Shown piece by piece: positions 1-64,000 of a stretch of 64,000 nucleotides of DNA (its first letter is position 1; every line of letters starts with the position of its first letter). The stretch lies in assembly GCA_020725315.1 (NCBI GenBank), contig DYFG01000001.1:17015-81014 (forward strand), given 5' to 3'. The position numbers and the translations under genes were made by a program. Source of the DNA: Nitrosotalea sp. (GTDB lineage: Archaea; Halobacteriota; Syntropharchaeia; Alkanophagales; Methanospirareceae). The notes beneath the pieces were generated by a model that made no database searches, was not told the DNA's origin, and was given only the letters and a program-made list of their open reading frames with translations.

Positions 1-1576
1 TGAAACAGTAACAAAGATTATTCACAACGCTGCCTTTGACGTAAAGTGGCTTCAAATTCACTTAAATATAGTAGTGAAGAACGTTTTTGATACACTGATA
101 GCCGAACGACTTCTTAACATGGGCAAACAACAGCCCAATGACCTTAAATTTGTGCTGGCACACCGCTTTGGAGTGGTGTTGGATAAGGAGATGCGAGAAT
201 CTTTTGAGGATCGGGTTTCTTTTGATGAAAAACCCATGACGACAGACGAGTTTGAGTACATTATTCACGATGTAGAGCATCTACCGCGCCTAAAAGCAGC
301 ACAAGTGGCTGAAATTTCTAAGAAAGCACTTGGAAGGGTGTTGAAAATTGAATTAGATTTGCTTCCGATAGTAATTCAGATGGAAACTAAGGGAGTTAGG
401 TGTGATGTAGACCTGTGGGAACAGTATTTACCACAGTTTTCAGAACAGGTAAACTTGTATGAGACAAAATTACGCGAGTTTTTAGGAGAAGGTTACGTTC
501 TGCCTGTGCAGCGTACAAAAAAGGGCGAACAAGTTGTTGTGGAAGTGCCTGTAGAAGATATTAACTACGGTAGCCCGCAACAAATCAACGCCCTGTTTGC
601 TCAACTGGGTATTGATGTGCCCAATACTTCTGCCCCAACCCTGACAGAATGGTTAGAAGAAAATAAAGATCACCCTAATGCAAGGTTTGTAGACTATTTG
701 TTGGCTTTTAGACACTGGCAAAAGCTGTCAGGATGGAACTATCCTAAATATGTACATCCTGTAACGGGTATGGTACATCCCCAATGGAACCAGTTAGGGC
801 CGGGTACGGGTAGGCTTTCTTGTAGCAATCCAAACTTACAGAATGTTCCTCGCCCTACCCCAGGGGAACCTAATCTTAGAAATCTGTGGATACCAGACAC
901 CAAAGACTACGTAATCTTGGGCGCAGACTATTCCCAACAAGAACCAAGAATTTTTGCTCATCTTTGTCAAGACCCTGCTATGATAGAGGCGTGTAATAAC
1001 GAAGATGTGTATATTGAATTTGCTAAGCATATGTTTGGCAGGACGGTTGAAAAGGACAGCGAAGAACGGCACATAGCCAAACAATTTGTATTGGCAGTTG
1101 GGTATGGTGCTGGCGCTCAGAAGCTACATAAAACTTCTGGTCTACCTCTAAAAGAGTGTGAGCGTATTCGTAACATCATTCGAGACACCTTCCCTATAAT
1201 GGTGGCTTGGAGTCAAGAACAATACCGAAAAGTAATGACGTATGGACACACACGCACAGCAATAGGCAGAATAAGATACTTGACTACCGCTTATGATAGG
1301 AAGTTTACTAACGCTGTAAACTCTCCGGTACAGGGTACCGCAGCAGATATGACAAAGTACGCTATCGTTCGGTGTAATAACTACCTAGAGAGACACAACA
1401 TAGATGCAAGAATATGGCTTACAGTTCACGATGAAATTGAAATTCAGGTACCAAAAGCACTTGCGGAATCTCTGTTACCTGCTATAATTAATGAGATGGA
1501 AGAGGCAGGTAAAGAAATCTGTCCTTCTGTCTTACATGTTGCGGAAGGTAAGATTTATGAGGTATGGGACAAGTAA
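1..1576 (+). CDS. polA: DNA polymerase I, family A (3'-5' exo plus polymerase domains), 5' end truncated by the window edge
   Basis: The frame stays open from nt 2, upstream of the listed GTG at 74. The window starts inside the exo motif (HNAAFDVKWL). Polymerase motif B is KQFVLAVGYGAG and motif C is LTVHDEIEI. Confidence 0.85.
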   Translation, partial: ETVTKIIHNAAFDVKWLQIHLNIVVKNVFDTLIAERLLNMGKQQPNDLKFVLAHRFGVVLDKEMRESFEDRVSFDEKPMTTDEFEYIIHDVEHLPRLKAAQVAEISKKALGRVLKIELDLLPIVIQMETKGVRCDVDLWEQYLPQFSEQVNLYETKLREFLGEGYVLPVQRTKKGEQVVVEVPVEDINYGSPQQINALFAQLGIDVPNTSAPTLTEWLEENKDHPNARFVDYLLAFRHWQKLSGWNYPKYVHPVTGMVHPQWNQLGPGTGRLSCSNPNLQNVPRPTPGEPNLRNLWIPDTKDYVILGADYSQQEPRIFAHLCQDPAMIEACNNEDVYIEFAKHMFGRTVEKDSEERHIAKQFVLAVGYGAGAQKLHKTSGLPLKECERIRNIIRDTFPIMVAWSQEQYRKVMTYGHTRTAIGRIRYLTTAYDRKFTNAVNSPVQGTAADMTKYAIVRCNNYLERHNIDARIWLTVHDEIEIQVPKALAESLLPAIINEMEEAGKEICPSVLHVAEGKIYEVWDK

Positions 1577-2415
1577 TGGACAAAGTAGTTAATAAACTTA
1601 CAGAGAAACCCATCTCAGAAATTGCTTCTGATGGGGTAATGTCAAGGGTACTTATAGAAATACAAAAACTAAACCAAGAGACGGGTGTGGATGTGACTTG
1701 GTTTAGTAAAGCAATGAACTTGTTTACGTTTTTTAATAACATAGAAACAGGGTTCGGTCACGCAAAAGCCTGTATTCTATACCTCATTAAAGAACGTTGG
1801 GAAGACCTAGAGTATGAGGTTCGTCGTCAGTATGATCTTAGCTTTATGACATTTGCTCGTCGTCTTACTGGCAAAGAAAATAGTACGATTGATAATTGGA
1901 TGCGTGTAGCAAAGGTCTGGTTAATGCCAGACGGAGCTAGACCCGCCTTTGAAGTTCCTGTTGTTCAGCGAGAAGCAAATGGGAAACCAAAGGTAGACGA
2001 ATACGGCAAACAAATAGTCCAATACGAGTCGTTTGACCCCTACAAAGTAGATATGACAAAGCTTCTTTTGCTAACAAACAAGGCATCATCAGGAGCAATG
2101 ACAGATCGTTTGTGGGAGCTTGCAGCTGATCCTTACTATACGTGTGAAGATATTCGACACGAAATAGTAAACGGAGCAGGAGATGGTAGTCCTGTACTAA
2201 AGTACATTTTGGTAGGACCAGACATATATGCTACGCGGGATGGGGAAAGTGTTCCCGTCATTACAGCAGATGAGGGAATTAATTGGGACGCTTTTTATTA
2301 TGGGGATGGGTTGGAGAAAGAAGCGATCCAGGAGTTACTTCATCGTCTCGGAATTAAACTAGATGAGGATGTAATCTATGACGCCAACCACCAACTCTAC
2401 GGACAGAAAGATTAG
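1564..2415 (+). CDS. hypothetical phage protein (replication module)
   Basis: 283-aa ORF. Its ATG overlaps the polA stop. No recognisable motifs. Confidence 0.4.
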   Translation: MGQVMDKVVNKLTEKPISEIASDGVMSRVLIEIQKLNQETGVDVTWFSKAMNLFTFFNNIETGFGHAKACILYLIKERWEDLEYEVRRQYDLSFMTFARRLTGKENSTIDNWMRVAKVWLMPDGARPAFEVPVVQREANGKPKVDEYGKQIVQYESFDPYKVDMTKLLLLTNKASSGAMTDRLWELAADPYYTCEDIRHEIVNGAGDGSPVLKYILVGPDIYATRDGESVPVITADEGINWDAFYYGDGLEKEAIQELLHRLGIKLDEDVIYDANHQLYGQKD

Positions 2416-2710
2416 GGACATTAAGATTACCAATCAATTTATTCAGGATTGGGAAGCCGCAAGACATGACCCGCAAGTAAAAATCTATGTAGACAGACTG
2501 ATTAATGTTGTTACCAGATATGGAGAGCTACCAAACAGCCTTAATCCTCACAAGGCGTTTAAATCATTACCCTATATCATAGGTTATGTGTCGGTTAATA
2601 AGGTGGGCTGGCGCATGACCTTCTTGATAGAAGATGGTGTAATGATTTTTGATCGCCTGTTACGACACGATGAAATGGACATTTATCTACGGGAGATGGG
2701 AAAGATATGA
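2378..2710 (+). CDS. RelE/ParE-fold (Gp49-like) protein, putative
   Basis: The C-terminal GWRMTFLIEDGVMIFDRLLRHDEMDIY resembles the conserved RelE/ParE/Gp49 C-terminus (..R..Y....vI.vl.i.HR.d.Y). Its stop overlaps the MTase start (ATGA). Confidence 0.3.
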   Translation: MTPTTNSTDRKIRDIKITNQFIQDWEAARHDPQVKIYVDRLINVVTRYGELPNSLNPHKAFKSLPYIIGYVSVNKVGWRMTFLIEDGVMIFDRLLRHDEMDIYLREMGKI

Positions 2711-3396
2711 TTGAGTATAGCGCCGAACACCGTAACAATGCTTTGAATGAATTTATTACGCCTAGAGAACTTGCGCTTAGGATGGCACAGCTAAGTTATG
2801 AGTTTCTACAGGATGCAGATCGTGTCAGCGTCCTTAACGTCATTGATGGGGGAGCAAACACAGGTCGGTTTGGTAGTGCTGTTCGTCAGGTATACAAAGA
2901 CGCCTGGATCACTGGCGTCGAACTGATGAAAATGCCGACAAAACCGTTGGTTTATGACGAGTATTTTGACAACACAGACTTTCTAAATTTTTGGCCTAAT
3001 AAATCCTATGATTTGGCGATAGGAAATCCCCCCTTTACAGTAAACAATGAACCTACGGCAGAGAACTTTGCCAGGAAAAACCTCTATTTACTACGTGATG
3101 GGGGATGGAGTATTCAACTGCTCCGTACTAATTTCTTACATTCAGCAGAGCGAGTAGCGTTCTGGCAAGAATACCCTGCTAAATACGTGTATATATTGGT
3201 GCGGCGTCCTAGTTTCTACAAACAAGACCCGCGTGAAGAATTGTTTGGCAAAGCCAACACTAACGCACATGACTACAGTGTTTTTGTGTGGCAAAAGGGT
3301 TGGCAGGGAGAGACAACCTTACGCTGGTTAGAATGGGATTACGAAAAAGAACCAGAATACTACCAACTTCCTTTGCCAGGAGTTTTTTCTGCTTGA
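2707..3396 (+). CDS. DNA N6-adenine methyltransferase (gamma-class motif order)
   Basis: SAM motif I VLNVIDGGANTGRFG precedes catalytic motif IV AIGNPPF. Confidence 0.7.
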   Translation: MIEYSAEHRNNALNEFITPRELALRMAQLSYEFLQDADRVSVLNVIDGGANTGRFGSAVRQVYKDAWITGVELMKMPTKPLVYDEYFDNTDFLNFWPNKSYDLAIGNPPFTVNNEPTAENFARKNLYLLRDGGWSIQLLRTNFLHSAERVAFWQEYPAKYVYILVRRPSFYKQDPREELFGKANTNAHDYSVFVWQKGWQGETTLRWLEWDYEKEPEYYQLPLPGVFSA

Positions 3397-3446
3397 TGCT
3401 ACTTAAAATGTAGGCTATAATAGGGGAAAAGAAAGGAGAGCTTGAA

Positions 3447-4397
3447 ATGTCAGTAGTTCCGTACAAAAAGAAAGATACTGCACTAGAAGTCCTGCTAGGC
3501 TCTCTAGACTCTATGTCATCTAGGGTGGCCTACAAGGGGGCAGTTACCTCATTTATCCGTTGGTATCAGCAGACAGGGCAGGCAGACGCCTATCGTGGTG
3601 TGCTGGCGTGGAAGGCGTATATGCGAGACGATCTAGGGCTTGCAGCAGCTACTATCAACGCCAAGCTGTCGGCGGTGCGTCGTTACTTTGCTACGGCAGC
3701 GTCCCTTAACCTGATTGATGCACGTATGGCTACTGCTATTCAGGGGATTGGGAACGTTGCCAGCGAAGGAAAACGTCTTGCCACGTGGCTTAGCAAAGAG
3801 AAGGCGACCGAGCTTCTTAACCTGCCTGATGTAGAAACTCCTACAGGTAGTCGAGACTACGCTATCCTGAGTTTGTTGGTAGGCGTGGCCCTTCGTCGTG
3901 GAGAGCTAATTTCTTTGACCTGGGGGCAGTTTGAGAAAGTAGAAGATAGTGGTGGAGTGTTTTGGATCATCCGTGATCTCCGCCGCAAGCGAAATCGTAC
4001 TCAATCAATCCCCGTACCAGGGTGGACGATTGATGCCCTGCTCCATTATGCCAGTTTTTTACCAGAAGATAAGAAAACTTTTAACGGTCGCGTGTTCTTG
4101 TCTTACGTGAATAATGAGTGGGGAAACTCAATCTCTGAGAAAGCAATCTATAACATTGTCTCGCAGTACGGAGAGAAGTTGGGTGTGCCAGAACTTGCCC
4201 CTCACGACCTTCGCCGTACCTGGGCGGCACTAGCTTATAAAGGGAATGCTGATCTACTAGCTATTCAGGAAACGTTGGGACATTCAAATATTGAAACGAC
4301 CCGTCGTTATCTAGCTGAACTTTCTGTATTTGAAAATGACTCAGTGTATAAAACTGGGCTTGACAACCCGAACAGAAGCTTGTACAATGATAGTTGA
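3447..4397 (+). CDS. int: tyrosine recombinase / phage integrase family protein
   Basis: C-terminal catalytic region APHDLRRTW ... LGHSNIETTRRYL (H-x-x-R ... Y). Strong RBS GAAAGGAG upstream of the ATG. Confidence 0.85.
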   Translation: MSVVPYKKKDTALEVLLGSLDSMSSRVAYKGAVTSFIRWYQQTGQADAYRGVLAWKAYMRDDLGLAAATINAKLSAVRRYFATAASLNLIDARMATAIQGIGNVASEGKRLATWLSKEKATELLNLPDVETPTGSRDYAILSLLVGVALRRGELISLTWGQFEKVEDSGGVFWIIRDLRRKRNRTQSIPVPGWTIDALLHYASFLPEDKKTFNGRVFLSYVNNEWGNSISEKAIYNIVSQYGEKLGVPELAPHDLRRTWAALAYKGNADLLAIQETLGHSNIETTRRYLAELSVFENDSVYKTGLDNPNRSLYNDS

Positions 4398-4809
4398 ACT
4401 ACCGTACCTCGCTGATATAAGTATCAACCACTGTTTTAATCGTGGGCAGGTACGGTTTGGATACAAGCAATCTGTGAGGGACTGGAAACAATTACTAAAG
4501 GACTCCATACTTGCTGAACTAAATGGTAAAGTATGGAGTCCCCCTATCCATTTTCAATATCTGGTGTTGTATCCTTCTAGAACAAGGAAGGGTGATCCAC
4601 CAAACATGAATAAAATCATTCAAGACGCCATAGCCGAGGCTTTGGGGTTTGATGACACAATGGAGAATATAATTGGTGGGCCACATTTCGGCTTTAAGAC
4701 AAGGCATAAAGAGGGAAAGATTATTATTTCTATTCACAAACTAGAAAACATAGTAGTACCCGACTTTTTACTAGACAGAATAGGAACAGATTTTGTACTG
4801 AAGGAGTAA
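4387..4809 (+). CDS. rusA: RusA-like Holliday junction resolvase (start probably the internal ATG at 4387, MIVELPY)
   Basis: Motif DPPNMNKIIQDAIAEALGFDDTMENI matches the RusA D-x-DN-x-K...DAL...DD acidic catalytic cluster. The listed ORF starts at 4330, inside the integrase 3' end. Confidence 0.6.
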   Translation: MIVELPYLADISINHCFNRGQVRFGYKQSVRDWKQLLKDSILAELNGKVWSPPIHFQYLVLYPSRTRKGDPPNMNKIIQDAIAEALGFDDTMENIIGGPHFGFKTRHKEGKIIISIHKLENIVVPDFLLDRIGTDFVLKE

Positions 4810-4812
4810 TCT

Positions 4813-5001
4813 ATGGCCCTATATGAATTTCGTTGTGCTGGGTGTGGGTATGTGATTGCTCGTCACTTTCCTATCTCAGAACGACCAGAGTTTTTAGAGT
4901 GTCCTAAATGTGGGGAAGAAATGAAGCGTGTAATAACTTCTCCCCACGTTATTTATAGAGGAAATGGATGGGGAAAGGACTATAAAACTAATAGTGGATG
5001 A
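4813..5001 (+). CDS. FmdB-family zinc-ribbon protein
   Basis: CAGCGY ... CPKCGEE: a CxxC-x17-CxxC zinc ribbon, 62 aa. Confidence 0.5.
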   Translation: MALYEFRCAGCGYVIARHFPISERPEFLECPKCGEEMKRVITSPHVIYRGNGWGKDYKTNSG

Positions 5002-5254
5002 TAGCTTTTTGATTGTGACTGTTGCATACTATCCCACACTACGGGAATATGAAATAGGCGGAATTTCGTTAGTAAACGAAGAGCCTGTTATTATACAGGG
5101 AGAACGAGCAGGAATAGTCTTGGATATGTTGGCAAAAAGAGAACACACTACAAAAGAAGAAATGTTTAGCCATAGCAAATATCCTGAAGATATTATAGTA
5201 AGTATTAAAGAAGTATTTATTGACGATGATTTTGACACCAACGACAGTACTTGA
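4964..5254 (+). CDS. hypothetical protein
   Basis: 96-aa ORF in an operon-like series. Confidence 0.3.
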   Translation: MDGERTIKLIVDDSFLIVTVAYYPTLREYEIGGISLVNEEPVIIQGERAGIVLDMLAKREHTTKEEMFSHSKYPEDIIVSIKEVFIDDDFDTNDST

Positions 5255-5609
5255 TCCCGTTCTTTATCCAGAGTTCCGAGGGAATAGCAAAATAACAGAG
5301 TGGCGTAAGGAGCTTAAGCGTGCCTTATTAATAAGGCGCAATTGGGTGTCTGATTATTCTGGATTGTCTGTAGCTGCTGACTGTGAAATGCATGAAGGAA
5401 TTATTACGAGGGGAATGGTACAAGGACTTAAATGGCGTTGGATGATTTTTACGGAATATAATTGTTTGTTGTTGAGACACACAGAACACCAGCCCCAACC
5501 ACCCTCTAGACAATGGTGTGTTCAGTGGGCATTTGATATGTATGGTGAAGACACTATAAAAGAATGGTTCTATTCTCTACCCTTTAAGGTGTACCCGTTT
5601 AGGATATAG
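5220..5609 (+). CDS. hypothetical protein
   Basis: 129-aa ORF. Confidence 0.3.
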   Translation: MTMILTPTTVLDPVLYPEFRGNSKITEWRKELKRALLIRRNWVSDYSGLSVAADCEMHEGIITRGMVQGLKWRWMIFTEYNCLLLRHTEHQPQPPSRQWCVQWAFDMYGEDTIKEWFYSLPFKVYPFRI

Positions 5610-5611
5610 CA

Positions 5612-5851
5612 ATGAACACTTCATTCTGGAATTTTCCTAAATCTTGCAAGTATGATGTGCTAACTGAAGAACGCCATGTACATTTGATACACGGCGCTCT
5701 TTGTGATCCCCAAACTAAACTAGAGAAAGTGGATCACGATTTTCTTATGTATGGAGATGAAGAAGCTCTTTTAGTAAAAAAACCTAATTCTGCTCCACTA
5801 CGACTAGCTCTACATCTTTATTCTGCTTTGGTTTACTTACTTGCTAGGTAG
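5612..5851 (+). CDS. hypothetical protein
   Basis: 79-aa ORF. It is convergent with the tail-fiber gene. Confidence 0.25.
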   Translation: MNTSFWNFPKSCKYDVLTEERHVHLIHGALCDPQTKLEKVDHDFLMYGDEEALLVKKPNSAPLRLALHLYSALVYLLAR

Positions 5852-7157
5852 CTTTCGTCATAGCGGTGTACCACCAATTTGTACCATCACTCGCTACATA
5901 ATAAACATTCGAACCTGCTCCACTATTATCTAGTAAAGCAGTATATCCTGCCCCTACTGTAGCAGGTGTTCCTATAGCCGAATCAAGTTCTGCATCGGTA
6001 GGCGGATTACTTACATTATTTGTATATACAGGTATATGGGTGCCTAATGGACCTATTTCGCTCCCTGAACTGTCTAGAACATAAATCCCGTCTGATTTGG
6101 CATATATTTTATGTGTATCGCTGCTTGGGGTAGATGGGGTAGTTATATCGTCTAACGCAACAGCACCAGAGACATGCAGTTTATCTTCTGGTTCTGTCTG
6201 ATCAATGCCCACACGTCCCGAAGAACGGAGCGTAATCCGTTCCACAGCATTCCCGTCTGCGGGAGCAACTCTAAAGGCTAGTTTTGCTGGAACCCTAGAG
6301 GGGCCGGTAGTTACTGTGCCATCAACCGTTGCCCGTATTTCAGCGCCCCTAACTACGTTCGTCCCGTTGTACGATCCGTAAAAACCTATATCGCCCAGAA
6401 CATCCCCATCCTCTACAGCAAGGGCCGATTCTACTGATCCTCTGTACCGATAGAGCGTCAGGGCCGGTGAATCAGAATTTGATTTTGTTATCGCTGTAAA
6501 CCGAGAAAGTCCACTCTCGATCAGTATGGAAGCAGAAGCAGAACTGAATGCGTTTAATCGAATCCCTGGTACATCTTCAACTCCGTCACCACTGTTGTTA
6601 ACTCTTAGTGGTGCTAATGGATAGGTGTATGAAGCGGGGGTATCTGACAGATCAAGAAAATCAGTAACTCCACCTGCCAGGGTTTCCGCCTTCCACGTAC
6701 TTGATCCACTATCAAAAACCAACGCTTGACCATCTGAAGGTGGAATAGTCAGATCAACATCTGTTAGATCATCTAGTTCACTTGCACCACCACTAACGGC
6801 TTCCCAAGCAGCACCCCCCGAACCGTCAGCAGTTAACACATACCCATCAGCAGCAGCACCGCTTGTTAGATTGGCTGCATCAAACGTTCCCCCGTCTCCG
6901 GGGTCTCCACTGTGGTCGTGATCTGCTAAAGCCCCGCCACCTGCAACAAACTCTAGACCGTCTTCTCCTGCTGTAACCGCAACAATTTTCCCTGCTTGTC
7001 CTATATAATTATCAGGAGCATCAGTAAGTTGCACAAAAGACATAGCATCAGATAGATCGGCTACCCCATCTTGTGTTTCTAGGTAGGAAATTCTTTGTCT
7101 AAGAGAGCTTATAGCGTCGTAAATATCCCTAAGTAAGCGTTCCATCATCCACCGCAC
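5844..7157 (-). CDS. tail fiber protein (coiled-coil N-terminus, Gly-rich collagen-like central region)
   Basis: It is the last gene of the tail module. Coiled-coil N-terminus, then Gly/Asp-rich GGGALADHDHSGDPGDGG ... GSGGAAWEAVSGG. Confidence 0.5.
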   Translation of the reverse strand: MRWMMERLLRDIYDAISSLRQRISYLETQDGVADLSDAMSFVQLTDAPDNYIGQAGKIVAVTAGEDGLEFVAGGGALADHDHSGDPGDGGTFDAANLTSGAAADGYVLTADGSGGAAWEAVSGGASELDDLTDVDLTIPPSDGQALVFDSGSSTWKAETLAGGVTDFLDLSDTPASYTYPLAPLRVNNSGDGVEDVPGIRLNAFSSASASILIESGLSRFTAITKSNSDSPALTLYRYRGSVESALAVEDGDVLGDIGFYGSYNGTNVVRGAEIRATVDGTVTTGPSRVPAKLAFRVAPADGNAVERITLRSSGRVGIDQTEPEDKLHVSGAVALDDITTPSTPSSDTHKIYAKSDGIYVLDSSGSEIGPLGTHIPVYTNNVSNPPTDAELDSAIGTPATVGAGYTALLDNSGAGSNVYYVASDGTNWWYTAMTKAT

Positions 7158-9553
7158 AAACCTATTATTTCGCCATTACCAGGAAGTAAATCTAGGTTCC
7201 CCTTTCGACTATCAAATGTTCCAAAAAAGTTTTCTGTTACGGATATGTTTTTATTTGAGCCAAATGTGTAGATTGCAGCATCCTCGTCTCCTGCTACTGC
7301 AATGTGGCGAGTCCAGGTACACCCCGCAATTCTTTCGGTCCACGAGTCTCCCCCGTCGAGACTCGTATAAACACCATAACAAGCAGATGTAGGACCGCGA
7401 GTACCAGCAAGTGCTACCTTTAACCTGTCGTGAGGAGAGGTACCTATACCCCACCTACCAGTACGAGTACCTACAGGCCTTCCTGAAGAGGTTGGGTTAG
7501 CTGGTTCGTGAGAACCATCTTCATTCCTTCTATAAAGGGTTTGATCCTGATCTCCCTGGGGATTAGTAATAGCAGTTTTGTTATTATAATACATAATATT
7601 GGCATTATCATTGTCATGCCAGGGAATATGCAGACCTGCGCCTAACCCGCTCCCAAGTACAAAGCCGGTTTCAAATACATTCCAAGAAGCCCCATAGTCA
7701 TTAGTCACATAACAACGGGGAGCAGCGGCAGTGCGCGGGCCTGTGGCAGAAAAAGCAAAGGTATACGCCTGTCCAGGGCCTTTAGAAGTAACTAGCAGTC
7801 CCGGCATGTGGTAGTAGTTACTGTCAGTTTCTCTATGAGCAGTAATTTGTGTAGTATTCCAATTTAACCCACCATCAGTTGTGTATAAAGCATAAGTACC
7901 ACCAGTAGTTTCGTTGTTGTAATGCACCACCGCCAAAACAAACCCTTCTTCGGCAAAGGAAGCATCTATGTTTACATGAGGAAGCTCTGCTAACGTTAAT
8001 GGTAAAGAAGTCTGTTGGGTAACTATTGGAGTTCCGAAAATGTCTTCAACACGATAAATATACAGTCCGGTAGTAATCCACCCATTAACGGCCCCTACTC
8101 CATCGATATATTTGGGACTATAAGCATCTACTACAAAGTTCGTAGTAACAGTGTTTCCAGTTCCGGCATCGACCGTCCAACCCTCTAACCCCAAATCAAC
8201 GGCATCCCATGTAGGTCCACCTAGCGACGATGGATTGTTAAAATTATTAGTACGGTATACGTACCCATCACCACTAAATACTGCCAATACTTCTTGGTCA
8301 GATTTCAAGTCCCACCCTGGCACTTCATAGGGCGGCGGCGGCCCGTAAGGATCGGGATCATAATACTCTCCGGTATAAGTAGCAAGGTAGTTTTTAATGC
8401 TGCCTGTCAAGTCTTCCATCTCTGCTTCAACAAGCTCTACTTGTTGGGCTGCACTCCCCCCGGTTACGGTAACTGTAACCTCTCTAATCTCCCGCTCTAC
8501 CAAATAATCCCTATACTTAGCAGTAATGATGTCTCCCAAACCCCAATTATTAGGCCACAAACTGCCGGGAACTTGTCTCACATTGAAGGTCAGAGTTTGC
8601 TTAGCCGTATTTTTAGAGAGATACGCCAGCCCCTCAGTCAAAAGTTTCTGATCGTTATCTCCACCACGCGCATCAGTAAACGCTTCTTTTCGTGCCCACC
8701 TATGTCGGGCAGTAGCGTCTGTATCTTCTAACTCAAGCATACGGCGATTTGCCCCTATGCCCTGCCCCCCTACATAAGCAACATTCTTCTCTTCGCTATA
8801 ATTAAGAGACAGAATGGGGATTTCCATATTACCCGATTCGTAATGGAAGAACATACGATCTGTAGTCAGTGAGGAGTTAATTCGGCGGTCTGTTCCCCAA
8901 ACCCTAACAGCCCTCAAAAATAAAGCGGTTGGATCGTGGTATTCTGGTGGGCAGTAAACACCAAAACGCATCCCACCCGATTCAGCTATCGTTTCACAGG
9001 CGGTTAGTAGATTAGTGTATCTGGCACTATATTCAATTATATCCCCAGGATCGCCGTCTCCTATTGCTCCTAATTGGAAGGTGGGCATAACACGGTCTGG
9101 ATCGTCAACACCATTAATACAACGACTTTGTAAAATTGTCATCGCAGTTCTTACATCTGTCTTTACATCCAAAGACTCCAATCCAGCGGGCGGGATTATA
9201 ATCCGCCGATTGAGAAGCGCGGTGAATCCTTGGCTATAAAGGTTGATAATAATCTGCCCTCGTTTGCTGGACTGAAGCGTTGTGGTGGAGTGGATTCCTT
9301 CATACACCCGCTGCTTATACTTGGTTATTGGATCGATCCTGTAGATGAACATAATATGGTCATCTTTGATAGCCATCAACTCATCTATATAAGGATCATT
9401 CCACCCCAAACGAAAAGTAATAATACTGTTCCAAGGGGCATTTAGTCTTTGATGAAATTCTAGTCGATCCCAACGCTGCAAATACATGTAGGGCACAGCA
9501 TTATAATCAAACATAACTATTTCATAAGAGTCTCTAGGAATAAGCCGCATCAC
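7145..9553 (-). CDS. tail tip / Tal-like protein with C-terminal BNR (Asp-box) repeats
   Basis: 802-aa gene lying after tape measure and Dit, the expected Tal position. C-terminal Asp-box repeats SLDGGDSWTE, TDGGLNWNT, NDYGASWNV (S-x-D-x-G-x-T-W). Confidence 0.55.
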   Translation of the reverse strand: MMRLIPRDSYEIVMFDYNAVPYMYLQRWDRLEFHQRLNAPWNSIITFRLGWNDPYIDELMAIKDDHIMFIYRIDPITKYKQRVYEGIHSTTTLQSSKRGQIIINLYSQGFTALLNRRIIIPPAGLESLDVKTDVRTAMTILQSRCINGVDDPDRVMPTFQLGAIGDGDPGDIIEYSARYTNLLTACETIAESGGMRFGVYCPPEYHDPTALFLRAVRVWGTDRRINSSLTTDRMFFHYESGNMEIPILSLNYSEEKNVAYVGGQGIGANRRMLELEDTDATARHRWARKEAFTDARGGDNDQKLLTEGLAYLSKNTAKQTLTFNVRQVPGSLWPNNWGLGDIITAKYRDYLVEREIREVTVTVTGGSAAQQVELVEAEMEDLTGSIKNYLATYTGEYYDPDPYGPPPPYEVPGWDLKSDQEVLAVFSGDGYVYRTNNFNNPSSLGGPTWDAVDLGLEGWTVDAGTGNTVTTNFVVDAYSPKYIDGVGAVNGWITTGLYIYRVEDIFGTPIVTQQTSLPLTLAELPHVNIDASFAEEGFVLAVVHYNNETTGGTYALYTTDGGLNWNTTQITAHRETDSNYYHMPGLLVTSKGPGQAYTFAFSATGPRTAAAPRCYVTNDYGASWNVFETGFVLGSGLGAGLHIPWHDNDNANIMYYNNKTAITNPQGDQDQTLYRRNEDGSHEPANPTSSGRPVGTRTGRWGIGTSPHDRLKVALAGTRGPTSACYGVYTSLDGGDSWTERIAGCTWTRHIAVAGDEDAAIYTFGSNKNISVTENFFGTFDSRKGNLDLLPGNGEIIGLCGG

Positions 9554-10422
9554 TAAATTCCTTGATACCGATCATGCCACGTAAAAGAATAGGTAGGGGA
9601 ACCAGAGGTAAAACCAAAGACAAATCGGTTTCGCCCATTATTAGCTTGTGGGGCAGGTCGGAAATTAACATTCATCAAACTAGAACTGGGTGTAATATAG
9701 CTGATTAATGAAATATTTGATTCTTTTAAATAGATTTCTTTCTCTGCACCGCTGAGAGACACAACCAGCGTTTCATAGCTGGGGACGGTATAAACAACAT
9801 AAACAAAGTAACCAGTATCTACATTGTAGATACTCACGTCAGTAAAGGGACCAAGTATTTCTATGTCTGGTCCAGTGTCCCACGTTCCTACATAATTAAT
9901 ATCAAAGACGTTACTAGGAGAACTGTCAGAGTTGGTAAGGACATGTTTATTAGGATCGAAAATGATAGGATCGTAAGCAGTAAATTCCATGTCTTCCTGA
10001 ATGGAAAATTCATCCCACGCATTGGGGTTGTCATAAACCATTCCGCGAGTAAAAAACCCTTTGACAGATCGATATTTTCTTTCTCCGTCTTCCAAATAGA
10101 TCAGTCGTAGCTCTCCCGGCTCTGGATAGTCATAATCGGTTCTGCTAACACGCGCAGCATCAATCAAATTGCGACGAATTGCCCAATACATATCACGACA
10201 CCCACCGTTGGTTCGTAGCGTGAATCGTATCTTACGTTCCTGCATACGGACATTCGTCACCGTGTTGCCGTGTTGGAAGGGGGAGTGGGTAGTCATAAAC
10301 TCCTGCTTTCCGGCTCCCCAACCCGTCATATCAAACACCATTGACCGACGCCCATTAACTAAATTAAGCGTTTCCCCGTCTGGTGTAATATATTGTAGCT
10401 TGAATGGAATGTTTAGTCCCAT
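9553..10422 (-). CDS. distal tail protein (Dit), siphovirus tail component
   Basis: 289-aa gene immediately downstream of, and overlapping, the tape measure gene. Position and size fit Dit. Confidence 0.5.
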   Translation of the reverse strand: MGLNIPFKLQYITPDGETLNLVNGRRSMVFDMTGWGAGKQEFMTTHSPFQHGNTVTNVRMQERKIRFTLRTNGGCRDMYWAIRRNLIDAARVSRTDYDYPEPGELRLIYLEDGERKYRSVKGFFTRGMVYDNPNAWDEFSIQEDMEFTAYDPIIFDPNKHVLTNSDSSPSNVFDINYVGTWDTGPDIEILGPFTDVSIYNVDTGYFVYVVYTVPSYETLVVSLSGAEKEIYLKESNISLISYITPSSSLMNVNFRPAPQANNGRNRFVFGFTSGSPTYSFTWHDRYQGI

Positions 10423-13400
10423 GTCACTAACCTACCCTTAATTGACCGCAAGGTTCTGTCAATAACATACGCTGCCTCGTCTTCTGTAGACATAGTGACA
10501 CCCGAAACCGTAGTGTTGAGGTTGGTAGTTGTCGTTGAAGTTGTCTGTGGTTGGGTATTAACTATTATCTGGTTCACTGGTGGAATAAGCGGCGAGCCAG
10601 TAAATGCACTTCCTATAGTTGAAGCCGCACTAGCAGTCCGTTGTGCTGCTGAAATCATAGCTGCCTGTTGTGCCTGTTGGTACGCTAGTTGTGCCTGCAT
10701 TTGTGAGTTTTGAACCGTCTGCATGTAACCTTGAATTTGGAAAACCTGCATCCTAATCATATTCATTACGGAAGTAATTTGGCTAGCAGCATTTATAAAT
10801 ATATTAACCATAGCAGAAACTACACTGTTTAGATTAGGTAAGAAGGTACTGATACCCTGAGCCAAGCCTGCAATTACATCGGCACCTATGTCTCTATACA
10901 CCAAAGAAGGAGAGCCAATACGAAGAGCATTTTTTGTGCCCGTAGTCAGATCATTACCTATTAATATGCCGTTTAGTTCTGCTATTTGTCTGGTTACTAA
11001 TATGCCAGTTTCCAGGCCCATAGCAAGCCCCTCAGAAATCTGGATACCATGATCTCTAAACTTCTGTAGAAGTGCCTTTCCTTGTGCGCGAGTAGGGGCA
11101 AGTCCCGCCATAAGAGCCTCTACTGCCTGTTCCCACTCGGCTAGATCACCCATCCCCCCGCTAGAGGTTATGGGGGGTAGGACAGTTTTACCAGAAAGAA
11201 GTTTATCTAGTTCTCCAACAGCCCGTTCCCAATCTCCCTCTTTAATAGCTTTAACAAAGGCAGGAGTTAAAGCATCCTGAATACCGTCTACTATAGCGGC
11301 AGCTATTTCTGAACCAATACGCCTAAACGTTGGTGCATTTTCAGTAATCCACCCCTCTAAGGAACGAAGCATCCCATCAAAATGAAACTTTAGCCCCTGC
11401 CAATCCCCGCTGCCTTCCCACAAATAAGAAAGTAGTTCCCCTATCTTAGAAAGTGCATCATTAAAGGCGTTTTTAATGGTGTTTTTAGTTTCCTCAGAAG
11501 ATAGATAGGTGGATATATTTTCTATAAGCGACTTTATAGCCCCCAAAATGCCTGGGAACTGTAGTGTTTCAGGCTCTACAGTAGAAATGGTTTCTTCTAT
11601 AGGGATCATTATTGATTCCCCAGGCCAAACATAATACCCCTCAAACAACTTGTTGTTTGCTGCTATAATTTTGTTTACACTTGTGTTATGCTTACGAGCA
11701 ATATCAAGAAGGTTATCGCCTTCTTTAGCGGTGTAAGATAGCATAGAGGTAACAGTTTTTTCTACTGGTCGCTGTATGGTTACTGCTTTTCCAAACAAAA
11801 TAGAATCAACTACAGAGGCAAAAGCGCCCCACAAAACTGTGGCAGCATCTATCAGTAAATCTTTACCAGTAGTTTTGAGCCAGCTACTTGTTTTTTCTAT
11901 GGCAGTAGATAGTGCGGGTTTTATTTTATCTTCCCACAGTAAAGTAGCTCCCGCCAGTAAGAAATCCCATACACCAGACAGTTTATTACCAAGCTCTGTT
12001 AGCAGACCCTCAATACCGCCCTCGTTATAAGCCTTTACTAAATCAGCAATAGCGCCAGTAATACGGCCTACCACATCCGCCACTAGAGTAAATCCACGAA
12101 TAGCGTATTCTAGTAGTGTGGCTACTATCTCCCCTAACTTCTCTCCGGCGCGTGAAATACCGCTGTCTGTTCCAGGTTCAAGAGTCTTGTAGAAATCATT
12201 AACATCCTCTTTTCCCTTACCAAAAACATTATCAAATAGCCTGCCTATCTCTGATAGTGTTTTTGAGATCGTAGGCACGAGGCTTTTCACAGCAGAAATA
12301 ATACCGTCAAACCCACTGGTCCACCCCTCAAAAAACCCCTCTAAGAACTCGGAGATTACGGTGACAAGAGATATAATCCGCTCTGATGTACTTCCAAAGG
12401 CGTTGTTAATTGATTCTCCACCAGAAACAACCTCTACTATTCGCCTTACTAGCGTCCCTACGGACTTAGCAATTTGAATAACCCAAAAGGTAGCAGTACC
12501 TAGTGCATAAGAGAATTTTCTTGCGTGTTCTTCACTTGCGCCTAACGCCTTAGCAATGCCCAAGATACCCGATTCCCTACCACTTCCAAGACTCCCACCA
12601 GAAGTTAAAAGGAGCAGGGCACGTTCTAATCCCTCGTTTCTAAGATCATCAACGAAAGTAGAGAAAGCAGTTTTCATGGAAGACAAAACGCCTTCCCAAT
12701 TTTTAATGGCTTGCGAGATTACTTTAGGAGCAAAGAGAAGGGTAAAGGCAACACCTATCCCCGCTAAAATAAGCGGTATTCTAGAAACTATACCTAACAA
12801 ACCGCTAAACAAGCCCTTTGCTAGTCCCGGCAGAAAAGATAGTATGATTTTAGGTAAACGAATTACTTCTTTAGCTACACCACCAAATACAGAAAATGCC
12901 GTTTGTCCTAAAACTTTAAAGAGTCCAGTAATAAAAGATACAGCAGGACCTAGTACAGTTTTTAATAGTGCAGAAATTAATCGTATTGGGGCAGGAAGGA
13001 AGTTGAATAGGAATTTTGCAGTATTTAATAACCCACCAAACGCCTTTCCTATTAAATTAGGTATAAACAACAAGCCTGCCTTGACAACTCTGGAAACTGT
13101 TGAAATTCCTTTCTGAATGGGGCCTAAAATCGTAGTCTCAAACAACAACTTAACTGTAGTAAAAGCGTCTTTTAAAGGATTAACAACCGCCCCGACGAGT
13201 CCACCAAACAGATTTTTAAACACACCGGAAATTCTTCCAAAAACGGAAGTTGTGCCCACGCTAAGTTTCTTAAGTTGCGGTGTTAATGAGGGAAGGGTAA
13301 GTGCCGTAGACATAACAGTACCCAAGATGCGGAACCCCCCCACAGAGTTTGCAACTAGCTGAATAAGAGAACCAAATACAATAAGTAACGGACCTATTGC

Positions 13401-14789
13401 AGCCACAGCTAAACTAATTCTGACAATCCAACGCTTTGTCGTTTCGTCTAGTGTATTGAAACTGGAAACTGCTCCATTAATAACTTTGATTACCTTCTGA
13501 ATGTCTGGTGCTACTGCATCAAAAATAGAAATACCAAGATCAATGAAAGCGTTTTTCAGAAGAATAAGTTGGGATTTGACAGTAGCAAAACGTTTTGCAG
13601 CCTCTTCCTCTAGAGCAATTTGTTCTACCCATTGTTCATTAGCCAAAGCTATGTTGTCTGTAAGAAGCGCCATGTTAGGGCCGAGAAGGTTGACAACTTC
13701 TCGCACCCGCACGCCAGACAGCCCAAGCGCAGTTAATACATCACCGCTGATCTTACCTTGATCCTGTAGATCAACCAGGACACTCAGGAAGTCTTTGATG
13801 GTTCCAATCGCATCTGCCCTAAACCGACTCTTAAAGGTGCTAATGTCAACATTAAGAATGTTGGCAAACATCTCAGCAGTTTCTTCGTTTGCACCAGAAG
13901 CCGCTTCAAGCATTTCATAGATGACACGCGAGACAGCCGTACCACCACGTTCCGCCCGAACACCCAACTCAGCAAGAGTCGCACTTAGTCCTAGAATTTC
14001 TGGTGTGGTCAGTCCTACCAACCGTCCCGCTGCTGCCATACGCATAGCTAAATTTACGATTTCTGGTTCGGTAGCTGCTGCGTTGTTACCTAGCGCAACA
14101 ATTGCCGCGCCTGCCTGTCTTGCAAACGTATCGAGGTCCTGAGTAGCAACGCCCATAATATTACCAATACGGGCTAGAGCAAATGCAGCTTCCTCAGCAG
14201 CGAGATCAGTAGAAACAGTCAATAAAGCTACTGTGCGAGTAAAATCTTTTAGCTCTTCTGCTCCAACTCCCAACTGCCCCGCTACCTGACCAATACGAGA
14301 AAGTTCATTAACTGAAATAGGAATCTCTAAGGATAATTGGCGAAACCCGTTTCTTAGTTCTTCACCTATGTCAGTAAGCTTGCCTAGCTGTCCACTGGTA
14401 AAGACTGCATCCTTCTGTATCTGACTAAGCCCTTTAGAAGTGCCATACATTTCTTCAGCAACTTCTTTAAAGCCCGTAGTGACACCCTCTACCGTCTTAC
14501 CTACGCCAGCAAAGGCATCCTCAAAGGAAATGCCCGCCCCTATTAGCGCAGTATTAAGGACTGTCAGGGGGATGGTAAGGGAGAAAGACAAATTACGTCC
14601 AAGCGTAGAAACACTGGCGCCAAGACGTGCCAGCTTACGATCAAAGGCTTCCGCCGCAATTGCTGAAGCGCCAAGCGACTTGTTAACCTGATCAAAAGCA
14701 TGTTGAGCATCATACGCAGCTTTTCGGGCGGCATTAACCCCCAAAACAACTACGCGAATACCAATTTGTCCTTCTCCGCCACCCTGCAT
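10413..14789 (-). CDS. tail tape measure protein with an internal LysM domain
   Basis: 1458-aa protein with long low-complexity helical repeats typical of tape measure proteins. LysM motif YTAKEGDNLLDIARKHNTSVNKIIAANNKL. Its size implies a long non-contractile tail. Confidence 0.85.
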   Translation of the reverse strand: MQGGGEGQIGIRVVVLGVNAARKAAYDAQHAFDQVNKSLGASAIAAEAFDRKLARLGASVSTLGRNLSFSLTIPLTVLNTALIGAGISFEDAFAGVGKTVEGVTTGFKEVAEEMYGTSKGLSQIQKDAVFTSGQLGKLTDIGEELRNGFRQLSLEIPISVNELSRIGQVAGQLGVGAEELKDFTRTVALLTVSTDLAAEEAAFALARIGNIMGVATQDLDTFARQAGAAIVALGNNAAATEPEIVNLAMRMAAAGRLVGLTTPEILGLSATLAELGVRAERGGTAVSRVIYEMLEAASGANEETAEMFANILNVDISTFKSRFRADAIGTIKDFLSVLVDLQDQGKISGDVLTALGLSGVRVREVVNLLGPNMALLTDNIALANEQWVEQIALEEEAAKRFATVKSQLILLKNAFIDLGISIFDAVAPDIQKVIKVINGAVSSFNTLDETTKRWIVRISLAVAAIGPLLIVFGSLIQLVANSVGGFRILGTVMSTALTLPSLTPQLKKLSVGTTSVFGRISGVFKNLFGGLVGAVVNPLKDAFTTVKLLFETTILGPIQKGISTVSRVVKAGLLFIPNLIGKAFGGLLNTAKFLFNFLPAPIRLISALLKTVLGPAVSFITGLFKVLGQTAFSVFGGVAKEVIRLPKIILSFLPGLAKGLFSGLLGIVSRIPLILAGIGVAFTLLFAPKVISQAIKNWEGVLSSMKTAFSTFVDDLRNEGLERALLLLTSGGSLGSGRESGILGIAKALGASEEHARKFSYALGTATFWVIQIAKSVGTLVRRIVEVVSGGESINNAFGSTSERIISLVTVISEFLEGFFEGWTSGFDGIISAVKSLVPTISKTLSEIGRLFDNVFGKGKEDVNDFYKTLEPGTDSGISRAGEKLGEIVATLLEYAIRGFTLVADVVGRITGAIADLVKAYNEGGIEGLLTELGNKLSGVWDFLLAGATLLWEDKIKPALSTAIEKTSSWLKTTGKDLLIDAATVLWGAFASVVDSILFGKAVTIQRPVEKTVTSMLSYTAKEGDNLLDIARKHNTSVNKIIAANNKLFEGYYVWPGESIMIPIEETISTVEPETLQFPGILGAIKSLIENISTYLSSEETKNTIKNAFNDALSKIGELLSYLWEGSGDWQGLKFHFDGMLRSLEGWITENAPTFRRIGSEIAAAIVDGIQDALTPAFVKAIKEGDWERAVGELDKLLSGKTVLPPITSSGGMGDLAEWEQAVEALMAGLAPTRAQGKALLQKFRDHGIQISEGLAMGLETGILVTRQIAELNGILIGNDLTTGTKNALRIGSPSLVYRDIGADVIAGLAQGISTFLPNLNSVVSAMVNIFINAASQITSVMNMIRMQVFQIQGYMQTVQNSQMQAQLAYQQAQQAAMISAAQRTASAASTIGSAFTGSPLIPPVNQIIVNTQPQTTSTTTTNLNTTVSGVTMSTEDEAAYVIDRTLRSIKGRLVTWD

Positions 14790-15056
14790 CGTTATCTCTT
14801 CTTTTTCATTGCTCTATTTTGATAAGTAATTTCTTCATCCTTTTGGATGTTTTCTTTCATTATACTACTTAAGTAATGCCCAATTAAAAAGGCTTGTTGC
14901 TCCGGCGTTAATTCTTGCCAGTCATGGAAGTACCTGTAGTTTGCTGCATGACAAGCATCTACTTCTGTTATGAGAGGAATTAGGCCGGGGAGACTGTTTA
15001 TGGAGATAGTAGAACGAATTGCGTTTTTAATTCGGGCTTTGTATAATGGCTGATCA

Positions 15057-15638
15057 TTAACTCTTATTTGGAAAGTTTTCTATGGCCTGAGCCACCAACT
15101 CCTCTGAAGAACCCATAGTTGAACTACTAATTTTCTGAGTAACTAGGCTTACATCTTCTTCCGTAACCATAGCTACGTAACGCACCCACGCCAGATACCG
15201 CGCAAGTTTGCTCTCTCGATTAACTTCAATCCCTACAAAATCCAGTTCTTCAAGCCAAGCATCGCTCTCAAGCGGATGAACTGTATCAGGAACCTCTACG
15301 GGTTCCGTACCAAACACAATAAGCGCGTCCAAAACTGCCATGCCAACCTCGGTATTATGGCGTTCAACTGCCGCCAAATACTCAGGGTGGTTGGGATTCA
15401 AAATTGTCTCTTCCCTGTCAGGATCATAAAAAGCATAATCCTCAAGTTTGGGCGGTTTAATTTTGTTGGCTACTGCTTGGATACGGAGAACAGAGACTTT
15501 CTTTGTTCGAAGAACTACTCCACTAGACAGCCGAATGTGGTTGTCGGGAAGCCGATGTACAGCTTCCCGTTCCACTTCTGCGACTGCCTCTTGGATCGTT
15601 GGACTAGCAAACGAAGGTTGACCAAGATTGTCGCTCAT
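15057..15638 (-). CDS. putative tail assembly chaperone
   Basis: 193-aa ORF between the putative major tail gene and the tape measure gene. The call rests on synteny only. Confidence 0.3.
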   Translation of the reverse strand: MSDNLGQPSFASPTIQEAVAEVEREAVHRLPDNHIRLSSGVVLRTKKVSVLRIQAVANKIKPPKLEDYAFYDPDREETILNPNHPEYLAAVERHNTEVGMAVLDALIVFGTEPVEVPDTVHPLESDAWLEELDFVGIEVNRESKLARYLAWVRYVAMVTEEDVSLVTQKISSSTMGSSEELVAQAIENFPNKS

Positions 15639-15652
15639 TACTTTTCCTTTAA

Positions 15653-17149
15653 CTATTGACCTTTGATAATAATCCCGTCCGACGCATCGTCGGCAAGACC
15701 GCCCGCGTAAATCTTATTCGGATCATTAGGACAGAACGTAAAGTCGTTGATACGATCCGCCGCAGGCAGAATACCAACTGTAGCGCGAGGATCAAGAGTC
15801 CAGCTATACCCACCATTAATCGTGCGGTAAAGACGCGCAGCAGGCGCAGCCGTAGCAGCAGCGATAAACCCAACAGTCTCATTCGACCACCCGATCTTCT
15901 GGATCGACGCCGGGGAACCTTTTAGACCCTTTTCAGTCCAGTGTTCGCCGCGATCTGTCGTCACATACACTTTGCCGTTAGCCGTACCAACCCACCACTC
16001 CTTCTCACCGCGCATCGCCACGGCGGTTAGATTAACACCGGGTGCCGGACCAGTCACCGCTGAAAAGGTACTACCATCGATGGTATACACTACAGCATTA
16101 TTGTCGCCAACAGCGACAATATTATCTGTATCATACGCATCAACATCATGCAAATCTTCAGCCGTTGCGCTACCGGCGTCCATAACTTCTACGCCATCAG
16201 CCGGGGAAGCAGAGAAATACACATACCCACCATCCCCAACAATCCACGTATCAAGCGGCGAAACGCTGACAATCGCGTTTGGCTCTCCACCAATCACAAA
16301 CCCCGCAGTGACTTCTGTCCAGGGATCAATTTCCCCATCCAAGATGTCATCCAACGTAGCATAGTGCAGAGAGTTTGTTTCGTTACTGATTACAACATAA
16401 CTATCCGACACAACCGCGCCATCAGACACATTATCAGCCAACGTCAACGTGTTAATAGGTGACTCAACGACTGTAGAAAACCCATCATTGGTAGCAATTA
16501 CTTCAGCCAAAACACCGGGGCTAGAACCAGGAGCATTAGCAAGCGCGAAAATTTTGCTACATCCATCGCTAGGATCAGCACAATCACCACAACCTGCCTC
16601 GTCACCATTACTAATAGCCACGATCTCTTGACCGACAAATCCCGCCGCAACTTCTGAATACCGCATTGGGATGATTTCGTACATAGTACGGGCGCTGATT
16701 TCTACTTCTTCATCAATGCCCGCCTGATCGTCGCCCGACATTGCTCCAATGTCAGTTGTACCATAGGAGCTAATCAGAGCATTTTCAAAAACCTGAACCT
16801 TTTCGTACCCCAAGTCAAAGTCGCGCGGATCAGTACACGCGCCAAGATGGATTTGAACATCAAAGGCGCAACGTAGCTTCGCCAGCTTAAGAACTTCCGA
16901 AAGATCATAAGTCAACCGGAAGGTAAGCGGCAAAGTCACACGATCCGCCGCCCCCTGAAATTCGGAAGCGGTAAGCCACGAATTATATCTGGTAGGATCA
17001 GGAACCTCGATACTAGTCACATCTCCCTGACCATAATCAAGAGAGCCAGCAACCGCAAACCCATGAAACATAGGCGCGTGATCGTGTCTGGCTCGAAATT
17101 GGATCGTGAAGATACGACTACTACCAGACTTTACAATTGTATCAGCCAT
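15653..17149 (-). CDS. putative major tail protein with C-terminal BNR/Asp-box beta-propeller-like repeats
   Basis: 498-aa gene in the syntenic position upstream of chaperone and tape measure. C-terminal motifs TTDRGEHWTE and TINGGYSWTL. Confidence 0.4.
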   Translation of the reverse strand: MADTIVKSGSSRIFTIQFRARHDHAPMFHGFAVAGSLDYGQGDVTSIEVPDPTRYNSWLTASEFQGAADRVTLPLTFRLTYDLSEVLKLAKLRCAFDVQIHLGACTDPRDFDLGYEKVQVFENALISSYGTTDIGAMSGDDQAGIDEEVEISARTMYEIIPMRYSEVAAGFVGQEIVAISNGDEAGCGDCADPSDGCSKIFALANAPGSSPGVLAEVIATNDGFSTVVESPINTLTLADNVSDGAVVSDSYVVISNETNSLHYATLDDILDGEIDPWTEVTAGFVIGGEPNAIVSVSPLDTWIVGDGGYVYFSASPADGVEVMDAGSATAEDLHDVDAYDTDNIVAVGDNNAVVYTIDGSTFSAVTGPAPGVNLTAVAMRGEKEWWVGTANGKVYVTTDRGEHWTEKGLKGSPASIQKIGWSNETVGFIAAATAAPAARLYRTINGGYSWTLDPRATVGILPAADRINDFTFCPNDPNKIYAGGLADDASDGIIIKGQ

Positions 17150-17457
17150 TACCTATCTCCGTAGTAAGCCTGTTGGAACACACCAATAATTTGAAATATA
17201 GAAAGCTTGAGTCCCAACGACTTGAGTAACTGCATTAACTCTTTTCGTCTCCCTAGTAGGGCAGGAGCATTGTACATCCCCTTCTCTACCAGCCCGTTAT
17301 GTAGCCTTTTGGTGTCTTCTTGTGACAGCCCCAAAACTGACAAATCGGGTGGTCCAGCTACAGGATATGCTAGTGGGCTTTGTCCTTCCTTTAGACTGTC
17401 AGGAACAATAGCAACCCACATAAATCCTTCGTTATCAGTATATATCATGTGCTTCAT
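17149..17457 (-). CDS. hypothetical head-tail connector or tail completion protein
   Basis: 102-aa ORF. Its stop overlaps the next gene's start. Synteny only. Confidence 0.3.
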   Translation of the reverse strand: MKHMIYTDNEGFMWVAIVPDSLKEGQSPLAYPVAGPPDLSVLGLSQEDTKRLHNGLVEKGMYNAPALLGRRKELMQLLKSLGLKLSIFQIIGVFQQAYYGDR

Positions 17458-17469
17458 TAAGAAAAACTC

Positions 17470-18699
17470 CTAAGAAGTAAGTGGTGGTATAACTCTCCGC
17501 ACCCCATCAGCATGAACCTGCGAGTAAAGATGGATAGCGGCGGTTGTTGTTCCAAACGGATTATGAAGAAGGGCATAAGGAAGCGTATAACTTCCGTCTC
17601 TTGTATTACGAGAACGGTCCTCAATCTGTTTCTTCCATATATTATGTGTGTTGGAACAGCCACAAATTTCTGTATCTAAGAAAGTCAAAGCGTAATAAAC
17701 AATTGCCCGTTCCCATTCGGGACTCATCTGGCGGGTGGGCATGGGGAGATCATTATTTACCAGCCCTGCCCTATAGTTGATTGTTGTACGAACTGGCCTA
17801 CCTGCAATGGTACAGCCTAGATTAGTATAGGTTCCTGTCTTTTCATCCCACGTCCCTGTTTGATAGGTTAACAATCCTAGACGACTATCTTTTATAGTCA
17901 TACAACCTGTTTGAGTAGACTCAGTACAAGGCCCATCACAAGGAACAGGAGTATAGTAAAAGGTTACTTGCTGAGAGGGATCAGTCCATACACGATAAAC
18001 ATCTACTGAAACCTCATAGTTGCCCGGATCATCCCCATTAATGACTAGCGGCTCCCCGCGCACATCTACCATACGAGATACAAGCGTTCTGAGCGGGACT
18101 AGGTAACGTGGAAATTCAATCGTTGCAATCCCCTCTGTAATCTCAATACTTTTAACAGGACGAATCTCTGAAGTATCTGCCCCGTTGGTGCCTGTGAAAT
18201 AGATATAGAGTTCTTCCGGATCTGTTACGTCTGTTGCAACGGAAACTTGTGCTATTTCTTCAAACCCATCCCCATCGTAGTCAACAAAGGCGATTGGTAC
18301 ATCTTCTTGAACAAGTGTCTTTGTCTTTTTACCAGGGGCATACACATAACCATATCCCGATAAAAGAGACTTTGGTTTGCCTAGTGCATTATAGAGCGAA
18401 GTAGTCTCCGGTCGATAGTGCGTAGGCAAATGGACTTCTTCTTCAGTAACCCAATCAAGCACAGGAAACCAATTAAGCTGTCGGATTGTAACCTGCTCTG
18501 CCTGCCGCAAGGCATTGGCTAGACTTTCCCTTGACACCTTTCCGGCGTTTTGATAGTCATACTGAAACCATATATCATCACATGACTCATAGGCAGGTCG
18601 ATGGCTGGTGACGATACCGTTGAAATGGTATGGATCGATACCCAGGTGGTATGCCACCCGATCCAGCGGAATGAGTGTTCTTGTGTCTGCCCAAGCCAT
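17470..18699 (-). CDS. hypothetical structural protein (start probably the internal ATG, MAWADTRT, overlapping the upstream stop)
   Basis: Listed as 17470..18816. Using the internal Met gives a typical ATGA-type overlap with the upstream gene. No motifs. Confidence 0.35.
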   Translation of the reverse strand: MAWADTRTLIPLDRVAYHLGIDPYHFNGIVTSHRPAYESCDDIWFQYDYQNAGKVSRESLANALRQAEQVTIRQLNWFPVLDWVTEEEVHLPTHYRPETTSLYNALGKPKSLLSGYGYVYAPGKKTKTLVQEDVPIAFVDYDGDGFEEIAQVSVATDVTDPEELYIYFTGTNGADTSEIRPVKSIEITEGIATIEFPRYLVPLRTLVSRMVDVRGEPLVINGDDPGNYEVSVDVYRVWTDPSQQVTFYYTPVPCDGPCTESTQTGCMTIKDSRLGLLTYQTGTWDEKTGTYTNLGCTIAGRPVRTTINYRAGLVNNDLPMPTRQMSPEWERAIVYYALTFLDTEICGCSNTHNIWKKQIEDRSRNTRDGSYTLPYALLHNPFGTTTAAIHLYSQVHADGVRRVIPPLTS

Positions 18700-18989
18700 T
18701 AGACTAATCTTTCTATTAAAATAGCTACCGTACTTGCTGCTAGTATATATAAAACAGGTGGGAAAATGAAATAGGTAAGCGTACAAAGAAGAGCAACCCA
18801 CACGCTTAGGCACCAAAAACAGGAAAACAGTTCTCCTACAAAGTTGTCAGGATATTCTGTTACCTCTAACGTACTATCCCACTTCCCACCTGCCAGCCGC
18901 CTAACAAAACGGGCAATACCCTCTCGATGAATAATACTTGTTAGACGCCACGTAGCTAATGCTACTATCAAAGCATCTAACGATTCCAT
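18699..18989 (-). CDS. small membrane protein with CxxC (FSCFWCLSVW)
   Basis: 96 aa, one or two hydrophobic segments, CFWC motif. Confidence 0.35.
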   Translation of the reverse strand: MESLDALIVALATWRLTSIIHREGIARFVRRLAGGKWDSTLEVTEYPDNFVGELFSCFWCLSVWVALLCTLTYFIFPPVLYILAASTVAILIERLV

Positions 18990-21829
18990 TTCTTAACCGC
19001 TTCACGAATCTGTGCCAGCCGAGAATCACCAATTCCCTTAATCGAAAGAAGTTCTGCATCAGACGCTTGCGACACCTGAAAGATATGGGTGTAATTCCGC
19101 CCCAAAATCGTAATTACTTCTTCCGGCAGGTCTAGCTGGTCAATCTTTGCAGTATGAACGTCCTTCTGAGCAGACGGCTCTTTGAGAACTTCGTTAGTTG
19201 GCGCTATAGGGGCCTCTTCCTGTTTAATGGTAACTGTTTGTGCAGGTCTGTGAGGCTGCTCCTCTGCCAAAACCAAATCCGGCGAAGACGTGAGCCATTC
19301 TACATCTTCAGGAAATACATTAATGAGTGTATCAACCCCACCAATCCGATACGTAACCCCCCTGTGTGATCGAGAAGGAATACGCCGAAATTGTTTTTGC
19401 TTGCCTACATAACGTAGTGTAACCATCGAATCCCCCGATACTACAGACATAGTTTTAATAGTTGTACTTTTAGGAACAACCACAGTGGACTTCTTTCCAC
19501 CACAGCTTTTGCACATATCATTTCCTTTTAACACATCAGAAATTAAATTAGCAAATTTATTACGTACATATTGTACCAAAGATGATGATTTTTCAAAATT
19601 ATCCTCGCGCCGCATCCCGCTTTTCATGTTGTAGTAGAATAGTGGAGAGGCAATTCTTGTACCACAAATGCCCCTCTCCAACAGGGAAAGATGGAAAATC
19701 CAATCTTCCCAACCGGGAGCCTTTTGATCAAACCCCACTGCTTGCACATCTGCCGTTCTGTAAATGCCCGTAATAGCAGAAATGCTTTTACGAACTAGCC
19801 GTTCAGAACTCCACTCTTCAGACGGTTGTTTAACTAATGTGCCGTTATTATCTTTGTATAGCCAGTCAGAATAGTACCAACCACAATTACTCCCCTCTAT
19901 AGCAGCCAGGAAAATGTCTATTGCTTGTGGTTCTAATAGATCATCAGCATCCAAGAAAACAATATATTTCCCTCTTGCTGCCATAATCCCCTCATTACGA
20001 GCTTCGGCTACCCCACTGAGTTTGCCCTTATCAATAAGGGTCACAAAAGGAAACCCATTTAAATAATAGTCTAAAGGCTCTCCGGTATCATTAACAACTA
20101 TTACTTCCCATTCTTCATTGGTTTGGGCCAGCAGACTATCCAAAGCCCCCTGCAAATAAGGACCATGCTTAGGTCCAACAGGGATTACAACCGATACTTT
20201 TGGATCAGAGTAGGCGGCTATTGGATAGCCAAAACCTTCATACTCAGTTGCTCCGGCAGGCATCAGTAAATCATTCTTACGCCAGGGAAACCAAGCCGTC
20301 CAATCCTCTCCCTGATTACTGTTACTTAAAGACTCTCTACGAATCCTATACAACAAGGTAGGATTTGAAGTAACCTGCTTTGCAGTACAGTTATATGAAA
20401 GTGCCCTCGTCCAAAAATCCGCATCTTCTACCCCGGTTCTAATTCTCCGCCGATACCCCCCAACAATCTCCCATACCTTACGACGATACATACTAGAATA
20501 CATCAACTGGTTACGCCGATTTAGTTGTTGTCGCAGACTTGTAGTAGCAGGGGGCCATTGTGAAACAAATGTCTTTCCTGTTTCATCAAACACCTGCATA
20601 GCCCCATATGCAATAGAGAGGGAACGATCCTCGTCAAGTGCCTTAGAAAGAATTTTAACCGCACCAGGAGCAAGACGATCATCGGCGTCTAAGGGTAGAA
20701 TATATTTTCCTTTTGCTGCACGAATACCTATATTCCTGGCTTCTGCTACATGAACATTTTGTTCTAACGCAATTAAACGAATCTTATCTTTATAAGACTC
20801 TATAATTTCTAATGAGTTATCCGTAGAAGCATCATCCACTACAATCACTTCCCGATCCTCTTGTTCTAGAGCAGAATCAATAGCCTCTCCTACAAACTTT
20901 CCGAGGTTGTGATTGGTAATGATGATGGAAGTTTTGACTTCCGGTTTGTTGCTTATAGCTTCTTCGTACACAGTTCCATATTCTAAAGCAACGTCCTTCC
21001 ACTGATAACGATCTATAACTACCTGCCGAGCCGCTGCTCCTAGTCTTTCACGATGTTCGTAACAATATCTAATACCACGAATCATATCTCCGAAGGAGTC
21101 TGCTACATAGCCCGTTTCTTTGTGGACAATTACCTCAGCAGTTCCCCCATCATTCCATGTCAGTACAGGTACCCCACAAGCCATTGCTTCCAACACACCG
21201 AAACAAGGGCCACCTGTTTCTTTGGCAGTGGCGAGATAAACTGCTGCCCCTTGTACCAGCCTCTTCATTTCTTGTGGAGTCTGTTTGCCAACTACTTTAA
21301 CATTAGGGGCCTTATTTCCAAACGTAGTAACAAAAGTAGTTCCTGGAAAATGAGTTGCTAAGTCATTTACGATCTTTGGATCGCAAGCTATATCTGCCCT
21401 AGCTTTATTCCACAACACATAGCGCCCATTCTCTCCTGGTACCCACTCATCTGTATCTATGCCATGATGAACCAACCGAGGAGAGAATAAGAAATTCCTC
21501 TCTATGGCATACTGTACCCAACGAGAAGGGACCGTTACCAAGTCTGCCATACGGAAAGCATCAATGATACTTCTATTTAAATGTGCGGTCCACCTTGCCC
21601 ATCCCGGTTGATCTTTCGTCCAGTATAGTCCATGATTGCTTAGAACAATAGGAATATCTTTTGGATAAGAAGCTGGAAAGTTTGCTATATGAACATTTAG
21701 TACATCTGCTTTAAACGGATCATCAACTACCTCAATTCCCACACGCGGGAGCCAAGTGTGCTGTCCTTGTATGACACGATAAATACCGTCATTACCGTTC
21801 GGTATAGAGGGGGAAATATAAACCTTCAT
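18977..21829 (-). CDS. multi-domain glycosyltransferase: GT4-like N-domain, two GT2 domains, C-terminal HhH-like tail
   Basis: GT4 motif ETGGPCFGVLEAMACGVPVL. First GT2: IIITNHN..EVIVVDDASTDNS..LPLDADD. Second GT2: VSVVIPVG..EVIVVNDTGE..FLDADD. C-terminal LLSIKGIGDSRLAQI. Confidence 0.8.
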   Translation of the reverse strand: MKVYISPSIPNGNDGIYRVIQGQHTWLPRVGIEVVDDPFKADVLNVHIANFPASYPKDIPIVLSNHGLYWTKDQPGWARWTAHLNRSIIDAFRMADLVTVPSRWVQYAIERNFLFSPRLVHHGIDTDEWVPGENGRYVLWNKARADIACDPKIVNDLATHFPGTTFVTTFGNKAPNVKVVGKQTPQEMKRLVQGAAVYLATAKETGGPCFGVLEAMACGVPVLTWNDGGTAEVIVHKETGYVADSFGDMIRGIRYCYEHRERLGAAARQVVIDRYQWKDVALEYGTVYEEAISNKPEVKTSIIITNHNLGKFVGEAIDSALEQEDREVIVVDDASTDNSLEIIESYKDKIRLIALEQNVHVAEARNIGIRAAKGKYILPLDADDRLAPGAVKILSKALDEDRSLSIAYGAMQVFDETGKTFVSQWPPATTSLRQQLNRRNQLMYSSMYRRKVWEIVGGYRRRIRTGVEDADFWTRALSYNCTAKQVTSNPTLLYRIRRESLSNSNQGEDWTAWFPWRKNDLLMPAGATEYEGFGYPIAAYSDPKVSVVIPVGPKHGPYLQGALDSLLAQTNEEWEVIVVNDTGEPLDYYLNGFPFVTLIDKGKLSGVAEARNEGIMAARGKYIVFLDADDLLEPQAIDIFLAAIEGSNCGWYYSDWLYKDNNGTLVKQPSEEWSSERLVRKSISAITGIYRTADVQAVGFDQKAPGWEDWIFHLSLLERGICGTRIASPLFYYNMKSGMRREDNFEKSSSLVQYVRNKFANLISDVLKGNDMCKSCGGKKSTVVVPKSTTIKTMSVVSGDSMVTLRYVGKQKQFRRIPSRSHRGVTYRIGGVDTLINVFPEDVEWLTSSPDLVLAEEQPHRPAQTVTIKQEEAPIAPTNEVLKEPSAQKDVHTAKIDQLDLPEEVITILGRNYTHIFQVSQASDAELLSIKGIGDSRLAQIREAVKKWNR

Positions 21830-21831
21830 AG

Positions 21832-22518
21832 CTAGCCTACATCGGGAGCGACAGAGTTAAGCGAATAGTCCATACCTATGTTCTTAAAGGGAGAACATTG
21901 AAAATGAAAGGGCATATTACCAGGCCACAAGATTTCGGGTGCGTTATGCGTGTCGTTATACCGTTTGCACATTTCTAGTTCTTCTTCACCAGGAGAGACA
22001 CCTTCTTGATGGTATCCCACGCTGTTGTAAAACCGTTCATGCCGGAAAGAACACTGACCGGAATAGACATAGACACCTGATCCTTGTTCTAACTTTAGGT
22101 ATGTCATGCTACTATACCCAACAAACGACGCTTTCATATCCGTAGACAGGTATCCACAACGAATTATACCAACAGACGGCTGTGTTAACAAAGTGTCTAC
22201 ATAAGGATCAACATTAAGCGGCTCTACTAATACCCAATCATCTTCTGTCATAAAGACTATTGGCGAAACTAAAAACGCCTGCTTTAGTGCTAGGTTCTTC
22301 GATACACCCACCCCACGACGATTCGCATTTGTAACAATAACCCTCTCTTGTGTGTCTATCAAAGAGGTTAGCTGATCGACATACCCATCAGGACTACCAT
22401 CATCAGCAATAATCCATACCCGGTTCCCATATTTTAGGTTCTCTTTCAAAGAGAGCAAAGTTTGGGTAGCTGTGTGTAACCGATTATATGTTGTGATAAT
22501 AATGCTTAGAGGTTCCAT
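21832..22518 (-). CDS. family 2 glycosyltransferase
   Basis: SIIITTYNR ... WIIADDGSPDGY ... TEDD. Confidence 0.7.
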   Translation of the reverse strand: MEPLSIIITTYNRLHTATQTLLSLKENLKYGNRVWIIADDGSPDGYVDQLTSLIDTQERVIVTNANRRGVGVSKNLALKQAFLVSPIVFMTEDDWVLVEPLNVDPYVDTLLTQPSVGIIRCGYLSTDMKASFVGYSSMTYLKLEQGSGVYVYSGQCSFRHERFYNSVGYHQEGVSPGEEELEMCKRYNDTHNAPEILWPGNMPFHFQCSPFKNIGMDYSLNSVAPDVG

Positions 22519-24579
22519 CTATACTCCATATAAAGCGTGTGTCGTGTCCAACATCTCTAGCAGTTCTTTGGCAGACAAAAACCTGCTAGGTTTGTCGCTG
22601 GTATACGAAAACGGCGCACTCTCGTTCCTAAATGAAGACGTGGGTGGGTGGATAAGATAGAAATTACCCTTATCTTCTGTATAAAAGGATTCCGCCTCGC
22701 TAACCATTCCTTCATGGATTTTTTCGCCAGGACGCAAACCTATATCCACTATTGCTAAATCTTGTGCGAACTCCTTAGCAAAATCAATCATTAAAATACT
22801 AGGAGCCTTTGGAACCAATATAACTCCCGGCTCGGTTTGTAGGGACATAAGGACTTGATTAATGGCTTCATCTATTGACAGAAAGAAACGAGTCATACGA
22901 CGATCTGTGATTGTAATCGGTCCACCAACCTTAGCCTGATGTTCCCACAAAACTGCCACAGACTGATTAGAAGCCAGCACGTTACCATAACGAGTAATAT
23001 GGAAACTGGTAGCTCCATACTTATTAGCATCTTGAAACACATACTCTACCATCTTCTTGCCAACACCATAGGCGTTTTCAGGCGAACAATTATGTACTAC
23101 CACACTACCCGACACAAAAGTATGCGTATCTTCTACGTCAATACAATATACATCTCTTGATGGAGCTTTATATTCATTAAGAATGGGAGTATCTATATAA
23201 CGTTCTGCTGTTCCTAAATCCCAAAAAGTAGGATCGTAATCTATATAGTCAATTTTATTAGACATTTCAGGCAATATTCCTGGTCTAATAAAATTGAATA
23301 GAGATTGAGTACCCTCAACAGTAAATCTAAGTTCAGGATAATATTTTCCGGCTACTTTAACTAATAAATAATTACACTCAAATCCCCTGTTTGTTAAAAA
23401 CTCACATAACCAAATAACTTCTTCCTCAGTAAACCCATGAGTAGCTAGACGCGCAGATGGTCTAGAGTTCCCCCCGTTATTATGACTAATACATCCATCA
23501 TCCATAAACCAAGCTGCCATAAGATAGGGAGAAAAATATTTTTCTAGTAAATGCTTGGGAACTATTTTCGCTTTATCCGAATAAAATGCCTCTCTTAGGT
23601 TTCCTAGTGTTGCATAGGCTCTGGAAGAGGATTTACAGAAATTATTTTTTCCCTTTTTACTTCTCGTTTTAATTTCGCTAAAAGTAAACCCCCGCAGGGC
23701 TGCTGTTTTCGTTTCTAGCCACTGTCGTTGTCTCTCCGAATGACCAATAGTCAGCCGACTGCGGCGACTTTGTGTTAGGCTGCTATCGCCTAATAAAGTA
23801 CCTACAAGTAGTCCATACTGTTTAAAGTTTGGTTCTGGTTCATTAGTTATTATAAAATGATTGTCTGTTAAACTACCGGCAGGAATCCATCCTTTGGTTG
23901 TCAGAATAAGATGATCTTCTGTAACTATAGTACCAGACAACTTACCCACATGCAGATATGCTCTACGGTAAGTAAGTCTATATCTTTTCCTGCCATCCAA
24001 TTTATTTTTGTACCACCCCACCACTCGCCCTAACTTCTGTTCCCCCGTATTAGGATCAATAGTAACTACTTCGCCATCATAACGTTCTTTAACCAACTCG
24101 CCTATTGGCTTAGAGGTTCCGTCTGCCAACAAAACCCTAGCGTGCCAATCAAGACAGGCTTTGTCGGTGCTTGTCGTAACGACCTGAGACACTCCCATAT
24201 CAATTGCGGCCTCAACAACCTGCTGAGAACCGTAGATATTTGTTTCTATCGTAGCAGCAATGTTGTTTTGAGCAGAGGGTACCTGTTTATAGGCAGCAAA
24301 GTGCATTACTATGTCAACACCGCGCATGGCCCGTTTGAGATCATTATAACGAGTTATGTCTCCCAACACATATTGGTGTTCAGGAAACTTTTGACGAAGG
24401 ATGCTTTGCTTTGTTTCGTCACGCGAAAAAATTACAAACTCTGCTCCCCAAGAATTTCGTCGGGCGCGAGTAAGCACAGCCTTTCCGAGAGTACCCGTTC
24501 CGCCAGTAATTAGTATTTTTTTACCTTCCAACATCTTCCCGTAAGGATCAGAATTTGTTATCCAGGTTTCCATCATCAT
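22519..24579 (-). CDS. NAD-dependent NDP-sugar 4,6-dehydratase/epimerase (CapD/PseB-like) interrupted by an intein
   Basis: Rossmann motif ILITGGTGTLGKAV. Catalytic region STDKA then intein then CSPENAYGVGKK, corresponding to STDKAxNPxNxYGxTK. 686 aa in total, of which 356 aa is intein. Confidence 0.75.
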   Translation of the reverse strand: MMMETWITNSDPYGKMLEGKKILITGGTGTLGKAVLTRARRNSWGAEFVIFSRDETKQSILRQKFPEHQYVLGDITRYNDLKRAMRGVDIVMHFAAYKQVPSAQNNIAATIETNIYGSQQVVEAAIDMGVSQVVTTSTDKACLDWHARVLLADGTSKPIGELVKERYDGEVVTIDPNTGEQKLGRVVGWYKNKLDGRKRYRLTYRRAYLHVGKLSGTIVTEDHLILTTKGWIPAGSLTDNHFIITNEPEPNFKQYGLLVGTLLGDSSLTQSRRSRLTIGHSERQRQWLETKTAALRGFTFSEIKTRSKKGKNNFCKSSSRAYATLGNLREAFYSDKAKIVPKHLLEKYFSPYLMAAWFMDDGCISHNNGGNSRPSARLATHGFTEEEVIWLCEFLTNRGFECNYLLVKVAGKYYPELRFTVEGTQSLFNFIRPGILPEMSNKIDYIDYDPTFWDLGTAERYIDTPILNEYKAPSRDVYCIDVEDTHTFVSGSVVVHNCSPENAYGVGKKMVEYVFQDANKYGATSFHITRYGNVLASNQSVAVLWEHQAKVGGPITITDRRMTRFFLSIDEAINQVLMSLQTEPGVILVPKAPSILMIDFAKEFAQDLAIVDIGLRPGEKIHEGMVSEAESFYTEDKGNFYLIHPPTSSFRNESAPFSYTSDKPSRFLSAKELLEMLDTTHALYGV
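23089..24156 (-). mobile_element. intein with LAGLIDADG homing endonuclease inside the dehydratase gene
   Basis: Starts CLDWHARVLLADG (block A) and ends VVVHN followed by +1 Cys. LAGLIDADG-type motifs LLVGTLLGDSSL and LMAAWFMDDGCIS. Confidence 0.6.
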
Positions 24580-24648
24580 TCCTTATACAACAAAAGGGGT
24601 TACTGTAATAATAGTATCACAGTAACCCAATCTTGTCAAGTATTTATT

Positions 24649-25833
24649 TTATTGTCCGTGAGTCCAGGTAGTATATCCCATCCCCTTACCTGGGGGGCCT
24701 ATCGTAGTCTCAAAATCTGTACCTGCGTAGTAGTTCACTACATAAGGAATCCACATATCATCCCCACTTACAGGGAACTTGAACACTGGATCGTTTTGGC
24801 TAGCCTCTCCCAAACCATACACCATATTAAGTGCGCGAACAATTGCATTATCTCCTGCGTCAAAAGGCAACAAACCTGCTCGATGAAGAATGACAGCGGT
24901 TACAACAAGTCCTTGCAAACCTTCATGCATGTAACCGGACTTTGTGGGGGGCCATTTAAATTCCCCTCCCCTTCGCCAGTCTTCGGGCAAGACTCCACTC
25001 ACAGAAACGCCGTTGATAGTAGAGCCTTTTCGGTTTATTCCTGCCTTATTATCAGGATCAGCGTGCCACGTTGTGTTATCGTATTTAAATTTAGGATCGG
25101 GCACAGGCAGCCCTATCATTTCCTTTTGTGCATTAACCACGTCTTCTTTCCAATCGTCACGATCTAAATAGATAGCGGCAGCAGCCAAACTTGCCCTTGC
25201 ATGTGCTCCCCAATTAGTCGCAGAATACAGGGCAGTTCCATACAACCCACTATCCCCTGGGGCAGAATGGTCAGGAATACCTGCTACAACTACTTCAGCC
25301 AACCACTCTTTAAAATCTGACTCAGTATACCCTATCAGATCAGCCGCTATTACGTAAGACTGCAATCCTCTAGACAGTTCCAACGAGCGATCAAGGCTGC
25401 TTTGCATAGCGGATCGCAAACCTTCTACAACCTTGTTTCGCATATTAGCATCTTCTAGACGAACGGCTACCAAAGCGCCTGCCAGAGTCTTTACATCGTG
25501 CTGACTATTATTATCCGCTAAATCAGCCCTTCCCCAATTGCTGTTAGCGGCCTCAAGAACCTGTTCCCAAGCTTTGCCCTCTGTAGGAAGCGCCATAATT
25601 TCTTCGGTAGACAACCAAATTCCCTCAGAAGTACCAGGAACTTCCGGTTCTTCGTCAGGCGGTTCTTCGTCAGGCGGAAGTTCTGGAATCTCATTCAACA
25701 CATCTTCAATTGCAGTTACCCGATCTTCCAACCCCCTAACAGACGACTCTATTCTAGTTAGCGCCGCATCAATCTCGTCTAGCAAACTATTAATACGTTC
25801 AAATTCTTCTTCAGGAATTTCGAACAGTCCCAT
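24649..25833 (-). CDS. putative polysaccharide lyase / glycan-modifying enzyme. N-terminal coiled coil and acidic PPDEEP repeat (start probably ATG at 25833, MGLFEIP)
   Basis: 394 aa from the internal start, which has GGGAG 9 nt upstream. The C-terminal domain has a weak alginate-lyase or heparinase-like look. Low certainty. Confidence 0.3.
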   Translation of the reverse strand: MGLFEIPEEEFERINSLLDEIDAALTRIESSVRGLEDRVTAIEDVLNEIPELPPDEEPPDEEPEVPGTSEGIWLSTEEIMALPTEGKAWEQVLEAANSNWGRADLADNNSQHDVKTLAGALVAVRLEDANMRNKVVEGLRSAMQSSLDRSLELSRGLQSYVIAADLIGYTESDFKEWLAEVVVAGIPDHSAPGDSGLYGTALYSATNWGAHARASLAAAAIYLDRDDWKEDVVNAQKEMIGLPVPDPKFKYDNTTWHADPDNKAGINRKGSTINGVSVSGVLPEDWRRGGEFKWPPTKSGYMHEGLQGLVVTAVILHRAGLLPFDAGDNAIVRALNMVYGLGEASQNDPVFKFPVSGDDMWIPYVVNYYAGTDFETTIGPPGKGMGYTTWTHGQ

Positions 25834-25907
25834 TACACAATCTCCCACAATCCCTACTACCAACAATATATACATTATATCAAAAGTATCGCAGGCACTA
25901 AAGACTC

Positions 25908-25936
25908 TTGACAAATCCTAATTTTGCGCTTATAAT
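25908..25936 (+). promoter_or_regulatory. consensus sigma70-type promoter, TTGACA-17 nt-TATAAT, driving the + strand moron operon
   Basis: TTGACA at 25908-25913, 17-nt spacer, TATAAT at 25931-25936. RBS AAGGAACGGG and ATG at 25960 follow. An AGACTC extension precedes the -35. Confidence 0.55.
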
Positions 25937-25959
25937 TAAGTGAAATAAGGAACGGGAAG

Positions 25960-26154
25960 ATGACAGCTAAACAGTTTTTATATGTGTTTATTGTTTTGCT
26001 TTTGATCATAGCGTTTTTAGTGGGCATTACTGATGTTATTTTTGCTATTCTAGGATTCATGTTTGGCGGTGCTTTTATTATTTTAGACAGACAAGAAAAG
26101 ATATGGGTTATGCGAATCAACACAGATGTTCACGAAAGGGGTAACGATGATTGA
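25960..26154 (+). CDS. small hydrophobic membrane protein (2 TM)
   Basis: 64 aa, FLYVFIVLLLIIAFLVGITDVIFAILGFMFGGAFIIL. AT-rich like the phage backbone. Confidence 0.4.
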   Translation: MTAKQFLYVFIVLLLIIAFLVGITDVIFAILGFMFGGAFIILDRQEKIWVMRINTDVHERGNDD

Positions 26155-26515
26155 CCAGTTGGAATGTCCCGTAGCAGCCCCCAAGCTGCTCAAGGCGAAA
26201 TCAACTGTCGTGCTTTGCTCCAACTGCAAAGCGTGGATCACTCGCTATCCGACTTTTCTCGGATATGACGACATGGATCACTGTGAGCGATGCGGTTGCA
26301 CCAGCGTCATTATGCGCGAGGGCCGTCCCTATGGTCCGAAATCGGGCTTGTGGGATTGGATCGTCGCTGAGTTTCGCGAAGTGTTCTCCCACCTCGACAC
26401 GTGGGAGTTCGAGTCCGTTATCTGTGATCCGCCAATCGAGTCGCTCGACTGGAAGGCCATTGACGACTGGTTCAATGAAAACGACTTCCACCGTGCGCCT
26501 AGAACAGTGGAATAG
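26126..26515 (+). CDS. hypothetical Cys/His-containing protein (GC-rich island; start possibly ATG at 26147)
   Basis: 129-aa ORF with CPV ... CSNC ... HCERCGC. GC is clearly above backbone. Confidence 0.4.
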   Translation: MFTKGVTMIDQLECPVAAPKLLKAKSTVVLCSNCKAWITRYPTFLGYDDMDHCERCGCTSVIMREGRPYGPKSGLWDWIVAEFREVFSHLDTWEFESVICDPPIESLDWKAIDDWFNENDFHRAPRTVE

Positions 26516-26518
26516 GTT

Positions 26519-26770
26519 ATGCGAATAGGGGAACACGAAATGAACGCAGCAGAAATTGAACAAAAGCTTGAGCAGTTAGAGCGCAAGCTTGCCCAAGCAG
26601 AGTCGGAACAAGAGAAACTAATCTCCATCATCATGCAAGAAACGGATGTATGCCTGTTTGGTGGCGGCGCTATGCGGGACGGACTCCCCCGCCGCAACAG
26701 TTGCCGCTTTGGGCATCCAGGCTGTGCGTGCGCTGATTGGATTGACGCGCACCGACCAGATAACGTATGA
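26519..26770 (+). CDS. hypothetical coiled-coil protein (GC-rich island)
   Basis: 83 aa, AEIEQKLEQLERKLAQAESEQEKL. Confidence 0.3.
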   Translation: MRIGEHEMNAAEIEQKLEQLERKLAQAESEQEKLISIIMQETDVCLFGGGAMRDGLPRRNSCRFGHPGCACADWIDAHRPDNV

Positions 26771-26807
26771 GAAGGCAGCTACCGGAAATCTATAGGAGAT
26801 GTGGTTA

Positions 26808-27068
26808 ATGCCCACCCTTTACTACCATCCCCGCCGAGGGGGAAAGGCGACGAAAGTGGCAGCAAACAGACTGGCAGTATTGGACACCATTCGAGAGCGC
26901 ACAGAAGCAGAGACACCGCCGGAATGGATCAAGCCGCTGCTGATCATTGAGGCGCTGGTGACTGAGATTGACGCGCTCAAATCTGAGATCGAACTGCTGC
27001 GTGCCGAACTGGGCAACCGTCCCGCCGAGGGCGCCAAGCCTGCGGACGTGTGGCCTGACCGCTGGTAG
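26808..27068 (+). CDS. hypothetical protein (GC-rich island; start taken at the ATG 9 nt after RBS TAGGAGA)
   Basis: 86 aa with C-terminal coiled coil EIDALKSEIELLRAEL. Confidence 0.35.
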   Translation: MPTLYYHPRRGGKATKVAANRLAVLDTIRERTEAETPPEWIKPLLIIEALVTEIDALKSEIELLRAELGNRPAEGAKPADVWPDRW

Positions 27069-27119
27069 CCGCATCTGTGCACAGTTCACACACAGCGCCC
27101 CGGTGTGTGCCGGGGCGCG
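27069..27119 (+). repeat. copy 1 of a repeated roughly 50-nt element: CCGCATCTGTGCACAGTT plus GC-rich hairpin
   Basis: Palindromic core CTGTGCACAG, then a 9-bp stem GCGCCCCGG/CCGGGGCGC at 27095-27118. It abuts the stop codon of the preceding ORF. Confidence 0.45.
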
Positions 27120-27146
27120 TCACTTATCAGAATAGGAGTACTAAAC

Positions 27147-27644
27147 ATGAAAGGACTGGAGATGAAAAAGTACCAGCTTCGGCGGGCAATTCGGCAGACC
27201 TGCATTCTTTCGCCACCGCCGCCCCACAGCGAAACGGAGAAATACGACGCTTGGACGCTAGGGCGGCTGATCGACTACACAGCGAAGGAACTTGAGAAGC
27301 AGTTGCCCGCCTACGTCCGCAAGATGGAGTCGGTTGCTCATCCCGATCCGTCTCGCCCGCTGGTTGTCATGCCGCGAACTACATCCGCCATCCCGCTCAC
27401 CGCCGACGGATCGCCTGCCTTTCCCGAACCAGAACGGATACGCCGATACGACACGGTGCTGCCGAAACGGTTTGTTGTACGCTCCGGGGATGGCCCGGCG
27501 CTCAATGTCTTCATCGGCTATTCATCGCTCATGGAGACGGTCTACTTCTTTCGCGTCAAACGGTTACTCGACGAGGCGACGATCCGCCGCCCAACATGGA
27601 AGGGGCGCAAAACACCCCTCAACCGCGAACTGCCCTACGCCTGA
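27147..27644 (+). CDS. hypothetical protein (GC-rich island)
   Basis: About 165 aa from the ATG at 27147 (RBS AGGAG). No motifs. Confidence 0.4.
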   Translation: MKGLEMKKYQLRRAIRQTCILSPPPPHSETEKYDAWTLGRLIDYTAKELEKQLPAYVRKMESVAHPDPSRPLVVMPRTTSAIPLTADGSPAFPEPERIRRYDTVLPKRFVVRSGDGPALNVFIGYSSLMETVYFFRVKRLLDEATIRRPTWKGRKTPLNRELPYA

Positions 27645-27697
27645 CCGCATCTGTAAACAGTTGCCAGATAGAGCGCCCCAACCGGGGCGCTTTTTGC
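27645..27697 (+). terminator. copy 2 of the repeated element (CCGCATCTGTAAACAGTT) plus a rho-independent terminator
   Basis: Stem AGCGCCCC (27672-27679), loop AACC, GGGGCGCT, then TTTTT at 27691-27695. Confidence 0.55.
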
Positions 27698-27752
27698 TTA
27701 TGCGAATCGACCGTTGCAAAACCCACCAGTCTCTTATGAGTGATGTCATCAG

Positions 27753-30155
27753 TTAACTCTCGCTGTAGGATACCCATGCGCTAATGAGAGATTGCAGCGT
27801 CGCAAAATGTGCGTCTGCAATTGCCTGTTTCGTGCGAAGGTCCGCGATTGATGAGACAACCACCGCTCTAATCCCATCAATCGCCTCGCGGATTTGGTCA
27901 GTAGTGACACCCAGGTTGGTGCTAAGGTCCAAGCTGGTCCATTGGGTCGGATTAGTGCCAGTGAGTTCTTTGGGTGACATAAAATAACTGTTCGTTACCG
28001 CAGAGGTCACAGAGCCGGTTAAAGAGCCGATTAGCGTATCGGTTATTGTCTGATTGCTGCCAGTGCCTGCCAGGACCGCGATCCCGGTACTCGACCATAC
28101 AATATTTTTTTGAAAGGTGCCGTTGTCCCCATCAATGACCATGCCACACAGCACGTCGCCCAGGAAGTTTCCTCGCACCTTACCATAGGTAGGATCGTGC
28201 CAAAAATGGATAGCATATCCCTCTCCGCCGATGAAGATATTTTCTTCGATCAGCGGCTCATCTTCCGCCTGGGTTATGTCATGATTAGTGTAATAAAGCG
28301 AGTGGTAATGGACTCCGCTACCGCACTCAATGAAACGGTTGCGATAGATATGGACGCGGGTAAAGTCTGAACCAAGACACTCCCAAAAACCGAAGAAGGT
28401 GTTGTACCGGACTACGCAATCAGGCTTTACATGCACGTGCTGGTTGGGGGTTGCAGGTGCAGCAGCCTTAGCTCCCCCGATCCAACACCCTTCCAGCGTC
28501 GCCCCGCTATTTACAACTACAGTGGGCGCATAGCCATCAGTGCGAGTGATTATGGGCTTTGCTCCTGCTGCTGCCTTGAGCGTGCCGCCCGCTGGAATGT
28601 TAATATGATAGCCGTTTACCGTAGTGGCCGGGTCGAGGGCATAGATTCCGTCGGCAAGCTCTACGATTCCCCCTGCCGCCAATTCCGCATAAGGGAAAAC
28701 TTGATCGCCAGTCACGGACATCGGCTCCATCAAGACGGGGTCGGGCTGGGAGACGCCGCTACCGGGGCCAAGATAAAGCTGTGGGTTAGCGTAGGCCGAA
28801 GACGAGATCGGATAACTTTGCAACCCTTCAGGTGATGTTTCTGCCGGGTATACCGCCGCGATTGCCGTTGCGGTATCCTGGTGCGACACATCCAAGATAG
28901 CACCGCGCGACGTCACCGTTTTTCCTGAGCGCGATAAAAAGCGGTGTTGTGTGCCTTCGCACATCACGTCGATGCCGGTCGGCGTCCCCACGTTCAGCAC
29001 ATCGGTCCATCCAGCAGGCACAATTTCAGAGCCGCCAACAACTTGTCGCACACAATAATCCCAGGCCGTATTTGTCTCGTTGCGCCGTATAATGGCTCTC
29101 CACTTATTATCTTGATCACCAATGCGGTAGTCGATGGATACTTCTTCGCCTGCCGATGGGGCGTCATTGAGTACAAACGTAAAACGATGTATTGCGTCGG
29201 CTGACGCTTCATACTGCGATCCAGACACTGGCTCGGTTTCGTAGACGGTGGCAAGCCCGGCGTCCGAATTGAACGGCGCTCCAAGAGCAAGCACCGCAAT
29301 TGAATCCATCTCGAATTTGTCGTTGGTAGATGTTACTCTGGTATACACATCTCCAAGGTTGTAATCATAGTATCGCGGTTTAATTAAGGTGAGTTTTGAG
29401 GTGGTGCAATTAATGTATAATACCAAAGTGTCGGTATAAATCACCGCAAACCGACGCTGGTCGCTGTAATAGCCAGAGAAAGTCTCTAAAAAGGAGAGAT
29501 AGGATGGTGAGATACGGTCTACCGGCACTCCCAACTTTTCGTTGCTAAATCCAACGCGCATGTTAGACCCGCCAGCGGTATAGTTCGTGCTAAATAATAG
29601 AGCTAACCCAGGGACAAATGGGGTTGGGCTTGCGGTAGTCACTGATATGTTGGTGGTGGCAGTTTTCGCCAGTTTGCCATTGGCAATCGAGAGGTCAGGC
29701 GCTCCCGCATCGGAAAATTCTAAGACGCCGGGACCGGGTTCACTTGTGCGTGGTGTCGTTATCGGAGCCGCATCAGCGGTTGTAAACTCATCACGCAAAA
29801 TATAGAGATCGACGGCAAGGCTAAACTGAGTTGCCGCCTTGTTGGCATTACCAGCGAGATCGGTACACACCGCAGCAGGAATGTCTACGGTGACTATGCC
29901 AACATCAATCGTTGGTGTGATCGTCGCTGTCCAGACGGTGTTATCTGCCGTGACAAAGTTTGACATCACGCAGTTGCCGAGCTTCACATCGCTGTACGCA
30001 AATCCGGTAACTTCATCGTCAAACGTGATAATAATCGTAAACGGCCCTTTGGTGGGCGCAACCGCATCGCTCGTAATCGTTACGGTCGGCCCGCTCACCC
30101 CCTGCGCCCCCCGGAACGCCGGATTGTTCAGCAGCAAACCCATCATTCCCGGCAT
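27753..30155 (-). CDS. large virion-associated protein: N-terminal Ig-like region, C-terminal right-handed parallel beta-helix (pectate-lyase fold); putative depolymerase or fibre
   Basis: 800 aa. C-terminal PbH1-like repeats NIFIGGEGYAIHFWHD..GNFLGDVLCGMVIDGDNGTFQKNIVWSSTGIAV. GC-rich relative to the backbone. Confidence 0.5.
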   Translation of the reverse strand: MPGMMGLLLNNPAFRGAQGVSGPTVTITSDAVAPTKGPFTIIITFDDEVTGFAYSDVKLGNCVMSNFVTADNTVWTATITPTIDVGIVTVDIPAAVCTDLAGNANKAATQFSLAVDLYILRDEFTTADAAPITTPRTSEPGPGVLEFSDAGAPDLSIANGKLAKTATTNISVTTASPTPFVPGLALLFSTNYTAGGSNMRVGFSNEKLGVPVDRISPSYLSFLETFSGYYSDQRRFAVIYTDTLVLYINCTTSKLTLIKPRYYDYNLGDVYTRVTSTNDKFEMDSIAVLALGAPFNSDAGLATVYETEPVSGSQYEASADAIHRFTFVLNDAPSAGEEVSIDYRIGDQDNKWRAIIRRNETNTAWDYCVRQVVGGSEIVPAGWTDVLNVGTPTGIDVMCEGTQHRFLSRSGKTVTSRGAILDVSHQDTATAIAAVYPAETSPEGLQSYPISSSAYANPQLYLGPGSGVSQPDPVLMEPMSVTGDQVFPYAELAAGGIVELADGIYALDPATTVNGYHINIPAGGTLKAAAGAKPIITRTDGYAPTVVVNSGATLEGCWIGGAKAAAPATPNQHVHVKPDCVVRYNTFFGFWECLGSDFTRVHIYRNRFIECGSGVHYHSLYYTNHDITQAEDEPLIEENIFIGGEGYAIHFWHDPTYGKVRGNFLGDVLCGMVIDGDNGTFQKNIVWSSTGIAVLAGTGSNQTITDTLIGSLTGSVTSAVTNSYFMSPKELTGTNPTQWTSLDLSTNLGVTTDQIREAIDGIRAVVVSSIADLRTKQAIADAHFATLQSLISAWVSYSES

Positions 30156-30207
30156 ATCGTCACCTCGCCCTCGCCTTTATTCGTTATGAGAATGGTCATT
30201 CTAAACA

Positions 30208-30669
30208 TTAGCTAATCAAGCTGTATTGTACTAGCAAATCAGTCTGATCTTCATCAGCACCAGTCGCATCAACAAACAAAAGGCGTACATACGGGAAAGG
30301 AAAAATCTCTGCCCACAAAACAAGCGCATTAGGCTCTCCTGCAACAAGAGTCATTTCAAATGGTGCGTCATTTGCAGTATCCATCAACGTAGCAAAGTTC
30401 GCAGGATTACCATCTGTTGAAACTTGAACACGAAGAACACTACCCGCAATAAAATCGCCCGCAATTACAACACCCACAGAAGCCCATCCACGCTTGTCAA
30501 TTACATCTGATACAGCACCATTAACAGTCATCACATTGTAGGGAGACATAAGACGGGCGGGAAGAACCGTTGCAGCATCTAGCCCCTCTCCTACAGAAGT
30601 AGCTGTAATGTCTCCTGATCCTACAATAGTTACAGGATAGGCGTTACCTGCCAAAGTACCTCTGCTCAT
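30208..30669 (-). CDS. hypothetical protein after the major capsid gene (possible decoration or connector protein)
   Basis: 153-aa ORF. Synteny only. Confidence 0.3.
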   Translation of the reverse strand: MSRGTLAGNAYPVTIVGSGDITATSVGEGLDAATVLPARLMSPYNVMTVNGAVSDVIDKRGWASVGVVIAGDFIAGSVLRVQVSTDGNPANFATLMDTANDAPFEMTLVAGEPNALVLWAEIFPFPYVRLLFVDATGADEDQTDLLVQYSLIS

Positions 30670-31247
30670 TATTCTTCTTCCTTTTCAGGTTCATCAATCC
30701 GAACTATATACGTAGAAGAAAAACTTCCTTCTTTGATATGAGGAACAGCAGTCATCGTAGAAATAATATTACCCGTAGAATCTATAAATTGAATCACTAA
30801 CCCATCTTCCGTCGCCGTTCCTATGGTTTCTACTTTTTCGCCTACCTGCCGCAACAAAGCATCCGTCTGATCCGCCCGTTCTCTAATAAGTTCTTCTAAT
30901 GTGTCTAGCTTTTTGTCATAAGACGCAGTTACAGAGGTAATTAATCCAGTAAGCGCACCCAAATTTTCACTAACCGTACTTAATACTTTCGTGTTAGCTT
31001 GATAAGCTAACCGAACAAGCTTTCCTTCTGCTATACTTTCTGCCACCAAATCAGTGAGGGTTTGTTCTAGTCGAATCTGTTTTTCTTCTAGCCCTATTCT
31101 AGCAGAATCCTCTTTACTTTTGCTGGTTGCTTGATGATAAATTGTTCTCGCCAACCACAGCATAATAACTACTAAAGCTCCCGCTAAACCCCCCTCTAAA
31201 TTTGAATCATCGATTCCCAAGAAGTGGACGCCAAGTAGGAAATACAT
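30669..31247 (-). CDS. hypothetical protein with N-terminal TM segment and coiled coil
   Basis: 192 aa, GALVVIMLWLARTIY followed by heptad-rich sequence. Acidic C-terminus EPEKEEE. Confidence 0.3.
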   Translation of the reverse strand: MYFLLGVHFLGIDDSNLEGGLAGALVVIMLWLARTIYHQATSKSKEDSARIGLEEKQIRLEQTLTDLVAESIAEGKLVRLAYQANTKVLSTVSENLGALTGLITSVTASYDKKLDTLEELIRERADQTDALLRQVGEKVETIGTATEDGLVIQFIDSTGNIISTMTAVPHIKEGSFSSTYIVRIDEPEKEEE

Positions 31248-31303
31248 GAATAACTCCTAGAGGGGGGTAGTTTAATACCCCCCTCTGATTACTAGATTTA
31301 TAT

Positions 31304-32773
31304 CTAACTCGTCAAGTTGTATGGCGCATTATCCCGAACCAACACACCACCATTCACAAAGTAGTGATCGTCAGGATGCGGCATACGCATTGCCTTGAGC
31401 GGCGTGTACAGGACATTCTGTAGACGAGCCGCCAAGTGCGGAGTCTGAAGGCGAAGGCGCGGTTCAATCTTGGCAGTCCACGACACACACCAGTTGGTGC
31501 GGCTGAACGTCCACAAGAACCGACCCCCATCCGTCCAAAATTCGTTGTTCAAACGCCCATCAGCAATACCCTGCATCACGCCATTAGCGGCAGAGAAGTC
31601 AAAGTATTCAAAGTACAACACCGGACGAGAACCACGAACCGTAAACGGAAGCAGATAAATATCACTCGAAAAAGAACCAGCCGGAACATTCGCGTTTTCC
31701 GCATTAGTGTCAATAGGCATATAGTCATCGACAATCACCGGAATACGCATACCGTCAAGCTCAAGATAGTTCCCATTATACATTGCATCAGACATGGCAC
31801 GCATCGCCATAGCATCAACATTGCTGCTAGGGGCACCATTGGGAAGATCGCCAGCCTGACCACAACGACCCGTCGCGTAAACGCAAGGCCAGTAATCAGT
31901 GAGAATACGGAACAAAGCTTCTGGCATCACCAGCGCCCACTGTACCGGATTCATCCCCATCGTAGTCGCATTATGCTTTACATAGCGCCACATCGTTTGC
32001 AACGTATAAAACAGACTATAAGTTGAATCTTCAGCTGAAGCGTAGTTGAAATCAACAATGTATGAGTCAAGCGACGGACAGGACGTTCCCGTAATCACAT
32101 CGGTATGTCCCGTCTTCACCAACGATTCAAGACCAAAAAATTCCTTATAACCACCACCAGCTGTATTGTTAACCGGAGTACCCGTCCACAGCATCTTGCT
32201 AAGCTTGTTCTCAAACGCCACGCCAAGCATCAGCCAACGAGCAAGAACCTCTCGGTTCAATACTGAAGCAGTTGAGTTAGGAACACTGTCAGGAACGAAA
32301 AACCCCTGATCCAGAAGCGGATCGTTAACAAGCTGAAGGTCCATAAACTCGCCACGATTGGTGCGACGGCCCACGGTATTCAGTTCAAGAGGTTCTGTCT
32401 TGCGACTCACCCGCCCAAAAACCGTACCCTGCATACAGCTTTTAATCTCGCCAGCTTCCGGCGGCTCGTCACAGACACCGTCGGCTTCATCACCAGTCTC
32501 ATCTGTAAAGCCAGTCAGATATGCCTGAATAGGATTGGTATCGACCGTACCGAACGAAGGAAGCACAGCGCCAAGCCCCGTCCCACGAACACGAGTCGAA
32601 AACACATCCCGTTCGACACCCGGCACACCAAAAATTCCGGTTGGCCCGTGCATATAATTGGTCGTCAAACTAAATCCAGCAGGAAGATCGTGCTTGTAAC
32701 CGACGCTCTTATCCTGCATCTGACTCAGTTTGGAAAATGCACTAGCCAGTTCCGCGTAATCAATGTTTCCCAT
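31304..32773 (-). CDS. putative major capsid protein
   Basis: 489-aa gene lying between the scaffold-like gene and the small downstream ORFs, the expected capsid position. Synteny plus general phage capsid-like composition. Confidence 0.5.
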   Translation of the reverse strand: MGNIDYAELASAFSKLSQMQDKSVGYKHDLPAGFSLTTNYMHGPTGIFGVPGVERDVFSTRVRGTGLGAVLPSFGTVDTNPIQAYLTGFTDETGDEADGVCDEPPEAGEIKSCMQGTVFGRVSRKTEPLELNTVGRRTNRGEFMDLQLVNDPLLDQGFFVPDSVPNSTASVLNREVLARWLMLGVAFENKLSKMLWTGTPVNNTAGGGYKEFFGLESLVKTGHTDVITGTSCPSLDSYIVDFNYASAEDSTYSLFYTLQTMWRYVKHNATTMGMNPVQWALVMPEALFRILTDYWPCVYATGRCGQAGDLPNGAPSSNVDAMAMRAMSDAMYNGNYLELDGMRIPVIVDDYMPIDTNAENANVPAGSFSSDIYLLPFTVRGSRPVLYFEYFDFSAANGVMQGIADGRLNNEFWTDGGRFLWTFSRTNWCVSWTAKIEPRLRLQTPHLAARLQNVLYTPLKAMRMPHPDDHYFVNGGVLVRDNAPYNLTS

Positions 32774-32799
32774 TAGTTATCTCCACCTATCGATCAGGA

Positions 32800-33912
32800 T
32801 TATTCAATCCCTAGATGTTGCCAAAAACCAACCTGCAAAACGGACGGGGTATCAGAAGTTTCTTTTTCCTCTACCTTTCCCTCACGCTTTTGCTTGAGAC
32901 GATCAACAAGCTCCTGATCACTTTCCTCTTCTTTAGTAAAGGCTTGTGGCATATACTGACGCCATGAACGGGCCGTAAACGCCTCTGCAATCTTCTCGTC
33001 TTCAGACTTACTCTGCTGCTTTTCGATAACAGCAATCTTTTCAGTAAGAGAATTAATTGCCTGCCCGTAGCTTTCTAGCACTTCAGCAAGCTCCTCAATA
33101 TTGAGGGCCTTATAAACGCGAGTGTAGACAGCCTGAAAAGGCTCATCAGGAACTTCCTCTTCCGAAGGAGCTTCTTCTACAGAGTCATTAGCAACTTCCT
33201 CTGCCGGAGTCTCTTCGGCAACTTCTTCCGCGTCAGAACTTTCTTCCATTTCCTTGAAAGGAATAATACGATCCAAAATTTCGGAAGCCTGAATTAGATT
33301 CTCTTCCGCCATCTTTTCGTATTCTTCTCCAAAGATTTGACGCAACCAGTTCCGACGCGCCGAACTAAGCTCTTTCCCCATTACAAAATCTCCATAAAAT
33401 GTTGGTTGTGTGAGGACGTTTGCCGCCCACTCATCCGGTAATATTGTGAACTCAAAGCTTCTATATTTCGAAATTATTTTATCATCAATTTCCAAAACAA
33501 TAAAACCATGAGACATACCTAATGAATATTCATTGTTTAGTAGCTTGTTTACAATAGGTTCTTGTTCTGGATATATCTTGCCTAATACCAGCGCAAAGCG
33601 CCCGAAAACTTCTACCTGCAAAACCTCTCCAATAGAAAATCCTTTGAAGACAGTTTTTGTAAATTCATTAAATTCTTCAGTGGATAATGAACCAGACTCA
33701 TGCAACAAAAATGCAGTGTACCAGATTCGATCCGGTATCTTAGGTGCGTGCATGATCGTGATCTGTGGGACAAAGCCTGTTTCTTCAATCCACTGTTTGT
33801 AGTTAATGTGGGATTCCTGAGATAGAATATCCCCTTCTCGATCCACATAACTATTAGAGTAGATTCCTAGAAAATAGCTTTCGCCATTAACCTTAAATAT
33901 AATAGGCCTCAT
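32800..33912 (-). CDS. putative scaffolding protein / prohead protease-scaffold fusion
   Basis: 370 aa. The C-terminal half is acidic and coiled-coil (EESSDAEEVAEETPAEEVANDSVEEAPSEEE). It sits directly upstream of the capsid gene. Confidence 0.35.
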   Translation of the reverse strand: MRPIIFKVNGESYFLGIYSNSYVDREGDILSQESHINYKQWIEETGFVPQITIMHAPKIPDRIWYTAFLLHESGSLSTEEFNEFTKTVFKGFSIGEVLQVEVFGRFALVLGKIYPEQEPIVNKLLNNEYSLGMSHGFIVLEIDDKIISKYRSFEFTILPDEWAANVLTQPTFYGDFVMGKELSSARRNWLRQIFGEEYEKMAEENLIQASEILDRIIPFKEMEESSDAEEVAEETPAEEVANDSVEEAPSEEEVPDEPFQAVYTRVYKALNIEELAEVLESYGQAINSLTEKIAVIEKQQSKSEDEKIAEAFTARSWRQYMPQAFTKEEESDQELVDRLKQKREGKVEEKETSDTPSVLQVGFWQHLGIE

Positions 33913-34445
33913 TTTAAAACCGCTTTCACTATGATTGTTTTAACTCCCAAAACCACCTGCTTATGAATCTTGTTGACAATAAACCCCTCAAAATCTCTTG
34001 CCTCAATTCCAGGCCACCAAACAGAAGTTCGTCCTTTAACTACTGGACCATAGTATAGCCCACCCCCTGATATTCCCCAGCGACCCCCAGGCTGAGTCCT
34101 TGCTCGATAACCCTGTTGGTAGATGAGATAGGGCGCTCTTCGTGCATAAATCTGGTGGCCTGCCACCCCACGACTGATATAGACCCACTTCATACGATTA
34201 AACCCGCCTACCGGATAGACGTAAATCGACATAAACGAGCCACCATAAAACGTAAAGGTGCTTCTAAAAAATGGCTTATTTCGCCAGCCCGTCACTGTCA
34301 GATATAACCAGTTACGAATCAACTCCTTAACTGGTCCTTTGAGGTAGACAGCTAAATCCTTCTCTATCCGATCCCACTTTCTAGTAATATATCCAGCAGG
34401 TAGATAGATAGGAATAATCGTAGCATTTTTAAGTCGTGAGGCCAT
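33909..34445 (-). CDS. hypothetical head morphogenesis protein
   Basis: 178-aa ORF in the head module with overlapping stops and starts. Confidence 0.3.
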   Translation of the reverse strand: MASRLKNATIIPIYLPAGYITRKWDRIEKDLAVYLKGPVKELIRNWLYLTVTGWRNKPFFRSTFTFYGGSFMSIYVYPVGGFNRMKWVYISRGVAGHQIYARRAPYLIYQQGYRARTQPGGRWGISGGGLYYGPVVKGRTSVWWPGIEARDFEGFIVNKIHKQVVLGVKTIIVKAVLK

Positions 34446-35178
34446 GAACTTCTACCTTACTAAATGTATATGGGCTTTCTGCTTCATGATCTAAACAAAC
34501 AACACAATTTTCCGCCGAAGGATTTACGTTCCAATAAACGTAATAATTATCCTCATCTTCATCTACTTCCAACCAGCATTTGCACAACGATTTTCCAAGA
34601 CAGTCGTCACCTGGGAGATAAGGCATCATAAAAGTAATATCGACAGGAATAGTGCCCGCTATAAACGGTGCTCTGGCATACCCATACAGAGAAGAACGCC
34701 ACTGTAGACGACCACTATAAATTACTCCGCTAGACAACGCCTCACGAATGTCTGCCTCAAATCCATCGAAGTATTCATATTCCCTCTCTAAACGCTGTTC
34801 TAAGATTTCCCTGTGCCGTTCAGTAAATTCCTCTCCTTGCAAACCCAACAGCATAAGATCAGAAAAATGGATACGCAGACGATCTCTAAACCGCTCCGAA
34901 AATTCCCTTATTGATAAGGCTCCCGACAAAACAGCGACCAGCAATTCCTGAAATTCTTGGGATGCCTCTTCACAAAGTTCTTCGTATTCCTGTTCGTCCC
35001 GCTCATCATACTGCTTCTTTCCTTTACCAGCAGCATGTATGCACGCGAAAATAGCCTCTTCTTCAGACCCGCCATCTCTCAAAACCGCATTAGCGGCTCT
35101 GATACAACGTTTCTTTTCTGAGACTGTCCAATTCTTAGCAACTTTTGGCACGTAATTGGGATAACGATAGGGACTCAT
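34429..35178 (-). CDS. hypothetical head morphogenesis protein with C-terminal Cys cluster
   Basis: 249 aa, directly after portal. C-terminal CxxC...C..C (CLGKSLCKCW ... CVVC). Confidence 0.3.
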   Translation of the reverse strand: MSPYRYPNYVPKVAKNWTVSEKKRCIRAANAVLRDGGSEEEAIFACIHAAGKGKKQYDERDEQEYEELCEEASQEFQELLVAVLSGALSIREFSERFRDRLRIHFSDLMLLGLQGEEFTERHREILEQRLEREYEYFDGFEADIREALSSGVIYSGRLQWRSSLYGYARAPFIAGTIPVDITFMMPYLPGDDCLGKSLCKCWLEVDEDEDNYYVYWNVNPSAENCVVCLDHEAESPYTFSKVEVHGLTT

Positions 35179-37736
35179 TTCGTAACCAACTCACTTACTA
35201 TCCTACGCGCTTCTTGTATGTCTTTAGCAGTTATTTTTTTGTAGCCCTTCCTCTCAGTATGAGAATCAATGCCACCAACAATCTGATCTGTTCCAAAGGT
35301 AATTTCACTCGGCTGCTCCGTAGGCTGCGAAGATAAACGAGATTCGATCTCAGGTATCATCCATTCTGGTATATCACCTGACTCAACCGCCAACTGCCTT
35401 GCAGCAATCGCATCAATCTCTCCACTACGAACTAACAAAGCACGTTCTTTAGCTCTAATAAATCTCGCCTCTGCCCGTTCCCTGTCAGACCGAATATCCT
35501 GTTCCTTAAACTCAAACCGAACATTATAAGGAAGATGAGAATTTATCTTATCTTCCAACATCGTCATAATCAGGGCAGGGCCTTTACCCCTCGTCTTGAG
35601 ATGGAGAATTTCAGACTGTCCAGATGATCCAAGATTACCGGACATGAGTGGGGCAAACTCTTGATAATCCACACCAAAAGCAAGCGCCAACTGTGCTATA
35701 TACCATTTAAAGGTTGTGTCTTCGTTAAACGAATCTGGTAATGTTGCCAGATCAATGTGAACGTGACTGAGTGGGTGAGTAGGATCAACCCCAGGAATAA
35801 TCACTGGTTGCGAAAAACGATATAAACCACGATTAAGGTTTTGTTCTTCTGCCAGCAACACCGCATCATCAATGTTTGATTTTGATACGCCACCGATAAT
35901 ATCAATGGCGCGAGTAAAGTTGCCGCCTACCTTTTCTTTCTTATAGATGGAAATGTCTCTAAGAATTTGGGCGGCGAGTAGGGCACGGGATGTAGCACAA
36001 TATTGCATGCCATACATTTCTTCGATGGGAGAAGGAAACTCTTCTAACGTTTCTACTCTCCACCAGGGCATTGCATGCTCTCTACCATAAAAGTCTCTAT
36101 AAATAACTGGATATTCTGGATCACCAGTTCGCCAACAACGTCCTGAGTCCAGGTGTGCAAAATTAATCACAGGAGAAGTAGGGTTATTATTATCAACCCT
36201 AATAATTTCCCAAAAGGCGCCATTATCCTGTGTGTTGTGAGAAACAAGATTTCCAGCAATAAAATTGCGAGTTTTGTCTACTCCAATATGATAGGTGGTT
36301 TCTACAACCTTCCCGGTTGCTCCTATATAGTCTTTCTGTTCTATTTTTTCAATTTCATCAAAGTAGATTTTTGCAGGTTCCAACTCCCACACAGAAGGAT
36401 TAAATGGTTTTGTGTGTTGTCCCATCTTATACTGCATAGACGGAATTATATATTCGCTGATATAGGACACCACTGCACGATAACCATCGGCAGTGAAACG
36501 AATCCTATAATACTTGTCCTTTATCGGTTGCACCTTACAAGAAAAACCACGCGAGGTAAGTTCCTCAGCAAGCCATTCAACATCTTCTTTTTCAAATCCA
36601 TCTGTGCATAAAACAGCGTGTTCTGATTGATTGTTTGCTGTGGTAAGTGTTCTCTGGCACGCCCCGTCATCCATAAACCATATTGCAAGCATACGGGGAG
36701 AGAAGTATTTCACAAAGTCTTCCCTATTAACTCGCTTCTTCCCGTCTGGATACCATCTATCAAACCAAGGAGATAGCCCCAAAGAAGCTAGCGAGTTTAC
36801 TCCTATGATGTGTGCTCCTTTTTCTGTGAGCCTAGAATTTTGCCCTGTCCAACCAAACTCTTTTAACAAAGACTTCTTAAATTCTAGATAATCAGACTGA
36901 TCAACAGAGTGTCTAAAGCGGATAATTGCTCTCTTGGTAAAACGAGACATACTCATATCCCCAAGCAACCCGCCCACAAGTACCTCTGCCTGTTCTTCTG
37001 AAGGAACAAGATCAGAAGTACCTATCTTATCAGTAGGTAGCAAGTCTTTAGCTTGTACCCAACCACGATCAGTTAGCATGGGATGATCTTCAGTTAAAAA
37101 GATTCCTCCTTGCTTTCCTCCATGACCATGATTAGTTGCTAGTTTAGTAGACAGGAAATACCATTTACGATTCCCTAGTGGCGTAGAATGCCATTCAGTA
37201 ACCATCTGTTCTACCAAAGTTCCGTCAGAACCAACGCTAATCACAGGACCAGGATCACGATCCTTTACCATTCTTGCTATCGTCTTTGTTTTTCCTAGTC
37301 GATCCCCCCCTAGCTTAACTTTAGTATTACCAGCCAAGCAATAGAGGTCAATACAAGTTTTAAGAATTAAATCGTACCACCCCTTACCACGATTTGATCG
37401 CTGGATAATCTCAGTAACCTTGTTAATTGTATTTTTAGGTCGCGGTTTAGTCTTGTCTGTGCCTTCAATATGCCACGCAAAACTGGCGTTACGAATTGAA
37501 ACACCATAAACCGCGCTTGCCAAAAGGGACTCTGTGTGCCAAAATTCCCGTAATTCCCTATCTCGTTTAACAGGATCTTTGCCCCAGGGCGTAATTGAAT
37601 CGGCAGTTGTCGCCAGTTGTAAAATCAAGGGGCCAACACGCGGCGTCCTGTTATTAGGCGGCGTCTCAACAACAGAGTTTTCAAAAAGCTCTGGTAACAA
37701 TTCTTTTTCTTCTACAAAATCACTACCGACTGCCAT
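35175..37736 (-). CDS. portal protein interrupted by an intein
   Basis: 853-aa gene immediately downstream of, and overlapping, the large terminase gene. The roughly 484-aa extein is portal-sized. The intein is at residues 133-501. Confidence 0.6.
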   Translation of the reverse strand: MAVGSDFVEEKELLPELFENSVVETPPNNRTPRVGPLILQLATTADSITPWGKDPVKRDRELREFWHTESLLASAVYGVSIRNASFAWHIEGTDKTKPRPKNTINKVTEIIQRSNRGKGWYDLILKTCIDLYCLAGNTKVKLGGDRLGKTKTIARMVKDRDPGPVISVGSDGTLVEQMVTEWHSTPLGNRKWYFLSTKLATNHGHGGKQGGIFLTEDHPMLTDRGWVQAKDLLPTDKIGTSDLVPSEEQAEVLVGGLLGDMSMSRFTKRAIIRFRHSVDQSDYLEFKKSLLKEFGWTGQNSRLTEKGAHIIGVNSLASLGLSPWFDRWYPDGKKRVNREDFVKYFSPRMLAIWFMDDGACQRTLTTANNQSEHAVLCTDGFEKEDVEWLAEELTSRGFSCKVQPIKDKYYRIRFTADGYRAVVSYISEYIIPSMQYKMGQHTKPFNPSVWELEPAKIYFDEIEKIEQKDYIGATGKVVETTYHIGVDKTRNFIAGNLVSHNTQDNGAFWEIIRVDNNNPTSPVINFAHLDSGRCWRTGDPEYPVIYRDFYGREHAMPWWRVETLEEFPSPIEEMYGMQYCATSRALLAAQILRDISIYKKEKVGGNFTRAIDIIGGVSKSNIDDAVLLAEEQNLNRGLYRFSQPVIIPGVDPTHPLSHVHIDLATLPDSFNEDTTFKWYIAQLALAFGVDYQEFAPLMSGNLGSSGQSEILHLKTRGKGPALIMTMLEDKINSHLPYNVRFEFKEQDIRSDRERAEARFIRAKERALLVRSGEIDAIAARQLAVESGDIPEWMIPEIESRLSSQPTEQPSEITFGTDQIVGGIDSHTERKGYKKITAKDIQEARRIVSELVTK
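36234..37340 (-). mobile_element. intein with LAGLIDADG homing endonuclease in the portal gene
   Basis: Block A CLAGNTKVKL. Ends NLVSHN with +1 Thr. Motifs LVGGLLGDMSMS and MLAIWFMDDGACQ. Confidence 0.55.
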
Positions 37737-40476
37737 TTATGTATTTCTCCCCCAACTCAGGGAATTTCTGCCGGACTATTTGTGAGAAGGTTTCCAACTC
37801 AATTTCACCCTTTGCTAACATCTGTAGTAAATCTTCCTTCTCAAATTCCCGATTGTCTAATTCCAATTCCATACATTTGTAAGCAGCCATCGACAAAGCA
37901 ACTGCCGCGTCAATCTTGGCTTCTGGTGACAGCTTTTCTAGGCGTCTTTGCCGTCCCGAAATTACTGCCCCGGCTTGCCGAATATGCTGATATAGCGTAT
38001 CTTCTTCTCTCCCAGGACCCCCCACATCCCCGATTGTAGTGGTTCGATTCCAAGTCAGTTGTCGGTGCATCACCATGTCATAAAGCTGTTTGTCAGCAAT
38101 ACCTCGCGCCGTATTTTGAGTGAAAGGATCGAACCAACCAAACCCATCCTTACGATAGTCTTGAACAAGTTTTGCCATCTGGTACGGATCATAAACCCAA
38201 CATATAACATTCCATCGGGAAGCCCATTCACGAATGGTATTACCAACTGTCTGTTCTTGGTCTATGTTACCACCTAACTTTTTAGGATTAAAAATCTTTA
38301 CAGCCCGAACCGCAACACAAGTATCAGGGTTGATTGGATCGCGAGTTACAGCAACCATCGCCGCTAAGTCATTTGATACACTCATATCTATTGCAACCAC
38401 AACAGGAGTCTTATCTCCCTGCTTAAGAACGGGCAAAGAAGGACTTTCACAATTATCCCACCATTGAGCCTCGATAAACGCACCCTTCGCACTCACCCAA
38501 CGATTACGATGGATACGTTCAAACTCCTCTGGTTCTAAGGTATTTTTCTGTTCTTCATAGTAATTAGTACCTAATTGCCAGGGCATCCGAGGTTCGGTGT
38601 CCCAATACATAAACATACGAGAAGGCGCATGAGTATAAACCACTGGACCTTCTTCAGTATCAAGATAGGAAAAATCTGGATGGGGAGTTCCTTCTTTCTT
38701 TCCTGTGTTATAAAGAGATTCTAAAAGAATGGACACTCCGGTATATCCTGCATAGGATTCAACCCACTGCATTGCATATCCGTACAAAGTGGGCGGAACC
38801 GTAAGTTCTGTCCATAGCTGGCGTTTCTTAGGTGTATCAAATCCCCACAACTCACTGTTGCCCTGGATATGTACTTTTCCGTGTCGTCTAACTACTACAG
38901 TTTTGTTAGGTACTGTAGGACAGTGGATAATCCCTTCATAGTCTATCTTTTGCCAACGATCTTTTTTAATGTGAAGTATACGGCTCCCATCCCCCATTGG
39001 CTTAACACTAACTGAATATAAAGGCCTTCCCCATCGCCTATCTTGATAGGTAGTTACTGTTACATATCTGCCCCGCCTAGCATAAATTTCTAACAAATCG
39101 TCTCGCAATTTAGGAGAGTTTGTGCTATAAACAATATGCCCGTATTGAGTTACAGCATCACCAGTCTTGTATCCATCCCCACGCCAATAAGACTCTAATA
39201 ACACGTCTAAATATTCATCTGGAAGTTCTTTAATCCATGCCGGTATATACTTTTCGTGTGCCAGCCCAAATTGCTTTAAATGTTTCGCTATACGAGTATC
39301 ATAAAACACTAAAGCATCTGTACCCTTCCACACACGCGGAACATATCCGAGATCGGAGATTAGCGTTTTCAATTCTTCGTAATAAGGAGATACACTGCTC
39401 TGTGCTAACAACACGGTATCGCCCTTATGGGTACATCCCTCAGACAAATACCACCCCAAAAACTTAAGGTACAGTTTTACAGGAATCTCAAGACTCGGCC
39501 TACGCTTAGTGCCTGGAATAGTCACAAATTCTGGTACATCTACTGGTTTCCTTTTTAGTCCCAAAGATTCTACTCGCATACCATACACCCCGGCTTCTAT
39601 GGCGGATTCTACGGAGCGCTTTTCAAATTGGGCTTTATTAAGGGCTATAGAACTAGAACCAAATTTACCATACAGCCTATGATTAGGAGACACGCACAAA
39701 CTGTATCTGCTAGATTCTAATAGATACATAGGGCCTCCATACTGTGAGACATTTATATGAGTGGGATGTTGGTACTCTAGATACCCATCCGAACGTAAAG
39801 TTAAAAACTGATCATCCATAGAATATTGATCATAGCGTTTCCACCCATCCCTAGTAAGTATCTCTGTGTCTTCGTCAAAACAAAAGACACTTAGCGTAGG
39901 TTCACCACCAGCCTCACCTGCCGCGTCAACCGGAACAGCCTCAATCTTACAAAAATTAGGAAGGGTAACCTCGTATTCATACGGGTTTATATCCTTAAAG
40001 GGGCCTTGTTGCTGTCTATGGAGTCTATAATTTTGTTTTATAGGCGCATAGATACGGTCGTTCGCCTGTTTACCATCGTTTGCTACACACGCAATAAACC
40101 CATAAGGACTATGATGAGCCACATAAGTAGCTACTGCCGCAGCAACCGCAGACTTTCCGCTTTTCTTTGGGGCACTATAAACTACCAAAGCATACTTAAA
40201 TGTCCCATCAGGATTCCGTGATAGGGCTTCATTAATCAAATGCTTTTGGTGATCGGTTAATTGAATCGGGCCAGCGGGAAGTATTTCGCCAGTCTTAGGG
40301 TTTCGAGGTCGAGGTACCCAAAAATATCGTTCAATCCAATCAGCCGGAAGAATTGCTTCCTGATTCTGTTCTTGCACTAAGTTGCGTGACAACTGCCGTA
40401 GTGCCTGATCCAGCAGCGTCTTCGAGTCGCCTTGAGATGTAATCGACAACTGCTTCCCTAACGTGTGCATCATCAA
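37723..40476 (-). CDS. terminase large subunit interrupted by an intein at the Walker B region
   Basis: Walker A VVYSAPKKSGKSAVAAAV. The intein starts at C199 (TLSVF then CFDEDTEILTRDGW). 917 aa including a roughly 342-aa intein. Lies upstream of portal. Confidence 0.8.
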   Translation of the reverse strand: MMMHTLGKQLSITSQGDSKTLLDQALRQLSRNLVQEQNQEAILPADWIERYFWVPRPRNPKTGEILPAGPIQLTDHQKHLINEALSRNPDGTFKYALVVYSAPKKSGKSAVAAAVATYVAHHSPYGFIACVANDGKQANDRIYAPIKQNYRLHRQQQGPFKDINPYEYEVTLPNFCKIEAVPVDAAGEAGGEPTLSVFCFDEDTEILTRDGWKRYDQYSMDDQFLTLRSDGYLEYQHPTHINVSQYGGPMYLLESSRYSLCVSPNHRLYGKFGSSSIALNKAQFEKRSVESAIEAGVYGMRVESLGLKRKPVDVPEFVTIPGTKRRPSLEIPVKLYLKFLGWYLSEGCTHKGDTVLLAQSSVSPYYEELKTLISDLGYVPRVWKGTDALVFYDTRIAKHLKQFGLAHEKYIPAWIKELPDEYLDVLLESYWRGDGYKTGDAVTQYGHIVYSTNSPKLRDDLLEIYARRGRYVTVTTYQDRRWGRPLYSVSVKPMGDGSRILHIKKDRWQKIDYEGIIHCPTVPNKTVVVRRHGKVHIQGNSELWGFDTPKKRQLWTELTVPPTLYGYAMQWVESYAGYTGVSILLESLYNTGKKEGTPHPDFSYLDTEEGPVVYTHAPSRMFMYWDTEPRMPWQLGTNYYEEQKNTLEPEEFERIHRNRWVSAKGAFIEAQWWDNCESPSLPVLKQGDKTPVVVAIDMSVSNDLAAMVAVTRDPINPDTCVAVRAVKIFNPKKLGGNIDQEQTVGNTIREWASRWNVICWVYDPYQMAKLVQDYRKDGFGWFDPFTQNTARGIADKQLYDMVMHRQLTWNRTTTIGDVGGPGREEDTLYQHIRQAGAVISGRQRRLEKLSPEAKIDAAVALSMAAYKCMELELDNREFEKEDLLQMLAKGEIELETFSQIVRQKFPELGEKYINGSR
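38857..39882 (-). mobile_element. intein in the terminase large subunit gene (homing-endonuclease-like insert; non-canonical C-terminal GN-S junction inferred)
   Basis: Block A CFDEDTEILT. Candidate end VHIQGN then Ser. Internal LKFLGWYLSEG and WRGDGYKTGD motifs. The exact C-terminal boundary is uncertain. Confidence 0.45.
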
Positions 40477-41143
40477 TGTACCTTTCCGTAGCCTCTTTCA
40501 ATGCCCGTTGAACAACTGAAATAAGATACATCACCTGTTCCATCGTGATCATCAATTTCAGTTCTTTCATTACCTTCACTTGTGTAGAGGCTATTGTTTG
40601 TTGTGATCCTGCTAGACTTACAATCTCTTGCCAGATTTCTTTTTCTGCATCGCTATGTTTCAAAGCCTCACTAATAAGGGATTCTGCTTCTAGCAAATTC
40701 CCACGCATAAGTTCATGGTAAGCCTCGCTAACCATCCCCCAAGCTTCCTGCCTGCCAGGATGTTCTGAAAGTCTCTCCAACAACTCCCATTTACGAGCTT
40801 CTAACAAATAAATATCAGAGCTACGATCTAGATAGCTGGGGTTATCAAGAACCACCTCTAGCTTTTCCCGTAAATTAATAGGAACAAGTTCCATCACATC
40901 TCTAGGAACACGTCTTGGAGACTGCCCACCATGATACTTACAAACAAAATTCCCAGGCTCAGCAGGTTTACCACATTGTGCTTCAGGCCAAAAATCTTCT
41001 GCCGGGGAGTCCCAATCCCCCCGCTCTTCTCGCAGCTTGCGTAGACGAGTCTTAGAAACCCCCTGACAACGGATGGTTTTTCCATCCAACATAAACCTTA
41101 CGCCAGAACCCTCATTAAATCGTCGTTCACCAATTGTTGCCAT
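40340..41143 (-). CDS. putative terminase small subunit
   Basis: 267-aa ORF immediately upstream of, and overlapping, the large terminase gene. RBS AAGGAG 7 nt before the ATG. Synteny-based. Confidence 0.4.
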   Translation of the reverse strand: MATIGERRFNEGSGVRFMLDGKTIRCQGVSKTRLRKLREERGDWDSPAEDFWPEAQCGKPAEPGNFVCKYHGGQSPRRVPRDVMELVPINLREKLEVVLDNPSYLDRSSDIYLLEARKWELLERLSEHPGRQEAWGMVSEAYHELMRGNLLEAESLISEALKHSDAEKEIWQEIVSLAGSQQTIASTQVKVMKELKLMITMEQVMYLISVVQRALKEATERYIDDAHVREAVVDYISRRLEDAAGSGTTAVVTQLSARTESGSNSSG

Positions 41144-41185
41144 ATTAATCTCCTTCGTAAACCATATTACTATGATATGTAAGAA

Positions 41186-41222
41186 TCAAAAAACCCCCAT
41201 GAAGAAATTTTCATGGGGTTTC
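41186..41222 (-). terminator. rho-independent terminator (read on the minus strand) between the upstream 356-aa gene and terS
   Basis: Hairpin AAACCCCCATGAA/TTCATGGGGTTT at 41191-41221. On the minus strand it is followed by TTTTTT, the complement of the A-run at 41188-41193. Confidence 0.55.
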
Positions 41223-41460
41223 TACATTTTTCATTTCTGTTGTGCAGTAATAATAGCAACAAATAAAGTGTTTATCGCTTCCTGTAATCTCGGTAGAGGA
41301 ATCTCTGTATGAGTCTTTGTATTTAACCACTCTACTATGTCAGAAAACGAATCTAGTACCTGCTGTTGCTCTGCACGCTCCGCCAAAAGCGGATCAAGAT
41401 ACGACAGCATTACACCCTTCCTAAAATCTTACGTGATACCTATAATGTCATTAGCGCAAT

Positions 41461-41490
41461 AGATTCTAGGTAGAGACATTCCTAGAATCT
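41461..41490. repeat. perfect 10-bp inverted repeat AGATTCTAGG-N10-CCTAGAATCT in the noncoding stretch upstream of terS
   Basis: Seen directly in the sequence. Candidate operator, or a pac/cos-associated site. Confidence 0.4.
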
Positions 41491-41544
41491 ATGTTTTTTC
41501 TTCTCTATTATTACCCCACCAACAGGGCAGGGGGGTAGCAGACT

Positions 41545-42615
41545 TTACAAACCATTCAACAACCAATGTCTAGCATGGTTAATATTACGAGTCGCATAGA
41601 CCTGATGATTATTTGGATCGAAAACTAAGATAGGCCACTCAAAGACTCCGACACTCCAATTTTTGATCGTATAGGGATCAGGACCAGTCTTAGCAGTTCC
41701 AACCTGTATTTTCCAAACAAACGGCGATGGACGATTGCCTGCTTCTACTTCCCACACATAATGAGTATCTTCCGCAAAGCCGTAAGTGTGCTTGTCTCCC
41801 TGCACTATTACGTCAGCCATCGGAAAATTAAACAGCAGGGCGCGGGTATGTGGGTGCATCTTATTGTAGATAGAACTACCAGGAAACTCATGCGCCATAG
41901 CTATCTGATAGGTCTGAGAACCTACATGAAGCTTTACATAAGCTTGACCATCAAAGAAGGGAACATCATGCTCTAGGTAGATTCGCTTAACAGGGTTGAC
42001 CCCTGTCTTTCGACTATCCCAATCCCCGCCATGCTGAGAAGCTACGCCCCACAAAAGTTTTTGCTTAGAAGCTAGCCGATCCAACATCCCCGTTAGCAAC
42101 TGCCACTGTTCGGGAAGAGTATAGATCATCTCCATCGAAGCACGTTTATCAAAGAAGTCAGGACGAAATCCCTCTATATCATCCCCCAACGGCCCCCAAA
42201 ACAAGTTGGGAGTATCAAGAACCTGATCCATCAAGGCACGTATTTGTTTGTAGTAGGTATATCGACCGCCCAAATGGGCACAGGAAGGAAACAGGATTCC
42301 TACTGGTTTGTCTGTTTGGAACGTAATTTCTTCGTGTGTCAGTATCGGATCAAGCGTATTAAAATACCTAGCATGTTCATCTGCCCGATCCAACAACTCC
42401 TCGAATGTATAGATTTCCTCTGGACTTTCAATTTCCCTAAAATTTTTGTACTTAATTACTCTACCAGACGACTCTAGAACGCGGCCTTTCCATCTCCGCG
42501 CCGTTCGTGGGCTTGGAGCTAAACCTTTATTAAACAAACTTGTACCGGATACTTCTGGATTTCGTTTTACATATTCGATAAATGTATCTGGAATGTGCTG
42601 CATCATTAGCTCCAA
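41545..42615 (-). CDS. hypothetical protein, weak calcineurin-like metallophosphoesterase motif order
   Basis: 356 aa. Ordered motifs SCAHLGG ... GPLGDDIEG ... AMAHEF ... QGDKHTYG loosely resemble DxH / GDxxD / GNHE / GHxH. Weak. Confidence 0.3.
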   Translation of the reverse strand: MELMMQHIPDTFIEYVKRNPEVSGTSLFNKGLAPSPRTARRWKGRVLESSGRVIKYKNFREIESPEEIYTFEELLDRADEHARYFNTLDPILTHEEITFQTDKPVGILFPSCAHLGGRYTYYKQIRALMDQVLDTPNLFWGPLGDDIEGFRPDFFDKRASMEMIYTLPEQWQLLTGMLDRLASKQKLLWGVASQHGGDWDSRKTGVNPVKRIYLEHDVPFFDGQAYVKLHVGSQTYQIAMAHEFPGSSIYNKMHPHTRALLFNFPMADVIVQGDKHTYGFAEDTHYVWEVEAGNRPSPFVWKIQVGTAKTGPDPYTIKNWSVGVFEWPILVFDPNNHQVYATRNINHARHWLLNGL

Positions 42616-42645
42616 TTAAAGGGCAGGTTTCGCCCTGCCCTGCCA

Positions 42646-43095
42646 CTATAGGTTTTTATTATCCAGACGTTCCCTAACGACCCGCGAGACTTCCCTACGA
42701 ACTACAGCATCAACCACATCAACATCAACCTCTGGCTTTGTAGGAATTACTTCCTGATAACGGGTTCCGCTCGGTGGTCGTTCAGTCCATGAGTCGATGA
42801 CTTTCATTGCAACTAGCAACGAGATGATCCAAGGGACCAGCGTTTCCATCAAAAGCGCAATAGCAGCACCATCATCACCAGCAAGCTCACGGATACGAGC
42901 AAGAGTTTCCTCTTCTACTCCAAACACGCCTAGCAAAGACAAGATCACCACCGATGCCCCCGCCCAAAAGCGACGGTCAATCAAAACAGACCCTAGTTTG
43001 TTAATAAAAATCGTCAAACGTTCTTTCGTACTCATTTCTCTACTCCAAAGCTCTGTACAATAATCGAAAATCGTTCTAGTTGATCCATTAACCAA
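42646..43095 (-). CDS. membrane protein (2 TM), possible holin-like
   Basis: 149 aa with WAGASVVILSLLGVFGV and PWIISLLVAMKVI. The holin suggestion is speculative. Confidence 0.3.
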   Translation of the reverse strand: MVNGSTRTIFDYCTELWSREMSTKERLTIFINKLGSVLIDRRFWAGASVVILSLLGVFGVEEETLARIRELAGDDGAAIALLMETLVPWIISLLVAMKVIDSWTERPPSGTRYQEVIPTKPEVDVDVVDAVVRREVSRVVRERLDNKNL

Positions 43096-43448
43096 TGCAC
43101 CGCATCAGACTTTTGGTCAAAGCTTTCTTCTTCGTAGTGCATCACATACTGGTATATCCCTGCTATAGAATACTGCCCATAGTAACTCCCCTGAACACCT
43201 TCCTCTTCAAGCAGCGCATCTAGTACAGATGATTCTACAGCAAACCTCTCGCTAGATAAAAACGAGCCTGAAGGCGGAGACTTGTCCGGCTCAATGTAGT
43301 ACAAACCCCCATCCGGCAAAGTTTTAGGATTCTGCCATACTAATTCAGCAGAAGTATTATTAATCACATACGCAAGTTGTTCTTCAAAATTCATAAGGCT
43401 GATGCCTCTTCTTTTTCTATCAAAATTGTCGTGTGACATATCCTGCAC
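43032..43448 (-). CDS. hypothetical protein
   Basis: 138-aa ORF adjacent to the IS insertion. Confidence 0.3.
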   Translation of the reverse strand: MQDMSHDNFDRKRRGISLMNFEEQLAYVINNTSAELVWQNPKTLPDGGLYYIEPDKSPPSGSFLSSERFAVESSVLDALLEEEGVQGSYYGQYSIAGIYQYVMHYEEESFDQKSDAVHWLMDQLERFSIIVQSFGVEK

Positions 43449-44780
43449 GGTGACTGCTCCCCACGGCTAAAGCCGGGGGCTTCTAGGACCGGAGTCCAGG
43501 CTCGCCAGCCCGCGAGCCAAAATGTTCAGAGATGCATTGAGATCGCGGTCCAGTTTCAGGCCGCAGTAAGGACAGTCGTGGACACGCACACTCAAGTCTT
43601 TCGGAACCACCGCGCCGCAGCCGGAGCATTCTTGCGTTGTGCCTCTGGGGTTAACGCGCAGCACAGCACGACCGGCACTTTCAGCCTTGTACGTGGTGAA
43701 CTGCACGAACTGGCCCCAGGCCACGTCCGCGATATTCCGGTTGACAACCCGGTTTCCGTTGGACTGCATGTCCGCGATGTCCAACTTCTCAAAGACGATC
43801 AGGCCGAAGCGGTTGACGAGCTTGCGGCTCTCCTGGTGCGCGAAGTCGGCGCGCCGGTTGGTGGCGCGCTGGTAGGCATGGTTGAGCGCGCGCAGCACCT
43901 TGCGGCGCTCCGGCGAGCCTTTAGCGAACTGTTCTTTCTTGCGCTGCAAGCGGGCGATGTCCGCCGCATCGCGTTTCATCCAGCACTGGCGCGGGATACT
44001 GTCGCCGGTACTCAGCATGGCGAACGTCTTCAGGCCGAGATCCACGCCCACCACTTCAGGCGACGGGGGCAGAGGCGCGGCGTCTACTTCGCACGAAAAG
44101 CAGGCGTACCAGTTGCCTACGCTATCGCGCCGGATGATGACTGTTTTGGGTGTGCCTTCCAGGGGGCGATGCAGCTTGATTTTCACGGCTCCGATTTTCG
44201 AGAGCGTGAGCCGGTTACCGTCCAACTTCACCCCATTACCACACTGCGGATAGGTGAAACTGTCGTACCAGCCACGTCCCTTGAAGCGCGGGTAGCCGGG
44301 CTTCTCACCTGCCTTGACGCGGCGAAAGAATGCCTGGAACGCCAGATCGACGCGTGTGCACGCTTCTTGAAGCGACTGCGAAAAGGCGTTATTGAGAAAT
44401 GGCTGCTCGGCTTTCCAGCCGGGGATCAGCTTAATCGTATCGAAGCGCGTCAGCGTTTCGCGGTTAATGTCCCAGGCATCGCGGCGCACTTCAAGCGTCG
44501 TGTTGTAAACCCACCGACAAGCATCCAATGCGCGCAGCAAGGCGGTGCGTTGGGCAGAAGTAGGAAAGAGGCGGTACTTGTAGGTCAATCGCATAGCCCG
44601 ATTATACCATTTATGCTACAGGTTCACAAACATATGGCGCACCTTATATCCCCCTGCCTTCAGGCAGAGGTTTTACGGCGCTTTTCCGATAAAGCTGAGT
44701 TCTCCCCAGGAGCATCATCACAACACGCCCAACAGGAAGCCCCACACACCGGACACTCTTCTACCACATCACAACTCAAC
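43440..44780 (-). mobile_element. IS200/IS605-family insertion carrying only tnpB (IS1341-like), GC-rich
   Basis: GC is about 60% or more against a roughly 45% backbone. Right-end hairpin near 43455-43480 (GGCTAAAGCCGGGGGCTTC). Left-end-side hairpin CCTGCCTTCAGGCAGAGG near 44655. Confidence 0.65.
43467..44594 (-). CDS. tnpB: TnpB (OrfB_IS605) RNA-guided endonuclease-family transposase accessory protein
   Basis: N-terminus MRLTYKYRLFPTSAQRTALLRALDACRWVYN. C-terminal zinc finger CSGCGAVVPKD...CPYCGLKLDRDLNASLNI. Confidence 0.9.
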   Translation of the reverse strand: MRLTYKYRLFPTSAQRTALLRALDACRWVYNTTLEVRRDAWDINRETLTRFDTIKLIPGWKAEQPFLNNAFSQSLQEACTRVDLAFQAFFRRVKAGEKPGYPRFKGRGWYDSFTYPQCGNGVKLDGNRLTLSKIGAVKIKLHRPLEGTPKTVIIRRDSVGNWYACFSCEVDAAPLPPSPEVVGVDLGLKTFAMLSTGDSIPRQCWMKRDAADIARLQRKKEQFAKGSPERRKVLRALNHAYQRATNRRADFAHQESRKLVNRFGLIVFEKLDIADMQSNGNRVVNRNIADVAWGQFVQFTTYKAESAGRAVLRVNPRGTTQECSGCGAVVPKDLSVRVHDCPYCGLKLDRDLNASLNILARGLASLDSGPRSPRL

Positions 44781-45185
44781 ACTAACATTAATATTCCCTA
44801 GATAATTTCGATTGTACATATCCTGCAACAACCGCATACCAAAATACATTACCGCAAGTCTTGATAGAGTCAAATCTACCAAAACCTCGTTATTCACGTC
44901 CATAAGAATGACATTGAACGTCTCCAACGAGTTGTGCCAGATAACGAGACGGTTTAGCGCGTCTCCCTCCCGAACAACTGTTTTCCCCTCAACGTGCGCA
45001 AGTGCAGCAGCAATAATTTTGACAACGAACCCCAACAAGCGTTCAGGTTCAATGTACAGCGTCTTTTCTAGCTTTCCTTCTGGCACCAGATACAGATGCA
45101 ACCCGCCCATATTAGGATCAAACCGATACTGCAATGTGTCTGCAATTTTAGTTTTATTCTGTCTGCTAGCCGTAGTAACAATCAT
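44769..45185 (-). CDS. hypothetical early protein
   Basis: 138-aa ORF in the leftward early operon. Confidence 0.3.
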   Translation of the reverse strand: MIVTTASRQNKTKIADTLQYRFDPNMGGLHLYLVPEGKLEKTLYIEPERLLGFVVKIIAAALAHVEGKTVVREGDALNRLVIWHNSLETFNVILMDVNNEVLVDLTLSRLAVMYFGMRLLQDMYNRNYLGNINVSVEL

Positions 45186-45441
45186 TCTGATCCTCTGGTA
45201 GATAGTGATACACCTGGTTATTTTTAGCTACTAAAGCAAACGTCTTTGCCACGACCGGATCTTCATAGGCCATTTCATCAAACACATCTGCCAAAGTAGC
45301 AGACCATGACTCAATTGATTTTCCTACCCAACGAATCTGAAGAAACAGTCCAAACTGAAAAACCAGCATAGCAATCAACAAGCCTAGTTCCATTGCTGTC
45401 TCCTGTCTCTGCAAGGAAGGAGAGGTTCGCCAAACGCACAA
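45166..45441 (-). CDS. hypothetical protein with N-terminal hydrophobic segment
   Basis: 91-aa ORF. Confidence 0.25.
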   Translation of the reverse strand: MCVWRTSPSLQRQETAMELGLLIAMLVFQFGLFLQIRWVGKSIESWSATLADVFDEMAYEDPVVAKTFALVAKNNQVYHYLPEDQNDCYYG

Positions 45442-45492
45442 GCCATAAGGAGAACGGAAAAGGAAAGCGAACCTCTCACAAACACCAGTATA

Positions 45493-45783
45493 TCACGGAA
45501 TGAAATGTCTGTCAATACCAAACAACAAACCTAGATTTCCATTATACCACACTACCATAGCATCTGTTTCTTGCAAAAAGAAAGCCAGCCCCTCTAACGA
45601 TTCAATCTCTACAAACCAGCCTTCCCTTTCAGAATCATATTCTTCTACATCAAACCTCAAATCATCCAGCAGTTTGTAGTTATATCGTTTGGTTTGGTAT
45701 ACGTCCTTATAGGCCGGGGGAGCAGTACGCCGCTGGCTAGGATAGGGATAATCAATAGATCCTTCCAGAATAATAAATCTCAT
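45493..45783 (-). CDS. hypothetical protein
   Basis: 96-aa ORF. Confidence 0.3.
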   Translation of the reverse strand: MRFIILEGSIDYPYPSQRRTAPPAYKDVYQTKRYNYKLLDDLRFDVEEYDSEREGWFVEIESLEGLAFFLQETDAMVVWYNGNLGLLFGIDRHFIP

Positions 45784-46127
45784 TCAAGTCTCCTAATCTC
45801 GTCGTCAGGACAAACCATTGAAAAGAAACGTTCTTCCACCACCAAAAACTCACCGTAATTCAGTTTACGCCGATCTCCGTTAATCCAAACTTTTGAATTA
45901 CTTATCGAATAAGGAAACCCAAGAATTGTTCCATCCGTTTGAGTAGTCTGTCCATAAAGATGCAACGACCAACATTCCGACGCTAAGTCATTGTATGTGG
46001 CAGAGTTCATCACCACCACAATACCAGGATTCTCTACCAGCTTTCCCTGGCTTTCTATAAAGCGGGGAACGGCATGTCGGTTGAGATAGGTTTCTATACT
46101 ACTCAAAAAATCACTATAAAGACTCAT
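45780..46127 (-). CDS. hypothetical protein
   Basis: 115-aa ORF. Its start overlaps the upstream stop. Confidence 0.3.
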   Translation of the reverse strand: MSLYSDFLSSIETYLNRHAVPRFIESQGKLVENPGIVVVMNSATYNDLASECWSLHLYGQTTQTDGTILGFPYSISNSKVWINGDRRKLNYGEFLVVEERFFSMVCPDDEIRRLE

Positions 46128-46561
46128 ATTCCCAACACCTTCCCTAAAGACCCGCCCAAAACCTTTTGTAAAAGCGTATCTCTAGCGTCTGTGTATTGTT
46201 CTATTTCTTTCGTCTCTGCCGGAGATCGATCAACAGAAAAATCAAGATCAGAGATTTTAACGACAACTGCATGAGGGTTTTTTGATACCTGCTCAATATA
46301 TTCAAAATAAGATTGGTTAGGCTTTCTTGTTAGTGCAACTACCGCATCCACCACATCATCAGGGAACTCCTTACGCAACCGCTCTTCTGTAATGTCCGTT
46401 CTTTCTAAAATACCATGAAGCACCGCAATCGTAGACAGCTTTTCATTGTTCTTGATTGCTAGATTATTCATCACATCTATAGCATGAAGAATAAAGGGCC
46501 TTCCCCTCTCATCTTCATCACAATGATAAATAGCAGCGAACATAATGGCCCTAGCCAGCAT
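46124..46561 (-). CDS. HD-domain protein resembling RelA/SpoT-type small alarmone hydrolases (true start probably the third Met, MLARAIMF)
   Basis: GRPFILHAIDVMNNLA ... IAVLHGILERTDITEERLRKEFPDDVVDAVVALTR aligns with the RelA/SpoT HD region (H..a...LLHDvvEDT...FG..V..lV..vT). HG replaces HD here. The listed N-terminus overlaps the promoter. Confidence 0.35.
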   Translation of the reverse strand: MLARAIMFAAIYHCDEDERGRPFILHAIDVMNNLAIKNNEKLSTIAVLHGILERTDITEERLRKEFPDDVVDAVVALTRKPNQSYFEYIEQVSKNPHAVVVKISDLDFSVDRSPAETKEIEQYTDARDTLLQKVLGGSLGKVLGI

Positions 46562-46588
46562 CCGTTTTTCTCTCCACATAATATCTCC

Positions 46589-46617
46589 ATTATACTTGTA
46601 TCTGCCCACAAAGTCAA
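46589..46617 (-). promoter_or_regulatory. leftward consensus promoter, TTGACT-17 nt-TATAAT (minus strand), for the early leftward operon
   Basis: Minus-strand reading gives TTGACTttgtgggcagatacaagTATAAT. The plus-strand complement of TATAAT is at 46589-46594. It lies inside the first listed codons of ORF 46124..46621, which argues for a downstream start. Confidence 0.5.
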
Positions 46618-46620
46618 GCA

Positions 46621-46868
46621 ATGTGGGATAACTTTGGCAAATGTGGGATAATGTGGGATTCCCCTAACAAAGACAAATAATGAGTCACTTACAGACTCTT
46701 TTACTTTAGATCATACACAGACTCTAAATACAGACTCTATAATAATAAATACTAGAATCTTTATATTATAAGTATTTATAAAGAGTCTTTTAGAGTCTTT
46801 AAGATTCAAAATTTTAGGGTTTTTCAAAATCCCACTTTCCCACTTCAGTATACCAAACTATCCCACAT
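46621..46868. promoter_or_regulatory. operator and repeat array in the divergent promoter region
   Basis: ATGTGGGATA occurs three times direct at 46621-46660 and once inverted at 46859-46868 (TATCCCACAT). AGACTCT occurs at 46693, 46719 and 46733, and inverted as AGAGTCT at 46783 and 46793. Confidence 0.5.
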
Positions 46869-46880
46869 TTTACAAGACTC

Positions 46881-46909
46881 TTGACAAAAATTTACGTTTG
46901 TGTTATTCT
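46881..46909 (+). promoter_or_regulatory. rightward promoter, TTGACA-17 nt-TATTCT, preceded by AGACTC
   Basis: TTGACA at 46881-46886, 17-nt spacer, TATTCT at 46904-46909. GAGGAG RBS and ATG at 46931 follow. Confidence 0.45.
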
Positions 46910-46930
46910 GTATCTGAGGAGAAAAAAAAA

Positions 46931-47386
46931 ATGAAACGACACTGGATGTATTTTAAGTATGTTCTGAAACATAAGTGGTTTGTGTTTTTGGCAGGCAGGA
47001 AACTGAACGTTCCTTTGTGGTGCTTGTTGTTACATGATTGGGATAAGTTTACTCCTGGTATGTGGATACCTTATGCCAGAACTTTTCGCAAACCCAATGG
47101 AGAAGGACAATACGAACCTTCAGAGGAGTTTTATGCTGCGTGGAATGGGCATGAAAAGCGGAACAAACATCATTGGCAGTATTGGGTTTTGCTAAAAGAT
47201 TCAGGGGAACTAGTGCCTCTTCCTATACCTGATAAGCACAGACGAGAGATGCTTGCTGATTGGATTGGGGCAGGCATGGCACTTGGAAAACCAGACACAA
47301 AACAGTGGTATCTTGATAATCACAGCAAAATGCACATTCACAAAGATACTAGGATGTGGATAGAAAAGCAACTTTCAATTATTTGA
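46931..47386 (+). CDS. hypothetical protein (His/Trp-rich, LLLHDWDKF motif)
   Basis: Start taken at the ATG after GAGGAG-A9. 151 aa. Function unknown. Confidence 0.4.
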   Translation: MKRHWMYFKYVLKHKWFVFLAGRKLNVPLWCLLLHDWDKFTPGMWIPYARTFRKPNGEGQYEPSEEFYAAWNGHEKRNKHHWQYWVLLKDSGELVPLPIPDKHRREMLADWIGAGMALGKPDTKQWYLDNHSKMHIHKDTRMWIEKQLSII

Positions 47387-47459
47387 GTAGATTATTATAA
47401 GGCATTGTACAATGGAGAAATACCACAGCCAACTATGACAAAAAGACTACTATAAACTT

Positions 47460-47840
47460 ATGGCAGAAGCGAATGGTTGGCCTATAGAGGAGGAAAAGAT
47501 GGAAGAAGAACGTCTTACTTCTAAAGAAATTATCGATCTATCTAAATTGGTAGGCAAGGAACTAGGAAGCCGTTTTTCTGGTACTCTAGAGTATGTTTTT
47601 CAGAACGATAAAATCAATATACGGGCAAGTGGTGGACTAGGGCCTTTTAGTCGCGTCCACATTGAATACTTGTATCGGGGAGAGTGGACTCCTGTATTTG
47701 ATTATGAAGGACCGCTTATGCAGGTTACACGCTTTCGTTATGGTAAATGGGTAGATATTCTTGAAGAGTTAGGCGACAAAGCAGAACGCCGCATTGAGGA
47801 ACGCGAGAACGAGTTCTTTGGAGATTTGGATGAAGACTAA
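47460..47840 (+). CDS. hypothetical protein
   Basis: 126-aa ORF. Confidence 0.35.
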   Translation: MAEANGWPIEEEKMEEERLTSKEIIDLSKLVGKELGSRFSGTLEYVFQNDKINIRASGGLGPFSRVHIEYLYRGEWTPVFDYEGPLMQVTRFRYGKWVDILEELGDKAERRIEERENEFFGDLDED

Positions 47841-47964
47841 TTATGAGAATAAAAATTTTTTTAATTAAATTGTTATGGAAAATTTCTTGTTCGATTGAAA
47901 AGAAATGCTGGCATTGGGTTGTGGATCATGGGCTGGTATTAGAGTTGTTGGGTAAGGAGAAGGA

Positions 47965-48195
47965 ATGAGCGATAAAACTGTTGCAGTATCAGACGTTTTC
48001 AATCCCGATGCGATTCTATTTGCAGCAGAAAAGGGAAGCTCAGATTGCCAACGGCTTGATGAGAATTGCGAATATCTTGGAACTTTTGATGGGTGTCGTT
48101 ATTATAAAAACTCGCCAGCCAAAAGTAAGATTCCTGATCGATGGGAAATCTTTTCTAAGTGGAAAGAGAGTATTTTAAAGAACAAAGATGGCTAA
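47965..48195 (+). CDS. hypothetical protein
   Basis: 76-aa ORF. Confidence 0.25.
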   Translation: MSDKTVAVSDVFNPDAILFAAEKGSSDCQRLDENCEYLGTFDGCRYYKNSPAKSKIPDRWEIFSKWKESILKNKDG

Positions 48196-48409
48196 TCAAG
48201 CAGGAGAACGAAGTTCTAGTACTTGGGTGTTTGTTTGTAGTGCGCCAGATGCTTATGCCGCGTTGTGGGAATTTATGGATGATAAAATTAAACGAGAACT
48301 AATCTCAAACGGCCCTATTCCCTGTGAAGGAACCTTGAAAACAGGACCGCATTGTATGGATTGCAGGTTTGGTACGGGAGAGTTGATCGATGAAGACTTT
48401 TTTGATTAG
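48188..48409 (+). CDS. hypothetical Cys-containing protein
   Basis: 73-aa ORF. Confidence 0.25.
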   Translation: MANQAGERSSSTWVFVCSAPDAYAALWEFMDDKIKRELISNGPIPCEGTLKTGPHCMDCRFGTGELIDEDFFD

Positions 48410-48512
48410 CTGGATTAAAAAGCGGATTCCTCTGTGGTTAGCCCTTTGGGGATATGAAAAAGTAAATCAAGAGGGATACTGGTACATCAAAGAGCAACAG
48501 CTAAGGAAACAG

Positions 48513-48866
48513 CTATAACCAGCATTTAGGTAGAAATATGAGTAAGGGCTTTCCGGCTTTGGCTGAGAGGCAGATCGTATGGTAGGTTCCTTTGGACTCA
48601 CCGTCCCAAAAGGCCACTATACGATCTGCCTCATTCACTATGTCATTATTCCGTCTCATTCCTGCTGAACGCCCATACTTCTTCCAATCAGCAGGGAAAA
48701 TCTTAGTTTCTAGTCCTCGCATCTTTGCTAGTTGTTCTGCCGCCCGATCTACCCCTATAGCTCCGCCGCTGATAACTACGGTTTCTTCATCCAAAGTGTC
48801 AATGAAGTTTTTAATTTTTAGTAAGTCTTTCCAATTTCTTGACCCTACTATTGCAATTTTATCCAT
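48513..48866 (-). CDS. SLOG-superfamily protein (DUF2493/DprA-like Rossmann)
   Basis: IAIVGSRNW ... VVISGGAIGVDRAAEQLA ... RIVAFWDGESKGT. Confidence 0.45.
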   Translation of the reverse strand: MDKIAIVGSRNWKDLLKIKNFIDTLDEETVVISGGAIGVDRAAEQLAKMRGLETKIFPADWKKYGRSAGMRRNNDIVNEADRIVAFWDGESKGTYHTICLSAKAGKPLLIFLPKCWL

Positions 48867-49077
48867 TGTCGATCAAACTAATGAGATAATAAGTAGAGGA
48901 CGCTATCACAATAATCATTCCTAATACAGCTAGAAGATACGGAAAGAACACAATAGAGGCTGCTATTACAACAGGCACAACTACAAACCACGTAGATATT
49001 GCCCCTAGCAGCTTAACCTTATCAAACTCCCACGCATCAGCAATCCAATCTAAAAGCCGTTCTATTTTATCTAGCAT
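48859..49077 (-). CDS. small membrane protein
   Basis: 72 aa with two hydrophobic helices. Confidence 0.25.
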   Translation of the reverse strand: MLDKIERLLDWIADAWEFDKVKLLGAISTWFVVVPVVIAASIVFFPYLLAVLGMIIVIASSTYYLISLIDNG

Positions 49078-49123
49078 GTTAAATGTACTCCGTCTCTAAC
49101 ATATACCAGAACGCCACCAATCG

Positions 49124-49516
49124 TCACTCGATTTTCGCGTCAATGCCCCAGGCCTGCGCAATTTGCAGCAAGATTTCTGCTGCTGTGTCCCTGTGGCAGA
49201 ACTTGCCCCGGCTGCAATAGCACGCCAGCGTCACGACGCCTTTGCCTTGCAGCCAATTACGTAACTCAGGCGCGTACTGCTTCCAGCGCGCCCGCAATAA
49301 TTGTTTGTATGCTGCGACGTACTGTTCGTCGTCAATCGCCGCGTACTTCAGCGTCCACGACGGCGGTTGCTCGCCAGCCCTCTCCGCCGCCCAGCGCTTG
49401 TGCCCCCCGACGATTTCCCAGCTGGGCGCAAAGAAGCGCCCAATGCCTGTGCTCGATTTTACGGTCGTGTCAATTACTTCGGGTTCGCCAATTCTCCCTG
49501 TGCGTATAATTAGCAT
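49124..49516 (-). CDS. DUF488-like protein (GC-rich patch)
   Basis: C-terminal VTLACYCSRGKFCHRDTAAEILLQIA resembles the DUF488 consensus (valmCaE....CHR.lia..L). GC is about 58% by eye. Confidence 0.35.
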   Translation of the reverse strand: MLIIRTGRIGEPEVIDTTVKSSTGIGRFFAPSWEIVGGHKRWAAERAGEQPPSWTLKYAAIDDEQYVAAYKQLLRARWKQYAPELRNWLQGKGVVTLACYCSRGKFCHRDTAAEILLQIAQAWGIDAKIE

Positions 49517-49988
49517 GCGCCTGCTCCTTTCGTAACCCGCGATGACACCGAGCGCGTTGCGGTGTAAAAAGAGAGTAGAAAAGCAAGCACTAGATTACGC
49601 ATATCAATAAGGAATTGTAGTCCTACATAAACCAAAGTAATAGCCATATATCCCCCATAAATAAGAAGAAATCAGAAACTATTCGAAAGATTAATCAGCA
49701 TATCCCAACTTAATTAACAAAAAAGCAAGGGCATATATAATCCCAAAAGCAGTCAAAAGCTCTAGCATAATGAGAGGAAAGCAAATAAACAAAACAATAA
49801 GACACAGAATACCGCCCACAAAGCAAGATACAAGAAGGGCCGAAAGAAAGTCGTTGTCTAACATCACACTCTCCTTTCTTACAAGTATACATTACAAGAG
49901 AAATAAAGTCAATAGACGATACAAGAGGGCCTACTAAGAAAAAGATAAGGGGTACATAAAAGAAAAGAGAGGAACGATATGGGTGGAT

Positions 49989-50018
49989 TAGTTAAGTTTA
50001 AGAGAAAAAAAAATAATT
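49989..50018. repeat. direct repeat copy A (TTAGTTAAGTTTAAGAGAAAAA..TAATTT) downstream of the 218-aa gene
   Basis: Near-identical to copy B at 50766-50794. Confidence 0.5.
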
Positions 50019-50674
50019 TAATGTACTTTACGTAATTTAACATATTTATGTTTGTAAAATTTTCCTACGGGGGTGAATCCTAAATCAAGCATGTTTTGAT
50101 GTGTGAGATTTACCTTACCCCGTTTACGGGTTTGGGAGATTCCATTTTTAGTATAAATCCATGTGGGTGTGGTTTTTCCTACGTAAGTCCAGCCTGAGCT
50201 TTTATAAACTTCTCCGGTATGTCCTTGCCATGTGTCCGCATACGTAACAAGACATTTCCACCTTGTATCTAACATTTTTATAGATTTACTCAGCATAAAG
50301 GACGCAGAGTTTTTAGGGGCAGAAGGAATCAAAACCATTCGTGAAAGAGAGAGAACACGATTAGGTTCTTCATAAGTAGCCTCTGCCGCACGCCGAGTAG
50401 GGGGCAACCACCAAGTTACTCCAAACAAAACATCAAACTCTTTATGAAACAATCCAAAACAAGCAACACACAGTTTACTAACACTTCTGGTATAGTGATG
50501 TTGAACTATAAGAGTTCTTCCTAATGAGGGATCAATAGGACGTACTTCCCAGGACTCTTTATGTAAGGGGCCTACAGGCAACATATTTTTCTCCTTTAAA
50601 ATTTCCAAGTAAATTTCTGAATATTTGGACTTTCTAGGTTCTGGTATATCTTCCTTGTTAATAATGGTAATCAT
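50018..50674 (-). CDS. hypothetical protein (QHHYTRS ... TYADTWQGHTGEVYKSSGW)
   Basis: 218-aa ORF flanked by about 30-bp direct repeats. Function unknown. Confidence 0.4.
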   Translation of the reverse strand: MITIINKEDIPEPRKSKYSEIYLEILKEKNMLPVGPLHKESWEVRPIDPSLGRTLIVQHHYTRSVSKLCVACFGLFHKEFDVLFGVTWWLPPTRRAAEATYEEPNRVLSLSRMVLIPSAPKNSASFMLSKSIKMLDTRWKCLVTYADTWQGHTGEVYKSSGWTYVGKTTPTWIYTKNGISQTRKRGKVNLTHQNMLDLGFTPVGKFYKHKYVKLRKVH

Positions 50675-50765
50675 TGTTTTTTTTTTCTACAGAAACGATA
50701 TTTATCAATATAGCACAGTACAATAAGAATGTCAATAATCAGGCGGTTTAAGTATGACTGAGGGT

Positions 50766-50794
50766 TAGTTAAGTTTAAGAGAAAAATAATTTCA
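50766..50794. repeat. direct repeat copy B (TTAGTTAAGTTTAAGAGAAAAATAATTT) upstream of the 218-aa gene
   Basis: Pairs with copy A at 49989-50018. Confidence 0.5.
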
Positions 50795-51017
50795 AAAAAA
50801 TTTTTTGTATAAAAATTGTCCAGCGCGCACATCACCGCCGCGAAACCGAACGCGGCTGGCGGGTTCGTTAGCTATTAGCACTAAGACTACAGTTACCATA
50901 ATATGCCGTGTTCAGTTTAGAGTTAACTAAGAGTACAGACACCGTTATACTACCTCTTAAAAACCTATCCACACGTTCCCTAGAATCATAATTTTAGGAA
51001 GTGCTAACCGGGAGATG

Positions 51018-51270
51018 GAATTTAGGAACACCTAAAATAAAAATTAGGCAGACCAAAATAAAAATTAGGCAGACCTAAAATAAAACTTAGGATAATCTTA
51101 TAACTAATTTTGGTCTGATCCAATCAGAAGCTTTCGGCGCGCCGAATTGTCGCAAGTCTGTTTAATGCTCTATTTTCTTATTTTCTGCCATATTCCCTAA
51201 CTTGATTTTTAGGTTTGCCTAATCCTCTTATTGGCTATTCCCTCATTTGATTCTTAGGTTTGCCTAATCT
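51018..51270. repeat. iteron-like array around a palindrome. About three direct copies of AAAATAAAAATTAGGCAGACC at 51033-51097; a 14-bp perfect palindrome TTCGGCGCGCCGAA at 51133-51146; two inverted copies TTTTTAGGTTTGCCTAAT at 51205-51268
   Basis: Seen directly. The arrangement looks like a replication origin, partition site or multi-operator region. Confidence 0.55.
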
Positions 51271-51510
51271 TTAATACCTTATTATATTGCCAGTCTTTGG
51301 ATAGTTCACATGTGAACAGTATACATATACTCTATATCTCTATAAGGTTTAATTGGTTTAGATATAAACGATCTTATCGCGCTTTGGCGTTACAATCTGG
51401 CTATTATCACGAGTCTTTATTTTCGAGAATAGGTTACGCTTTAACGCGGATAAAATCCTATTATCGATCCTGTGTTTTAACATTCGCAATTTTTGGGAAT
51501 GGAGCAAATT

Positions 51511-51587
51511 AGAATGTTAAAAAAGTTTGAATCTGCTAACCTTTGAGGGAAAAACGAATGTTAAAATGGTTTGAATCTGGTTAGAAT
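51511..51587. repeat. two copies of an about 30-nt repeat, GAATGTTAAAA(A/T)GTTTGAATCTG(C/G)TTA, spaced 44 bp
   Basis: AGAATGTTAAAAAAGTTTGAATCTGCTAAC and CGAATGTTAAAATGGTTTGAATCTGGTTAG. Confidence 0.5.
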
Positions 51588-51599
51588 ATCTGTAAGATA

Positions 51600-52560
51600 C
51601 TTGAACACCTAGCTAAATCTGTGATAGGATGTAAGCGCAATTGAGCAAGCGCACATTAAAAATAGCGCCGGCGCGAAAGTCTGGGGCGATGCAGGAAGCG
51701 CCAAGAGATGAGCTTACCCTCAGGCGAGTAGCAATGACGCAATACGCATACGCAACCTTCGGGGGGCTTTCGTCTAGCCAACGAAAGCTGAGCCGTACGG
51801 GGGCTGTAGGAAACTAGTAGACTCGTCCAACCTGAGATCGCACGAGTCTAGAGTAAATCCTAATGGTTGGGGGCCGGGCGGCCCCTCGCTACTAACTGGA
51901 TCCCATTAGCCTTACTCTACTAGCCAAGTGAGCAGATAGCCATATCTGTTATGTCACGCTTGGCTAGCCTAGTTTCCGGCGGCGCAAGCGATTAGAGACC
52001 TCTCTAATACGCACGCGCACCTATAGCACGGCAAACCAAGCGCTGAAAACCTGTTAGGTCGATGAAAGCATACTACACTAGCCAATAGCAGAAGTCTAGA
52101 CAAACAGCCTAGAATCGGCGGGATCGAAAGTAGCCTAATCAATGGCTAGCCTAGCCGATAGTGCATACTGGTGAAAGCGATGACAATGCTAGCTAGTGCA
52201 AGTGCCTAAACGCTGACAGTGATTAATCTAAGTGCGATGCTAAGCCTGGCTATAGTTGTTTTGCTTGTTTTCCCCAACACTCCTCGCAGATAAACCGTAC
52301 CGCACGATATTAGATGATCAATTGCTTAACTCCCGGCGGCTAGGTTATAGGCTATCCTATACCCCAGTCTAAGGGACCAAGTTAGGCATGAGAGACTCTA
52401 TTATCTGGTATAGTCGACTCTGTTAGGTTATGCTAGGCCAAAGCTTAGCTGATCCGCTATAGTGGGATAGCACACTAGGATTAGTTAGGCTAGGCTAGTA
52501 TCTCCCATATCTTATAGTGCCGATAAAATAGGTTATCGGCACTTAGGCTATAGGAGACCA
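51600..52560. other. ORF-free, hairpin-dense, CTAG-rich noncoding region (candidate large structured ncRNA or cis-acting DNA element)
   Basis: No ORF of 60 aa or more in any frame across 51513-52547. 19 CTAG tetramers counted in 51601-52500. Many perfect short hairpins, for example GTGCCGATAA-AATAGG-TTATCGGCAC near 52517-52544 and CTAGACTCGT..ACGAGTCTAG near 51817-51850. Confidence 0.3.
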
Positions 52561-52584
52561 TAACCATACAAAGGAGAAAGGGCG

Positions 52585-52824
52585 ATGAAGCTACAGAAGG
52601 TACAGAAGCTACTGACGGGCGAGTACCGGGAATTGTACGGGGGGCATGGTGTGTGGTGGGTATCCGTGAGGTGGGAAGAGGGGCGGCTCATCAGTGAGTG
52701 GTGGGCAGACGGATTACCGGCGGTGAGCAGACCGGTGACTAAGGCTGAGGGCGCGGATGATGTGGAGAGGATAATTCGGTCGGTGTGCGCAGACTTCCGC
52801 AAGGTGCGGGGTCTGGCTTGGTAG
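52585..52824 (+). CDS. hypothetical Trp-rich protein (GC-rich)
   Basis: 79 aa, RBS AAGGAGAAAGGG, GC about 58%. Confidence 0.35.
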   Translation: MKLQKVQKLLTGEYRELYGGHGVWWVSVRWEEGRLISEWWADGLPAVSRPVTKAEGADDVERIIRSVCADFRKVRGLAW

Positions 52825-52849
52825 ATAGATTAGCATACAGGAGATCAAA

Positions 52850-53107
52850 ATGGCACACTATTTGGTCGGTACGAATACCCGCGGGTATTTGCCCGTGGGC
52901 GATCCCATCGAATGCGAGACATTGATCGAAGCTAAGCAAGCAGCACGACAGGAAGCCCTTTACTTGGCTGAAGAGACCAATAATAAGATCGAAGTTTGGT
53001 CATCTCTCAACAGTATCACCAAGCGCGATCTTGTGAACTATGGTGTACCGATTACTTACGCGGTAATCGGAGACATCGAAGTTTGGATCGCCATTGAGTC
53101 GGATTAG
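52850..53107 (+). CDS. hypothetical protein
   Basis: 85-aa ORF followed by a hairpin. Confidence 0.35.
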   Translation: MAHYLVGTNTRGYLPVGDPIECETLIEAKQAARQEALYLAEETNNKIEVWSSLNSITKRDLVNYGVPITYAVIGDIEVWIAIESD

Positions 53108-53115
53108 GGCAGTTA

Positions 53116-53141
53116 AGGCGTACAAGCGATCTTGTACGCCT
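53116..53141 (+). terminator. hairpin AGGCGTACAAG-CGAT-CTTGTACGCCT, putative terminator or attenuator
   Basis: 11-bp perfect stem. The 3' tail is only moderately T-rich. Confidence 0.4.
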
Positions 53142-53185
53142 TATAGTGTTCTAATCCCATAAGGGATCAAATAGGAGACTATGCT

Positions 53186-53515
53186 ATGAAACTCACGAAT
53201 GAAGTAGCGGTATACGTCCCATCTACGCTTGGCGAGTCTAACGCCGATCCGGCGCTGATCTCACGTATCGTTGATCAGGCATTGACCGATCTTAGTGTCG
53301 TCAATGGCGGCGCTACTGTGACTAATGGGATCGGCGCATGGCTATCTCATGACGGTAAGCTCGTAAAGGAGTCTGTGACTATCGTTTCCAGTAATTGCGA
53401 GACGATCACATTACAGACTCTTAGAACACTCGCAAAATTGCGAAAGACTATACGCGAATCGATGAAACAAGAAGCCGTTACTGTAAGGGTTAACGGTGTT
53501 CTCTATATCCGATGA
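53186..53515 (+). CDS. hypothetical protein
   Basis: 109-aa ORF with RBS TAGGAGA. Confidence 0.35.
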   Translation: MKLTNEVAVYVPSTLGESNADPALISRIVDQALTDLSVVNGGATVTNGIGAWLSHDGKLVKESVTIVSSNCETITLQTLRTLAKLRKTIRESMKQEAVTVRVNGVLYIR

Positions 53516-53591
53516 GACTAGCTAGTAGCCATAATGGGAATTATGGCTACAATGGTAGCCTTATCAATCATAGCCAATAGGAGAATCTACA

Positions 53592-54002
53592 ATGTTCCGT
53601 ATGATCGATGGATTAGATGACGTCCCAACGGGGGAGTATGCTTGGCAATATTTTAAGTATACGCCTGAATCGGCACCGATCCAATCGCAATATTGGATCG
53701 ATCCATGGGGGAATGTCTACCCCGTTGATTGGCACTACGCGTCAGCACCAGAATTGATCATTCGGCACTTCGGCAAAGATAAGCTTGACTCACTTCGTGA
53801 TGAAAATGGATACTGGAAAATCAACCCGGTTGATTTTCTTGAAAATAATCGATGGCTCCACGTATCCTATATTGGCGTTTTTGGTGACTACACTCAACGA
53901 GGGTATGAGGCACTAAAAACATTGCACCAAAGGATGTCTGAAGCGAACGGTAGCGGCCGCGTACGGGATACTCTGAGGCATATTGCGGTGTATGTTACGT
54001 AA
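53592..54002 (+). CDS. hypothetical protein
   Basis: 136 aa. The upstream context ATAGGAGAATCTACAATG is identical to that of the next gene. Confidence 0.35.
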   Translation: MFRMIDGLDDVPTGEYAWQYFKYTPESAPIQSQYWIDPWGNVYPVDWHYASAPELIIRHFGKDKLDSLRDENGYWKINPVDFLENNRWLHVSYIGVFGDYTQRGYEALKTLHQRMSEANGSGRVRDTLRHIAVYVT

Positions 54003-54017
54003 GTTAAGGACAGTTTC

Positions 54018-54040
54018 AATGCCCTACACTGTAGGGCATT
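54018..54040 (+). terminator. hairpin AATGCCCTAC-ACT-GTAGGGCATT
   Basis: 10-bp perfect stem directly after the stop of the preceding gene. Confidence 0.4.
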
Positions 54041-54073
54041 GGCTAGTGTCTTTAACCTATAGGAGAATCTACA

Positions 54074-54439
54074 ATGACACGGCATGAAACGGGGGCGTAC
54101 GGGGAACAAATTGTACAGACTCTTACCGCTGGCAGGTTTGGTAAGCTAGGACGTGATTCGGATATTGTCCTGGCTAACGGCACTCAGATCGAAGTTAAGA
54201 CCGCACGTAAAGGTAAAGATGGAAAATATCGGGCGCGATTGTACAAGCCCGGTAGCCAAGATCATCGAAAGTCTGATTTTGTCGTGTTTGTCCTGTTAGA
54301 TGACGGGGTATACTTTTACGTGATCCCTACAGATGACATTAGAGATCGCGTGCAATTGACCATTACGAGCCATCCTAACACCTATAACGGCAAATATGCA
54401 CAATACAGACAGGAGAGTCTGGCATGGTTAGCGCATTGA
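54074..54439 (+). CDS. putative PD-(D/E)xK-fold nuclease-like protein
   Basis: 121 aa. GRDSDIVLANGTQIEVKTARKG fits the D-x(n)-E-x-K signature. Weak. Confidence 0.3.
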   Translation: MTRHETGAYGEQIVQTLTAGRFGKLGRDSDIVLANGTQIEVKTARKGKDGKYRARLYKPGSQDHRKSDFVVFVLLDDGVYFYVIPTDDIRDRVQLTITSHPNTYNGKYAQYRQESLAWLAH

Positions 54440-54735
54440 TCATCAGCGTATCCCTGATCGTGGTGGTGAGTCTATTGCGGCGCATTAGACTCACTAATTA
54501 TACTCTCGAACAATCTGAATCCGAACGACAACGTGCCTTAGTCCGCCTGGAAGAGTATCATCACGATCTCAAATTACTGTCATGTTTGACAGTCGAAGAG
54601 TCTGGTCAAGTGTCGTTTTTGGCACTTGTGCCAGATGATACCGCTACCATAAGGTTCAACGAATACGTGATCGACTACAAATCGCTACTGGAATTTGAAC
54701 GCGGCGATAGTGACTATATCACAGTCTATAACTAA
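54424..54735 (+). CDS. small protein with N-terminal TM helix
   Basis: 103 aa, MVSALIISVSLIVVVSLL. Confidence 0.3.
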   Translation: MVSALIISVSLIVVVSLLRRIRLTNYTLEQSESERQRALVRLEEYHHDLKLLSCLTVEESGQVSFLALVPDDTATIRFNEYVIDYKSLLEFERGDSDYITVYN

Positions 54736-54751
54736 ATTGTAGATCAGTCTC

Positions 54752-54777
54752 ACACACACAAGATCGCTTGTGTGTGT
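54752..54777 (+). terminator. hairpin CACACACAAG-ATCG-CTTGTGTGTG
   Basis: 10-bp perfect stem after the stop at 54735. Confidence 0.4.
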
Positions 54778-54826
54778 TGGCTGGCATACAATTTATAGGA
54801 TATGCCATAGCATAGGAGACAAAATC

Positions 54827-55393
54827 ATGAAGATATTAGAATTTCTTTATCGCTTGGATCGCATTTTCCCTAATGCCTACTTTAGTTTTGCTCCTGGCTG
54901 CAAGGAGCCGGGCTATGATGACAAACCAGTTATCATGGCGGATTGGAATAAAGTCCCAAAACACGTTTTTGACAAGTTAGAATCTCTTGGCTATGCCTGC
55001 GAATGGTTGGATGAATGGGCTACATGTGCTGAATGCAATAAAGCCGTTCGAACGAGTCCTAATTCGTATGACTGGACTTCAGCGTATGTTATCCAAGACG
55101 GTGATCTCTTGTGTCTAGATTGTGTCGATGCACAGGCGTACTACGAATCCATCGAAAATCGTTCTGATGTTGCTGCTAGTAATGAATTCGCCCACCATTA
55201 CAAGCCGGAAGATTACGGCTATGTTAAAGTGAATGAAGATCATTACATTAATGGCCTTCACGGTATCGTAGATGATCCAAAGCAGATTCTAGGTGATCTT
55301 TTGAGCGACGATCCTGAAGGACGATTCGTTTTTACACTGGACTATACGTCACAATTCGAAGTCGGGTTCAGTGTATACCGCAAAGTCGTTTAA
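54827..55393 (+). CDS. hypothetical Cys-rich protein
   Basis: Start at the ATG after ATAGGAGAC. CEWLDEWATCAECNK ... LCLDCVD. Confidence 0.35.
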   Translation: MKILEFLYRLDRIFPNAYFSFAPGCKEPGYDDKPVIMADWNKVPKHVFDKLESLGYACEWLDEWATCAECNKAVRTSPNSYDWTSAYVIQDGDLLCLDCVDAQAYYESIENRSDVAASNEFAHHYKPEDYGYVKVNEDHYINGLHGIVDDPKQILGDLLSDDPEGRFVFTLDYTSQFEVGFSVYRKVV

Positions 55394-55468
55394 TTAGTGT
55401 TTACTACTTAGTGTATACTTAAATTTATTTTTCTTTGAATGTGTTCTGCTAAATCATAGGAGCGTATC

Positions 55469-55702
55469 ATGCTTAACATTTTCCGCCGTAAAAACAAATC
55501 AGTAACTAATAAGCCGATCTTTAAGGCGTCATTTGACACTACTGGCGTAATCACCTTACGCCACAATGGCGTAGTAGTTTGTCAAGGTGATATTCACGTC
55601 TTTAATCAATTCTTACGTGCCAATAAAATCCCGCGCGACCGCATCATCTGGGGCGAATATGACTCAATTAAAGAGTCATATTGGAAAAGTCGATACAATT
55701 GA
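55469..55702 (+). CDS. hypothetical protein
   Basis: 77-aa ORF. Confidence 0.3.
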   Translation: MLNIFRRKNKSVTNKPIFKASFDTTGVITLRHNGVVVCQGDIHVFNQFLRANKIPRDRIIWGEYDSIKESYWKSRYN

Positions 55703-55934
55703 ACTAATTAGAACACACAAACGTACCAGTGTAGCGATGCTTTGGGTGAGATTCCTATGCTACACTCCTGCCTTTCAGAGCGGCAGGGTATAGGTATCTG
55801 GTTTGTGTGTTTTGATTAGGCCCATCCTTATTGATAAGGAGTAGTAAGCTCATAATACTTAATTATACTTATATTTAATTTTTACTAGGGCATAGCGTAG
55901 CCTTTACGCTAATAATCATATAAAGGAGAATACA

Positions 55935-56234
55935 ATGAATAACGAAGGCTTCAAGGGTGATAAACTTACCTATCCAGAAGGCACGACTCTTTGGGTACTG
56001 TGTAATGACTCGTTTATGTCTGGATGGGGAAGGGCTGGGGGCGTTATTAATACCCTTATTTTCCCCTGCAAAGACCTAGCACAAGCGAACATTGTAGCCG
56101 ATAATGCGAGACGCAGAGGCGATCAGAAATACGTGAGGATCGTAAGTCGCGCGCCCCGCCTGCGCGGCGGGCATTACTACCAAGTTAAAACCATTGACGA
56201 GTACCCTATGTGGTACAAGTACGGGGCGTTTTAG
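55935..56234 (+). CDS. hypothetical protein
   Basis: 99-aa ORF with RBS AAAGGAGAA. Confidence 0.3.
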   Translation: MNNEGFKGDKLTYPEGTTLWVLCNDSFMSGWGRAGGVINTLIFPCKDLAQANIVADNARRRGDQKYVRIVSRAPRLRGGHYYQVKTIDEYPMWYKYGAF

Positions 56235-56551
56235 TAGATCGATACTGTACATTACAAGTCCAGTAATGTACAGTAATGGGTCTATTATGGCGTTTATCTC
56301 GATTTGTTCTATACTGGCGAGAGTGACATTAAAATCGATAATGTGTCACTAGGCGCAAGTATCGGAGAAGGAGAGGGTACAATGTTAATGATGATTAACT
56401 ACTCCACTAGTACTGCGGTGATTATGTTCGCCGCGTACACTGTTATCGTGCCATATCGTATTGCTTCTAATTTATCCAGAAGCTTAGGTATGGCCAGTAA
56501 TACATTCGCTACAAAGTCCGGTATCCTGCTAATTTGGCAAAGGAGTACACA

Positions 56552-56785
56552 ATGAATCGTATAGCCGTCTGTGAAGTATATTATCTAATCGAGGCGCTTT
56601 ATAACGTCGGCGGGATCGTGCCCGAACGACCTTTAAATGCGCGACGTAGGGCACATCCCGAAAGCATCGGCGCACAATTAGCCCGTATGGGGTTTAAGCC
56701 CTCTCCGCTTCTCAGTATTGACCGACTGGATGAGGAACAACACAAATATTTCCGTACCCTATTATCGCGGTGGGGTATTAAATAA
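56552..56785 (+). CDS. hypothetical protein
   Basis: Start at the ATG after AAAGGAG. 77 aa. Confidence 0.3.
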   Translation: MNRIAVCEVYYLIEALYNVGGIVPERPLNARRRAHPESIGAQLARMGFKPSPLLSIDRLDEEQHKYFRTLLSRWGIK

Positions 56786-56922
56786 TCTTACGTACATACT
56801 TATTACATACTTATACTTACTTGTTTATACTTAAATTTAATTCTTTAATGGCGCGAAAAATCCGCCTATATATAGATACATTATACAAATCGGCGTATCC
56901 TGTTGGATAAAAGGAGATTCAA

Positions 56923-57117
56923 ATGTACAACAAAGGTGATCAAGTTGAAGTCTTGCGTACCGGCTCTCGTATTTATGCTGGTACATGGAAAAAGGGAACC
57001 GTGATCGAATCTACTCCAAGCGCTACAGTAGTTAGCGTGGATTGTGGTAACAACCAAAGTCTGAAATATACGATCAAATCACAAGACGTTGATATTTATA
57101 TTCGCCGTGTGAGTTAA
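56923..57117 (+). CDS. small SH3/Tudor-like beta protein (DUF-type, GDQVEV..GTWKKGTV)
   Basis: 64 aa with RBS AAAAGGAG. Confidence 0.3.
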   Translation: MYNKGDQVEVLRTGSRIYAGTWKKGTVIESTPSATVVSVDCGNNQSLKYTIKSQDVDIYIRRVS

Positions 57118-57268
57118 GGAGAAAATAACGTGCCTAACCATCAAGCGAAAGACGATCCCGACAATCTCTTCCCGATCCTATGTATTTATGACTGGTATGA
57201 CTAATCATACCTACCTCTGCACATTGGAAATGGTGTGCAGTATTGGGATGAAAGTAAAGGAGTGTACC

Positions 57269-58192
57269 ATGCCTAAGAAAAATTCGGTTGAACGGCGTAT
57301 CCTAGACACACTGATTAAAGCAGTCGAGTCTAGCGGATTGCTGCCCTGGCAACGTCCGTGGGTTGTTGCCCATCCTATCAATCTTGTGACATACAATGCT
57401 CACAAGTCCGAAGGCACACCGGAAGAAGTGTGTATTAAATACGGTTATAAGGGTATTAATCCCCTGCTCCTGTCACTGTCTGAATTTTCCAGCCCCTTTT
57501 GGTTTACCTACAAACAGGCTACCGATTTGGGGTGGCAAATCCGCAAAGGTGAGAAGTCTTCTTTCATCGTTTACTGGAACATTTTTGAGAAGACTGTCAC
57601 CGATGATGACGGGGATGATCGTATCGTTAAAATCCCGTTCCTTCGGTATTATAACCTGTTTAACGTAGAGCAGGCCGATCCTGCTGAGGGTAAAGAACCT
57701 GCCCCTATTCCTACGATTACAGATATTGATAAGACAGACCGCAAGCGTGATGATATTAAAGAACTACTTACAGCGTCATGGCTTGCGCCTACTACCTTTA
57801 AGGGTACACAAGCAGCGTACATCCCATCACAAGATCGGATCGTGATGCCCCCAGTGGATGCTTTTAAATCCTATGCTCATTTTTATTCGACGTGGGCGCA
57901 TGAGGCAGTGCATAGTACCGGACACATCGACCGACTAGGGCGAGAGGGTGTTGTTAATCCTTCATTGTTTGGTAGTGAGAAATATGGGTTTGAAGAGTTG
58001 ATCGCGTGTGTTGGTCAAGCGATGTTCTGTGCACGAGTCGGTGTGCAGAATGAGGACATGAATAAAAACGACGCAGCGTATCTCAAAAACTGGTTGCAAG
58101 TATTGAAAGATGATCCCCGCATGATCGTAAGGGCTGGATCACAAGCGCAACGTGCAATTGATTTTATCTTCGGTGACGACTCTCCCCGCTAA
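57269..58192 (+). CDS. ardC: ArdC-like antirestriction protein (ssDNA-binding N-domain plus zincin-like metalloprotease motif)
   Basis: C-terminal STWAHEAVHSTGH, matching the HExxH...TGH signature of ArdC/DUF1738. Start at the ATG after AAGGAG. 307 aa. Confidence 0.7.
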   Translation: MPKKNSVERRILDTLIKAVESSGLLPWQRPWVVAHPINLVTYNAHKSEGTPEEVCIKYGYKGINPLLLSLSEFSSPFWFTYKQATDLGWQIRKGEKSSFIVYWNIFEKTVTDDDGDDRIVKIPFLRYYNLFNVEQADPAEGKEPAPIPTITDIDKTDRKRDDIKELLTASWLAPTTFKGTQAAYIPSQDRIVMPPVDAFKSYAHFYSTWAHEAVHSTGHIDRLGREGVVNPSLFGSEKYGFEELIACVGQAMFCARVGVQNEDMNKNDAAYLKNWLQVLKDDPRMIVRAGSQAQRAIDFIFGDDSPR

Positions 58193-59790
58193 AGCTAAAG
58201 CGGGGAGCTTCCCAGGGCACGCTCGCCGCAACCGGCCACGTTACGCTCTGGCGGCCCCGTCCGGGCCGGGTTGACCGCAAGCATCAGGATATTCCGAGGT
58301 TACACTGCCCATCACCGCGATCCATCCGTTGCAACAGCATCGCCGTTCTGAGCTTCGCGGGACACGTTTGACCCACTGGCCTGCGTTTCGTCCCGCGCGC
58401 CCGGTACAGGCGCTTTCAACCCTAAGCGAAGGATGTTCTTCGCTGCGTTCACGTCGGCGTTTTCTTCATGCCCGCACGAAAGACACCGGAACCGCGCTTG
58501 TGTTTTACGATTTTCGGCGTCCACTACGCCGCACTCGGAGCACGTTTGACTCGTGTACGCTGGCGGCACCTTGACCAACTGGACGCCGCGCTCGGCACAC
58601 TTGTATTCGAGCAGTTGCCAGAAGGTCGCAAAGCCGGCATCGTGCGCGCTCATGGCGAGACGCTTGTTTTCGATCATGAAGTCCAGCGTCAGATCTTCGA
58701 TGGCGATCAGCCCGTAGGTGCTCGTGAGCCAGTCGGTGACGGTGTGCCAGAAATACCACCGCTGTTGTCTGATTCGGTCCTCCAGCTTGCGCAACTGGCG
58801 CTCGGTTTCCTGCATGCGCGTGGACTTGTGCCAGATGAACACGCCGGGTTTGGGCGTGCCGTCCGCATTGTAGTTCTGCGGGTTGTTGGCGCGGCGCTGG
58901 CGGTCCAGCTTGCGCATAAGCACGCGGCGCTTCTGCTGCCCTTCCCGATACCAGCGCGGGTTATCAATGGTCGTGCCGTCGCTGAGCGCCAGCAGGTAGA
59001 CCATGCCCACGTCAATGCCAACGGCGGGCTTCTGTGAAGGTTCCGGCTCGGCGTCGGGTATTTCAAGCTGGAGGGCGGCGTACCACTGGCCGCGCCGGTT
59101 GCGCAGCACGAGCACGTACTTGATGACGCTCAGGGGCGGCAGATCGCGGTGAAAGCGCAGACGGATGTCACCACAGTTGGCGATGCGCAGCTTAGCCCAC
59201 CCGTCCGACGTTTCGATGAGTTTGCACCCACTACCGTACTTGTAACCCAGGCTGCGGAAGTGGTAGCGCCCCTTGAAGCGCGGGAAGCCCGGTGTTTCGC
59301 CCGCCTTGACGCGGCGGAAGAACGCTTTATAGGCTTTGTCCAGGCGGCGCATAAGGTCATCTACCGTGTCATAGGGCAGCAGCCCGAACGTGTCCGGTTC
59401 CTCTTTGCGCAGTGCGCACCAGTGATCACGCAGGTCATACAGGCTGATGCTCTCGCCGCGTTCCTCATACGCTTCCTTGCGCATGGCGAGGGCACCGTTG
59501 TAGATTTTGCGCCCCTGCCACAGCAGGAAGTCGAACGTCCGCGCTTGCGCCCTCGTCGGATACAGCCGGTACTTGTACGTCCGAATCATCGCCGCCCCAG
59601 AACAGAACACCCCGCCGAAGATTGTGTGTTGTCTAGGCACACGCGCGCGGCAGGGTGTTCCGTCCACAATCATAACGCACGTATCATGCCTAGACAACAT
59701 TAGTATACCGCACATTCGTTCGCAAAGCAAAATCAGAAAGGAGGCAAGCGCCATTCCCAACCGGGCTAAAACCCGGTGTCCCCTGGCGCA
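58193..59790 (-). mobile_element. second IS200/IS605-family tnpB-only insertion, GC-rich, abutting the ardC stop
   Basis: Right-end hairpin CTCCCCGC-TAAAGCTAAA-GCGGGGAG spans the ardC stop (58180-58210). Left-end-side 11-bp inverted repeat TTGTCTAGGCA..TGCCTAGACAA at 59626-59697, and hairpin CCGGGCTAAAACCCGG at 59759-59775. GC is over 60%. Confidence 0.6.
58312..59589 (-). CDS. tnpB: TnpB (OrfB_IS605) RNA-guided endonuclease family (start at internal Met, MIRTYKYRLYPT)
   Basis: N-terminus MIRTYKYRLYPTRAQARTF. C-terminal zinc finger CSECGVVDAENR...CLSCGHEENADVNAAKNI. Listed ORF is 58312..59760. Confidence 0.85.
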   Translation of the reverse strand: MIRTYKYRLYPTRAQARTFDFLLWQGRKIYNGALAMRKEAYEERGESISLYDLRDHWCALRKEEPDTFGLLPYDTVDDLMRRLDKAYKAFFRRVKAGETPGFPRFKGRYHFRSLGYKYGSGCKLIETSDGWAKLRIANCGDIRLRFHRDLPPLSVIKYVLVLRNRRGQWYAALQLEIPDAEPEPSQKPAVGIDVGMVYLLALSDGTTIDNPRWYREGQQKRRVLMRKLDRQRRANNPQNYNADGTPKPGVFIWHKSTRMQETERQLRKLEDRIRQQRWYFWHTVTDWLTSTYGLIAIEDLTLDFMIENKRLAMSAHDAGFATFWQLLEYKCAERGVQLVKVPPAYTSQTCSECGVVDAENRKTQARFRCLSCGHEENADVNAAKNILRLGLKAPVPGARDETQASGSNVSREAQNGDAVATDGSR

Positions 59791-60054
59791 ATTTCGATGG
59801 GCACGTTAAGACATATGAGGATACAAGCGACAAAGAAGTTGAAGAATAGTTGCATGATATTCACAGATAAGAAAACAAAACTATCCGTTGACGTATCGCC
59901 TAAGCTGGCGCAGGCATATCATATCTTGCGCCAGCATAACAAATATTTGACTATCGTCTCGGAAAACTATATACTACCAGAAAAAACGGCGTATGATATG
60001 CTAGCATGTTTGGGGTATGAGTATGTAAATAATGGCTGGAATAGGTCGTCTTGA
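59776..60054 (+). CDS. hypothetical protein
   Basis: 92-aa ORF. The real start may be an internal Met. Confidence 0.3.
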   Translation: MSPGAISMGTLRHMRIQATKKLKNSCMIFTDKKTKLSVDVSPKLAQAYHILRQHNKYLTIVSENYILPEKTAYDMLACLGYEYVNNGWNRSS

Positions 60055-60093
60055 AAGCCTGCCTAAGCGGTGTTATACAAAGGAGAACAAATC

Positions 60094-61119
60094 ATGTTTT
60101 TCTTAAACGGTCAAGAAGGAAATACAAAGAAAACGTGGGCTACTAATGAGTGGCCCCTTACTACTGTCGATGCGATTGCCGAAGTAGTCCGGCCCCTGTT
60201 GCCTTATTCCTCTACTCTAGTAGACAAAATCTACACCGTTCTGGCGGCTATGCCCCTTGACATGCGCCCTGGTAAGGCATTTGCTAAGGCGTTCTATCAA
60301 CACAATCAGATCAAACTGAGTGCAGAAATTAAAGCACAGATCGGCCAGCTTCTTTCATCTTTCGTAGACGAAAACCTAACGCTGCGTCTCACGTTGGGAT
60401 GCCGCGGTTCTTCATGGGAGTATTACCACGAAGATAGTTGCTGGTGGGGCGACTTCGAAAGAAGCCGCGATGTATTGGAACACAACGGCGGGGGTGCGAT
60501 TCGCGCCTATAATGAAGATGATGAACTAGTTGGAAGGGTATGGTTCTTGCCGTATGAGGATCATATCCTTTTGTTTAATAGCTACGGGAAGGGTGCGTTA
60601 GAACATATTTATGCGTGGGGTGTTCTCGTAGAACAGGCGTTTGGGTGGAAATCCAAAAAAGTCTCTGCATATTTCAGTTGTGATAATTCCGATCTTTATG
60701 TCAACAGCCACACGATGGTGGTTGTTGGCCCTGAAATGTATGAAGGGGAAGGGCCTATTTACCCTAATATCGACGTAGATGCGCCGTATTATTACTCGTC
60801 TCCACCGGTGTATTGTTCTGGTTGTAATGAACGGGTAAGAGAAGAATATGCCTACTATCATAGACATGTGTATGGGATTGGCGAAGGGTATTTCTGTGAA
60901 CCATGTCATGAAGATATTGTAGATGTTACAGCAGGCCACTATGCCGGATATGAGGCGTTTTACAATGACGTATTTGAATTAGAGTATGGCGACTTTGCCA
61001 CCTGTTTGGTGGAAGAAGTTGAATACAATGATCTTGGTAACGCCTACCTGCCAAAAGACGGTGTGGAAGTTGGGGGAAGGATCTATTCTCCAATTTCCCT
61101 TCCTCTAGAACAGGAGTAA
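60094..61119 (+). CDS. member A of a tandem triplicated Cys-rich protein family (unrecognised)
   Basis: Start at the ATG after AAAGGAGAA, within 1 nt. Shared motifs DMRPGKAFAKAFY, LTLRLTLGC.G, DSCWW, SRDVLEHNGGGAIRAYNED, WFLPYED, C-terminal CxxC...CxxC ITAGHYAGY. Confidence 0.5.
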   Translation: MFFLNGQEGNTKKTWATNEWPLTTVDAIAEVVRPLLPYSSTLVDKIYTVLAAMPLDMRPGKAFAKAFYQHNQIKLSAEIKAQIGQLLSSFVDENLTLRLTLGCRGSSWEYYHEDSCWWGDFERSRDVLEHNGGGAIRAYNEDDELVGRVWFLPYEDHILLFNSYGKGALEHIYAWGVLVEQAFGWKSKKVSAYFSCDNSDLYVNSHTMVVVGPEMYEGEGPIYPNIDVDAPYYYSSPPVYCSGCNERVREEYAYYHRHVYGIGEGYFCEPCHEDIVDVTAGHYAGYEAFYNDVFELEYGDFATCLVEEVEYNDLGNAYLPKDGVEVGGRIYSPISLPLEQE

Positions 61120-61124
61120 GTGCC

Positions 61125-62252
61125 ATGTTTTATGCAAACGGACAAAAGGGTAAGGCTGGGGCTAAGACTAACTGGCCTTACCCAACTATCGTAGAGGTCA
61201 CAAAACTGGTACGAGAAGTGTCCTATCTGTACACGGACTCAATCAACTATCTACTAACAAACTGCCTCAATCCAAACATGAACATTGGTAAGGCGTTTGC
61301 TAGTGCCCTATATAAACAGTTTAAGGTGTCCTTACCAGAAGATACGAAAGCCAAGATCGGCTCCCTGCTGTCAGCGGTGCCGGATGAAGACACAGAAGTT
61401 GTCCTGACATTGGGGTGTAAAGGTTCAGCACGTGACTACTATAACCCTGACTCCTGTTGGTGGAACGGGTATGCTCGTAGCCGTGATGTACTCGAATATA
61501 ATGGGGGTGGGGCACTTCGCGCTTACAATGAGGATGGGACACTTATAGGACGTGCATGGTTTTTGCCTTATGAGGACTGGATCGTCGTGTTTAACTGTTA
61601 TGGTGATGGCAATCTACAACATGCCCAAACTTGGGCAAGCCTTATCAATAAGGCGTTCGGGTGGTATGCTGAGGTTGTTAAGACAGATGACTTCAGTATT
61701 GCTGTTGCTGATGAAGACCTGTTCGTAAACGATGCGGCAGGAGTCATTGTAGGAACCAAGCCCTACCCCAGAAAGAAAGTCCATGTTAGACCAGATGTAA
61801 ATGCCCCGCATATTTACACTAGACCTACAGTTAAATGTGCTGTTTGTGGTTTACGAGTTAGTGTTCACAACATAACTGAAATTCATAGCCCTCTAATTCA
61901 CTTAGATAGTAACCTAGTATGTAATTACTGTCTCAACACTAACATAGATACCATTTCAGCAGGAAAATATGCTGGTCAACTAGCACTGTCTAGTCAGACA
62001 ATATTTATGAGCGACAATCGTACCTATTACTATAAAGACCCTGAAGTATACTGTGATCCGTTTGGTTGTTGGTGTTTTACAGAAGAGGCAATCAACGTAA
62101 ATGGAACACTGTATGCTCCTTGTGTTATAGTAACGGATGTGTACGGGGGTGTTCATGTGCGTGGTATGGACACCTATCAGTATTGCCTCAGTTGCGGTAA
62201 GATTTTTCCAGCAGATGATCCACATTTTACGGAGGGCTGCAATGAAAATTGA
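61125..62252 (+). CDS. member B of the tandem triplicated Cys-rich protein family
   Basis: MFYANGQKG... IGKAFASALY, LTLGCKGS, DSCWW, SRDVLEYNGGGALRAYNED, WFLPYEDWI, CAVCG...CNYC ISAGKYAGQ, terminal CLSCGKIFPADDPHF. Confidence 0.5.
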   Translation: MFYANGQKGKAGAKTNWPYPTIVEVTKLVREVSYLYTDSINYLLTNCLNPNMNIGKAFASALYKQFKVSLPEDTKAKIGSLLSAVPDEDTEVVLTLGCKGSARDYYNPDSCWWNGYARSRDVLEYNGGGALRAYNEDGTLIGRAWFLPYEDWIVVFNCYGDGNLQHAQTWASLINKAFGWYAEVVKTDDFSIAVADEDLFVNDAAGVIVGTKPYPRKKVHVRPDVNAPHIYTRPTVKCAVCGLRVSVHNITEIHSPLIHLDSNLVCNYCLNTNIDTISAGKYAGQLALSSQTIFMSDNRTYYYKDPEVYCDPFGCWCFTEEAINVNGTLYAPCVIVTDVYGGVHVRGMDTYQYCLSCGKIFPADDPHFTEGCNEN

Positions 62253-63441
62253 AGATGGTAAGACGGGTGTTACTACCTCGCGATCTGGTGCCTGGTGGAC
62301 AATGTCCTTATTGCGACAACTTTATGACGCTTTACAAGTAGATGTCTCACCGCGGGATATCAGCCTCTCACCCTACAGTATCGAAGAAATTTTAGAAAAT
62401 CTTGATCAGGATATGCGTCCTGGCAAGGCATTTGCTAAAACATTTTTCAAACTGCGGGGAATAAAACTGTCTCCCAAAACAATAGCCGAAGTAGGCAACC
62501 TCATTGCAGCACTACCAGAAGAGCCGCTTACCCTGCGTTTGACGTTGGGGTGTGATGGTACACGCGAAGAGTATTACAATGATCGAAGCTGTTGGTGGAC
62601 GAATTTCCCTAGAGCGAGGGACATTCTGCATTTCAACGGTGGGGGTGCGATACGCGCCTATAAAAATGAGGAACTAATCGGACGTGCGTGGTTTTTGCCT
62701 TATGAAGATTGGATTGTGTTGTTCAATTTCTATGGGCAGGGCGCTCTACAACACGCTCAAACGTGGATGACCGTTACCAGCCAAGCCTTTGGTTGGATTA
62801 CGGCTATTCAGAGTATAGATTTTGAATGTTCAAAAGAAGATTTATATGTTAACTCTCCTACTTGTGTGGTAGCAGGGACCGTCCCTGCCCCACGCATTTA
62901 TGTCATCAAACCCGAACTAGATGTGCCCTATCTCTATTCTAAAAAAGAAATTTGCTGTGAGAATTGTGGGGACTGCTTTCCAGAAGAGAACGTGCGATTC
63001 ATGGAAGATACCCTGATAGAACCAGGATATTACTGTGAAAACTGTGAGCGAGACTTGCTCCAAATTACAGCAGGTAGTTATGTTGGGGAGTGGTGTTTCT
63101 ACAATTCAGCAGTGTTTCTTGATGATGAGATTTACTTTCACGGCGATCAAGAGATCGTGCTTGATCCGTGCGGTGCTTGGTGCCGTTGTGCTGATGCAAT
63201 TCGGGTTGGGGAATTTTACTATGCCCAACAGTCTCTAGTAATAGATGAATACGGTACACCACACCCGCGCAACGGGGGTACGTGGCAGCGGTGTGGGTGG
63301 TGTGGTAAAATATACCCTAGGGGGGATGAACATTTTGCACAATGCTGCCAACAACACCTAGCAAGACGACAGCAGCGTGCAGAGGTTAGACAGGGGTTGG
63401 AAGAACGCATTACTCAAAGACTTTACAATGATATGTTGTGA
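62242..63441 (+). CDS. member C of the tandem triplicated Cys-rich protein family (start at the ATG overlapping the member B stop)
   Basis: DMRPGKAFAKTFF, LTLRLTLGCDGT, RSCWW, ARDILHFNGGGAIRAYKNEELIGRAWFLPYEDWI, CENCGDC...CENCERDLLQITAGSYVGE, terminal CGWCGKIYPRGDEHF. Confidence 0.5.
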   Translation: MKIEDGKTGVTTSRSGAWWTMSLLRQLYDALQVDVSPRDISLSPYSIEEILENLDQDMRPGKAFAKTFFKLRGIKLSPKTIAEVGNLIAALPEEPLTLRLTLGCDGTREEYYNDRSCWWTNFPRARDILHFNGGGAIRAYKNEELIGRAWFLPYEDWIVLFNFYGQGALQHAQTWMTVTSQAFGWITAIQSIDFECSKEDLYVNSPTCVVAGTVPAPRIYVIKPELDVPYLYSKKEICCENCGDCFPEENVRFMEDTLIEPGYYCENCERDLLQITAGSYVGEWCFYNSAVFLDDEIYFHGDQEIVLDPCGAWCRCADAIRVGEFYYAQQSLVIDEYGTPHPRNGGTWQRCGWCGKIYPRGDEHFAQCCQQHLARRQQRAEVRQGLEERITQRLYNDML

Positions 63442-63629
63442 AACATTCTGTTCGAAGAAGAGAAAGAAGAATGATTGTTTACGTTCTCTTCCGTGTTGAG
63501 GACGGGGTGTTTACTACCGTCCTCAACATTTCTTACACCGCATTAGACAGCCAACGTGCTATCTTACAACAAACAGGTGAAGTTTGTCAGGTTATTCTAT
63601 ACCTAGAGGGGATTTTTGATGAAATTTGA
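63438..63629 (+). CDS. hypothetical small protein
   Basis: 63-aa ORF overlapping neighbours at both ends. Confidence 0.25.
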   Translation: MKHSVRRRERRMIVYVLFRVEDGVFTTVLNISYTALDSQRAILQQTGEVCQVILYLEGIFDEI

Positions 63630-64000
63630 CTATGATATGCTCAAGACAGTCTGCAATCTTCCGATTGAGGACTTCCGTGGATTAGGGACTTACGTGCCCT
63701 ATTCAATCAATAGTGGGTATACATTCATTGACCGGGGTGCTAAAATCCTGGCCGTAGCACATTTGGATACGGTACAAGACAAAACTCATTTCTATGTTGA
63801 GTCGTATGATGACGTTGGAGATGTGGTCTTTTCTCCACGTCTTGATGATCGACTCGGCGTTTACCTTTTGCTCGAATACCTGCCTCTACTCGGCTTTCAG
63901 TATGATATCCTTTTGTGTGAGGATGAAGAATTTGGCATGAGTACAGCAGCAGGCTTTGATCCTTTTGATGATCAGATGCCTGAGTTTGGTAAGCGATATA
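63619..64000 (+). CDS. M42/M20-family metallopeptidase-like protein, 3' end beyond the window
   Basis: ATG at 63619 and the frame is open to the window end. ILAVAHLDTVQD and SPRLDDRLGVYLLLE resemble the M42 aH.DeiG and fDDRvG..lLLE motifs. Confidence 0.4.
   Translation, partial: MKFDYDMLKTVCNLPIEDFRGLGTYVPYSINSGYTFIDRGAKILAVAHLDTVQDKTHFYVESYDDVGDVVFSPRLDDRLGVYLLLEYLPLLGFQYDILLCEDEEFGMSTAAGFDPFDDQMPEFGKRY

Follow-up and report, generated by a model that had tools for sequence, protein, structure and literature searches.

A shuffling small-gene region with predicted counter-defence genes and intergenic RNA stem-loops in an uncultivated siphovirus-like phage

Introduction

Hyperplastic regions of T4-type phages carry promoter-early stem-loop (PeSL) elements, which are mobile regulatory cassettes (PMC2839356, PMC4122927). 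Phages T3 and T7 keep counter-restriction genes (T3 SAMase, T7 Ocr) in the leading operon of their class I early region (gene 0.3 to 1.3). On plasmid R388, the ssDNA-binding zincin metalloprotease ArdC defeats type I restriction (PMC7213743). Here we describe a run of small genes from an uncultivated phage, whose closest analogues are the PeSL cassettes of T4-type phages and the early region of T3/T7. The type of region is familiar among phages, and no new system is described.

Results

Gene content

The window, that is, the whole stretch of phage DNA analysed, was 64 kb long. The small-gene run occupied 5.6 kb and comprised 13 co-directional genes on the + strand, 12 small genes and ArdC, bounded by a TnpB insertion:

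52585..52824, + strand: ORF1, 79 aa, GC 0.60, no family match, missing from every relative
52850..53107, + strand: ORF2, 85 aa, acidic, no family match
53186..53515, + strand: ORF3, 109 aa, SAM-lyase-like PII-fold protein, phrog_3543
53592..54002, + strand: ORF4, 136 aa, no family match
54074..54439, + strand: ORF5, 121 aa, Hjc/YraN-like PD-(D/E)xK nuclease superfamily
54424..54735, + strand: ORF6, 103 aa, one N-terminal transmembrane segment, 16-nt overlap with ORF5
54827..55393, + strand: ORF7, 188 aa, acidic (33 D+E vs 17 K+R), phrog_35561
55469..55702, + strand: ORF8, 77 aa, basic, no family match
55935..56234, + strand: ORF9, 99 aa, phrog_5423
56382..56555, + strand: ORF10, 57 aa, weakly hydrophobic, zero acidic residues
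56552..56785, + strand: ORF11, 77 aa, no family match, start overlapping the ORF10 stop
56923..57117, + strand: ORF12, 64 aa, possibly a small SH3/Tudor-type beta-barrel
57269..58192, + strand: ArdC family, 307 aa, ArdcN domain (ssDNA-binding) at the N-terminus and zincin metallopeptidase domain with HEAVH
58312..59760, - strand: TnpB (IS605 OrfB / Cas12f-like) insertion, assigned by Pfam, GC 0.61

The initial annotation had described small + strand genes with individual ribosome-binding sites, and GGAG was indeed located 5-10 nt 5' of the ATG in 13 of 13 ORFs, with the starts of ORF7 (54827), ORF10 (56382), ORF11 (56552) and ArdC (57269) corrected. The relatives available for comparison were 14 short metagenome contigs (1-3 kb, about 80% nucleotide identity, none a complete cassette), cited below by L numbers. 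ORF2 to ORF8 are real genes, because their substitutions relative to these contigs were concentrated at codon position 3. ORF10 was called as a gene in some assemblies only. Contigs of three other samples ended at 58260 or 58298, near TnpB.

Ten of the 13 genes were ORFans or belonged to phage families of unknown function (such as phrog_5423 of ORF9, found mainly in Bacillus phages), so the term "counter-defence cassette" fits a minority of the content. Among the products proposed earlier, a Cys-rich protein was recovered as ORF7 (6 cysteines, including two CxxC) and the small membrane protein as ORF6, whose N-terminal transmembrane segment is clear (Kyte-Doolittle 2.41 for residues 1-19). The "SH3-like" protein corresponds to ORF12, and is based on a pair of sub-threshold Pfam matches (RodZ_C 0.0033, Agenet 0.084).

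The phage is siphovirus-like and probably temperate; it carries an integrase gene, its structural genes lie on the strand opposite to the cassette, and its DNA polymerase is on the cassette strand. No phage RNA polymerase was found in the 64-kb window.

Predicted counter-defence proteins and a nuclease-like protein

ArdC at the cassette end, noticed earlier from its HEAVH motif, was confirmed by Pfam (PF08401, 8.7e-24; PF18818, 1e-32), PHROG (phrog_7245, 1.5e-72) and the R388 ArdC structures 6I89 and 6SNA (E 5e-44, HExxH motif aligned). By this homology, it is a predicted counter-defence protein.

The predicted structure of ORF3 was confident (pLDDT 92.8), and its best PDB matches were 6ZM9 and 6ZNB, both of the SAM lyase Svi3-3 (E 1e-6, TM 0.72), whereas CutA and PII proteins scored lower (TM ~0.5); the SAM-AMP lyase 9GAD was also among the structural matches. 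T44, G50, E62, Q95 and E96 were invariant in the ORF3 family and W52 nearly so, and these six residues follow the order and spacing of S50, G56, Y58, E69, Q104 and E105 of Svi3-3 (PMC7877911). The conserved residues also match E68, Q94 and D95 of T3 SAMase, and Svi3-3 gave no BREX relief in vivo (bioRxiv 10.1101/2023.02.27.530186). At the sequence level, ORF3 matched no characterised SAM lyase significantly in a PDB profile search, and its hhalign comparison with T3 SAMase had a probability of 1.3%. The family is annotated as of unknown function, with a weak DUF3574 match. The fold and catalytic residues make ORF3 a candidate SAM or SAM-AMP lyase. As a trimeric PII-fold enzyme, it would destroy SAM and thereby inactivate SAM-dependent restriction (type I/III) and BREX; alternatively, its target may be SAM-AMP, the type III CRISPR signal. 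With ArdC, at least two genes of the cassette are thus recognisable as predicted counter-defence genes.

The fold itself, PII/ferredoxin-like, is a common one, shared by many uncharacterised phage proteins.

For ORF5, a profile built on 225 remote homologue clusters showed a catalytic tetrad with E40 and K42 invariant and E11 and D30 conserved in at least 90%, and it matched Hjc (1GEF, E 0.0016) and UPF0102 (3FOV, E 0.0023), both matches spanning the catalytic core; the predicted structure was poor (pLDDT 50). The tetrad and profile matches support the earlier suggestion of a PD-(D/E)xK-like nuclease and identify ORF5 as a likely small Hjc/YraN-like member of this superfamily.

Intergenic stem-loops

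Seven strong intergenic stem-loops were found (z-scores -4.7 to -7.2), each folding better than all of its shuffled sequences:

52516..52545, + strand: stem-loop before ORF1, z -4.8
53117..53141, + strand: stem-loop after ORF2, z -5.7, core ACAAG-CGAT-CTTGT
53525..53550, + strand: stem-loop after ORF3, z -6.0
54016..54040, + strand: stem-loop after ORF4, z -4.7, outer helix 54003-54056
54752..54777, + strand: stem-loop after ORF6, z -6.0, outer helices 54735-54793
55704..55822, + strand: branched stem-loop after ORF8, 116 nt, z -6.3
56244..56276, + strand: stem-loop after ORF9, z -7.2

The hairpins originally reported after at least three genes (53117-53141, 54016-54040 and 54752-54777) are therefore real, and four more were added. 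Compensatory changes were seen in 4 of 11 pairs at 53117-53141 (100% of cells paired) and in 5 of 11 pairs at 53525-53550 (96% paired), each reached by 0 of 500 shuffles. In L010-L012, CC/GG of the 54016-54040 stem was replaced by TT/AA, and in place of 52516-52545, L011 and L018 carried a stem that differed in sequence but not in structure.

The hairpins were generally conserved at least as well as the adjoining genes: 86-97% identity for the region 3' of ORF4 vs 77-83% for ORF4, 86-93% for 54752-54777 vs 66-73% for ORF6, and 90% for the branched stem-loop vs 78% for ORF8 in L010. The consensus fold of the branched stem-loop was -52.3 kcal/mol on the + strand vs -31.7 on the - strand, and 6 of 6 stem substitutions were wobble-compatible on the + strand; the G-U pairs of the stems likewise fit the + strand only. 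Orphan ribosome-binding sites followed two stem-loops, TATAGGAGAC at 52552-52561 after 52516-52545 and TAAGGAG at ~55836, 3' of the branched one.

The hairpins had been read as terminators. They are not canonical intrinsic ones, because none has a U-tract (T count 2-4 in the next 8 nt), and a terminator scan listed none of them. In shape they appear more like T3/T7 RNase III sites than terminators: the annotated T3 sites R0.3 and R0.5, which flank the T3 SAMase gene, have the same interrupted stem.

A repeated AT-rich motif

The motif TATACTTAAATTTA was exact at 55414 and 56826 and had one mismatch at 55864, with no further match at up to one mismatch in the 64 kb. An extended form, ACTTA-N4-6-ACTTA followed by TACTTAWATTTA, occurred at these three places only, on the + strand:

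55402..55430, + strand: motif copy 1, ACTTA-N6-TATACTTAAATTTATTT
55854..55883, + strand: motif copy 2, AATACTTAATTATACTTATATTTAATTTTT
56794..56845, + strand: motif copy 3, (A)TACTTA in four or five copies followed by TATACTTAAATTTAATTC

A motif common to three intergenic stretches had been proposed, and this held except for its trailing TTTAATG, which is not in all three. About 57 nt around copy 1 were identical in L013; copy 1 was missing in L010. The motif is functional, judging from its perfect conservation in a relative where the flanking ORF7 is only 66% identical. No consistent -35 element was found at the motifs. From these sequences, we infer that the three TACTTA/AT-rich elements are conserved cis-elements, candidate internal promoters or operators.

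Upstream control region and leader

The following features precede the cassette:

50018..50584, - strand: Mom-family DNA-modification gene (Pfam Mom 3.6e-28, phrog_1384), leads the divergent leftward arm
50707..50735, - strand: candidate leftward promoter, sigma-70-like, TTGACA-17-TATATT plus TG extension
51019..51273, unstranded: about five operator-/iteron-like palindromes, CCTAA-N8-TTAGG (repeat families D1, D2, D8, I1-I4)
51260..51288, + strand: candidate rightward promoter, TTGCCT-17-TATATT, 9/12 matches, overlapping the last palindrome
51322..51600, unstranded: conserved non-coding block, two 24-nt direct repeats GAATGTTAAAA..GTTTGAATCTG (repeat D13)
51600..52560, + strand: structured untranslated leader, ~1 kb, many GNRA-type loops, fold z-score -4.1

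The Mom gene start was fixed by a 188-aa gene call and homologue coverage. The leftward candidate promoter was the best site of the scan (11/12 matches), while sites like the rightward candidate were not above chance number in the region. Three palindromes stood in tandem at 21-22 nt spacing, followed by two 45 nt apart, and the palindrome block was 86% conserved in L007 vs 70% for the adjacent Mom gene. Relative to L019, the block 51322-51600 was almost fully conserved, and the whole match, 51322-51754, was 82% identical.

The leader contained 19 CTAG vs 3.3 expected. Its consensus fold with L011 was -80.8 kcal/mol on the + strand vs -59.3 on the - strand, and of 87 pairs none was disrupted. 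Leader substitutions showed no 3-base periodicity, and an Rfam search of the leader gave no match. The leader was also modular between relatives.

Mosaicism among relatives

Each of ORF1, ORF1-2, ORF4, ORF5 and ORF7 was missing from, or replaced by an ORFan in, at least one relative. ORF2 was present in L012, L018 and L019 and missing in L011 and L013; ORF4 was missing in L015 and probably L008, and ORF5 in L013. ORF6 occurred in 7 relatives (55-61% aa identity). L010 had an unrelated 93-aa ORF in the ORF7 slot, kept ORF8 (78% aa identity), and used the TAAGGAG that is orphan in the window for a 71-aa ORF. In L011, the leader was joined directly to ORF3 at a repeated ATAGGAGAC. The swapped-in ORFs gave no significant family match, and in L013 canonical stems, GC-rich and with T-runs, came after the novel ones. 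All sequence-resolved junctions fell in conserved hairpin and ribosome-binding sequences, which serve as joints for gain, loss and replacement of single-gene modules by a presumed recombination mechanism.

Discussion

The data support an accessory, fast-shuffling region with counter-defence content. The initial annotation is partly supported: its anti-defence reading stands for ArdC, is extended by the SAM-lyase-like ORF3, which it had missed, and has further support in the Mom DNA-modification gene of the divergent arm, whereas the hairpins are not supported as canonical terminators. Most probably, the region is a hyperplastic accessory part of the phage rightward arm, with counter-defence genes, RNA stem-loops and modular joints. 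From its position, we infer early and polycistronic transcription: a long RNA would most likely start in the divergent control region at ~51.0-51.3 kb and run through the structured leader. For translation, each of the 13 genes has a strong Shine-Dalgarno site to itself. The stem-loops would most likely serve in RNA processing, stability or attenuation rather than as full terminators.

Full promoter-terminator cassettes, the reading of the initial annotation, are an unlikely alternative, in which the hairpins would terminate or attenuate transcription independently of factors, in a host needing no U-tract, and the AT-rich motifs would be restart promoters. T4-type PeSL stem-loops are efficient terminators (PMC2839356), the motifs lie downstream of gene ends, and the L013 stems have T-runs; however, no window hairpin passed the terminator scan, most directly precede the next ribosome-binding site with no promoter-like element, and efficient termination would leave ORF3-ORF7 unexpressed. 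The missing U-tracts weigh against morons, which we consider less likely still. These would be prophage-transcribed, host-benefiting lysogenic-conversion genes, each expressed independently and not acting early in infection, with their own promoter (TACTTA/AT-rich) and terminator (hairpin), as the integrase, the AT-rich element before three genes or gene pairs, the hairpins after most genes, the varying presence of single genes and the foreign GC content of ORF1 might suggest. Yet the motif occurs in only 3 of 11 intergenic gaps, the packing is tight, co-directional and operon-like, with overlaps at ORF5/ORF6 and ORF10/ORF11, and ArdC and a SAM lyase would benefit incoming DNA, not a lysogen.

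Least probable is selection at the DNA level, with the palindromes as cruciform or protein-binding recombination hot spots, perhaps cut by the Hjc-like ORF5, that drive shuffling. The stems are perfect 10-12-bp palindromes, module junctions adjoin them, the catalytic tetrad of ORF5 is that of a Holliday-junction resolvase, and covariation alone fits an RNA hairpin and a DNA palindrome equally. What argues for selection on RNA is that G-U wobbles and one-sided changes are tolerated on the + strand only; moreover, L013 kept the hairpins without ORF5, and the resolved junctions of L011 and L010 lie at the Shine-Dalgarno sequence, not at stems.

The hyperplastic accessory region preferred here resembles PeSL cassettes in its small ORFans flanked by repeated conserved intergenic units of stem-loop and Shine-Dalgarno sequence, in indel and replacement endpoints between close relatives within these units, and in non-essential, adaptive content. 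Unlike PeSLs, most units lack the sigma-70 promoter part (three have the AT-rich motif, with no -35 element), the stems are not polyG/polyC, and the phage is no T4-type myovirus but siphovirus-like, with an integrase. With the T3/T7 early region it shares counter-restriction genes in a leading operon, interrupted stem-loops without U-tracts between genes (in T3, RNase III sites such as R0.3 and R0.5) and interspersed small genes of unknown function. In contrast to T3/T7, there is no phage RNA polymerase in the window, the leader is ~1 kb and structured, and the SAM-lyase fold is the only relationship, with no sequence relationship otherwise.

Like Svi3-3, T3 SAMase and the SAM-AMP lyases (PMC7877911, PMC12255297), ORF3 has a PII-like fold, with its ligand-binding residues (Gly, an aromatic one, Glu and Gln-Glu) in the same order and at the same spacing; it differs from known SAM lyases in having no significant sequence similarity to them, and from Svi3-3 in a Trp in place of Tyr58 and a shorter T-loop. 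ArdC aligns full-length over both domains, including the HExxH zinc site, with ArdC of the IncW plasmid R388 (6I89/6SNA, PMC7213743). The window copy is phage-borne, as are copies with ~37% identity in Caulobacter phiCbK-like phages, and it closes a phage operon instead of lying in a plasmid leading region.

Organization of the cassette

The window is a siphovirus-like phage genome, with genes for a tape-measure protein, a large terminase with a probable intein, a DNA polymerase, and an integrase, and with two TnpB insertions; it is matched by an 82-kb JGI metagenome contig (Ga0246235_100118, sample 3300029892). The leftward arm (genes at 5.8-50.7 kb, including the structural genes) is headed by a Mom-family DNA-modification gene (50018-50584), and approximately 2 kb without genes separates it from the rightward arm, whose genes, from 52.6 kb on, share a strand with the DNA polymerase. 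The features in and around the small-gene cassette are as follows.

50675-52584, gene-free divergent control region, about 2 kb
50735-50707, minus strand, candidate near-consensus leftward promoter from a sequence scan
51019-51273, about five CCTAA-N8-TTAGG palindromes, some at 21-22-nt spacing
51322-51600, block carrying two 24-nt repeats, conserved almost throughout in L019, a short contig of a related phage
51600-52560, structured untranslated leader
52585-58192, plus strand, cassette of ORF1 to ORF12 and ArdC
58195-59760, minus strand, TnpB (IS605 OrfB / Cas12f-like) element, GC 0.61, inserted directly after the ArdC stop codon

Thirteen ORFs were found on the + strand between 52585 and 58192, ArdC being the last. 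GGAG was located 5-10 nt upstream of the ATG in 13 of 13, as the ribosome-binding site (RBS) of each gene, and four start positions were corrected (54827, 56382, 56552, and 57269); the observation made in the initial annotation was confirmed as a whole, with small coordinate corrections. Homologue searches and contig look-ups yielded fourteen contigs of related phages, each only about 1 to 3 kb long, with approximately 80% nucleotide identity to the window. The substitutions relative to these contigs cluster at codon position 3 from ORF2 to ORF8, indicating that these are genuine protein-coding genes.

Family searches with ORF1, 2, 4, 8, 10, and 11 returned zero matches, and the NCBIfam search gave nothing useful. 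ORF6 has a clear transmembrane segment at its N-terminus, ORF7, an acidic protein, contains two CxxC pairs, ORF10 is only weakly hydrophobic, and the small beta-barrel matches of ORF12 were all sub-threshold. Two of the ORFs fall in PHROGs of unknown function, that of ORF7 occurring in actinophages and that of ORF9 in Bacillus phages; the resemblance of ORF9 to WD40 repeat proteins was treated as spurious, with no individually significant stretch among the matches. ORF1 (52585-52824) has a GC content of 0.60 versus 0.44 for the genome, close to that of the TnpB element, and was found in none of the recovered relatives, which suggests a recent foreign acquisition. Between ORF12 and ArdC, a 24-codon micro-ORF (57131-57205) with a GTG start and a strong AAGGAGA RBS was also observed, which could be a real micro-protein or an orphan RBS left by module loss.

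Stem-loops between genes

The three hairpins named in the initial annotation are real, and four more were found (n = 7), including a 116-nt branched hairpin at 55704-55822. All seven had fold z-scores of -4.7 to -7.2, with no shuffle folding as well, and an ACAAG..CTTGT stem core recurs at several positions. Their reading as terminators did not hold: a U-tract was found after none of the stems (2-4 T in the next 8 nt of each), and the terminator scan listed 0 of 7. Across the contigs, the spacers in general equalled or exceeded the flanking genes in conservation.

Identity of spacers and of the neighbouring gene between the window and related contigs
Spacer after ORF4: 86-97%; ORF4: 77-83%
Spacer after ORF6: 86-93%; ORF6: 66-73%
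Motif-bearing spacer after ORF7: 95%; ORF7: 66%
Long hairpin after ORF8: 90%; ORF8: 78%

The stem after ORF3 showed compensatory changes in 5 of 11 pairs, with 96% of cells paired, and the stem after ORF2 in 4 of 11 pairs, with 100% of cells paired; shuffles reached the observed values in 0 of 500 trials for either stem. CC/GG had changed to TT/AA in relatives in the stem after ORF4, and the hairpin before the first gene was built from a different, unrelated stem sequence in each of three phages. Only on the + strand were G-U pairs and one-sided changes in the stems acceptable, and the consensus folds were much stronger on that strand, both for the 116-nt element (-52.3 kcal/mol vs. -31.7 on the minus strand) and for the end of the leader (-80.8 vs. 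-59.3 kcal/mol). The data point to RNA structures in a + strand transcript. After ORF4 and ORF6, the folds extend to 22-24 pairs with internal loops. The interrupted 20-24-bp stems, without a U-tract, have the shape of R0.3 and R0.5, the annotated RNase III sites on either side of the T3 early-region SAMase gene, and by this resemblance in shape only the cassette stems are candidate RNase III sites of the kind found in T3/T7 early regions.

Gene gain and loss among related phages

The order of genes differed among the related contigs.

Differences of related contigs from the window
L011: leader joined straight to ORF3; ORF1-2 missing
L018: only ORF1 missing
L013: ORF1-2 and ORF5 missing; ORF3 and ORF4 separated by two novel ORFs (183 and 65 aa)
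L015 and L008: ORF4 missing; ORF5 directly after the ORF3-ORF4 spacer
L010: unrelated 93-aa ORF in place of ORF7; 71-aa ORF after the long hairpin
L017: leader missing for the most part; operator region and ORF3 separated by two novel ORFs

The swapped-in ORFs had no significant family match. All readable module junctions fell at the ribosome-binding sequence. The window carries an orphan TATAGGAGAC after the leader hairpin, and the 9-mer ATAGGAGAC of this orphan RBS recurs before ORF3, so that the ORF1-2 insertion lies exactly between the two copies. In the same way, TAAGGAG is the RBS of the 71-aa ORF in L010 and stands as an orphan in the window. Downstream of each novel ORF of L013 lies a GC-rich stem of the canonical type that ends in a T-run (1144-1299 and 1498-1613), whereas the resident hairpins have none, and from their sequence the modules inserted in that contig appear to bring their own terminators.

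The shared AT-rich motif was also real: TATACTTAAATTTA occurs exactly at 55414 and 56826 and with one mismatch at 55864, and no further site with one mismatch or fewer was found within the 64 kb. The extended element, ACTTA-N4-6-ACTTA followed by TACTTAWATTTA, has three + strand sites only, and three gaps of the cassette carry the motif. It is absent in L010, where ORF7 was replaced. The stretch around it is identical in L013, indicating that it is functional. No consistent -35 element was found for it, and sigma-70 promoter-like sites were not above chance (20 found vs. 17.2 expected). The motif is a candidate promoter or operator.

Predicted functions of ORF3, ArdC, and ORF5

ORF3, which had not been flagged in the initial annotation, is the most informative gene of the cassette. 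A monomer model built with 17 homologues (pLDDT 92.8) has a PII/ferredoxin-like beta-alpha-beta-beta-alpha-beta fold closest to that of the phage SAM lyase Svi3-3, whose entries 6ZM9 and 6ZNB were the top PDB matches (E 1e-6, TM 0.72); CutA and PII proteins ranked behind Svi3-3 (TM ~0.5), and the SAM-AMP lyase 9GAD was also among the matches. Only Gly56, Glu69, and Gln104 are strictly conserved in active SAM lyases, and Tyr58 and Glu105 complete the site; in Svi3-3, the catalytic Glu (E69) is at the end of the T-loop and Q104 is the B-loop Gln (PMC7877911). The corresponding residues of T3 SAMase are E68, Q94, and D95 (bioRxiv 10.1101/2023.02.27.530186). Within the ORF3 family (17 homologues, down to 33% identity), G50, E62, Q95, and E96 are invariant and W52 is conserved in at least 90%; these residues have the same order and spacing as in Svi3-3, an equivalence drawn from order and spacing and not from superposition, and T44 corresponds to Ser50 of Svi3-3.

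Searches with the sequence of ORF3 found no match to any SAM lyase in the PDB profile search and no SAMase match in Pfam, NCBIfam, or PHROG. When the ORF3 family was aligned to T3 SAMase with hhalign, QE was placed on Q94-D95, with a probability (1.3%) that was not significant. Known SAM lyases have no detectable similarity among themselves either (PMC7877911). ORF3 is accordingly called SAM-lyase-like, a putative lyase of SAM or SAM-AMP (PMC12255297). Such a lyase would counter type I/III restriction, BREX, or type III CRISPR, and the prediction gives a testable function to the widespread phrog_3543, annotated as unknown, of Staphylococcus, Lactobacillus, and Bacillus phages. The ORF3 gene of L019 (1575-1799; protein P0137, 74 aa) is disrupted after codon 54, and therefore the gene is dispensable in at least some lineages.

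The identity of ArdC, proposed from its HExxH motif, is secure. The protein contains an N-terminal ssDNA-binding ArdcN domain (PF08401, residues 7-131, 8.7e-24, 84.5 bits vs. a cutoff of 22.6) and a C-terminal zincin metallopeptidase domain (PF18818, 1e-32), matches phrog_7245 (1.5e-72), and can be aligned from end to end with the R388 ArdC structure 6I89 (E 5e-44), with HEAVH on HEATH. R388 ArdC allows incoming DNA to escape type I restriction (PMC7213743), and the cassette protein is predicted by homology to be an anti-restriction protein that relieves type I restriction. The IMG/VR search found no relative of this ArdC.

The PD-(D/E)xK guess for ORF5 was supported at the superfamily level by its catalytic residues, which occur in order, and by sub-threshold matches of family members to PD-(D/E)xK families. 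ORF5 alone had zero Pfam matches and its structure model was poor (pLDDT 50), and an exhaustive profile search collected 225 homologue clusters. Among 72 homologues, E40 and K42 were invariant and E11 and D30 were conserved in at least 90%. Over the catalytic core, the family profile aligned with Hjc, a Holliday-junction resolvase of archaea (1GEF, E 0.0016), and with UPF0102/YraN (3FOV, E 0.0023), and the E...D...ExK residues aligned with E9, D33, E46, and K48 of 1GEF, as counted from the alignment. Matches of family members to NOV_C, PDDEXK_5, UPF0102, NERD, and Hjc were sub-threshold (1e-4 to 1e-2).

Control region and leader

The CCTAA-N8-TTAGG palindromes are more conserved in the related contig L007 than the adjoining Mom gene. 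The 960-nt leader that follows the conserved block is rich in CTAG (19 vs. 3.3 expected) and GNRA, with a fold z of -4.1. A decayed or missed gene is an unlikely explanation, since the substitutions show no 3-base periodicity. The covariation test on the leader helices had no power with four sequences (shuffle control 255/500), and the evidence for a specific leader structure is only suggestive. The leader is modular: only parts are common to L019, and L017 lacks most of it.

In a more novel reading, the leader (51.6-52.56 kb) and the 116-nt element after ORF8 would be new phage non-coding RNAs, shuffled as modules and absent from Rfam, with a function of their own. Rfam returned nothing for the whole window at gathering thresholds and only chance-level matches for 50.6-52.65 kb at E up to 10, and a conserved 23-mer from the leader had no match in IMG/VR. 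We regard this reading as improbable. Such RNAs could, for example, titrate a host nuclease or defence sensor as a decoy or sponge, or serve as a processing platform that times the expression of counter-defence genes. Linked to it is the possibility that the Hjc-like ORF5 cuts the intergenic palindromes and actively drives cassette shuffling.

Surroundings of the cassette

In three other samples, the contigs of this phage stop at 58260 or 58298, so the TnpB insertion after ArdC is polymorphic or an assembly-breaking repeat. Host inference from TnpB was rejected, as its best genomic relatives were 28-36% identical and scattered (Poribacteria, Deinococcaceae, and Chloroflexota). The second TnpB-type transposase (43467-44594, minus strand; phrog_506, 2e-96) shares only a 59-nt stretch with it, at 83% identity. 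Mom was likewise dropped as a synteny anchor, as the phage surroundings of its homologues (47-54% identity) were unrelated. No nucleotide-level match to the cassette was obtained by megablast among 50,697 phage records (INPHARED), and the tRNA scan found zero tRNAs.

Several other loci were observed. LAGLIDADG homing-endonuclease segments (phrog_11023) in the large terminase and two more long ORFs on the minus strand (37723-40476, 35175-37736, and 22519-24579) are probably inteins. The block at 26000-30200 has a GC content of 0.52-0.54 versus 0.44 for the genome, contains an 800-aa ORF (27753-30155, minus strand) that matched no PHROG, and is possibly a further insertion of foreign DNA. Three consecutive + strand genes at 60070-63441 (349, 375, and 434 aa) have in common a 131-nt segment, repeated at about 1-kb spacing, and are therefore paralogues; they had zero Pfam matches and no significant PHROG match. 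Just downstream of Mom, small genes encode DUF488-N3a and YAcAr/DprA-like (SLOG-type) domains (48513-49516, minus strand), and the leftward arm, too, may harbour genes for counter-defence or for binding nucleotide signals.

Comparison with known phage systems

The earlier reading of the region stood in part: ArdC, the SAM-lyase-like ORF3, and the gain and loss of genes among relatives uphold its counter-defence content and accessory character, and the reading of its hairpins as terminators is not upheld. The region fits a known kind of phage region, and current understanding stands. What is added is a functional prediction for an unannotated protein family and an unexplored structured leader. 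The ten cassette genes without assigned function and the swapped-in ORFans of the relatives are reasonable candidates for an anti-defence screen.

Hyperplastic regions of T4-type phages contain ORFan cassettes in which promoter-early stem-loop (PeSL) units, made of a stem-loop, promoter, and Shine-Dalgarno sequence, are the crossover points (PMC2839356, PMC4122927). The present cassette likewise has repeated intergenic units with stable stem-loops, and the endpoints of indels and replacements between relatives lie in these units, next to ORFans. However, a strong sigma-70 promoter (-35, -10, and AT-rich UP element) is not present in each unit, and because this component is missing from most units, the cassette is not PeSL in the strict sense. 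It is a sequence-resolved example that PeSL-style modular shuffling is not limited to T4-type myoviruses, with conserved stem-loops and RBSs as the joints in an uncultivated siphovirus-like lineage. In the early operon of T3 and T7, counter-restriction comes first and processing stem-loops lie between genes. By analogy, the region would work like a T3/T7-type early operon combined with PeSL-type ORFan cassettes.
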